Shown: positions 1 through 51,760, counted from the stretch's first letter. The stretch is DNA of 51,760 bases from Octopus bimaculoides (GCF_001194135.2 NC_068996.1:38818780-38870539), one strand, 5' to 3'. Notes: a model not told the origin generated them from the sequence alone. A program made the numbers and translations.

Positions 1-52
<52 letters not shown>
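1..52. repeat. (AT)n microsatellite
   Basis: Direct reading. Confidence 0.95.
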
Positions 53-57
<5 letters not shown>

Positions 58-65
58 CACACACA

Positions 66-1210
66 TGGTTTGTTAGAGCTGTATGAGCCATGTACAGTGG
101 TGTTGTCAGTAGGGTGAGAGTTGACTATGGGTACAGTGATGAATTTAGTGTACAAGTAGGGGTTCACCAGGGCTTATTTCTCAGTCCACTCTTATTCATC
201 ATAGTCTTCCAGGCCATAACAGAGGAATTCAAAACTGGATGCCTGTGGGATCTACTATATGCTGGTGACTTTGCTCTTATTGCAGAATCTGTAGAAGAAT
301 TGGAGAAAAAATTCCAGGTATGGAAGCAAAACCTGTAACCAAAGGGTCTTAAAGTTACCCTAGCAAAGATCAAAGTTGTTGTTAACAAGAAAGCAGATAA
401 AACTCTCTTTCCATTGGGTAAATGGACCTCCTCAGTGTGTAGGAAAGGAGTTGGAAGTAATTCCATTCACTGCACCAAGTGTAAGCTCTGGACACATAAG
501 AGGTGCAGTGGAATCACAGGTAGATTAACGGAATATGTGGCAGATGTGCAGGGACAATAAGCACTAAGGACACACAGGAATTAGATTCTCTCAAATACCT
601 AGGAGGCTCTCTTGAGGTTGTAGATAGTTTCTGTTACCTAGGTAACCAAATTAGCAATGGTAGAGGATGCTCTGAAAGTATTGTTGCTAGAATAAGAAGA
701 GGATGGAGGAAGTTCAAAGAGCTATTATCTCTGTTGGCAACAAAAGGACTCTCTCTCAGGGTGAAAGAGAGATTGCATGATGCTTGTGTATGAATGGCTA
801 TACTCCATGGTAGCAAGACATGGGCTCTGAATGCAGAAGACATGTGCAGACTAGAGAGGAATGAAGCTAGTTTGCTCTGTTGGATGTGAAACATCAGTGT
901 ACATGTATGACAAAGTGCAAATGTGTTGTGAGAAAAGTTGGGCATAAGAGGAATCAGATGCAGAATGCATATGTGTCATTTGGACATGTGATACATATAA
1001 ATGAAGACAGCTGTATAAAGAAGTGCTGATCACTTAAAGTGGTTGGAACTTGTGGATGAGGGAGACCCATGAAGACATGGGATAAAGTAGTGAAGACTGA
1101 TCTCAGGATGTTGGGCCTCACAGAGAAGATTAATGTTGGGCCTCATGGAGGAGATAACAGTGGACTGAGATGCCTGGTGATATGAGGTTCTTGAGAAGAT
1201 CTGCCCATTT
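66..1210 (+). mobile_element. RTE-clade LINE, decayed RT and 3' ORF fragment
   Basis: ORF 90..338 VQVGVHQG..SPLLFIIV..LLYAGDFALIAES (degenerate HQG/SPLLF/YADD); homologous to 27075-28400 and 36640-38050. Confidence 0.85.
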
Positions 1211-1249
1211 CAGCGAAACTGAGCTCTGGAAAAACTATGTGTTCCACCC

Positions 1250-2125
1250 ACATGTAGCGATAAAACTTTTCACACAACCTACCCAATCAAACCAAACTAC
1301 ATCTCTTCCTCTCTTCCTCACATTTCCTTTTTTTCATTCACTATGCTTATACTTATCTCTCACTCCTCAATCCTGTCCTCACTGTATCATTACTATCCTA
1401 TTGCTCCCTCCCTCTATATACCCATGTTTCACCAATCACTGCCCACCCCCAACCTGCTCTTTGTATTTATGTGAAGTCCCTACTCCCAACTCAAGCTCCC
1501 TTTACAATATTCTACCATCCCTTTTATATTCTGACCCCTGTACCATAAGGGTATACCCTTGCACTTTACCACCATCACTCACTCTCACCCTCTCTCACCC
1601 TTCTCTCTCTTGCACTCTCACACTCTTGCTTGCTTCCACTCTCTTTCCCATTTTCGACCACTCTCTCTCTCTCCGCCTCCTGTCTGGAGTAACCATGTAT
1701 CTTCTCTACAGCAAGATACCTATTGCTATCTCTTTGTCATACACTAACCTCTCATCACCTGGCACAAGGTCACCTTATCCAATGCCCCTCCTCTCAAAGG
1801 ATCTTTGTTTTGCAAGTAACTTGGTGACTCTGCTAGTGCTGGTGCCACATAAAATGCATCCAGTCTACACTGTAAAATGGTTGGCGTTTGGAAGGGCATC
1901 TAGCAGTAAAAACCATGCTAAAGCAAATCTTGCCAGAACTGGAACCACATAAAAAGTACTCAGTCCGCTCTGTATGGTAGTTGGTGTTAGGAAGGGCATC
2001 CAGTCATAAAAAACCTTGCCAAAACTGAGAGTGAAGCCTATTGCAGTCTTCTGGCTTGCCAGCTTCTATCAAACTATCCAACCCATGCCAGTATGAAAAT
2101 GCATGATAGATAATGATGATATCAT
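1250..2125 (+). mobile_element. CT-rich repeat joined to an RTE-type 3' tail with (GAT)n end
   Basis: Shares cttctctacagcaagatacct and tggttggcgtt.ggaagggcatc with 7260-8050. Confidence 0.6.
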
Positions 2126-2133
2126 TATGTAAA

Positions 2134-2300
2134 TATATATATATATATATACATACATACATATATACACATACAAATATATAAATATATATGTAAACTA
2201 TGATATATATTATTCATAACCGTTTACGTCCACTTTACTTAAAGCTTTGTGCAACTTTCTTTTGTTTACTCACTTACTTGTGTGTGTGTATATGCATACA

Positions 2301-2362
<62 letters not shown>

Positions 2363-2370
2363 TAGATATG

Positions 2371-2430
<60 letters not shown>

Positions 2431-2490
2431 TGCATATACATATGTACATATGTACGTACGTATGTACATACATACATATATACATATATA
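2134..2490. repeat. Compound (TA)n/(GA)n/(TACA)n microsatellite
   Basis: Direct reading; source of several spurious ORFs. Confidence 0.9.
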
Positions 2491-4175
2491 CAGGGTGCGA
2501 GGGGTATTTGAAGACAGTTTTGGTATACAATAAAACAACTACATTTCAGCATAAATAAATATTTATTTGAATAAACGTTTGTGCAATTAGTCTTGATAAT
2601 GATTTTTTAAGCAAATTATTCTATGAAACCGCCTTCAGCTTCGATGACTGCTTCAATGCAAGACCAAAACCGCTGAAATGCTGACACTATATGGTCCTTA
2701 TTCATTTTGGACATCACCTGGACAATGGCAGCCTTCAATGAAGCTATGATATTATGAGGATGATGATAAGTCTCCCTTTCAACAGTGTTACACACATAGT
2801 AGTCCTTAGGGTTCAAATCTAATGAGTCTGGAAATCACATACTGGGTGTTACATAATCGTAAAGATTGTCTGACAACCATTCTTGGGTGACTATGGCCTT
2901 GTGAGAAGGTGCTGAGTCTTGTTGAAACACGTATGGCCTTCCATTGCATACTTCATCAATCCAGGGCTTGATAACAGTTTCCAGTACCTCAATGTATCCA
3001 GCAGCATTAATTCTAAGACCTTGTGGAAAAAAGTGGGGAGGCATCGCATGACCTTCGCTACTCACCACTCCTAAAACCATCACAGTCTCTGGAAATTTTG
3101 TGTGCATCACTCTGGGTACTTCAGAAGGATCTGCACATGACCACCTATCATTTCTTCTGTTAGACTTTTGATCCTGGTCAAAGTCTTTTTTCATCAGAGA
3201 AAAACCAAAGCATATCTTGTTCATGAAGATTTTTCACTTCATTAAGTAACCGTTTTGAATGGATGAGATGGTTTTCCTGTGTCTTTGCAGACACGAATTA
3301 GCCTTCGCTCATTACATAGGACTTGTATTGAATGTCACGATGTACCACAGTTCTGACAGTCCACTCTGAAGCCTGAAGTTCTTTAGCAATGGACCTCATT
3401 GATCTTCTGGAGTTTTCATCGATAATGTTTTGAACATGTTGTATAAATTCCGGTGTCCTTTTAGTGTCTGAGCATTGTGAATGTTTTTTCCTCTTTGATG
3501 TAGGTGAAACATTATCATCACATTCCTCCAATTCCAACCAAACTTTGTGTACAAATGATCTTGCAACATTTAGAAAGTTGCTAATTTCTAAATCACTGTG
3601 GTTTGCATGTATACTCTTTCACTCTTTTACTTGTTTCAGTCATTTGACTGTGGCCATGCTGGAGCACCGCCTTTAGTTGAGCAAATTGACCTCAGGACTT
3701 GTTCTTTGTAAGCCTAGTACTTATTCTATCGGTCTCTTTTGCCGAACCGTTAAGTTACGAGGACATAAATACACCACCATCGGTTGTCAAGCAATGTTGG
3801 GGGGAACAAACACAGACACACAAACCTATACGCACACATACATATATATATATACATATATACGATGGGCTTCTTTCAGTTTCTGTCTACCAAATCCACT
3901 CACAAGGCTTTGGTCGGCCCAAGGCTATAGTAGAAGACACTTGCCCAAAGTGCCATGCAGTGGAACTGAACCCGGAACCATGTGGTTCGTAAGCAAGCTA
4001 CTTACCACACAGCCACTCCTATGCCTATTACAGCAACTATGATTGCATGTCTTTTCATTTCTTCAGTTAGCATGATATCTAGAAAGGGTTATATGAAAAA
4101 ACAAATGATACACTAAATAATTTGAAGATGTAATGAACTAAAAACAAAATGTCCCCAAATATCCCTCACACCCTG
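2491..4175 (-). mobile_element. maT-like Tc1/mariner transposon (DD37D), inactivated, with nested SINE
   Basis: TIRs CAGGGTGCGAGGGGTATTTG (2491) and revcomp CAGGGTGTGAGGGATATTTG (4175), TA flanks. Transposase pieces 3298-3537, 2835-3224 (FQQDSAPSH) and 2616-2816 (NPKDYYV); 37 residues between the Ds reading through one TGA. Confidence 0.85.
3612..4028 (-). mobile_element. tRNA-derived SINE family 1 (internal microsatellite), inserted in the maT element
   Basis: Minus-strand head GGAGTGGCTGTGTGGTAAG...GGTTCAGTTCCA; same body at 8240-8795, 23382-23995 and 50151-50690. Confidence 0.85.
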
Positions 4176-4269
4176 TATATATAAACACATATACAAAGTT
4201 CAGCCTTCTGCCACTAGAAGCCACTTGATGTGACCCTCAGGCATCAGGATGCTGACTGGCTTCATCGAG

Positions 4270-5003
4270 TGTAGTCCTACTGCCACACAGTGCTTCTCCC
4301 CTGTTTGTTGATTTCTGCTAGGAAAAATGGCAGCTGAAACAGTAGTCATGCCTCAAACAGCTTACAAGGAGGTTGCCATGAGCAAAACAAGTTTATGAGT
4401 GGTTTTTACACTTTAGGAATGGTCACTTGTCATTTGAAAACAAACGTCATTCAGTGCATCAGTTGACCTCCTGAATAGATGAAAACATCATGAAAATTCG
4501 TGAACTGATCTTGGAGGACTGTCACTGAACAATTGATGAACTTGTTGATATGACTGGTGGGTCATGGAACTCCTGCCAACGAATTTTGAGCCAGGAATTT
4601 TGAGCCAAGAATTTTGAGCCAGGGATTGTGAATGAAAAGTATTGCAGCAAAATTTGTGCTTCACTTCCTCATGGAAGACCAAAAGCAGTCAGGACAATGT
4701 GTGTCATGATTTGAAAGAACAATTGGAAATTGATCTGGACCTTTTTTTGAAGGTCATCACTGATGATGAAAGCTGGTGTTATAGAATTTGCAGATATGGA
4801 AGAGGTGAAGAAAAAAACAAAGGAGGCATTAAATGGCATCACTTTACAAGAGTTCCAGCACTATTTGAAACAGTGGAAAACGTGCTTGGACTGATGCATT
4901 GCTTCAAATGGAGAATACTTTGAAGGTGATAAATGTGTAAACATGTAATTCTAAAGGAATAAAATAATATTGGAAAATTCTGGTTTCTTTTGGGTACTCC
5001 CTT
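4270..5003 (+). mobile_element. Internally deleted mariner-type element, 5' end missing
   Basis: Decayed transposase (AMSKT.VYEWF..F.NG; KVITDDESWCY); 3' end tcttttgggtactccct-TA; internal 3x14-bp repeat GAATTTTGAGCCAR at 4581-4622. Confidence 0.7.
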
Positions 5004-5024
5004 TAATATATATATATATATATA

Positions 5025-5739
5025 TGTAGTGGATCTTTCATACATGAAGTGGATTCGATACACCATAGCCAAATTTAAATCAACACAGCAACAGAACTTT
5101 TCCCACGGTGGAACAATAGTTTTTCTCTGACAGCAGTTTAATATTTTCCAGATGCCTTTAGCTAGGCCAAAACAATGTCTTCACCACTTGACCCTTTCTA
5201 ACCTCTTCTACTCCATCAAAATCTAGAATAGAGATAACAAGACCACCAGCTAAATCCATTGTTCTCAATAATATATCTATCCTTCTAGATAGTTATAAAA
5301 ACAAGAGACCCCAAGCAAAACGGCAGTAGCCACTTGGCGACAACAGAGCGAAGCAGCTAGTGACAACTCATTTAGTTAGTGAACGGACATCTAGAGTCAT
5401 GGACACAAGCAGGCAGCCACTAAAGACAAATGACCAGAGGGAGAAAGAAGGTTACAACCAGCCAACTATGAGACACAACTTCCCTCTACTCTATAACTTT
5501 CACTAGCTCACATTCTTTTCTCTGTAACATTACCATATCTCTGTCTATATGCTGCTACAAGATCGTGTACACACATATACAGGCCGAAATTAACTTTCTT
5601 TACCTTGCATGCTTTACGAACTGTGTTATACTATTACACTAACCTACCCGTCATGGTATGGCATTTATTAAAGTAACGGTAAATAAATATTTCTTTACAA
5701 CTTCGATCACTGTTCATCGTTCATCTTACAACCATTACA
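5025..5739 (+). mobile_element. Probable solo LTR
   Basis: Begins TGTAGTGG, ends CCATTACA (7/8 inverted, TG...CA); AATAAA near 5682; about 715 bp; no clear TSD because the left flank is (TA)n. Confidence 0.55.
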
Positions 5740-5972
5740 ATTAGTAACTACACAAAATTATCATTGCTGCAAACAAATTATTACCGTTACATATATATAT
5801 ATATATAAATTGTAAATGCAAAAATAAAAACAAAAATATATATATATTATATCTATATACATATATATGCACATATACACAAATATGCATATATATTCAT
5901 ACACATACACACACACACACACACTCAGTTACACATGCATGTACACACACATACAAACCTACTAAGACTTAC

Positions 5973-6220
5973 CTTCTGCTGTGTTGGAATATGCATAAGG
6001 TAGCAAGCTTCCTCCAGCTTTGTCAATCTACTGCTGTCCAACTAGTCTACATACATTATTCTTCAAGTGGCTTAGCACATAAACCCAGCAGGACTGTTGC
6101 TTCCGACAGAAATAAGGCCAAAGCCTGTTCACTTGTGCTTCAAAACCATTTGCATTGGTAGCAAAACCATGATTGGTTGTCCATCTAAGAGAAGGACAGC
6201 TTTGGAAAATCCTTGGGAGT
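5973..6220 (-). other. Candidate non-coding internal exon (248 nt)
   Basis: Acceptor ttttttctccag|ACT at 6220 and donor AAG|GTAAGT at 5973/5972; all three frames contain stops. Confidence 0.35.
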
Positions 6221-6245
6221 CTGGAGAAAAAATATCTATCTAGTG

Positions 6246-6577
6246 CACTGGTTCTCAACTGGGGTCCATATAAGGTTTTGGAGAAATCCATGTAACAAAA
6301 TAGTAAATTATAAATCTACAATAGAATTTGAAGGGACCCTGCAAAAAATTTTGCTTTAGATGTATGTATTGGTGTGTATTGCAAGAAACATCTAAGTTTC
6401 TTTCTCTAGCATTTTACTTAGTTCAATCTATACAAGTTAATGTGTGAAAAAATCAAACTAGAAATTTTAAAAGACGATTCTATAAAACTAATTTTAAATA
6501 TCGAATGGCTATGGGGTCCATCAGTGTAAAATAGTAATCAAAGGGGTCCATAGATAAAAAGTGGTTGAGACCCCTTG
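6246..6577 (+). mobile_element. hAT-like MITE
   Basis: Ends cactggttctcaac / ggttgagacccct; homologous to 14837-15291 and 18626-19108. Confidence 0.55.
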
Positions 6578-6794
6578 ATCTTGAGGTAGAATCCTTGAAT
6601 ACAGCATTGTTATGTTAATTACTGCAACAACACTGATTCCAAGTATATTGGCTTCTGTGCTCTTCTTGGATTACACATGTGAAGTGTAGATGGGCACTCT
6701 GCTACATGAATAACGGCTAAATCTCAAAGAAAAAAAAAACAAAACAAAAAACACAAAAAAAAACAAACCAAACCAGTATTATCAAATAGATTAA

Positions 6795-7001
6795 CTCTTT
6801 AGCATTCAGATTGCTTTGTCAAATGTAATGCTTATTTATTCACATTATTTTTTTTTAATTAATCATATTTTATCTTGTAATTTAATGATTTTAATGATGT
6901 GGTTGTTTATTTTCAGAATGATATTGTAAGGTAAATGTGAGAAGCCAGTTCTGGTCAGTGAGAGGCTGAATCTCTATATGACCAGTTTAAATGTTAAAGG
7001 G
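6795..7001. mobile_element. piggyBac-like MITE with TTAA flanks
   Basis: TTAA|CTCTTTAGCATT ... AATGTTAAAGGG|TTAA; second copy at 12456-12675. Confidence 0.6.
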
Positions 7002-7029
7002 TTAATTTAGAAAAGTGAATTAACAAAGA

Positions 7030-7160
7030 GATGGTAATATATCAATATTTTATTCAGTATAGAATCTTTCACTGGCAACACTTATATTTCTTTAGGATTC
7101 CTATTGCTGATGTTAAAGTAAATATTTTCTATAATTATTTTATTGTTTTCAAAGCCAGAT
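7030..7160 (-). other. Candidate terminal 3' UTR exon of the secreted-precursor gene
   Basis: Strong acceptor ttgtcttctattttctctctctctttcttttcag|ATCTGG at 7160; AATAAA at 7144-7139 and 7054-7049 followed by U-rich sequence. End coordinate approximate. Confidence 0.5.
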
Positions 7161-7259
7161 CTGAAAAGAAAGAGAGAGAGAAAATAGAAGACAAGAATGA
7201 TTAAAAATATAAAAATAAACTGAAAATTTAATAGATATAATCATTTACTCGCATTCTTT

Positions 7260-8050
7260 AATCACACTCCCTTCGCAATATCCTACCACTTATATTATGG
7301 CATTTGAACCTCAAGGGTATGCCCTGGTACTTGCCACTATCTATATCTCTCTCTTCCTTTACTCAACCATCACCAACATCTGTATCTCTCTCTTCTTTTA
7401 CTCAACCATCCCATTTATATTCTGATCTCCGTTCCTTGTGAGTATGCTCGGCATTTTGCCACTATCTCTATCCTGCAGTCTCCCACTCTCTCTCCATTTC
7501 CTGCACTTCCCTCAGGTTGGGTGACCATGCATTTCCTTTGTGGTAGCATACCTCTTTCTGTCTTCATTCCTGATCTTTCTCTCTTCGGCTGAGTAACCTT
7601 CCTCTACAGCAAGACACCTGTATCTGTCTCACTATAACCTTTTCATCATCACCTCCTCCAATGCCTCTTCCCTTCTTAAAAGTTTTATTTTTAATGTCTT
7701 GCATGTACTTGGTGACCCTGTCAGTGCAGGTGCCACTTAAAAGCACCCAGTCCAAGTGTAAAGTGGTTGGTATTTGGAAGGGCATCTTGCAGTAAAAACA
7801 TTGCCAAAACTGACCTTGCCTGTGCTTATGCCACGTAAAAAGCACTGCTCACCTTGCCCGTGCTTATGCTATGTAAAAAGCACTGAGTCCACTCTGCTGA
7901 GTGGTTGGTGTTAGGAAGGGCAACCAGTTGTAAAAATCCTGTCAAAACAGTCACAGAAGTCTGGTGCAGGCTTCTGCCTGGCTGGCTCTTGTGAAACCGT
8001 CTCACCCATGCTAGTATGGAAGGCAGACGTTAACTGATGATGATGATTAC
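7260..8050 (+). mobile_element. CT-rich repeat plus RTE-type 3' tail
   Basis: gagtggttggtgttaggaagggca...cccatgctagtatggaaggcagacgttaactgatgatgatg. Confidence 0.65.
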
Positions 8051-8069
8051 AGGTAGGGAAGTCATTGGT

Positions 8070-8240
8070 ATCAAATTTTGGTACAAGGCCAGCAATTTTG
8101 GGGGGGGAGGGGCTAAGTTGACTATATCAACCCCAGTGCTCAACTGGTACTTATTTTATCAACTCTGAAAGGACGAAAGGTAAAGTTGACACTGATGGAA
8201 TTTGCACTCAGAACATAAAGAGGAACGAAATGCCGCTAAC
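8070..8240 (-). mobile_element. tRNA-derived SINE family 2, partial
   Basis: Revcomp of the TTTGCCTTTCATCCTTTCGGGGTCGATAAAATAAGTACCAGTT-type core seen at 18705-18920, 22614-22820 and 23725-23960. Confidence 0.65.
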
Positions 8241-8611
8241 CATTTTTTCTTTTTTTTTCTTTTACTTGTTTTGGTCATTTGACTGCGGCCATGCTGGAGC
8301 ACTGGCTTTAGTTGAGCAAATCGACCCCAGGACTTATTTTTTCTAAGCATAGTACTTATTCTATCGGTCTCTTTTGCCAAACCGCAAAGTGACGGGGATG
8401 TAAACATACCAGCATCGGTTGTCAAGCAATGTTGTGGGGACAAACACAGGCACACAAACATATACATACATGCATACATACATACATACATGCATACANN
8501 NNNNNNNNNNNNNNNNNNNNNNNNNNNNNNNNNNNNNNNNNNNNNNNNNNNNNNNNNNNNNNNNNNNNNNNNNNNNNNNNNNNNNNNNNNNNNNNNNNNN
8601 NNNNNNNNNNT

Positions 8612-8662
<51 letters not shown>

Positions 8663-8795
8663 CAACAGGCTTCTTTCAGTTTCCGTCTACCAAATCCACT
8701 CACAAGGCTTTGGTCAGCCTGAGGCTATAGTAGAAGACAGTTGCCCAAGGTGCCATGTGGTTGGTAAGCAAGCTACTTACCACACAGCCACTCCT
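8240..8795 (-). mobile_element. SINE family 1 spanning an assembly gap
   Basis: Homology to 3612-4028; N run 8499-8610 replaces the internal microsatellite. Confidence 0.8.
8499..8610. other. Assembly gap
   Basis: N run. Confidence 1.
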
Positions 8796-8899
8796 GCGAC
8801 TATGCCATCTAAGTACTGAAGTAGTCTGGGTTGGTTTATATTTAGAAAGTAAAAGATGTTAGTGGAAGAATCTAAAGTATCATAGTTGTGGTTGGTGCT

Positions 8900-9075
8900 G
8901 ATGTTTTGTAACTGGCACCTGTGCCAATGGCACATAAAATGCACCCACTACACTCTTGGAGTGGTTGGCGTTAGGAAGGACATCCAGCTGTTGAAACCAT
9001 ACCAAATCAGATAGGAACCTAGTGCAGCTCCACAGCTTACCAGTTTTCAGTCAAACCGTCCAACCCATGCCAGCA
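8900..9075 (+). mobile_element. RTE-type 3' tail
   Basis: gcacccactacactcttggagtggttggcgttaggaagg...caacccatgccagcatg. Confidence 0.7.
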
Positions 9076-9932
9076 TGAAAAACACTACCGACGTAACCAC
9101 TACCTCTAGTGGCAACACCACCAACAGCACCAGCTCCAGCACCACCAGAATCAAAACCATTGATAGCAGCAGCAGCTGCAACAACAGTAGCACAAATGGC
9201 AGCAACAACATTGACAACTACAACCGCAACAGCAGCAGCAGCAACAACTACAACAACAACAACAGCAACAGCAACAACAGCACCGACAGCAGCAGCAGTA
9301 GCAGCAGCAGTAGCAGCAACAACAACAGCAATAGTAGGCATGACACCGACTCCACGCATTCAAGGAAATACATTGGATGCATGGGAACTTCCTTTAAGAA
9401 ATGTTTTTCCAACCATAGATCCTCCTTCAGGGTCCCAGAAAGGAGATATGTAATATCGTTGACCAGCCATTTCTGGCAACTGAAAGAGGATGGAATTCCA
9501 TACTTGATATCATGGAAAATCCTCCACATTTGTGTCCATATATAAATGGAATGAAATGCTGCAAGCTATGTGTAGCCAAATGCATGGAAATCCTGAAAAA
9601 CTTGCATACACCAGGGAACATACAGAACTCCAGAATGGAGACTTTGGGGCCATGCTTGCATTTCAGGAGATTCCTGTGAGCGTTTTGGGAACCTTCCATA
9701 ATAGCGATAACAGTAGTATTAGCGATAATTACACCACAGCTGGAAATTGATTACTGATGAGAGTCGGGGATAGCCCCCTACTTTTTACCCTCATAGATGA
9801 CAGGTGGTGTGACTGAAGAAGAACAACACAACCAGAAGCCGATGACCAGCACCAAAGGGAAATAATCCCCATTATTTATATTTGTATTGTTTCTCCCTCC
9901 ACATTTTAAAGAGGCCATAGGCCAACAGGTCT

Positions 9933-9992
9933 TAGAGTCTGAAGATACACCATAAAGGTAGCTTTTATGGCGAGAAACCCAAGGTAACCCTA
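9933..9992 (+). ncRNA. Type I hammerhead-like ribozyme motif (variant 1)
   Basis: TAGAGT-CTGAAGA-[CCATAAAG/TTTTATGG stem II]-GAAACC-CAA-GGTA-ACCCTA; core intact, stems I and II imperfect. Confidence 0.6.
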
Positions 9993-10019
9993 TAAACCGG
10001 CCTTCACCAGTAATTAATA

Positions 10020-10039
10020 TATATATATGTGGATGTATG

Positions 10040-10091
<52 letters not shown>

Positions 10092-10150
10092 GAGAGATAG
10101 AAAGATAGATAGATAGATATACAGATAGATAGATATACAGATAGATAGAT

Positions 10151-10195
<45 letters not shown>

Positions 10196-10205
10196 TAAAC
10201 ATATA
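10020..10205. repeat. (CA)n/(GATA)n microsatellites
   Basis: Direct reading. Confidence 0.9.
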
Positions 10206-10233
10206 TTTTATGTAGTTGTTGGTTGTGGTCTGT

Positions 10234-10302
10234 CAGAAAGTTACCATTGATTTGACATCTATTATTGCACTTAGCCGTATAGGTGACTCCTCAGACCTGC
10301 TG
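10234..10302 (-). ncRNA. Degenerate hammerhead-like motif (variant 2)
   Basis: CAGCAGGT-CTGAGGA-GTCACCTAT...ATAGATGTC-AAATC-AAT-GGTA-ACTTTCTG; G of GAAA lost. Confidence 0.4.
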
Positions 10303-10679
10303 GCCAGAGGAACAAGACCTCTTTACTAATGGAGGTAAAAATAGTCAGCTTTGTGGTGAAAAAGACTCCTGAATCAAAATTATTTCAAAGTGTAAGCCCC
10401 TTCTGGTAGAGACAGAGTTACCTCTCTTTGAACATGCATACCTACATACATACATAGAGCCATCCATCCATCCATCCATCCATCCATACATACATACATA
10501 CATGCATGCATGCATGCAGGTATACATTTGTTCAATATCAGAAAGAGTAAATAAAAATGCTGTGATTTTTCCATTTCTTTTTCTGTTGACATATATGCCT
10601 GTATGTTTGTTAGTGACAGAAGGACTGTACACTCACATGCATGCATGTACACACACATGTGCACATACAATGGAATATA

Positions 10680-10781
10680 GACAGACAGACGGATAGGTAG
10701 GTAGGTAGGTAGCTAGTTAGATAGACAGACAGACAGGTAGGTAGGTAGGTTGGTAGGTAGGTAGGTTGGTAGGTTGGTTGG

Positions 10782-10817
<36 letters not shown>

Positions 10818-10909
10818 TAGGCAGAAAGACAGACAGGCAGGTAGGCAGATAGGTAGGTAGGTAGGTAGGTAGGTAGGTAGGTAGGTTGGTAGGTTGGTTG
10901 GTAGATAGA

Positions 10910-10941
<32 letters not shown>

Positions 10942-11015
10942 TAGATAATAGGTAGGCAGGTTGGTAGGTAGTTTGGTAGATAGATAGATAGATGACAGAT
11001 AGATAGATAGATTGA

Positions 11016-11073
<58 letters not shown>

Positions 11074-11090
11074 TGGATGGATGGATGGAT
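10680..11090. repeat. Compound GATA/GACA/GGTA/GGTT/TA/GA/GGAT microsatellite
   Basis: Direct reading. Confidence 0.9.
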
Positions 11091-11537
11091 TTTTGTTTGT
11101 TCTCTTCTCCTTTAAAAAACTGTTAAATTAGCTATATCAGTGCTTCATCATTTTTAGTGTTTTATGAAAATGAATGTATTTAACTTGCCAGAAGTAGGTT
11201 GTTTTGATTGGTATTTGTATATTTGATTTGAAATGAAGTATGTTATAGCTTTCCATACAAAATTTTTATCAAAACTGCTTTTATGGGGCTACTGTATAAG
11301 CTCCTATATGCTGTAGTGACCCAGAAGTGTGTGTTTGAGGAAACAAACTGAGGGGCTTCTCTAGGCAGCATACACTTTAGCTACACCATTTGTCTAAATA
11401 CATTAAAAAAAAAAATGGCTGGTTATGACTAGAATGTTTTTGCTTATAAGTCTCCTGGACCAAGTCTAGCCAGCATCTAAATAACAACCATATAGATACA
11501 AAAACTGGTATATTTTAGTAGGACTTACATTTAAAAT

Positions 11538-12037
11538 TTATCCCTGTCTCCCATATTTCCTAATACGAGAATTCCTCCGTTTTAGATATCCATTCCGGTT
11601 CCACCTTCTCATATTTTTTGAATGCATTGAATTTGGAGCTTTCATCATTTTCTTAGGCATTCTTGGTTTTACAACTCTATTATTTTTCTTTCCATTATTA
11701 TTATTTCGCTTTTTCCAGTGACTATTGTATTTTGATCGTCTACGTTTTGGTTCATTTCTTCGGAAAGGTTTTCTTCGATTGTTTCTGCTTTGACGTCGTC
11801 TACCTCTAGCGTAATCAGCATTTGTTCTCTTCACCTTCGCTTCATTTTTATCAGGTTCACTGCTTTCCTTTTCTACGGCAGTTTTCTCTTCAGCCTCATC
11901 AGCAGGAGCACCTTTTTTTGCATCTGGAGATTCAGCCACTTCCTTTTCAGCTTCGTCTTCAACTTCATTTTCAACTTCGTTTTCAACTTCGTTGTCATCT
12001 GAAGCTTCAGCTCGCTGACCACTGGCTAGATGTTGTA
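11538..12037 (-). CDS. Second coding exon: acidic pro-region (NEVE repeats) plus Lys/Arg/Asn-rich C-terminal region ending RKYGRQG*
   Basis: Acceptor tgctatttttcag|TA CAA CAT completes the G left by the exon above (GTA, Val). 500 nt open to TAA (2+166 codons). Extends track ORF 11538..11939 by 32 codons. A GTAAGT donor lies 9 nt after the stop. Confidence 0.8.
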
Positions 12038-12455
12038 CTGAAAAATAGCATGGAAATGGTAAGTAAAAAAAAAAAAAAAAGAAGAAGAAGAAACATGCAA
12101 TTATTTCATGACATCAGCAAAATATAATTTTCTACATTCAGTTTGTCTTGAATAACTTGCTTCTAAAATAGGAACTTGTTCATTGTTGTGAATTTGTTTC
12201 TTATAAACACTACTTTTATACTAAGCAAGATGGAGCTAAGGGATACAACTCAAATAAACTAATGGCATGGATGAAGACAGATCAAATTCATCATGTTTTA
12301 CTGAATGGCATATGAAAAACATTTCTGATGAACTTTAGTTGAGGGGGAGATTAAAGACGTAAAACAAATTACTAAAACAAAACTAGTGGTAATTTTAGCT
12401 CTAACCATCGCACCAAAACAGATCAGCTTTTCCATTTCATCATTAGAAAAATCAG

Positions 12456-12675
12456 CCCTTTAGCATTCTGATTACTCTATCAAATGTATTTCTTATTCAT
12501 TCCTATTGTTTTGAATCAATCATCTATTATCTCATAGCTTTGAGATTTCAATGATATGATGGTCTAGTTTTAGAATGACATTGTAGCATTGGTGTGAGAG
12601 GCTGAATCTGGTCAGTTTCAACATAAAGCAGGTAGAAGATTTTGGCTTGATATGATCAATTTAAATGCTAAAGAG
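12456..12675. mobile_element. piggyBac-like MITE, second copy
   Basis: ccctttagcattctg ... aaatgctaaagag; homologous to 6795-7001. Confidence 0.55.
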
Positions 12676-13529
12676 TTGAAAAAGATTCACCTTAACTTTT
12701 TGAAACTATCTCCCTTCTTTTGTGTGGATCACCAACTGTTACTGCCAGGTTTTTATTTTTGTTTCTCCAACAAAGAGGGACATTTCAGTTCATCAACTCA
12801 TAATGAATTTATTATTTAAGTCATTCAGTACATCAACACCTATTTGATTTATACTTACTAGTTTCATTCCTTGGACAGCAACCCTGCTGTGGTATAGCCT
12901 TTAAGAGCCTCAGTTGATCATATCAACTTTAGTTCCTACCTCAGTCTGGAACCTATTTCATTGATCTCTTTTTGTCAAATCCCTATGCTATGAGAATAAA
13001 GAAATGTAACTCAAATAACAACAACTGTTTTTATACCAGTGTCAATGTAAACAATTTGAGTGTCAATATACATTCACAAATTAGTGACAATCCCTCAAGA
13101 TTGAGACTGATTCATTCCAACTATTATTTTCTTCTGTTATTTATTCCATGGGCTTCAAAGACAACTACAATGTCCATTACATTCTTGGTGACCTAACATC
13201 TATGAAGAGTGTTAGACAATGATGCCATGCTTTTTCAAGTTTCCATTAAATACACTTTTGAACTATTTCTTTTGTCTACCTCATGTGTACTTTACTTCAA
13301 TCAGTTGTGAATGTAACAGTTGTCTGTGCAACAGTTTTTGGACAGCTGCTGGTTCATCTATCACTCACATGACATAGCTGACTCATCAAAACTGAAGTCA
13401 TGTAATGATAGTGAAGAGTACAACTTCTCTCATCAACAATTTTTCTGATATGCCTTTTGATAATGATTTGATCCAATCAATACTTGTTATATTCCCTACA
13501 CAGTTTGTTGGGACATCACCATCACCTTC

Positions 13530-13860
13530 AAGGGTTTAATCAAACAAATTGGTCCCCCAGTACTTATTTTTTAAGTTTGGTACTTATTCTAGCAGTCTCT
13601 CTTGCTGAACTGCTAAGTTATGAGGATTTAAACAAGTCAATGTTAGTTTTCAAGTGAGGGTGTGATGGAGAGGTATAAACAAACACAAAAGTATGCACAC
13701 AGACACTCACACTCACACACATATTGCAGGCTTTCACATAGTTCCCTTCTATAAAATTCAAGGCATAGCAGAAAACACTTGCCCAAGGTGCTGTGCAGTG
13801 GGACTGAACCCAAAACCATGTGGTTACAAAATGAGCTTCTTAATTATTCAGCTTTGTCTC
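13530..13860 (-). mobile_element. Degenerate SINE family 1
   Basis: cacttgcccaaggtgctgtgcagtgggactgaacccaaaaccatgtgg head remnant. Confidence 0.6.
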
Positions 13861-13924
13861 CGCCTATACAAATACCTGTATCATCTTGTACAAAAAGACT
13901 AAAATGTCTTCTTGACTGTTTGGC

Positions 13925-14380
13925 TTAAACATCATCATCATCATCATCATCATTTAGCATCTGTTGTCCATGCTGGCATGGGCTGGACGGTTTGACCAGG
14001 GCTGGCAAACTGGAAAGCTGCACCAGACTCCAGTCTGATTTGGCATGGTTTCTATGGCTGGATGCCCTTCTTAACATTAACCACTCCGAGAGTGTAATGG
14101 GTGGTTTTACGTGCCACCAGGACAGGTGCCATTTACGTGGTATCTGCCACAACTGTGATTTTACTTGGCTTGATGGGTCTGTTTCTCCAGCACAACATAA
14201 TGCCAAAGGTCTTGGTCATTGCCTCCACAAGGCCCAAAAGGTGCTTTTCATGTGCCACCAGCATCAGCCACCTTGCCTCTATGAGGCCCAACATTCAAAA
14301 GACACTCTTTACATGCCACCGGCATAGGTACCAGTTACGTAACACCAGCATCAGTCACAAATACAATGCTACCAAGCTCT
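13925..14380 (-). mobile_element. RTE-type 3' tail, minus orientation
   Basis: (CAT)n followed by the revcomp of the tail consensus. Confidence 0.75.
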
Positions 14381-14836
14381 GAAATTTCATTGGGTCTAGT
14401 TGCTGAGATCAGCTATTTTCAGCTGTTTGGAATGGTTAGTTTTTGTAAGTTTGAACATTTCAAAGTTGATTTACAGCCCTTTCATTATTATAAAAGGGTC
14501 TTTATTCTGATTTTAACAAGAGGCAAATATTAATGTAATGAATACAGGACAAATGAAGTTATAAACTCCCACAAATATATAATGACTGAGAAATATGTGC
14601 TCACACACACATACGCACATCCATTCATTCATTCATAATTCTTTCTACTATCGTCTTGAAATTTTAGTGGGATGGGGCTAGTCAATTACATTGACCCCAG
14701 TGCTCAGTTGGTACTCATTTTATCAACCTCAAAAGGATGAATGGCAAGGTTTGTCCTTTTCAGATTGACACCTATTCATTCATATTAACACTATTAATAT
14801 AATGTCTCTATGGATTTTATGGGTTATGTTTTATAT

Positions 14837-15291
14837 CAGGGGTTCTCAACCATTTTTTATCTATGGACCCCTTTGATTACTATTTTATTCTGGTGGATCC
14901 TCACAGCCATTCAATATTTTAAAACTATTTTAATAGAAATACACTTCTTTTAAAATTCCTATTTTGTTTTTCACACATTAAGTTATCTATGGATTCCTTT
15001 GATTACTATTCTATTATGGTGGACCCCATAGTCATTTGATGTTTAAAAAGTAGTTTTATAGAAACTTCTTTCAAAATTCTTATTTTGTTTTTCACACATT
15101 AACTTGTGTAGATTGAACTAAGTAAAATGTTAGAAAATGAAACTAAGCTGTTTCTTGCAATAAATACCAATACATACATCCAAAGCAAAATTTTTTTAGG
15201 GGCCCTTAAAATACTATTGTGGATCCCCAATATACTATTTTGTTGCATGGACCCCCAAAAATCTTATATGGACCCCAGTTAATGAACAATG
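14837..15291 (-). mobile_element. hAT-like MITE with internal tandem duplication of about 125 bp
   Basis: caggggttctcaacc start; the tatctatgga...cacacattaa unit occurs at about 14858 and 14983. Confidence 0.6.
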
Positions 15292-15689
15292 TTTTATTTA
15301 GATATTTTTGACTTCATTCATGTGCTTTATCTCATGGTATTTTTGCTCATGAGCATTCTTTGTAAATATAAAAAAGCTTTGTATGTAGATATTAATTTTT
15401 TCAGAATTTACTCATTTTACTATTTTTCTTTAACTAATACAAATTATCATACAATATAAAACACATATTTATAATTATTAAAATGATTTTAATGCAGAAT
15501 GAGAATACATTGGTAGGCTCAAGAATGCTTCAGATGTTCTACCACTGGATGTACCTGATTTTCGTCAGACATCTTTATTTCCAGTTTATAGAAATGCCAC
15601 CTATAATGATACTTTGACATTTTCTCTCCAAAAGGGTTTTGCAAGCCAATATTCACATGCTAGTATTCGTAGCTTAATGTGCTTTGAGA

Positions 15690-16165
15690 TCCACTGCTGA
15701 TCTCTAATTGTAGAGGGAACATGTGGAAGGAGTAGACCCAGGAAAACATGGGCTGAAATGGTGAGAAAGGATATACAGATGTTGGGACTTACAGAGGGGA
15801 CGACAAGGTACTGAGACACCTGGTGGTTTGCTGTACTTAAGGAAACACGACAAGCCAAGTAAAAGCATGGTTGTTCTTGCATACAAGTCTGTCTCCTGCA
15901 TCTCTTTCCGGTTGAGCATTCTTAATCTTGTGGGCTCGGGGGTGCTGGTGCCACATAAAAAGCACTTGTACTGGCGCTATGTAAATAAACCAGTGCCAGT
16001 ACTGTGTAAAAGCACCCAGTACACTCTGTAAAGTGGTTGGTGTTAGGAAGGGCATCCAGTCACAGAAACCATGCCAAAACAGAAATGGAGCCTGGGCATC
16101 TCCTGTAAAACCATCCAACTCATGCCAGCATGGAAAATGGACATTAAATGGTGATGACAATGATA
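15690..16165 (+). mobile_element. RTE LINE 3' end with tail
   Basis: gagggaacatgtggaaggagtagacccaggaa identical to about 37890; tail follows. Confidence 0.75.
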
Positions 16166-16320
16166 TATATAAATATATATGTAATTGTTTAATAGTTCAC
16201 AAATCTGAAAAAAATCACTGTCTAAAAATTAGAGCAGTAACACTTAAAAGATTGTTGGTTATGGCTGGCCAGAGAGTGACCATTGGATTTTAGTCGTACA
16301 AATGACTTGTTAGACTTGAA

Positions 16321-16748
16321 GGCTGGCCTGAGTTCCTGGTCATTATCTGACTGCTAATATAAGAATATTGTTCTACTAATGTTGAGAGGTAGCCACACCC
16401 ATGCATCAACAAAAATACTTGACAATATGTTTAGGTTTTAGAACCATCTAGGAGAACAGGTAAAATACAACTGTCTTATATACCATAAGTTTGGTTGTTT
16501 ATTTCACATCACCATCATATATTTATCTTTTCAGATGATTAAAGATTATACTGATATACTTTAACCACTGTGTGATCTTATTTATCAATATCCACATTCT
16601 ACGATAAATGACAACCCAATTATTGGGGATGCTCCACATTTTTCACTATCTGTTCATATATCTGAGTGGCTGGACTAAGTTCCTGATCATTATCTGACTA
16701 TTGTTCTACTAATGTTGTGAGGTAGCCACACCCATGCATCAACAAAAA
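16321..16748. repeat. Direct repeat pair of 80-95 bp (16321-16416, 16668-16748)
   Basis: attgttctactaatgttg.gaggtagccacacccatgcatcaacaaaaat present twice. Confidence 0.8.
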
Positions 16749-17059
16749 TGTCAGTAATTGGTTGTAGTTCTTTTGCTAAAGTCTCACTAACTCTGGCATT
16801 ATCTGTGTATTAAAATCCAAATAATAATGTAGACATGATCTTTGTTCTGGCTTAGAGTCTGACAAAGTTGAGTGGTTTGCCATCTATCTGTACAATATGA
16901 AATCTGGACATCAGGAAAAAGTTTACACTCAAACTTGGTCTCAAGTTTATGCATAACTATGAGGAAAATAGAAAAGAGAGAAGTGACTATGACACACCTC
17001 TGCTTAACTTCAGTTCTCACTTCAAACTGATTTGTTGTGAAGGACTTATTCTTAAGCTT

Positions 17060-17460
17060 TTAACTTTCCATGGAGCATAGGCTATTGATATCTTTCTTTC
17101 ACTGTTCTTGACTCAGAGCTATCTTTTCAGTTCCTTTCCAGTTGGATCCCTGCTTTTTCAGTCTCTCTTCCATCTCCCTTCTGGGTTCTATCCCTTCTTG
17201 TGCATCAAACATATATTTCCTAAAGGCCTTCCTCTTCCAGGTCTTGATTTTAAATTGTCATTGATGCTTTGTAACTTTGCTTTTTTATCCAAGTAGGAGT
17301 GTTGGCTCTACAAAAATCCATTTTTACTTCTGGGAAGAGGTTGTCTGTATTAGTCTGGTCTCTATTCTTTGGCCTGTCGAGCACTAGAAGCTCAGTCAGG
17401 GATGTGTGCTCTGCTGGTGCAGCTCTCAAGGTCATTAAAGTACAAAAGCTACCATACTAC
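17060..17460 (-). mobile_element. RTE-like LINE C-terminal remnant
   Basis: Decayed *NPEGRWKR and ETEKAGIQLERTEKIALSQEQ*KKDINSLCS resemble the RTE ORF end. Confidence 0.4.
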
Positions 17461-17974
17461 AGCAAAGACTCACTATACTTATTTCGTGTTATTATGTAGA
17501 AGTTGGGTAATTATAATGACTTTTCTTTTTGTGGATGGTATTTTTCACAGAATTTCTCAATTTATTGATTCAAAAGCACACACACACACACACACACACA
17601 CACCTGTCCATGCCTTTATCTAAGTATAATATGTCATGCTTCATGAAATAATTTAGCTTGTCAGCTACTACATTTAGAACTTGTATAGTGTAGAGTAGCA
17701 GATAATCTCCTAGTTCATCTTGATTAATTTCCATATGTTACACAGGATTTCTGATGTAGCACATGTTAGACATGATTCCTTAGAGCTTCATAAAAGTGAA
17801 TATTTTCTTCTTATGCTATAAAAGAAATACTATGTAGTAAATGGAAATTAATCAATAGTTACTGACATGGTTATGACTTGATGCAAGATTGGTTACTGTG
17901 ACTAATGATGAAACAATTGTAAACAATGAATGAAAATGATTTTCTAACTACTCTCTTTGGTATATGTTATTTAA

Positions 17975-18009
<35 letters not shown>

Positions 18010-18143
18010 AAAAACCATTAGAAAATTTCTTGCTCTTAATCTTTGAAAATCCCTTTTCTTTCTTAGTTCAAGGATTTGTGAATTATAGGTGATCCAGTGA
18101 GCAGTGAAAAGAAAAAAATTGAAGTGAATAAAAAGGGTATTAC

Positions 18144-18189
18144 CTGAAAAAATAAAACATAGCACCAGCAATATATATATTGCTCTCAT
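18144..18189 (-). CDS. First coding exon (signal peptide MRAIYILLVLCFIFS+G) of a predicted secreted 181-aa precursor
   Basis: Minus strand reads ATG AGA GCA ATA TAT ATA TTG CTG GTG CTA TGT TTT ATT TTT TCA G|GTAATA: 46 nt, phase-1 GT donor. An upstream acceptor ttttactttaatcgtatattttccag|G at 18241 implies a further 5' UTR exon. Hydrophobic core follows MR. Confidence 0.75.
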
Positions 18190-18625
18190 CTTCTCTTTTC
18201 TTATTTTCTTTCCTCAGCAATCACAATAAAATATGTTTAACCTGGAAAATATACGATTAAAGTAAAAACTTATCAGTAGACAGATAAATAATTTCATGGC
18301 ATACATTGATCTTGTGATTGAAGTTTTTAACCATTTGACAAACAGGGATCAAATAAATGAGGACCATACTCAAATAATACTGGAATAGATATAATATGGA
18401 AAGCAGAGCTTCAACATAACTCCAGCATTAGTGATTGTCCAATAGCTGAGCCTTGTAAAGTAATAAATGAGTATGGAAAATACTTGTTCATTAAAAGAAA
18501 AGCACTAGGAAAGCAGATCATAAAGTTAGATAGCTACAAGAATCAAAATGAGTCTCTTATGAAAAGAAATTGAACAGGAAATTAGACACTAGAGCAACAG
18601 TTTCTAGTAAGCAAGACCTTAAAAT

Positions 18626-19108
18626 CAGTTGTTCTCAATGGCGATCCATACGACCCCTGGGGGTTCATATAAGATTTTGTTGCTAAAATTTATATGCAAT
18701 AACAAAGGCAATGAGCTGATGAACTGTTTGCATGTCAGGTAAAATGCTTAGCAGAATTTCGTTCATCTTTATGTCCTGAGTTTAAATTCCACTGAGGTCG
18801 ACTTTTGCCTTTCATCCTTTCAGGGTCAATAAAATAAGTACCAGTTGATTACTGTGGTTGATTTAATCGACTCACCCCTCCCCCAAAATTGCTGGTCTTG
18901 TGCCAAATTTTGAAACCAAAATTCATCTAAAATAATTTGCTTAAACTTTTACAATACACAAAATATTTCAGTTTTTTTTATACAATTCCTAATAATATTT
19001 AATTATAAAAATTCAGTAAGATTTTTTGAAAATACATAGAAAAGCTATGGGTGTCCAGTAGAGTAAAATAGGAATCAAAGGGGTCCATAGGTAAAGAATA
19101 GTTGAGAG
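18626..19108 (+). mobile_element. hAT-like MITE with nested SINE family 2 (about 18705-18920)
   Basis: cagttgttctcaa start, gggtccatagg...gttgagag end; SINE core gtcgacttttgcctttcatcctttcagggtcaataaaataagtaccagtt inside. Confidence 0.55.
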
Positions 19109-19109
19109 A

Positions 19110-19480
19110 GAGAGAAGGATAGAGACAGTTAGATAGAGAGAACTGTCTTATTATAGAGGAGATACCTGGCTACTGCAGAAGAACAAGGGAGCGGTGGGAG
19201 GTAGAAGAGAGAGAGAGAGAGAAGGAGAGAGACAGAGGGAGAGAGAAGGATAGAGACAGAGGGAGAGAGAACTGTCTTATTACAGAGGAGATACTTGGCT
19301 ATTGCAGAAGGATGAGGAAGCAGAGGGAGGTGGTAGAGAGAGGGAGAGAGAAGGATAGAGACAGTCAGAGGGAGAGAGAACTGTCTTACTACAGAGGAGA
19401 TACTTGGTTACCTCAGTAGGACAAGGAAGTGGAGGAGGGTGAGAGAGAGCAAGATAGAAACAGTCGGAATGAAAGAGAGA
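19110..19480 (-). repeat. Three tandem 110-130 bp GA-rich units
   Basis: gagagaactgtctta.ta.agaggagatac.tgg at about 19138, 19266 and 19376; revcomp matches the CT-rich family at about 1680. Confidence 0.7.
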
Positions 19481-20079
19481 AGGCCTACCCACAAGAAACA
19501 GTGGTGGGGAATATAAGTAACACAGAGGGGGCAGAGGAGATGAACAGGGGGAATATAAGCAGCACAGAAGAGATAGATAAGAGTGTGAGGGAAGATGTTT
19601 AAAGATTGTTATCTATGTTGTTCTTGTTTTCCATAAGAATTTTTGTCTTTGCCATTCATACATAACCTTTTCCAACAAAATAAAGTCCTATAGTAATGGA
19701 TCTAACATGAAAGACCTGGAGAAAGGGCTACAAACACTCTTTAAAAACATTGAAAGGTATGCAGATTATGTATCATATGCAGCTCATTTACTCAAACCCT
19801 GTACCTGGAATTGTTGAATATTTTGACATTTTGCAAAAGCAGTGTTTCCTCTTCTGAATCTCACAAAGATACATTTTAAAGGCACAGGACAGCCTAGATT
19901 TTTCTTTGAAGGACTTAAGCATACAACCTTTATGTATTTCAGACCAAAACCTATGGCCGTGCTGGGGCAACAATATTGTTGGGTTTTTTTTTTTGTTTTG
20001 TTATTAGGTTTAAATGCATGTCAGTATTATGAAACTAAATAGATATGTTGGCAGAAGGGAAAGTAGATATGATAGTTAG

Positions 20080-20178
20080 ACAGACAGACAGGCAGACAGG
20101 AAGGCAGACAGACAGACAGACAGGCAGGCAGACAGGCAGGCAGACAGGCAGGCAGACAGACAGACAGACAGACAGACA
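20080..20178. repeat. (CAGA/CAGG)n microsatellite
   Basis: Direct reading. Confidence 0.9.
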
Positions 20179-20462
20179 TGTAGGTGAGCCTACTGATATA
20201 TCAATATTAGCTGAAAAGAAAAAGAATGGAAAGGATTGTTTTTCAAAAAATAGATATGTACTACATGTACAATGAGTCAGTCTCCACAATAATTGCATGG
20301 AAACCACTTCAATAACAGGTGCACAATCATTGGATTACTGTTAGAAAGAACTAAAACTGCTTAAAGAATGTCAATATTTGGCAGGTAGACAACAGTGAAA
20401 AAGAGGTTCATTTCACAAACTTCAAAAATTTTATTTATAAACATATTTTCACATCCAAAATA

Positions 20463-21692
20463 TCAGGTCATCCCATAAGTTCTGTCCGAATTTTGAATAA
20501 AGAAAACAAATGATCAAATGTTATATTTAATTGAAATTTAATCATCAATATACTTTCCCTGATTATCTATGACTTCCTTCCATCTATTTACAAGCTTTTT
20601 AATCCCATCAATGTAAAACTCTTTTGGTTTCAAAGCGAAGAACTCTGAAATGTCAGTTTCGACCTCCTCCTGGCTTACGAAAGTTATGACCCCCAAATGA
20701 TTCTATAAACTACAAAACAAATGGTAGTCTGAAGGAACAAGGTCAGGAGAATAAGGTGGATGAGGAATTTTTTTCCCAACCAAGCTCTTCAATCTTCTGT
20801 GATGTGATCTTGGCAGTGTGGGGTCACGCATTGTCCTGATGAAACGTCACTCCTTTTTGATTCACTAAAGCAGGTCTTTTTTTCTTCAAAGCTTGGTTCA
20901 AATGCTCTAATTACTGACAGTAGACTCGAGCATTGATTGTTGCATTAGGTGGTAACAATTCAAAGTAAATTACTCCTTTGCAATCCCACCAGATAGAGAG
21001 AAGAACCTTTTTCCCCATGAAGTTCCCATTTCGGTTGTGTTCGAGCTTTTTCCCTTTACCCAAGCCATTGTTTACGACGTTTAACATTTCAATAGAAGAT
21101 CCATTTTTCATCACCAGTCACAAGTCTATCCAAAAAGGGTGAAATGAGTTCGTGAGAATGGAGAGAATAGCAGATGTAAACTCGGGATTTGCGGTTGCTT
21201 TCAGACAATTCATGAGACACCCATTTTCTAAGTTTAGGAACCTTTCTTCAACTGATAATGCAGGATTTTCTTCAAGTAATGCCTCAAGGAGCTTATCATC
21301 AAACTCAACTCGATGTGCTGTTTGATCTTTATCTTCAAGGCTGAAATCTCCACTTTTGAATTTTGCAAGCCATCTTCTGCAAGTTCTTTCCTTCAAGCAT
21401 TCTTTCCCATAAACTGAGTGTATGTTTCGAGTTGCTTTGGCTGTAGAATTTCCTTTTTTTGTACTCATAAAGCATTATGTGCCTTAAATGCACTTTGGAT
21501 ACTTCCATATTAGAATGGGTTTTAATCAAAGAAATTTTAATTCTATTATTCTGTAAAATAATATTTCATTAGTTTAAATGTACACAAATGCATTAAAATA
21601 ATTTTTAATTCCATTAGACATTCTAAAATACTATTAAATTTCATTCAATTTAAAAAAAAGTAAAATCGGACAGAACTTATGGGATGACCTGA
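20463..21692 (-). mobile_element. Near full-length mariner (DD34D), inactivated
   Basis: Perfect TIRs TCAGGTCATCCCATAAGTTCTGTCCG with TA flanks; transposase motifs TGDEKW, SIWWDCKGVIYFELL, HQDNA*PH, PHPPYSPDLVPSDYHLF with stops and frameshifts. Confidence 0.9.
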
Positions 21693-21749
21693 TACTTCCT
21701 AATACCTTACTTCTTAATACCTCACTTCTTAACACCTCACATGAAACTG

Positions 21750-22034
21750 GATCCAAATGACTCCAACCTTCACTTCATTTCAGAATGATCTCAGTTCCCT
21801 CTAAGACTGTCCTACTCTCTGACAATGAATAAAGCACAGAGACAGATGTTTAACAAAATTGGAATATATCTGTCACTTCCTGTGTTCAGCCATGGGCAAT
21901 TATATGAGGCATTTTCTAGGGCCAGGAAATTATCTTCTGTCACAGTAAGAGCAGTTGAGACTAACAGACAAGGCAAACAAGAAGGTAAAACTCTTACAAA
22001 AGACATTGTGTATGAAGAAATGTTGAGAGAGTAA
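21750..22034 (+). mobile_element. Helitron RepHel (Pif1-like helicase) C-terminal fragment
   Basis: QFPLRLSYSLTMNKAQ...VFSHGQLYEAFSR...TKDIVYEEML matches QFP..LA.AMTINKSQ / FSHGQLYVALSR. Confidence 0.75.
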
Positions 22035-22613
22035 ATCTACAATTTTACTAATCTCATATATATGTAAGCCATTCATATAACATTCAGTTCATAGAATTTG
22101 TAAAATATTTTCTGTGATCACATGCAATGCATATTTCATACACATTTAAATTAGTTTATGTTTTGTATTTCTGTTTATGTTTGTTACATACAGTTTGTAT
22201 AGTCCTGTTTGTAATGTAGAATGTTTGTATCTTATTCAATGCTTAGCTCATGCTTTTTCTTATGTAGATATCATAATCTGATGAAATATAGCTTGCACTT
22301 ATTTATCTATTTATTTATTTACTTTGTAAATATGTAATAAAGATTGTAAATAATATACATTTAATCAATATATATGAATAAGTTTTATCTTTCTAATTCA
22401 TCTTTTATTTTCTTAAACTACAAAGGACATCATATCTGCCAAACACATTACAAGGATGTAAATATGCAATACCTTATTAAATGGTAGGATATCAAATGAA
22501 TTTTTTAAAACTCCTTGCTTATGTTTAATATATTAACATAATGTTTTCAAATGTACTGACTTATACTATGCAATTTCTATGGGTCCCATTCGTTATTATT
22601 ATATTTTGTAATT

Positions 22614-22820
22614 AAGGCAGTGAGCTGGCAGAATCGTGAGCACACCAGGTAAAATACACCGGTATTTTGTCTTTCATTACATTCTGAATTCAAATTCTGT
22701 TGAGATCAACTTTGCCTTTCATCCTTTTGGGACTGATAAATTAAGTACCAGTTGCATACTGGGGCCGATCAAATCGACTGGCCTCCTCCCCAAAGTTTTG
22801 GGCCTTGTACCTAGAGTAGA
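22614..22820 (+). mobile_element. SINE family 2
   Basis: gagctggcagaatcg head; ctttgcctttcatccttttgggactgataaattaagtaccagtt core. Confidence 0.75.
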
Positions 22821-23204
22821 ACAGATTATATTCTTTAATTCTCCTGGTGTGAAGATATCTTTTTGATTCCTCCTTCAAAATACAATCTATTTAGGTATTA
22901 CCAAACAAAGTTTTTATTGGGTTACTGTTAATAAGAACTAAAACTGCCTAAAAAATATCTGCCCTCAATATTTGGCAGGTAGACAACAGTTAAAAAGAGG
23001 CTCATTTCACACACTTCAAGAATTTTATTTATAAACATATTTTCACATCCAAAATTGCTAATACACACATTTATAGTAGGAGATTAAGCACTACAATAAA
23101 AAAAAAATATTAAAAAAAACATAATCAAAACACTGCTAAATATTCAAAAGGAAGAAGTTAATGGACAGATTAGTGAACAATAAATAGAAGAAAATATCTC
23201 AGAA

Positions 23205-23995
23205 ATAGGTGCAAGTGTGGTTGGGTGGTAAGAAGTCTACTTCCCAGCCACATGACTCCTGGTTCAGTTCCACTTTATGGTACCTTGAGCAAGCATTTTC
23301 TTCTTTAGCCCTGAGCCGACCAAAGCCTTGTGAATGGATTTGGTAGACGGAAACTAAAAGAAGCTCACTGTATATATATTCTTTTACTTGTTTCAGACTG
23401 TGGCCATGCTGGAGCACTGCCTTTAGTTGAACAAATCGACCTAAGGACTTATTCTTTGTAAGCCTAGTACTTATTCTATTGGATTCTTTTTGCCGAACCA
23501 CTAAGTGATGGGGACACAAACACACCAGCATCGGTTGTCAAGCGATGGTGGAGGGACAAATACAGACACAAATAACAAATACATACACACACATATATAT
23601 ATATAGACGGGCTTCTTTCAGTTTCCGACTTTCATCAGTCCAAGGCTATAGTAGAAGACACTTGCCCAAGGTGCCACGTAGTGAGACTGAACCCAGAACC
23701 ATGTGGTTGAGAAGCAAGCTTCTTGTTTCTTTACTGCCCACAAGGGGCTACACACAGAGGGGACAAACAAGGACAGACAAACAGATTAAGTAGATTATAT
23801 CGACCCCAGCGCATAACTGGTACTTAGTTCATCGACCCCGAAAGGATGAAAGGCAAAGTCAACCTCGGCGGAATTTGAACTCAGAACGTAACGGCAGACG
23901 AAATACCATTAAGCATTTCACCCGGCGTGCTAACGTTTCTGCCAGCTCGCCACCTTTTGGTGAGAAGCAAGCTTCTTACCACACAGCCACACCTG
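23205..23995. mobile_element. SINE cluster: plus-strand family 1 head, minus-strand family 1 copy, and a family 2 copy (23725-23960, minus) nested with a 17-bp TSD
   Basis: TGAGAAGCAAGCTTCTT at 23708-23724 and 23961-23977. Confidence 0.85.
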
Positions 23996-24495
23996 TATAT
24001 GAAAAAAATAATCATCAATAGCGATTATTATTCGTAGGTTTACCAATATAAAGCTTCCCCTTAGAGCTCAATGATCAGAAGAACTGGAAATATAACATTT
24101 TTAATAGCATTAAATTACTTTTTTATGGAGTTACAGAAGATACTTGAAAGTGTTAGTTATGTTTATATTAACCTTTAATTGGATTGGAAAAGAGGGATCG
24201 ATACCCAAAAATGTGTCAAACATAAAAAACTTGTTATAATCTGATTAAGTTATAAGGATAATAACGAAGGCTTTAAATACAATTTTGCAGCTGCAGTTAA
24301 TATAGGGTAAGCAGCAGCTGATAAGAACATAATGATTCTTCAGAGGTTGTCCACTTGTGCTGTCATTACTTGTTCATGATGTATTTGTGTAAACATAAAT
24401 GTTTGCAACAGTCGTACGTATCTGATGAATTGAATTAATTTATGAGTGTGCAATGACATCTAAAGTCTTTGGATATATACCATAGTAAACTTCTA

Positions 24496-24540
<45 letters not shown>

Positions 24541-24557
24541 ATGGGGAAGGCTGGTTT

Positions 24558-24622
24558 ATGGGGTTACCTTAGATTTCCTGTCCATAAAAGGTTTAGCATT
24601 ATGGTGTATCATCAGATCCCAA
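24558..24622 (-). ncRNA. Type I hammerhead-like motif (variant 1, second copy)
   Basis: GGGAT-CTGATGA-TACACCATAA...TTTTATGGACAG-GAAATC-TAA-GGTA-ACCCC; flanks homologous to 9905-10005. Confidence 0.55.
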
Positions 24623-24869
24623 AACCTGTTAGCCCAAGACCTCTTAAGAATATATATATATCCAATCATGGGAAAGATTTTTAACAGGCTGTTTCAATTC
24701 ACAAGGTCAAATGTGTTTGCAAACTCAATGAAAGCAACATTGAGTTGTTGTCATTGCTCTTTGCATTTTTCTTGTGATTGTTGAAGGGAAAGGATCCTGT
24801 AACTTATAGGGTGTTCTGACCTAAATCCCCCTGAGACTAGGGGTATACACTTATAGTGATTTTCTATAT

Positions 24870-26230
24870 TTTGTTCAGGATCCTGTGCATAAATATCTTC
24901 CCAACAATCTTCAGCCAAAAGACTCTTGTGTACTTATTGCAATTGTGTTTATCCCTATTGTTTAAATATAAGGCAAAATGTTGCAGCCACTCATGTCCTA
25001 TGATATTCTCTGTACAAGAAGACTGCCTTTTGTTGTCTTCATAGCCACTGGAATGCTATCCTTTCATGCTAAGAAGACCATCAACAGTTTTACTCTGCTA
25101 TTCAGTTCCTTCAAAATTAGCAGGTATTCTACAGTGTCAAGTTTAATGTCCAAGATGTTTCCTGTGGAGTAGAGTTCAGAGCAGCACACTACCTGTCTTC
25201 TTGACTTTGTCTTTGATGAATTTGCTAGTTACACTTTTTAGTGATGCTGTCTAGCCCATGGTTGAGCCAATGGCTTTCTTGATCTTCTAAAACATTCATG
25301 GATGACACCTGTGTTAAAAACAATGACTGAATGCTTTTGAAAAGCATTCACTGCAACTGATTGTTTTTGTTTTCCAGGCCTTGCTTCTTGTTTTTAGAAC
25401 TTCTTGGGTGACCTAGGAAAAGTAGCATTTTCATTCGAGTAGCACAGCATGCTTTGCCTAAAAAAATAAAAATAAAACAGCAATGAGTTTACTTGTGTTC
25501 ACTTCAAGCAAATCCTGTGATTTGCTCCATTTCTTCTGAAAGGATTGAGTCATAAACACATTTCTCAGGTGGCAGCACTGTGTAAATATCAGGTTTAGTT
25601 GGTGCTAATCATTGCAGCAGGCATGTCTCCAAGACGTTTTGGACTGGGGTTTATTCTAGAAGTAAATGATGGCAACACACAATCTATAGAGTGCTCAAAG
25701 GTCAAGCAATCATTCCCCATTGTCATTTATGCTGCTAATCCAAGACTTTCTCAGGTAGCCTGGCCAGGAGTCTTGGTCAACATCCACTCTGGCATTAAAA
25801 TTGCTAAAAAAACTCAGTCTATTTGTCTTGTGCTGAGTTGAAGTTTGGTCTATTGACATTGATAATGTTGACAGGTACAGTGGATTTATGAAATTGAAGA
25901 AAGAAAATAAATTCTGTTGTACCTGCAATGGACTCCACCGTATTCAGCAGAGATTTTCTCACAGCAAAGCAAATGCTATTTTCTCTAGTCTCAGCTGAGC
26001 TCTTTCCCTGACAGAAAATATAGTCTCCCTCATGTAGAGATCTTGATTCTGCAATATACAGAAGTGTTGCAATGTGCACTTGATGTTTTATCAGTTTGTT
26101 ACTAATCACCTTTGTCTCACATGTGTCACTGAACTGAAAGATAATGTAACTGAATGATGAACAGCAAGCTGGCAAAAGGATAATATTAAATATCCTGAAA
26201 TGAAAGTTTCGTAGTAAAGCCACATACAAG
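24870..26230 (-). mobile_element. RTE/BovB-like LINE remnant (endonuclease to start of RT)
   Basis: ESRSLHEGD..CQGKSSAETRENSICFAVRKSLL; decayed DFNARV...NDNGE*LLDL; further RT-proximal motifs near 24900. Confidence 0.7.
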
Positions 26231-27074
26231 TGTGAATCATGAGACGATACTAGTCATATGGATATTTGCAAAACTAAAGATGGCATGGAATTCAAAGTTG
26301 CACTCGAGCTGCAATAGATGTATGTAAGAATTGTGAAATGGGAATGAACACCAGCTACAGGTGAATTTTACAGGTCATGAATGAGACATGACAAAAATTG
26401 CTTTATAGAAAGTTGAAATAAATAATATTGTTACATTGTGCTACTGTGTGTTCAATTTGAATACTAAGCTACAAGACAAAAATTAATAATCACCAGAGAA
26501 AAATCAGTTTCTGTAGTATGTGCATGTCAAACAATATGTGCTTAAGCATGTGCCAACATGTATAAAATGTTATGCAAAACAGAGTAAAAATAAAATCAGA
26601 AAAAAAAAAAACTATCTGAAGGGAAAAAAGCATGCAGTGTAAGGAAAAAAAAAACAAAGAAGAAAATAAAGAAAAAATGTTAAAATATATTATCTATTAA
26701 TTCTGTTTTTGAAATATCTCAAAGCTCAAACATAAAGCATGTAATGATAAGCATGTAAATATTGAGTTGAAAAACCCCTTTTGGACAGAAAAAGTCAAAG
26801 GTTGCCTATGAGCCTTTTTTTCCAAAAAGAGATTTTCAACAAAATATTTACAAGCTATATGTTTGTGCTTTAAGGTATTTCAAAGAAAGAATTAGTTGAC
26901 ATTCGCTTGTAAAATTCTTATGTAAAATTCACTTGTGAAATTTTTAAGCTTGTAAAATTCTTATGATATCAACAAGATATTATCAGTTGATACTGAAGTA
27001 AGAATAAAAGTCTCAAATTGCTAGATCAGGTGATGAAAATTATGGAGAGAGTCAGAGCCTAACTAATTAGGGAA

Positions 27075-28775
27075 GGAGAGAGTTAGCTTAGATGAGATGC
27101 AGTTTGGTTTTGTACTAGGGAGAAGCACCACTGATGCTATATTTCTGGCGAGGCAGCTGCAGGAGAAATACATAACCAAAGATAAACCTCTGTACTTGGC
27201 CTTTGTTGACATGGAGAAAGCCTTTGACAGGATCCCCTGGCCCCTTATCTGGTCAATGCAGAAACTAGGAATAGACAAGTGGTTTGTGAGAGCTATACAA
27301 GCTATGTACTGGGATGCAACCAGTAAGGTAAGGGTTGGCAATGAGTACAGCAAAGAATTCATGGTACAAGTAGGGGTTCACCAAGGATCGGTGCTCAGCC
27401 CACTTTTGTTCATCATAGTCCTCCAGTCAATAACAGAGGAATTCAAGACAGGCTGCCCCTGTGAACTCCTCTATGCTGATGACCTCGCTCTTAGGCTGAA
27501 TCACTACCTGAACTAGAAGTATGGAAGCAAGGTCAAGAATCGAAGGATCTTAGAGTTAACCTAGCAAAAACCAAGGTATTAGTAAGTAGGAAGGCAGACG
27601 AATTTCAAATCCCATCAGGTAGATGGCCCTGCTCAATCTGTAGAAAAGGCATAGGTAGAAACTCCATAAGATGCACCCAGTGTAAGTTTTGGACACATAA
27701 AAGGTGCAGCAATATCAGAGGAAAGTTAACAAGGAAACTAGCTTTTGTATGTGGAAGATGCACAGGTACAATAAACGCTGAAAATGGGCAGAAAATAGAC
27801 TCCATCAACTGTCAGGGGTAAAGCTAGAGGTAGTAGATAGCTTCCGTTATCTAGGTGACCAAGTTAGTAGTGAAGGTAGGTGCTCCAAGAGCATAACTTT
27901 GAGAATAAGATTAGGATGGGCAAAGTTCAGAGAACTCCTACCCCTGCTGGCAACAAAGGGTCTCTCTCTCAAGTGACAGGCAGATTGTTTGATGCCTGTG
28001 TGTGAACAACTATGTTGCGTGGTAGTGAAATGTGGGCTGTAACAGCTGAGGACATGTAGGCTTGAAAGAAATAAAGCCAGTATGCATGTTTAACAGAGTG
28101 TAAGCATCTTAAGAGAAAAGTTAGGCATAAGAGGAATCAGATGTGGTGTGCAAGAGAGACAACTGCACTGGTATGGTCATGTGATGCATATGGACAAAGA
28201 CAACTGTGTAAAGAAGTGCTGATCTTTAACTGTGGAGGGAACCTGTGGTAGAGGTAGACCCAGGAAGACATGGGATGAGGTGGTGAAGCATGATCTTCAA
28301 ACTTTGAGCCTCACAGAGGCAATGACTGGCGACCGAGACTTTTGGTAATGTGCTGTGCTTGAAAGGACCTGTCAAGCCAAGGGAACCTGTGCTGGTGACA
28401 TGTAAAGAACACCTTTTGAGCAGTGGGCCTCATGGAGGCAAAGTGGCTGAGCTCCTTTCAAGAGTTGGGCCTTATGGAGGCAATGACTAAGACCTTTGGC
28501 ATTATGTCATGCTTGAGAAGAAGACCCATCAAGCTGAGCAAAGTCACAGTTGTGGCAGATACCAGTGCCACGCAAATGACACCTGTGCCGGCGGCATGTA
28601 AAAGCACCCATTACACTCTCAGAGTGGTTGGCATTAGGAAAGGCATCCAGCTGTTGAAAACCATGCCAAATCAGACTGGAGTCTGGTGCAGCCTTCCAGC
28701 ATGCCAGCTTGGTCAAACCGTTCAACCCATGCCAGCATGGACAACAGACGTTAAATGATGATGATGATGATGAAT
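27075..28775 (+). mobile_element. RTE LINE, 5'-truncated, RT to (GAT)n tail
   Basis: ORF 27097..27516 QFGF..GRSTTDAIF..LAFVDMEKAFDRIP..GVHQGSVLSPLLF..LLYADDL. Confidence 0.9.
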
Positions 28776-29329
28776 TGGTGCCGAAAAAAAGATTCATGAA
28801 ATGTAAAAAGGAAATTGTGCTAGAATTCATGGAGGTAAGTTCAAAGACAGAGATGGCAGTATTCCATTCTAGCTGGAGATTGGTCTCCATTCATGGAGGC
28901 AAAAGGTCTAAGTACATGAAACAGAAGAATGCTGTAATTGGTCAATGGTGCTCATTTTTGAGTTAAGAAATTCATACATGGAAAAGAAGGCTTTCACATG
29001 ATGTTCTTTTGTATCTCATTAATGAAAGATATTTTCAGAGTTGAGGTACAGGATTTATCAGGATTGTTGATTGCAGCACTTGGTTTGTTTCTCTCACTTA
29101 GCTGTGTTGAGTTTCCATATTTTTTTGTTTTCAATATCAAGATTCATCATATGTTGTGTGATTTAGGTCGTACATTCTGTTGAACTTAAGCAACAGTTGT
29201 ATTTCTCAGTAAGTTGTTTATTGTTTTCTTCTAGTGGAAGAAGAGGGGGTTATTAAGTGTATTTCATAGCAGGGTGTATATGTGTTCTATGTCAGTGTTA
29301 TTGTTCTTTTATTTAGAGAGGAAGAAAAG

Positions 29330-30150
29330 CACTTGTGTCCACTACATATAAAATTACAGTTCTTTCAAGTTTTCTCAGCAAGTCATCTGTTATATTGAGG
29401 CAATTCTTTTGGTGTAATAGCTTTGGCTTACCTCAAGTTCTGCAGTTAGCTTGGTACTACGAAATGTCCATAATTGAGAGTAATAGCCTAGATGGCTGAC
29501 AAATATGATTTCTTCTCTTGTTCTGAATGATCTTGGAATTCAGCCAACCTGTTACTTGTGTATTGTTGACATCTTTGCAATAAATATATGGAATAATGCC
29601 AGTATAGTAAAAATAGATGTAAAAATACTGTTTCAATACCCAGTCATAATGCTGTAGGAGCTGTGTTTAATGGCTTCTTTCTAAAGGGAAGTTGTGCTGA
29701 ATATGATTTGTAAAATCATTTTTTTTTAATGTATTCTGTTCACCATTAAAAATTTGTTCCATGATTTTTCTGCTATTTGAAGTCAAAAAGATAGACCAGC
29801 CATTTTAATCTTCTGCTCTGCTTTGTCCATATTTTCTTTTAACTTTATGAGAGTTTCTCACTGGCAAGGGAACTGAAAATGTATCAGCAGCAGTTTTACT
29901 AGTCTTTTTTGCATGTTTTTAATAGAATTACCAGAATTGTCAAGAAACCTTCAGGGCCTGTTGCTGAGATCCAACTAACTTCATTTATGATTGACTTTAT
30001 ATTTTCTTTCTTCATGTTGATGTAATCAATGGCTGTCACTTGCCTCTGGTATTTTTATTTATATATCTCCAAGAAAAGAAGTGAAAACAATTTTTGAATT
30101 GTTCCCTCAGAGAGGTCTTCTGAAAGCAGTTCACTTATCCATAAGAACTT
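29330..30150 (-). mobile_element. CR1/L2-like LINE remnant
   Basis: SHLGYYSQLWTF...ELEVSQSYYTKRI and ATGPEGFL motifs read by eye. Confidence 0.45.
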
Positions 30151-30273
30151 TGCAGTCAGGGAGCTATTTTCTTTCAACAATGGCACTATTCTGTAATCAC
30201 TGCAACTGACTCTTGCAATTTTTTCTGCTGTTTATATTAGTCAAACTGGTGTCTTTATCTTGACTGTTGTTTT

Positions 30274-30315
30274 CACTACGTTTCGGCTGTTGTATGCTCT
30301 AGCCTTCTTCAGGTG
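30274..30315 (-). ncRNA. Minimal type I hammerhead motif, core intact (variant 3)
   Basis: CAC-CTGAAGA-A-GGCT(AGAGCATACAAC)AGCC-GAAAC-GTA-GTG; palindromic ACGT stem III typical of minimal PLE hammerheads. Confidence 0.7.
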
Positions 30316-30402
30316 TCTTGCCTTGAACTTAGCCATTATATCTGAATTTTGAAATAGGTGGATGCTTGAAATTCTGATACAATAACTGAGTTCAACAAAA
30401 GA

Positions 30403-30444
30403 CACCTGAATAAGGCTGGAGACTACAACAACCAAAACGTAGTG
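30403..30444 (+). ncRNA. Mutated copy of the minimal hammerhead
   Basis: CAC-CTGAATA-A-GGCT...AACC-AAAAC-GTA-GTG; two core substitutions. Confidence 0.5.
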
Positions 30445-30559
30445 AAAGCAACAACCAAGATGAGGACACCAGTTCAACTAATATGAAGAGTAGGCATAAT
30501 ATAAATTCTTCCTCTCAGAAATACATTGATAGAATTGTATGACTCGTAAATTTATAGAA

Positions 30560-31900
30560 AACCTCAGCAATTCTTTTTCAACTTTGGATGTCGGTATTTT
30601 CTTTGTTGTTATTCTGTTCCAGATCGTTCTGGCCACTGCACCATGCCTCATGGGAAGATAATATTTAGGAAACATTCTCTCACAGCTGGCAATAATGTGG
30701 TTGATGTCTTCACTCTTGGACTTCCACAGCATACATTTGTTGTTTTTCAATGTTTTCTGCCTCTTAAGTGATAGGTACTTGGTGAGGAGGTCTTGTTCTT
30801 GAATAGCATGGAGGTAGCCTTTGAAGTGAGGTGTCATAAACATGTCAGTACTCCATACCAAGCTCTTGACTTGATCGGTACCTTCTATGATTTATTTCTT
30901 TGTGCCAAGTACCCATGAAATAACTTCCCAGTGAACAAATCCATTTTCTTTTTATTTTGCTGTTCTGATAAATAGAATATACCAATGCTGCTTGAGGAGA
31001 GCCCAATATCAGCTCCTATTTCATCCCTCTCCTCAAGTTCACTAGCTATCCTAATGATGCTGTTTTTGTGCTTACAAACTGGGTAAGATAGTTATTGGTC
31101 GCCTTTCTTCTGCTGCAGATGTTGTTTTAGTGTCACAATATGTGCTGCTTCATATGACATCAATACAGATTTGAGACCACGACTACCATCCTTGTGTGAG
31201 AAATATAACCTGTCTTCATCTCCATTGGTGCTGAAGTTTCTTGTATCACTGAGCAACTTGTGAGTTTGGACATCTGTCTCTTTGAGTTGCTGTAGTGACC
31301 GATTCAGAAGGCCAAATGTAGATGTATGTATGTATGTATGTATGTATGTATGTATGTATGTGTGTATGTATGTATGTATGTGTGTGTGTATGTGTGTGTA
31401 TTCACATACATAAATATACACATACATATATGCATACACACATGCACACACACATACATACATACACACATAAATACTTACATATACACATACATACATA
31501 TGGAAGGAATTTGTGAGTGACATACAGTCCCTAACTCATCAAAGAGGGCAGTTACTCTGAATAAGAATCAATTTTTGCCAGTGACAAGATCCAAAGACTT
31601 TGCAGATTCAAAGACTAAAATTACACAAACTTGTAGAATCTTTTGGGAAAGGAGTCAACAGAAAGTGCCAGCTTTCTATTCAAAGAGTCTCCTGTTTATA
31701 TTGCACTGGCTTTTTGTGGTATTGTATACTTCTTGACAAGAAGATTGCATAAATAATAAAACTACTTAACTCTCACAAGCTTAATCCATCTTTACAATGC
31801 ACTCTAAGAAATACTGCTAATAGAAGATGGACCAACATATAAAAGATGAAAAATTTAGCTAATCCTCAGTGATTATGGATGTAGTAAAATGTAGTGAAAA
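30560..31900 (-). mobile_element. R4/Dong-like (RLE-type) non-LTR retrotransposon remnant, interrupted by (TGTA)n
   Basis: DRLYFSHKDGSRGLKSV; GYLHAIQEQDLLTKY..KCMLWK..EDINHIIASC..MRHGAVARTIW (decayed CCHC and RHD motifs). Confidence 0.6.
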
Positions 31901-32419
31901 CTACAAAAACTGTTGACAAACATTAAATAAAACTAAAATGACTTTTTAAACTTTTTTAGCTTATCTAACACCTTGATGAAGAAAGAAAAATTTTTTGGAT
32001 GGGAAATCTATGAGATGTAGCACAGAATTTGGTCAGTGAACAGGTCATAGTCTCAAAGTGATGAAAATATTTTGGCAAATTAAATTTAAATGTTGAAGTG
32101 AATCTAACAGTTTTTGTGTATGTTTTAAATGGCTTATAAACACCTTCCATGCTGCAATTGTTTTTGTTTCAGCACACAATCTCAGATCAGGTCACTTGCT
32201 ATGCAAGTACATTAATAAAGAAGGGATTGAGTAAAAAATGTCCCTAATACTTTAAAGGTGAACCTGATATTTGTCAGTTTTAGAGCCACTGACTGATAGT
32301 ACCACAAATATTCAAAGAATTTACTGAGAAGGTACTTTCTCCTTCAGATCTCATTATCTAAGTCAAGGGTTCCTAAACTTACTTTCTTATGGGACCCTTG
32401 TACTATTTTCCAAACATCT

Positions 32420-32640
32420 CATGAAATCAGTCTTCAATCTTTTATCTTTTTTCACTCATTGGACTGTGGCCATACTGGGGCACTGCCTTGAAGGGTTTTA
32501 GTTGAATGAATTGGTCTCAGGACTCTCTTAACTCTCACAAGCATTTTAAGCCTGATACTTAATTTACTGGTTTCTTTTGCCAAACCGCTAAGTTATGGGG
32601 ATGTAAATAAACAAATATCAGTTGTCAAGTGGATGTGAAG
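32420..32640 (-). mobile_element. SINE family 1 3' half
   Basis: ctgtggccatactggggcactgcc...ccaaaccgctaagttatggggatgtaaat. Confidence 0.6.
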
Positions 32641-32789
32641 GACAGCCACAAACATAATGACTTACACTAACATACATTGGCTTGGGAATGAAATTTGCTT
32701 AGGGAGGTGCAAACTCAAGTCCAGAGTTTTTTTTTTTTTTTACAAACAAGGTCTTTTTTTTCTTTTTTCTTTTTTTTCTCCAGAAGAAA

Positions 32790-32990
32790 CCTGACTTCAA
32801 GCTAAGTTCTATGAGCAATTTTAATGCCAAAGTGGATGTTGACTAAGATTCCTGGCCAGGCTACCTGAGAAAGTCTTGGATTAGCAGCATAAATGACAAT
32901 GAGGAATGATTGGTTGATCTTTGCACACTCTATAGATTGTGTGTCACCATCACTTTTTATGGACTGTTTTCTAAACCTGAGAAAAGTAAG
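32790..32990 (+). mobile_element. RTE/BovB-like endonuclease fragment, inverted relative to 25665-25803
   Basis: About 135 bp nearly identical to the revcomp of 25665-25803. Confidence 0.65.
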
Positions 32991-33102
32991 TAGGGCTGCA
33001 AATTTTCATTTTGCACCCTCCAAGAATTTTAGGAGGTGTGCTTGCACTCTGTGCACCCTCTGTTCCTGGGCCCATGTGCACATAGACATATATATACACA
33101 TG

Positions 33103-33133
<31 letters not shown>

Positions 33134-33138
33134 ATATA

Positions 33139-33545
33139 NNNNNNNNNNNNNNNNNNNNNNNNNNNNNNNNNNNNNNNNNNNNNNNNNNNNNNNNNNNNNN
33201 NNNNNNNNNNNNNNNNNNNNNNNNNNNNNNNNNNNNNNNNNNNNNNNNNNNNNNNNNNNNNNNNNNNNNNNNNNNNNNNNNNNNNNNNNNNNNNNNNNNN
33301 NNNNNNNNNNNNNNNNNNNNNNNNNNNNNNNNNNNNNNNNNNNNNNNNNNNNNNNNNNNNNNNNNNNNNNNNNNNNNNNNNNNNNNNNNNNNNNNNNNNN
33401 NNNNNNNNNNNNNNNNNNNNNNNNNNNNNNNNNNNNNNNNNNNNNNNNNNNNNNNNNNNNNNNNNNNNNNNNNNNNNNNNNNNNNNNNNNNNNNNNNNNN
33501 NNNNNNNNNNNNNNNNNNNNNNNNNNNNNNNNNNNNNNNNNNNNN
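33139..33545. other. Assembly gap
   Basis: N run. Confidence 1.
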
Positions 33546-34918
33546 ATATATATATATATATATATAAATGTATAACTTATTAATTTCAAATTAAAAGGTT
33601 AATTCTGTTAAAATATCCCAGCTCACAAAATGCCAGAATTTTGAACAGAACCCAAGGGTTCTTCAGAACTCCATTTGGAAAATTCTAATCTAAGTGATGT
33701 TTCAAAAACAGGTTCTTTTCTCCAGAATGTGTTAAGTGGAATATAAGAAAAAAAATTTTTTTGAGTTCAAAAGAGAACATAGAACTCTCAATTGCAACAA
33801 CATTATTCATCAACAATTCTTCGTAAGACTTGTTCCGAACATTCTACAAGTAAAGATTCAGATATTTTGAAGTTTGAAGTTTGAAGTCATAAAGTGAAAG
33901 TTGGAGGAAAAGCTTGATCAAAAATTTTTTAAAATTTCCTGGTGCTTTTTAGAGCAGTAATCATAGGGTTGAAAGGAATAAAGGCTAAAGATGTCGAGAA
34001 GTGGGAAGACTAGCATTAAAACAATATTTATTCAACAACTGAACATAATCAGCAAGACTTATAATTAAACCTGGAAAATAAGAAGACAAACTATCCATAG
34101 TAAATTGAGGAGCAATGTCAACAGTAGCTATTCCTTACCTTGTGGATCTGCACGACTGGAACAATTTTTTTAAGTGATCAAAATATCTTCCTCATTTGCT
34201 ATATATATTGCTTCAAAATAAATATATGTGATTTCGCAGATAAGTGATTGCCCATGTACAAACACTAACAAATACTTGGAAATGACAGGAAGCATAAATT
34301 GAAGCTATTATTTAAAATACATATGCAATATTGATACATACATAGATACGTACATCATTTCATTGCATAACTATATGTAAATACATGGGTTAATATATGC
34401 GTGCCTATGTGTATGAGCATGTGCATTAGCGTGTATGTGTGCATGTTAGTATAGAAACATACATATACATACATATATTATATTTATACACACACACATA
34501 CACTCATGCATATGTAAATCTAGAGAGTGAGAGAAAGAGAGATAGTGATAGATGAATAGATATAAATGTATATATAAAAAAAGTATAAGAAAGTTTAAAC
34601 ATAAATAAATGAAAATACAAACATGATGGGTACATATTTGAAACACTCATGTATTTTTATGACTACAAAGGATTATGAGGAAAACATGCCCATAAGCTTA
34701 CATACATAAGCATATAAGCCAATAAACAGACTTGGCGCAAAAGCAAACCCACACAAAAATACATCATCCCTGTCAGTGTCGCCCCCTCCAACATCACCAT
34801 TGCCACCGCTAAAAATCATCATCACCATCATCACCATTATCATCACCATGCCTCTACCGCCACTACCACCACCACCACCACCACCACCACCACCACCACC
34901 ACCATCATCGAAATCGTT

Positions 34919-35597
34919 NNNNNNNNNNNNNNNNNNNNNNNNNNNNNNNNNNNNNNNNNNNNNNNNNNNNNNNNNNNNNNNNNNNNNNNNNNNNNNNNNN
35001 NNNNNNNNNNNNNNNNNNNNNNNNNNNNNNNNNNNNNNNNNNNNNNNNNNNNNNNNNNNNNNNNNNNNNNNNNNNNNNNNNNNNNNNNNNNNNNNNNNNN
35101 NNNNNNNNNNNNNNNNNNNNNNNNNNNNNNNNNNNNNNNNNNNNNNNNNNNNNNNNNNNNNNNNNNNNNNNNNNNNNNNNNNNNNNNNNNNNNNNNNNNN
35201 NNNNNNNNNNNNNNNNNNNNNNNNNNNNNNNNNNNNNNNNNNNNNNNNNNNNNNNNNNNNNNNNNNNNNNNNNNNNNNNNNNNNNNNNNNNNNNNNNNNN
35301 NNNNNNNNNNNNNNNNNNNNNNNNNNNNNNNNNNNNNNNNNNNNNNNNNNNNNNNNNNNNNNNNNNNNNNNNNNNNNNNNNNNNNNNNNNNNNNNNNNNN
35401 NNNNNNNNNNNNNNNNNNNNNNNNNNNNNNNNNNNNNNNNNNNNNNNNNNNNNNNNNNNNNNNNNNNNNNNNNNNNNNNNNNNNNNNNNNNNNNNNNNNN
35501 NNNNNNNNNNNNNNNNNNNNNNNNNNNNNNNNNNNNNNNNNNNNNNNNNNNNNNNNNNNNNNNNNNNNNNNNNNNNNNNNNNNNNNNNNNNNNNNNN
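34919..35597. other. Assembly gap
   Basis: N run. Confidence 1.
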
Positions 35598-36160
35598 ATG
35601 TCTGCACACACAAACACACACACACATTCACGCACAAAACATAGAAATACATGTAAATCATGCCAACTTACACCAATAATAACAAAACAAATTGCAATTT
35701 GAATGGAAAGAAGCTAATAAACTAGTTATCTTGATATATACTCAGCTGTTACATATCTTTTATGATTCTTTATTAGAAAAAATAAAAAACAAAAGGAAAA
35801 GAAAAGTTCTTGTAAAGTTAATATTGGATCCAGTTGATAATGAATTTAATATAAGTCAACTTCCTTCACATCACCATAATATTTGGAATAAATCTGATTA
35901 GAGAGCAAATTCTAAATATTACTTTCACACAAAAATCTTTGTTAACATGTCAAACTGGTGACTCCTCCCATCACACTTGTGTCTAACCAATCCCAGACTC
36001 TGCACTAATCTGTACAAAGACCTTCCTTCTCAAAATGTTGTCCCTCTGGAATCCCTTCCCTGCTCTTGTCCTTATTGTTGCCTGCAGTTGTTGACTTGCA
36101 AAAGTTCAAAAGGAAAGTTCCTGGCATCAAGCTCGTTGGTCTTGAAGGGCTTGTATAGGG

Positions 36161-36350
36161 TATAGGCACTGTCCATTCCTCTGGAACCAGTAAGTCAAAA
36201 GAAAAAAAAAAAAAAAAGGAGAGTAGAAAATTAGCAAGATGTCTCACAGAGTGGGACTGAACCCAAAACCACATGGTTGCAAAGTGAGGTGGATAATCTT
36301 ATTTTTTTATTTTACTTACCGGTTCCGGAGGAATGGGCAGAACCTGCATA
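36161..36350. repeat. Short inverted-repeat pair of about 40 bp around a SINE head fragment
   Basis: ctgtccattcctctggaaccagtaagt (+, 36168) versus ctgcccattcctccggaaccggtaagt (-, from about 36340). Confidence 0.7.
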
Positions 36351-36367
36351 TGTGTGTGTGTGTGTAG

Positions 36368-36408
<41 letters not shown>

Positions 36409-36639
36409 GTATATTATGTATAAATGTAAATACACATAAGCACACATCCACAGACACACACAGGGAAAGCCTCTGGCTCATCAAGAGTCACTGCTGAGAT
36501 ACTTAAAATCTCTGGTAGAGTGGGATATAACCTGGTCACCCATGTAGTTAATAAGTTTGTTCACGGGGGAGTCATACCAAATGGCTGCTGTAGTAGCATT
36601 ACAGTCAGCTGCTAAAAAGGCAAAGGCGATGCCTTAGAC

Positions 36640-38320
36640 AGAAATAATTACAGAAGCAGCAAATTGCTAGACCAGGTGATGAAAGTTGCAGAAAGGGTTA
36701 TAGCTCAATTAACTAGGGAGAAAGTTAGCGTAGATGAGATGCAGTTTGGATTTCTGCCAAGGAGAAACACAACCAATGCTATCTTCCTGGTTAGGCAACT
36801 GCAGGAGAAATACTTGGCCAAGATGAAACCCCTGTTTCTGACTTTTGCTGATATGCAGAAAGCCTTTGACAGGATCCCCCAATCTCTTACCTGGTGTGCA
36901 ATGTGGAAGCCAGAGACAGATGAGTGGTTAGTGAGAGCTGAGCAATCCATGTGCAGGGAAGCCATTAGTAAGGTGAGAGTCGCCAATGAGTATAGCAAGG
37001 AGTTTAATGTACAAGTAGGAGTCCACCAGGGGTTGGTTCTTAGCCCCCTCTTATTTATCATGGTCTTCCAGTCTATAACTGCAGAATTGAAGACTGGCTG
37101 CCCCTGAGAGCTCCTCTATGCTGATAACCTTGTTCTTATTGCTGAATCACTAACAGAACTAGAGAAAAACTTCAGGTATGGAAGCAAGGTCTGGAATTAA
37201 AGGGACTTAGAGTTAATTTAGCAAAGACCAAAGTATTGATAAGTAGGAAAACAGACAAACTGCAGGTGCCTTCAGGGAGAAGACTCTGCTCAGTATGTAG
37301 AAAAGATGTCAGAGAAACTCCATAAAGTGTACACAATGCAATCTATGGACACATAAGAGGTGATGTGGTATCACTGGATGACTAATGGAGAAAGCAGTCT
37401 TTACATGTGGTAGATGTGCAGGTACATTAAACACCAGGAATGTACAAAAAAATAGACTCCCTTGTATGCCAAGGGTAGTAGACAGTTTCCATTACTTAGG
37501 TGACCAAGTTAGTAGTGGGGGTGGGTGATTGTTCTGAAAGGATAGCTGCTAGAATAAAGATAGGCGGAACAAAGTTCAGAGAGCTACTACCTCTATTAGT
37601 AATGAAGGGCTTCTTCCTCAGAGTGAAAGGCAGATTGTACGATGCCTATGTACATGTCAGAGAGACATGGGCTGTGACTACTGAAGATGTGTGAAGACAT
37701 GAAAGAAATGAAGCCAGTATGCTTTGCTGGATGGGTAATGTCAGTGTGCATATATGACAGAGTGTAAGTGATTATGGGAGAAAAACTGGGTATATGTAGC
37801 ATCAGATGTAGTGTGCAAAAGAGAAGACTGAGCTGGTAAGGCCATGTAATGTGTTTGAATGAGGACAGTTGCATCAAAAGGTTGCCAATCTCTAATTATA
37901 GAGGGAACATGTGGAAGGAGTAGACCCAGGAAGACGGGGGATGATGTGGTGAGACAGAATCTTCAGATACTAGGAGTCACAGAGGGGATGACAGAGGACT
38001 GAGGCTCCTGGCAATTTGCTGTGCTTGAAAAGACATGTCAAGCTAAGTAAAAGTGTGGTTGTCCACTGCAACCCTCTCTAACTGACCATCCCTAACTTTG
38101 AAGGCTTGTAGGTGCTGGTGCTACAAAAAAAAAACACCTATACTAGTGCTGTGTAAAAGTACCCAGTACACTCTGTAGAGTGATTGGCATTAGGAAGGGC
38201 ATCCAGCTAAAGAAACCATGCCAAAACAGACATGGAGCCCAAACAGCCCTTCAGCTGGTCAGCTTCTGTCAAACTGTCCAACTCATGCTAGCATGGAAAG
38301 CAGACATTGGTTAGTTGTTC
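36640..38320 (+). mobile_element. RTE LINE, 5'-truncated, decayed
   Basis: ORF 36664..37107 QFGFLPRRNTTNAIF..KAFDRIP..GVHQGLVLSPLLF; tail at 38150-38310. Confidence 0.9.
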
Positions 38321-38369
38321 CTAGGTCTGAAAAAAGTAGTGATATTAATGTCTTTGGTTAAGGCCAGTC

Positions 38370-38436
38370 AGAAAGTTAATATTGGTTTCATGTTTATTAT
38401 TGGTGTTAGCAATATAGGTAACTCATCAGACTTGCT
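38370..38436 (-). ncRNA. Degenerate hammerhead-like motif (variant 2)
   Basis: AGCAAGT-CTGATGA-GTTACCTAT...-GAAACC-AAT-ATTA-ACTTTCT; stems II and III damaged. Confidence 0.4.
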
Positions 38437-38489
38437 AGCTAAATGCTTGTAACCTCTTTACTAATGGAGGGAAGAATACAATCTCGGCC

Positions 38490-38930
38490 GGGAGTGTGTG
38501 TGTGTCTGTGTGTGTGTTACACGGCGGCCTAGGCGGACGAGAAAGAAGAAGCAGGCCGAGCGAGTCGTGGCGGCAGCAGCAGCAGCGAGAAGGAAGCGAT
38601 TGGGAGCGAGCAAAGAGAATGCGGACGCCTCGGCGGCGGACTGCCGCCGCCGAACTGCCGGCGCGATGGAAAGGCCGACGTGTCGGCTGCGATACGAGCC
38701 ACGCGGCTGGTACCGTACCCGTGACAGGGTCCGATTCGCGAGTTTGCGGGTCGGGCCCGGGGGAATAGTCACGCTCTAGGTGACCCTCATACCCCAAGGG
38801 GGTCCAGACTACTATGTAGGGTAGTCGTCGATCGGACGGTCGTTCCCTATGACTCGCACCCCGAACCGCAGCCGATTGGAAGGCAGACGGTTGTGAAAGA
38901 AACCCTGAAATGAAATTCTCGAACATGAAA
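38490..38930. promoter_or_regulatory. Isolated CpG-rich, GC-rich island
   Basis: Dense CG dinucleotides and GGC/GCA runs in an otherwise AT-rich, CpG-poor window; function not shown. Confidence 0.35.
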
Positions 38931-39569
38931 ACCCCTGCTAGATGAGATGGAGTTATCTCTCTTAGATTGGTTTTTGTTGTGTCTAAAAAAATGGGTCAGT
39001 TTATGTACAAAATCTATTCACTTATCACAAAAGGGGAATTTCATATCTCCAACATGAATTTTCTCTCATGAGAGCACTGGCTAAACATCTCATATTTGGA
39101 ATTTAAGAAGCCCACACAGGTCCAACAAACTTTTTAGGATCCTTGTCCTCTTGGCCAAGCAAAGTTTGCATCATCTGCTCCTCTTGAAGTTGGTCCAGGC
39201 TGTTCCAGGGGCCTCCATTTAATCTTGTATAATGTCTCCTCTTATTTTAAATGCCATGTGTAGTTAATTAAAGATGTATAGTTGCACCTCTCTGAGATCT
39301 AAAAAGATGACCTGTGGTTATTTAGTCAAAACTTGAAGGGGTCGTCCATTGCTCCAATATATTTTTGTGTATGTGTCCTTACATTGCCAGTGTTGTTGTT
39401 GTTGTTGCTGCTGCTATTACTGGCAGACACCACCTTTACCATGTAGCCCATGGTCTTAGAGTTCCATCGACTGTCCACTGGGCATTCACTGTTAACCTCA
39501 CATGAACATCCTGTGTTTGTACAGGGCTCAGGAGAATTAAATAAAAAATTTTTTCACAACCATTGCTGA

Positions 39570-39637
39570 CCAACGTTTGATGTGTCACCTATGTTCCTAA
39601 GAGAAATAACAGAGAAGAAAGCAATGGTAACTTTCTG
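39570..39637 (+). ncRNA. Degenerate hammerhead-like motif (variant 2)
   Basis: TTGATGT-GTCACCTAT...GAAAGC-AAT-GGTA-ACTTTCTG; the CUGANGA core is mutated. Confidence 0.3.
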
Positions 39638-39676
39638 ACAGGCCATAACCAATGACTACTTTAAATATATATATCT

Positions 39677-39836
39677 CGGAGTGGTTGGCGTTAGGAAGGG
39701 CATCCAGCTATAGAAACTCTGTCAAATCAGATTGGAGCCTGGTGTAGCCACCTGGTTCATCAGTCCTCAGTCAAATCGTCCAACCCATGCTAGCATGGAA
39801 AGCGGACGTTAAACAAGGATGATGATGATGATGATA
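39677..39836 (+). mobile_element. RTE-type 3' tail
   Basis: ctcggagtggttggcgttaggaagggcatccagc...gatgatgatg. Confidence 0.85.
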
Positions 39837-40614
39837 TGTGCTTAAGTTCCTGTTGAAGAACTGGGAAGTTTCTCCTCTATCTGATTAACTGTACCATTAA
39901 CTCTAATTCAGTATTTTTTCAGTCTTATAACTTACAGGCTAAGGGAGGTAACTCTTTTCACCTCTTGCTTCTTTCTGATTACTTTTTCATTTTCTGGGTT
40001 TTTAACCTTCCACTTTTTTTATATACTTCCTTCTCACCTTTTCTGATTTCTTCTCTCAATCAATTTTTGGTTCATTATGCCATGTGGGCTGTGTTGATGA
40101 TTGTTCGAAGATGTCAGATGTGTTATAGAATATTATTTAGCATGCTCTCAACACATGAAACTAGTAGTAGCACATAAAAACATGTATTGTGTCTATCAAA
40201 CAATATTTATCTGTCCTCAGATGGAGTACTTTTTTTGTTGATCTACCATCAAAGAACAGTACATTACATATAAATGAAGCTATATCCTTTAATTTGCTGC
40301 TTTTCTTTACATGAACTGAGAAGATACATTTCAGAACTGTTATTTTAACAAAGTTATATCTAATTATCACCTGAAGAAACACATCTGCACTGATGGATGC
40401 TCTTAAACCAATTGTTGGGTATTCCACCCATAAGGGATCGATGCTGGATGGGTTGAAACAATTGTAGGGATTAATAAAAATTCTTGTATCTATCGTTTTC
40501 CATCTTCCGTCTCTCTCATTAACTAAATATATACATTTTATATTCACTACAAATTGCTCGAAGCTAACTCTCTTCCTGCACCTTGATCCTGATCTTACAT
40601 CTATATATATATAT

Positions 40615-40946
40615 ACCTTGTGTCCGCGGTATGTGTAATGACTTTCGAGCGAGATCGTTGCCAGTGCTCCTGGACTGGCTGTTGTGCGGGTGGCACATAA
40701 AATACACCATTTTGAGCGTGGCTGTTGCCAGTACTGCCTGACTGGCCTTCGTGCCGGTGACATGTAAAAGCACCCACTACACTGTCTGAGTGGTTGGCGT
40801 TAGGAAGGGTATCCAGCTGTAGAAACTCTGCTAAATCAGATTGGAGCCTGGTGTAGCCATCTGGTTTCACCAGTCCTCAGTCAAATCGTCCAACCCATGC
40901 TAGCATGGAAAGTGGACGTTAAATGACGATAATGATGATGATGATG
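40615..40946 (+). mobile_element. RTE-type 3' tail with upstream repeats
   Basis: Tail consensus, close to 42180-42506. Confidence 0.85.
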
Positions 40947-41174
40947 CTGTAAGAAACTATTCTACTTTCTATGTTCTATGTTATATATTTTGATAATTAC
41001 TGATATTTTTATATATGTAAAGCATAATATGTTATACATGTATTTATATTTTTATAATTGTTTTTTTAAAAAGTAAATAAATAGACATAATATAATGTCT
41101 AAAAGTTGATGAATACCACCTCTTGATCCCCTCCATTTTCATATTGCTATATATTTATGTATAATGTGCAGAAA

Positions 41175-41450
41175 ACAACCTTTGCCACACTCCAGGGAGA
41201 AAAACTAGAAGTAGTTGATAGCTTCCGTTATCTAGGTGACCATGTTAGTAGCCGAGGAGGGTGCACTGAAAGTGTAGCTGCTAGAATAATAATAGCTTGG
41301 GCAAAGTTCAGAGACCTCTTACCTCTCCTGGTGACAAAGGGCCTCTCGCTCAGAGTAAAAGGCAGACTGTATGACGCATGTGTACGAACAGCCATGCTAC
41401 ATGGCAGTGAAACATGGGCTGTAATTGTTGAGGACATGCGTTGTTATGTC
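41175..41450 (+). mobile_element. RTE LINE ORF fragment
   Basis: KLEVVDSFRYLGD..AWAKFRDLLPLL..YDACVRTAMLHGSETW. Confidence 0.85.
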
Positions 41451-41795
41451 CCGTTGTTATGTCATGTTATTTGTATTTGTGTAACATTCTCCTTTTTTTT
41501 CCATCCTTGTTTTCATATACATTCGCTGCTTTCTTCCAAGGAATCTAATGCTCTTAGCTTAGTTTTTCCTTGGGGTTGACCAGATAGGAGCAATCTTGAG
41601 TATAACCAGCCGAAATTGCAAAGATAATCTGGAACTCAACTGAGGAAAGAAAACTCCGAATGATCCGTCCTTCTTTTCTTTGTATCGTCTATCTGGATGT
41701 TTTGTTGTCCCTTTTTTGTATCACCTAATTGTCTGGATGTTTTGCATTCTTGCCCCATTTTGTATTTTTTATATATAATATATACATACATACAT

Positions 41796-41838
<43 letters not shown>

Positions 41839-41949
41839 AGTTAATTAAATGATATATTATTAACCTCTTAAAGAGATGATTACATCTACAAAAACACTGG
41901 TTCTATACCTAATATTTTGGGGAAATAAAATTTCCATAAATCAATAGGA

Positions 41950-42506
41950 CAACTGGCACCCATGCCAACCTCTCCTTCATTGGACACTAAACTCTGCATG
42001 TGAAGACCTGTTGGGGCAAGTGAAATCGAAATCGTGATTGAACCAAATTCGATGACTGACACTCGTGCCAGTGGAGCATTAACAGCACCATCCGAGCATG
42101 ATCATTGCCAGAGCAGCTGCCTGGCTTCCGTGCTAATGGCCCATAAATAGCACCATTTGAGTGTGATCATTACCAACGTCACCTTAGTGGCACTTGTGCC
42201 AGTGGTACGTTAGAAAATCATTTGAGCGAGGTCGTTGCCAGTGACGCTGGACTGGCTCCTGTGCAGGTGGCACGTAAAAGACACCATTTCGAGCGTGGCC
42301 GTTTTCGTGCAGGTGACACGTAAAAGCACCCACTACACTCTCTGAGTGGTTGGCGTTAGGAAGGGCATCCAGCTGTAGAAACTCTGCCAAATCAGATTGG
42401 AGCCTGGTGTAGCCATCAGGTTTCACCAGTCCTCAGTCAAATCGTCCAACCCATGCTAGAATGGAAAGCGGACGTTAAACGATGATGATGATGATGACGA
42501 TGATGA
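41950..42506 (+). mobile_element. RTE LINE 3' UTR with imperfect tandem repeats of about 60 bp and (GAT)n tail
   Basis: caccatttgagcg...gttgccag units repeated; tail consensus. Confidence 0.8.
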
Positions 42507-43131
42507 TATATATGCATGTGATTATTACCATGAACCTTTTATTACCATATAATTCCACACACATATATTGAGAAACTGTTATGATTAGATATTTTCTGAA
42601 ATGCTTAACCGATTGTAAACTAATTAAAATTTCTCCAACCAACGGGCACTGATCAATACATTGAGTTTATACCTTTCTATCTTATTTTATTTTTGTTCTA
42701 CTTTTATTTATTTGTTTTTTTTTGTATTTTTGTCTTATTTATTTTACATTTCGTACCTTTTATTTTTATTTTCATTGTATTTACTTTTTATATTATCTTA
42801 TTTTATTCTATCTTATTATTCATTGTACTTTATTTCTTATTATATTCAAATTAATCCGTTAACCCTCACAGACACGCACAAAAACATAAAATAAAATAAC
42901 TCCATATATTTAGTCTGCCAGTATGAACTAAGAGGTCAACATGTAATCTTTTATTGTATATCTTTTTCCCTGATGATATTGTGTTCATATCTTATAAATG
43001 AAAATTTAAAGCATAAATTTGTAATTTATCTAATAAGCATAATTGAAACAGCTGTAGGAAGTATGAAGTATCACTTTATTAATAAATAATTATTAACTTT
43101 CAACTGTCCATTTTCTTGCACCTCCTCTTAC

Positions 43132-43164
<33 letters not shown>

Positions 43165-43165
<1 letters not shown>

Positions 43166-43750
43166 TTGGGTATGATCACTAGTGATGGTGACGTTATGCC
43201 TCCATTTATCTTCCTGCATGGCCTCAGACTCAATACAGAGGCCTACATCAAGTGCCTGAAGGAGGTAATGCTGCCCTGAGTCAAAAGGGTGGCTGCTGGA
43301 AGACCCTATGTCTGGCAACACGACTCTGCCCTAGGCCACACAAGCAGGAGAACCCAGTCATGGCTGTCATACAATTTCTGCAGCTACATCACCCCAAACA
43401 TCAGGCCACCTAACTCCCCAGACTGCACCCCCCCACTTGATTATTACATGTGGGGCACAGGTGAGCGAGAGACCAACAAAACTCCTTGTAACACCAAAAA
43501 TGAACTGAAGGCAAGGATTATGATAGCATTCACCATCTTAAACAAGGAGGCTGTCCAGAAGAGCTGCAGGAGACTCTGAAGTCATCTGGAGGCTGTGGTT
43601 GAAGCTGATGGCGATTTTATTGAATTAATTTACTCTTTGGTATTTCAAGATATTTTTATGTAAATTTGGTAAATATATCTATTAAAATGAGATGTTAATA
43701 TTATTTTCATTTTTGCATAATTTAGACGACAATTTATTCACTGCACCCTG
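43165..43750 (+). mobile_element. 3' half of a maT-like (DD37D-type) transposon
   Basis: GRPYVWQHDSA..RPPNSPDC.PPLDYYMWG; ends caccctg|TA like the 2491-4175 TIR. Confidence 0.75.
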
Positions 43751-43989
43751 TATCTATGTTCATGTTACCAGTAGCACTTGAGAGCAACCTGACAATCTGT
43801 TGATGGTCAGGTTGGCAGTGACTAAACTGGCAACCCCACTGAGCTTGCTTGATGGGGAGAATGATTGTTGGACATCCTGCAGGACAAAAATCAAAACCTG
43901 TCAAAGGGCAGGTGAACTCATGAGGGGTCAATGGTCATCCAACAAATGTATATATTGTTTTCATATATCTTATTGATATTGTTAAATCT

Positions 43990-44260
43990 CATATATTTTT
44001 ACTTTCTTATGTATTTATATATATGTACGGGGCAGATGGGGCTCCTTAGCCATGGTGAAGGCAACCCATTTAGGAAAAGGAAAACTCTGATATAAAACCA
44101 GGTTTGTGGTTGCTGACGGTACTCTTAGCTGGTGTACTTTATCAGCATTTACTTACTCTGGGCTTTGTAGCTTTTGAACAACTAGACTAAGAGAAGGCCA
44201 CTCTGATCTGAAATCTACGATCAATTTCGCATCTGACACGTGGCACATTGTGCACCAGTA
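43990..44260 (+). mobile_element. Possible RTE/BovB-like 5' UTR remnant
   Basis: ggcaacccatttaggaaaaggaaaactctg motif recalled from RTE 5' UTRs; related motif on the minus strand near 47870-47900. Confidence 0.35.
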
Positions 44261-44342
44261 TAGGTAAATGCTTTTTCGATGGAGAGAATATGCATTGTGC
44301 TGCACAAGTAATGACCACTATAAACAAAATTATGTACAGGTA

Positions 44343-44557
44343 AAGTAGTTGTATGCTGTCAACTTAATGTGACAGTCCCCTGAAGGGAATAATGCTACTG
44401 TTGGTTAGACTTAGGAAGCTGCACCACTTCTTGTCGGCCTCGACACATTTACTGTGTCAAGGCTGACAAGAAGCAGTGCAGCTTCCTAGGTCTAACCAAC
44501 AGTAGTATTATTCCCTTCAGGGGATTGTCACATTAAGTTGTCAGCATACGACTACTT
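44343..44557. repeat. Fold-back hairpin: 105-bp arms, 5-nt loop
   Basis: 44343-44447 versus revcomp of 44453-44557: 9 differences, no indels; loop TTTAC. Confidence 0.95.
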
Positions 44558-44929
44558 CTTCGTATTACTACTGCATAAATCTCTCTGGGAGATTTAGAAA
44601 TGTATTATTTCTAAATATGTACAGGTAGTTCTGTGAAATACCATCAGAAAATACCCCCAACATGTTTTGTGCCCCCATCACAAAAAATCATATGAAGATG
44701 AAGAGATAGCAATGACAATAGGTGAAGGATGCCACTGGAATTTTTTAGCTTGAACTTCCTACATAGGTAATGAAAGATGGATGGCTGCTTCACACAACAC
44801 TTGCAATTAATTCATGTCCTCCTTTCACAACAGAGCAGCCTTGTTTAGGATGGCACTGCTTTCCTCCAATGGAAGAAGGCTCAAGAAAATGCAACCTAAA
44901 AATTGCTTACTTGCATTGCTCCTTGTCAT

Positions 44930-46006
44930 GAGGTGCAAGTGACCGGGCATCCACACCGGCTCCAGAAAATTAAGCATATCGAAAACAAAAACCTTTCCAT
45001 TGCATCTTGGAATGTGTGAACTCTTCAGGACAGCAAGAAAAACATAGAATGTAGGACCACTTGGTTACCAGTGCCTTGAAGGAGAAAAACATTGGAATAG
45101 CAGCTTTTTCAGAAACCAGACTATCAAAGTGTGGTCAGTTACAAGAAATTGATGGATACACTTTTTTCTGGATGGGTAAGCCTCAGGAAGTAAAGAAAGA
45201 GGTAGGTGTTGGGTTTGTTATTCAGAATGACTTTGTGAAATGTCTTGAATCTTAGCCAGTTGATATTAATGAAAGACTAATGTCATTTTGTATCTGCATT
45301 GGTAAAAATAAATATGCAACTATTTTCAGCTGCTATGCCCCAACCATGAACTCAAATGAAGTAATCAAAGAGCAGTTCTACTCTGAGCTATGTAGCCATT
45401 TGAGAGGAGTTTCCATCCATGATAAACTTCTTGGTGATTTCAATGCACACATAGGTTGTGATACATCCATATTTGTTGATATAATAGGGAAGCATAGAGG
45501 TGGCAAGGCAAACTCAAATGGCCATCTGCTGCTATTGCTTTGCAGTGAATATAGACTTTAGATTATCAATACTATTTTCCAACTCCCCAGCCAGCACAAA
45601 ACTACCTGGAAGCATCTCTGATCCAACCATTATCACCTCATTGATTACATAATTGTGAGGTCTTCCATGAGGCAAGATGTCCAAGTAACACACTTTTTTC
45701 TCCATTGGTGAGTGTGTCTAAGCATACAGTGAAAGGGGAATTTTACTATCTGCAGTCCTATTTGTAACAATTAATCTCTCTAAATTTGTCGCAGATTGGC
45801 TGACCGAAAATTCTACGATTTGTCAATTCTATTTCACTATTATTGGCATTTGCTGTTTCATTAAATTGTTACCCAAAATCCCAAAGAATATTTTTCTCCT
45901 TCATGTTCTATGCCTGACCACCCTAATTCTGGCCCCCTTCTCTCTCTCTTTGCCTCATTGTCTCTCTCTCTGCCTCACTGTCTCTCTCTCTCTCTTTCTG
46001 CCTCAC

Positions 46007-46083
<77 letters not shown>

Positions 46084-46374
46084 GCCTGTCTCTCTCTCTC
46101 TTTCAATTTACCGCTTGATTCACCAACACTTCTCCCCCTCTTCCACCATCCCCATCCTATATAAACTAGCACATGCACTCGGATTCCCCTACTCGATTTT
46201 CAATACCTCTGCCAAAAGAATATGAATCTCAGAAGATGCTCAGTGGTTGGCATTAGGAAGGGCATCCAGCTGTAGGAACTCTGCCAGATCAGATTGGAGC
46301 CTGGTGCAGCCATCTGGCTCATGAGTCCTCAGTCAAACCGTCCAACCCATGCCAGCATGGAAAGTGGACGTTAA

Positions 46375-46425
<51 letters not shown>

Positions 46426-47170
46426 CACTTGACCAATTTGAAAAGTGGATGTGATAAAGCTGATGAACAGTGACAGTTTAACTTCATTTCAAACAACCTG
46501 TGACAACAAACTTGCTGGCATCTCAGACAACACAGATATGGAATCAGTGTGGTCTGTTTTTAAAAATGCTTCATTTGAGTCATCTTGTGAAACACTCAGG
46601 TATGTTAAGAGGAAGCACCAAGACTGGTTTGACTCAAATGATCCAAACATCTCTCCTCTTTTGAACAATAAGCACAAGTACCACTGTCTATGGATGTCAA
46701 GCAAAAAGAATTCCACAAAACGTGAGTTTAAAAAGGTCAGAAATACATACCAATACAAACTGAGGCAAATGAAACAGACATGGTGGTAAAAAAAAAGACA
46801 CAAGAGTTGCAGGATGCTGCAGTCAGATGTGACTTCAAGTCATTCTATCAGAATTTAAAGAGTGTTTTTGAACCTGTGTCTGGTGGTGCAATTCCCATAC
46901 TTTCAATTTAAGGTAATCTTTTGACAGACGAGTAGGAAATCACGAAGTGCTGAAAAGAGCATTTTTCAAATGTTCTGAAAATGGACTCAATTGCTGATGA
47001 GGAACTGATCAACAACCTACCACAGAGACATGCCTTTGAAAATATACCAGTTGCTCCATTAAATACTGAGATAAAAAAAAAAGGTGGGGGGGGGGGGTAT
47101 AAAACAGCTCACAAATTGAAAATTGTCCGGGAATGAGGGCATATCAGCTGAGATATATAAATGTGATAGC
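44930..47170 (+). mobile_element. RTE/BovB-like LINE 5' part (endonuclease to linker), interrupted at about 45700-46425
   Basis: IASWNV.TL; AFSETRL..YTFFWMGKP..GVGFVI; CYAPTM..LGDFNAHIG; KRKHQDWFD resumes after the inserted tail and (TCTG)n. Confidence 0.8.
46240..46424 (+). mobile_element. RTE-type 3' tail with long (GAT)n
   Basis: Tail consensus. Confidence 0.85.
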
Positions 47171-48059
47171 AATCTTCTGTTGAACATTATGAGATAAAAA
47201 AAAATATAGCATTAGTCAAGCGGTTAAACTGAAATATTTGACTATAACCTTTCCCCAAATATTTGTGGGTGTGTACTGTGTTAGAAATTCTTACTATCAT
47301 TAAGGGCTACAGTTTCAAAACAGTAGACTAGTAGAAGAAATGCTTAGCTTTATTTGATTATTTCCCTTTATATTGTCAGTTCAAATCCCACCAATGTCCT
47401 TCCCTATCTGTTGTCAATTACATAAGTAACAATAGATCACTAGGAATCAATTCAATAATCTTGTATTATAAAAAAAAAAGCTGATCTCCATCTGTTTGTC
47501 CACAACAACATCTTTCTAGAGGAAAGGAAGAAGAGGAAGAATCAAGAGGAGAAATAACCCCTGTCACAACGGAAAATTAGAAACATTTTGCCTGGCATGT
47601 TAATAATTGTGCTAGCTCGCTGCCTTCTGGGCAATGAATATTGATCTCTAATCACACTGATGGCAGGTTCATGTCTGAAGATGGTAAGGAAAAATGGCGT
47701 GCTCTCAAGCAGCAATGTAAACTGATCCTTATTGCTGCAAGACTTTTCTTCCTGCTTGCACTCCATAGTTTTAAAGTGAGAGTCAGTCAGCATAACCCAA
47801 TCCTACTCTTTAGACTTGGAGGTCAATGGGCTGAGATGGCTGTGGTGACCAGAAAACTGTAGGTTTTACCCTGGAGTGGCCTTCTCCTAGATCAATTGCC
47901 TTATGAGGATGGAGAGCTCCATCTTTCTTGGAGTTGCCAGAAAGATATCAAAATGGGGACTAGACTGCTTGAGGGGCTCCATTCTTTGATTTGCTGTTGA
48001 TGCTGACTTCCCTGGTCTCTATCCTTTCCTAAGACACTCAAAAAGCAATGAGGGTTTGT

Positions 48060-48380
48060 ACTTGGCATTTCTTCCCTGGGTAAAAGGTAAAGACCCCCTT
48101 CAGTCATGAATGACCATGGAATTACACATGGAAAGTCTGGGCAAGGTTGTTTATGGAAGCCCTCTCCAGCCTCCCCTCTCCAAGCCATCGATGTTATCCA
48201 GGGAAGGGCAAAGGTCGATACAGTTTGGCACCAATAATGTTGAAATTCATTTCTACAGCTTAGTGAACTGGAATAACGTGAAATAAAGTATCTTGCTCAA
48301 GAACACAACGCAGAGCCTGATCCGGGAATCAAGCTCACTACCTCATGATTGTGAGCCCAACACTCTAATCAGTGAGTTAT
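48060..48380 (-). mobile_element. tRNA-derived SINE, family 3-like head
   Basis: Revcomp gcgttgtgttcttgagcaagatactttatttcacgtt matches 48747-48783. Confidence 0.65.
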
Positions 48381-48673
48381 GTGATTCCACCATATTAATT
48401 AACTCATAACTTGGACTCTGACAGGTGTTACTACCCTGGGGCAGAGTAGACCTGAAAACAATAATGGCTGAGAGGTGGTTCCACTCTCCTCAAAATCCTG
48501 GAATTCTTGAAACAGGCCCCCCACTACCAGTTTAAAGTCATACCCAGGACTGTAATCATACTAACTCACAACTAATCCACTTTAATAAATGAGAATAGAT
48601 ATTTCACTCATTGTGTCCCCCACTGGTTACAAACAACAGGTACTAGTCTTCCACTTACATTTCATACAAGTTT

Positions 48674-48997
48674 GTGAAGGCACGTGGCTTAGTGGTTAAG
48701 GCATTTGGCTCACAATCGTATGGTCGTGAGTTCGATTCCTGGTGATGCGTTGTGTCCTTGAGCAAGACACTTTATTTCACGTTGCTCCAGTCCATTCAGC
48801 TGGCAAAAATGAGTAGTACCTGTTTTTCAAAGGGCTGGCCTTGTCACACATTATGTCATGCTGAATCTCCCTGAAAACTACGTTAGGGGTACACGTGTCT
48901 ATGGATTGCTCAGTCACTTGTACGTTAATTTCATGAGCAGGCTGTTGTGTTGATCGTATCAGCTGGGACCCTCGTTGTCGTAACCGACGGAGTGCTC
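48674..48997 (+). mobile_element. tRNA-derived SINE family 3 with 11-bp TSD
   Basis: A box TGGCTTAGTGG, B box GAGTTCGATTCC, GTGTCCTTGAGCAAGACACTT; CATACAAGTTT at 48663-48673 and 48998-49008. Confidence 0.85.
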
Positions 48998-50150
48998 CAT
49001 ACAAGTTTACAACTCAAAAACAGTGAGCCATGCAGAAGGATCTACTGCTAAACCTGCCCTCTAAAACAACCTACTTTAAAGTTTGAACTTCAAATTGATC
49101 AAAGCACCATAATTTAACTCTGGCTATAGTACTTTCTTGCACTTGGAAATATATAAATTTCTGATATAAATATGAAGTGGGAAGCTTCATTACATACTTT
49201 CTGACATAAGGTTAATAGATGCAACAGGTGGAAATTGAAACTGTTTGGTAAACAGTGTACATGTAGTTTATCTTCACTCTTTGGACGCATACAAATATAC
49301 TGAGTATTTTAGTTTTCAAAAGCTTAACTGAGAAACATATATCTTTTCCAAAATATTGTCATGTCTCTATCGTTACAACAGAATACATAAACTATAAAAA
49401 GTATTGATCTTTATTTTAACTGCTCTGCTACTTTAAGGGAATGAAGTTAAAAATAGCTATAAAACAAGATTATTTGGTGTAACTATTGTTCCTAGGGAAT
49501 AAAAAAAAAATTAAGAACATTAACGGAGTAGAAATTGGAAATCAGATAAGCATGTTAGCAATCAAAAGGAAAATATTAAAGAAAGTAAAAAGTCTCTTTG
49601 GCAACAGGTGGGATCAATGCAGATCTTTTAGTCTAAAAATTATTCTCCCATTTCACTGGTAATGGAGTTTTTGCAAATAAGAAGGCCTTTCATATGTAAA
49701 ATAGATTGATGTAAATTTGTATTTAAAATGTTTTGACATTCAGATAACACTTATTCTATGAACGCTTATTTGCAAATAATTTTTTTATTATTTTATTTTA
49801 TTTTATTCATGAAGTAATTTTAGATGATACTGACAAAGTAAATTATGAAAGCCATTATGTATAGCAAAAAGTTTAAAAAAAAAAAAAGAAACAAAATGTA
49901 GAATCTAAGAAGGTTTGTCTGAGCAAAAACCAAGTTATTAAATTTTGAACAAATTTAACAAATTTGTGTATCACAACGAAGACAGCAACCTAATGTTCTG
50001 AGTAAAGAAAATTTCATCACAAATGAAATGGGAAGTGTGTTGGAGATCACAGAAAGTAGGGAGGGAAAAGAGAAGTATTGAGTTAAGAGAATTAAAAAGA
50101 ATGTAAGATGCAAAATTATTCATATGTGATTGTGTCTATTTATGTGCACC

Positions 50151-50690
<540 letters not shown>

Positions 50691-50961
50691 ATATATATAT
50701 GTATACATATACATGTGTATTCTCCTCCACCATCCTCATTTGTTTCATATCTTCTTTTCCTTGCTTGCATCAGCCAAACAAAATTTTCTACAGCTTGATA
50801 CTCTCTCTCTATCACCAACCCTCCATGATCCACTGTATCGTGATCTTGAGATGCTCCAGCATTCAATCACCACTCCTGTTTTCTTTCCATTTTTTTCAAC
50901 TCCCCAGCCTTATATCTCTATTACAAGCCATCAGGGTTTGTTCTCCCATAACACCTTAGTC

Positions 50962-51302
50962 CAGTGTTTCTCAACCTTTTTTACCCTTGTGTAACCCTTA
51001 CAAAATAAATTACATGTCTCAAGGATCCCTGTACAAAAAAAAAATTATATGCCATATCTTTCTCATACATTTTTCATTGTAGTTCATGTGGTAAATATCA
51101 TATATATGTATATGGTTGTTATATTTTTTTGATAACATAATAGGTTAGATGTTTATATTACAATATTACAATATGTTGTGCATGTATAGTAATATCACGA
51201 TCATGAAATTAGCATTAGCTTATCTCATTCTTTCTCATGGATGCCCTAAGAAGCTTTTGGGGAATCCTAGGATTCTTGGGAACCCCGGTTGAGAAACGCT
51301 GC
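50962..51302. mobile_element. hAT/Charlie-like MITE
   Basis: TIRs CAGTGTTTCTCAACC / GGTTGAGAAACGCTG; 8-bp flanks CCTTAGTC and CTCTAGCC (5/8). Confidence 0.7.
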
Positions 51303-51479
51303 TCTAGCCTCTCAACATCTGAGATAGAACTTATTGCCCTTCCCATTCTCAAATACTACCTTCTCCAATAAAGGAATGAAAAATGTGGCCCCCGTTTTAA
51401 AAAAGATCCCGTTTTTCTTCTTTTTCTTTCCTCCTGCTTTTTTTTACTGTCTTCTGGTTCTTTTCTTTTCTTGCCTTGC

Positions 51480-51760
51480 AAGTTACTCGGCAACCTCATT
51501 AGTACCAGTGGCATGAAAAAAATCTACCAAGCCATATAAACCATGCCAAGGCAAAAACTGGAGCACAATGTGGCCTTAGAGCTCACCAGATCCTGCCAAG
51601 CTGTTCAGCCCAAACCAGCATGGAAAGGGGATCGTAATTGGAGTAGATGATGATGATGATGATGATGAAGATAATGATGATGATGATGATGATCATCATG
51701 ATGATGATGATGATCATGATGATGGTAGTGGTGGTGCTGGTGGTGGTGGTGGTGGTGGTG
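51480..51760 (+). mobile_element. Degenerate RTE-type tail running into (GAT)n/(GGT)n
   Basis: ccagcatggaaag...gatgatgatg. Confidence 0.55.

Follow-up and report, generated by a model that had tools for sequence, protein, structure and literature searches.

A two-exon Octopus gene for a putative secreted precursor with acidic and basic charge blocks

Introduction

The genome of Octopus bimaculoides contains a locus for which it has to be asked whether it is a gene at all and, if so, what its product might be. It lies between positions 11,538 and 18,189, on the minus strand, of a stretch of 51,760 nucleotides (GCF_001194135.2 NC_068996.1:38818780-38870539), referred to below as the window. A preliminary description read it as a spliced gene for an unrecognised secreted precursor, composed of a signal, an acidic pro-piece, a KR convertase site and a long cationic part with a terminal Gly.

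The gene itself looks real, and the feature is more than chance. The reading regarded here as the most probable, and held tentatively, is that of an Octopus-lineage-restricted two-exon gene for a small secreted, mostly disordered charge-block prepropeptide that would release cationic, polyanion-binding peptides. Confirmation would give the octopus gene set a lineage-restricted secreted protein that has so far gone unannotated, and would mean that at least one public octopus annotation truncates the gene or uses another isoform. Charge-block secreted peptides are candidate components of host defence or of secretion matrices, very few of which have been characterised in cephalopods, and a hydrophilic polycation of 95 aa with a built-in anionic partner would, if true, serve well as a natural example of a polyelectrolyte that masks itself. 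As the evidence stands, the locus is one more orphan small secreted ORF, with no bearing on long-standing questions.

Gene structure and the related gene model

The coding part of exon 1 (18144..18189, minus strand) comprises 46 nt from the ATG, that is, 15 codons and one nucleotide, which encode the n- and h-regions of the signal peptide (MRAIYILLVLCFIFS); it ends at the donor CAG|GTAATA, and an in-frame TGA is located 24 nt upstream of the ATG. The GT...AG intron (12038..18143, minus strand) is 6,106 nt long and interrupts the frame in phase 1, and its acceptor TTTTCAG| is preceded by a pyrimidine tract of 20 or more nt. Exon 2 (11538-12037, minus strand, 500 nt) begins with the end of the signal peptide, VQHLASG (12018..12037, minus strand; predicted cleavage ASG|Q), and its frame closes with the stop codon TAA (11538..11540, minus strand). 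Joining 18189-18144 to 12037-11538 at these sites reproduced, letter for letter, the 181 aa followed by TAA that had been proposed. Both exons are single-copy and neither is transposon sequence; no paralogues or tandem family were found within the window.

In all the protein searches performed, namely word-indexed single-sequence and two-sequence profile searches of 5.8 billion proteins and an exhaustive phmmer search of 1.84 billion cluster representatives, the only match was an unnamed Octopus vulgaris gene model of 114 aa, CAI9734433.1 (P0001). These searches covered annotated and predicted proteins rather than raw cephalopod genomes or transcriptomes. No Pfam family reached the cut-off (E<=10 gave sub-threshold noise only), no PDB sequence matched, and a literature search with strings from the protein sequence found no paper. 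The earlier statement that the protein belongs to no recognisable family thus stands, and within the predicted proteins searched it has no homologue outside a narrow lineage, as is expected of an orphan gene. An annotated protein with this sequence was found in the libraries neither for other cephalopods nor, apparently, for the genome of O. bimaculoides itself; these absences speak against strong expression in the tissues usually sampled.

The O. vulgaris model uses the same junction of exon 1 and exon 2, which is independent evidence for the splice and agrees with the two-exon gene initially proposed, and is 82% identical over residues 1-93, with a single whole-codon indel and no frameshift; in exon 1, 13 of the 15 residues are identical. 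The two species split about 34 My ago (PMC10700109). The idea that exon 1 is false and the product a nuclear or nucleolar acidic/basic protein can be dismissed, the orthologue model having the same exon 1 and exon 2 having no in-frame start ahead of the basic region. An explanation by a structured RNA was dropped, since the window gave no Rfam match.

Coding capacity of the basic half

Similarity between the two octopus proteins ends at ADYAR|, where the polycation begins. From this point CAI9734433.1 runs into an unrelated tail of 22 aa, and the polybasic block is common to both proteins only in TNADYAR (87-93), which leaves the basic half without comparative support. No annotated isoform containing the basic tail was found anywhere in the protein libraries searched.

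Evidence for a coding function of the basic half comes from the sequence of O. bimaculoides. In 20,000 dinucleotide shuffles, the whole frame of exon 2 was never open; for the basic part taken by itself, 17 of 20,000 were open. Read in its remaining two frames, the basic part has 5 and 13 stops. The observed/expected ratio of CpG is 1.3 in the basic block, as compared with 0.25 in the window and 0-0.24 in flanking 500-bp bins, and is reached by only 0.6% of 289-nt windows. Nearly all CpGs of the block (10 of 11) open a CGN Arg codon. T is concentrated at the third codon position, with fractions of 0.34 and 0.33 in the two blocks, and in the basic block this concentration was matched in 35 of 20,000 simulations. 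The open frame, the CpG content and the third-position T favour coding.

The alternative that survives best accepts the gene and shortens its product. In this case, a short acidic secreted protein would be made, as in the O. vulgaris model, by a splice that leaves exon 2 at 11803 or close to it, and the polybasic ORF would be intronic, part of the 3'UTR or confined to a minor isoform. The similarity to CAI9734433.1 does stop exactly at a phase-1 GT (GAG|GTAGAC, 11798..11806, minus strand), with ARG here against ARD in O. vulgaris, and the D with which CAI9734433.1 continues is compatible with G|AY. Besides, the O. vulgaris annotation drew on PASA assemblies of Iso-Seq and RNA-seq data together with ab initio predictors (PMC10700109), and the tail is absent from the annotated isoforms, as noted. 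However, this GT conforms to the donor consensus at only 5 of 9 positions in O. bimaculoides, which is weak, and the O. vulgaris tail exon has no credible tblastn match in the 11.5 kb downstream and resembles translated non-coding sequence. The coding-type signals of the basic block, which neighbouring intron sequence lacks, also speak against it. A short acidic product is considered unlikely.

Organisation of the predicted precursor

The N-terminus shows the pattern of secretory proteins, with a positively charged n-region, a hydrophobic h-region and a polar c-region that has small residues at -3 and -1 (MRA / IYILLVLCFIFSV / QHLASG|Q). By the manual -3/-1 rule, A occupies -3 and G occupies -1 before Gln23, so the N-terminal signal described earlier is indeed signal-peptide-like. 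The region has a net charge of +1. The 12 kb upstream offer 178 candidate first exons that run from an ATG to a GT in phase 1; the one chosen exceeds all others in hydrophobicity (10-aa Kyte-Doolittle mean of 3.31) and has a good donor. AlphaFold predicts with confidence a signal helix at residues 2-22 (pLDDT about 85) and shows the acidic block as disordered; a globular fold is not predicted (pTM 0.21).

The acidic block (residues 23-84; 11832..12017, minus strand) has a net charge of -16 and a pI of 4.1 and is conserved in the O. vulgaris model. The recount of its 62 residues gave 24 D/E and 8 K/R, in agreement with the first count. It includes a coding minisatellite with a 12-nt unit, GAAGTTGAAAAC, present five times at 11938-11997 and encoding (NEVE)n. 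The block is followed by Lys85-Arg86 (11826..11831, minus strand), a putative convertase site. The KR pair claimed for this position is present; it is KK in O. vulgaris, where KVKR is replaced by KVKK, so that both boundaries are dibasic and the P1 Arg is lost, and in a protein of this composition the pair is not individually significant. The terminal Gly, likewise, is there as described and is not individually significant in this composition.

The polybasic block (residues 87-181; 11541..11825, minus strand) has a net charge of +35 and a pI of 12. Counting anew the 95 residues after KR confirmed 37 K/R, 2 D/E and no Cys; Arg accounts for 23 of the 95 residues (24%), Lys for 14 and Asn for 16. 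Ten multibasic clusters are scattered over it, with one RX[KR]R site (RGRR, 93-96), which lies beyond the conserved part of the protein. Given these clusters, an intact piece of 95 aa would not obviously survive convertases, which would probably cut the tail into pieces. The protein contains no N-glycosylation sequons, and within the basic block no peptide unit is repeated. The block is not a frame-shifted copy of the acidic one, there being no DNA similarity between the two.

Hydrophobic residues (VILMFWC) make up 13% of the polybasic block, its GRAVY is -2.34, and its best 18-residue helical hydrophobic moment is 0.48, at a mean hydrophobicity of -0.53. With few hydrophobic residues, a low moment and no Cys, it is without the classical features of amphipathic or disulphide-stabilised antimicrobials and toxins. 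It does not belong to the classical amphipathic antimicrobial peptides.

Possible function and comparison with known precursors

According to the favoured reading, the 22-aa signal peptide would lead the protein into the ER. The remaining 159 aa would constitute a block polyampholyte, acidic first and then hydrophilic and polybasic, rich in Arg, Lys and Asn, in which the acidic block would probably mask the polycation electrostatically in transport. Furin/PC-type convertases may act on the boundary sites KR and RGRR and, probably, on several of the ten multibasic clusters further inside. The short, strongly cationic, non-amphipathic peptides thus released may bind polyanions, such as microbial surfaces, mucins, sulphated glycans and nucleic acids. 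A host-defence or polyanion-binding role is suggested by analogy with known precursors; antimicrobial, venom, egg-case and matrix roles, all of them named in the preliminary description, are guesses.

The order of modules, signal (+1), acidic block (-16), KR and basic block (+35), is as in host-defence precursors in which an anionic pro-piece precedes a cationic peptide. In frog-skin preprodermaseptin genes, the signal peptide is encoded by exon 1 and the rest by exon 2, and the octopus gene resembles precursors of this type in module order, gene plan and C-terminal Gly. It shares no sequence similarity with them; its cationic part is 95 aa long, as against 10-35 aa, is full of internal dibasic sites and, with its low hydrophobicity and moment, is not an amphipathic helix former, and its KR is KK in O. 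vulgaris. Homology to dermaseptins, defensins, cathelicidins, big defensins and the like was not detected in Pfam, the PDB or the protein libraries. The proposed layout of an antimicrobial or toxin precursor is retained as far as the module order is concerned; family homology and amphipathic or Cys features do not back it, and the polycation is absent from the orthologue model.

In alpha-defensins and in eosinophil pro-MBP, an anionic pro-piece stands ahead of a strongly cationic domain and masks its charge. The octopus protein has the same arrangement, which suggests charge masking in trafficking. However, the cationic domains of alpha-defensins and MBP are folded and disulphide-bonded, whereas the octopus protein has no Cys and no predicted fold; its acidic block offsets less than half of the basic charge, and there is no homology. 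Cephalopod protamines are made with a removable N-terminal leader. The octopus product is like these and other sperm nuclear basic proteins in its extreme positive charge, low complexity and disorder, but it has a predicted secretory signal where protamines have nuclear targeting and no signal peptide, it is not dominated by Arg, Lys and Asn being abundant, and it showed no similarity to them in the searches. Tick salivary 'basic tail' proteins are secreted, with a polybasic tail thought to target anionic surfaces. They are alike by analogy only: their body is folded and rich in Cys and their Lys tail is short, in contrast to the octopus protein, which has no folded body and no homology to them.

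Alternative interpretations of the product

The product might also be a precursor of the neuropeptide or peptide-hormone type, with an acidic spacer and a basic region processed into several short peptides, some of them amidated; this is judged rather improbable. In such precursors the signal often occupies a separate exon in a gene of two exons, and the gene plan found here fits this. As in molluscan precursors of the NKY and FMRFamide types, a signal and an acidic spacer are present, the proprotein contains dibasic sites (12 when multibasic ones are counted too), and Gly precedes basic residues. Three Gly are placed for amidation, and the amidated candidates would be NNNN-NH2 from NNNNGKK, ...RIRKY-NH2 from YGR and ...GRQ-NH2 from the terminal Gly. 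Nevertheless, the protein has no repeated or conserved peptide motif, and the protein and Pfam searches revealed no similarity to any molluscan neuropeptide family. With basic sites packed so closely, most products would be only 2-8 residues long, made up of N, S or P, and would have little receptor-binding character, and the region of the putative peptides is missing from the O. vulgaris model. NKY was considered because of ...RIRKYG and rejected, as neither FW[RQ]P[LM]G[YG] nor G[YF]WIWMPAQG, its diagnostic core motifs (PMC6425005), occurs in the 181 aa. Molluscan neuropeptide families show broad conservation (PMC6425005), unlike the octopus protein, for which the protein searches gave no homologue outside Octopus.

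It is slightly less probable still that the locus is a young ORF, non-functional or barely functional, in which purine-rich, minisatellite-bearing sequence is open by chance and called by predictors with no selected product. Such an origin would suit an orphan with one relative that is predicted only, low complexity, the CDS itself containing a tandem repeat of 12 nt, T-poor sequence with fewer stops, and the want of a polyA signal nearby; the identity of 82% could be near-neutral if the species are close. On the other hand, shuffles that keep composition almost never yield an open frame, the second species retains ATG, signal peptide, donor, acceptor and frame with only the whole-codon indel, and CpG retention is confined to the exon, in Arg codons.

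A structural or adhesive polyelectrolyte, the opposite charge blocks of which self-coacervate or condense polyanions in an octopus-specific secretion (egg cement, spermatophore, sucker or skin mucus), is very improbable: segregated charge, disorder and a composition rich in Asn, Arg, Lys, Tyr and Met, free of Cys and sequons, recall coacervating adhesives in layout only, while homology support is lacking, dense convertase sites speak against an intact secreted polymer, and the gene is small and single-copy with no expanded family in the window.

A bolder reading, to which only a low probability is given, treats the locus as a gene born in the Octopus lineage, possibly derived from a purine-rich minisatellite, for a new class of secreted, non-amphipathic, protamine-like extracellular polycation with its own polyanionic chaperone block. 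Such a product would condense or coacervate polyanions (nucleic acids, sulphated mucins, polyphosphate) in an octopus-specific secretion, for example the spermatophore, egg cement or sucker or skin mucus, and a splice at 11803 could toggle between an acidic-only and an acidic-plus-basic product.

Flanking sequences

A signal-peptide look-alike at 1711-1770 of the plus strand has no ATG and follows a stop, and it was attributed to chance. Nine nucleotides past the stop codon of the gene lies a donor-like GTAAGT (11523..11528, minus strand; AAT|GTAAGT, 8 of 9 consensus positions), and neither AATAAA nor ATTAAA occurs within 2.8 kb after the stop; together, these observations suggest that the 3'UTR continues in a further exon. 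A TATA-like element, TATATTTT (18246..18253, minus strand), is situated 64 nt upstream of the ATG and is a weak match to the consensus in AT-rich DNA. Near it, at about 18241 on the minus strand, there is an acceptor-like TTTTCCAG|, given which the gene may possess an upstream 5'UTR exon.

Gene structure and open reading frame

The gene lies on the minus strand and comprises two exons. The coding part of exon 1 (18189-18144) reads ATGAGAGCAATATATATATTGCTGGTGCTATGTTTTATTTTTTCAG and is followed by GTAATA, and exon 2 (12037-11538) comes directly after a pyrimidine tract longer than 20 nt and TTTTCAG. As proposed in the preliminary description, joining these 46 and 500 nt in phase 1 gives exactly a 181-aa product with a C-terminal Gly and the stop codon TAA at 11540-11538. 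The composition counted there by hand was correct: the 62-aa pro-region contains 24 D/E and 8 K/R, and the 95 aa following the KR site contain 37 K/R, 2 D/E and no Cys, as well as 16 Asn. An in-frame TGA is located 24 nt upstream of the ATG of exon 1, and no other ATG occurs in the 108 nt upstream of the start.

Several results say that the open frame and the exon structure exceed chance. Exon 2 is T-poor (17.6% T), so a low frequency of stop codons is expected in it; its whole frame was nevertheless open in none of 20,000 dinucleotide-preserving shuffles, and the frame of the basic part, taken by itself, stayed open in 17 of 20,000, the remaining two frames of this part containing 5 and 13 stops. 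A GTG at codon 49 is the earliest in-frame ATG, GTG or TTG of exon 2, and the basic region is preceded by no in-frame ATG within the exon, which means that an upstream start exon is needed. Among the 178 candidate first exons enumerated in the 12 kb upstream (ATG-to-GT, phase 1), the proposed exon 1 ranks first in hydrophobicity (10-residue Kyte-Doolittle mean 3.31) and is one of only four combining a hydrophobic core with an AG/GTR donor. Each exon occurs once in the window, and neither derives from a repeat. The gene is probably real.

A relative in Octopus vulgaris

The word-indexed search over 5.8 billion proteins, the exhaustive phmmer search over 1.84 billion cluster representatives and the profile search all returned one protein, CAI9734433.1 (A0AA36BHF0; hereafter P0001), a 114-aa 'Hypothetical predicted protein' of Octopus vulgaris. 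In the searched libraries, no protein of this sequence was annotated in other cephalopods, and no entry was marked as a product of the window. The N-terminus of P0001, MRAIYILLALCFILS/VQHLASG (the slash marks the junction), corresponds to the same ATG, exon 1 and junction. Up to residue 93 the two products are 82% identical; one whole codon is deleted, the frame is kept, and KVKR of the window product is KVKK in P0001. The predicted gene, its splice and the acidic block are thus independently backed by P0001. O. bimaculoides and O. vulgaris diverged about 34 million years ago (PMC10700109), and the retention of start, junction and frame since that split would favour constraint on residues 1-93.

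Past TNADYAR, the P0001 sequence changes to DQAEFSSIVKFAFLCSRIIDKE and a stop. Neither the window's tail, in whichever frame it is read, nor the 11.5 kb beyond it has a counterpart of the P0001 tail, and the polybasic half (residues 87-181) is without comparative support, as the sole library relative of the product diverges where the basic tail starts. At the point of divergence, the window carries a phase-1 GT (GAG/GTAGAC, an intron that would start at 11803), as would be expected if the true product were a short acidic protein like P0001, with the tail spliced out. However, this GT is weak in the window, matching 5 of 9 donor consensus positions, and the tail carries signals of the coding type. 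The O. vulgaris annotation combined Iso-Seq and RNA-seq assemblies with Augustus and GeneMark predictions, merged by EVidenceModeler (PMC10700109); with such mixed evidence, P0001 may represent either a real splice or an ab initio choice.

Coding signals in the basic half

The observed/expected CpG ratio is 1.3 in the basic part (289 nt) and 0.66 in the acidic part, compared with 0.25 in the whole window and 0-0.24 in the adjoining 500-nt bins. The value of 1.3 is reached by just 0.6% of 289-nt windows, and the other windows with a ratio of at least 1.0 are grouped in a few spots, such as a CpG island at about 38.5 kb. Of the 11 CpGs in the basic part, ten occupy the first and second positions of a CGN arginine codon; the arginine codons used are AGA ×10, CGA ×5, CGT ×3, AGG ×3 and CGG ×2. 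CpG retention in arginine codons of a CpG-depleted genome is the pattern expected from selection for arginine and is unlike that of a former intron or UTR. The proportion of T at third codon positions is 0.34 and 0.33 in the two blocks versus approximately 0.1 at positions 1-2, and the basic-block value was reached by 35 of 20,000 stop-free random codon sets. Codon preference is also evident (Asn AAT 14 versus AAC 2; Lys AAA 11 versus AAG 3). Given the CpG retention, its placement in arginine codons, the third-position T and the codon preference, translation of the tail, in at least one isoform, is moderately likely; the polybasic half is a probable part of the gene product.

The 3′ end and downstream DNA

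The coding strand contains no AATAAA or ATTAAA in the 2.8 kb past the stop, and a near-perfect donor-like sequence, AAT/GTAAGT, starts 9 nt past the stop (11528). The lack of a polyA signal together with the strong donor makes an additional 3′UTR exon plausible, and we infer that this putative exon might be the sequence read by P0001 as its 22-aa tail. A microsatellite of about 400 nt, (TAGG/ATAG)n + (AT)n + (CT)n (10677-11071), begins some 470 nt past the stop, with no canonical polyA signal between the two. Three microsatellite-flanked assembly gaps (8499-8610, 33139-33545 and 34919-35597) are present as N runs totalling 1,198; the first is downstream of the gene and could conceal a small exon.

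Protein properties and predicted processing

The signal peptide claimed in the preliminary description agrees, by the classical rule applied manually, with a predicted n-region MRA, h-region IYILLVLCFIFSV and c-region QHLASG, with A at -3 and G at -1. After the predicted cleavage, the proprotein has 159 aa, a pI of 10.5 and a net charge of +21. The acidic block (residues 23-84; net -16, pI 4.1) includes a minisatellite at 11938-11997 (12-nt unit, 5 copies, 83% matches) which lies in the coding sequence and encodes (NEVE)n, and this suggests growth of the block through repeat expansion. A 101-aa antisense ORF opposite this block (11822-12127, plus strand) is an expected by-product of the GAA-rich coding sequence and not gene evidence.

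The basic block (net +35, pI 12, GRAVY -2.34, 13% hydrophobic residues) lacks both Cys and N-glycosylation sequons. Its 95 aa contain 10 runs of at least two basic residues and one RX[KR]R site (RGRR, 93-96). The helical hydrophobic moment of the best 18 residues is 0.48, with a negative mean hydrophobicity. In the single-sequence AlphaFold model (mean pLDDT 63, pTM 0.21), the signal helix is confident, the acidic block is disordered and isolated helices lie at 79-103, 118-134 and 156-177, with no globular fold.

The protein would enter the secretory pathway, with the acidic block pairing electrostatically with the polycation and keeping it soluble and harmless. Convertases may then cleave at KR and RGRR, and probably also at a number of the multibasic clusters within the block, releasing short hydrophilic cations that would bind polyanions; we infer each of these functional steps from sequence features. 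With basic sites so dense, the 95-aa polycation is unlikely to persist intact in a regulated secretory granule. Its low hydrophobicity speaks against a membrane-lytic amphipathic antimicrobial peptide; a protamine-like role, as an electrostatic antimicrobial or in condensing polyanions, may apply. The spliced gene of the preliminary description stands, the interpretation given there is supported in part, and its antimicrobial, venom and matrix labels are speculative.

The octopus product is similar in layout to precursors of the preprodermaseptin type and to the charge-balanced defensin and MBP pro-forms. Every test of homology to these systems was negative, and the basic block is neither amphipathic nor disulphide-containing, as a mature peptide of this type would be. 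The product is best described as a secreted prepropeptide of restricted taxonomic range, an orphan small secreted protein of a common kind with no named family. A multi-peptide neuropeptide precursor would have the same layout, yet repeats, conservation and a molluscan family match are all absent. The ending RIRKYG prompted a comparison with NKY, the diagnostic motifs of which (PMC6425005) were not matched. A structural or adhesive coacervating protein would agree in layout only. A young ORF without function is at odds with the shuffles, which seldom or never keep the frame open, with the start, junction and frame retained in a second species, and with CpG retention confined to the exon.

Surrounding DNA

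The window is TE-rich and CpG-poor, with 36.5% GC and assembly gaps. LINE-type retrotransposon fragments lie on the plus strand (27097-27516, 36664-37107, 41157-41579 and 45280-45561) and on the minus strand (30478-30861). Two of these ORFs match RVT_1 (E 8e-19 and 6e-15) and one weakly matches zf-RVT; the reverse transcriptase ORF has thousands of public relatives with identity of at most 74%, and the E. coli label of one relative presumably reflects contamination. Mariner/Mos1-type DNA transposon remnants occur at 21118-21468 and 2835-3224 (minus strand) and 43289-43579 (plus strand), one with an HTH_48 profile match (E 2e-12) and the other two recognised by eye only as DDE-like ORF fragments.

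In the otherwise CpG-depleted window, a GC-rich, CpG-island-like block (38480-38900; CpG observed/expected at least 1, many CGG/GCC runs) may belong to an adjacent gene, as its promoter or first exon, or be a GC-rich repeat. A purine-rich tandem repeat (19104-19449), some 900 nt upstream of exon 1, comprises about two copies of a 109-129-nt unit and has an AG-rich internal periodicity of 10-24 nt. ORF translations at 13925-14382, 15837-16160, 28423-28890 and approximately 1800-1950 have motifs in common, among them ASSHRNHAK and CHLRGICHNCDF, which indicates that they are copies of one interspersed repeat, two of the four lying within the 6.1-kb intron.
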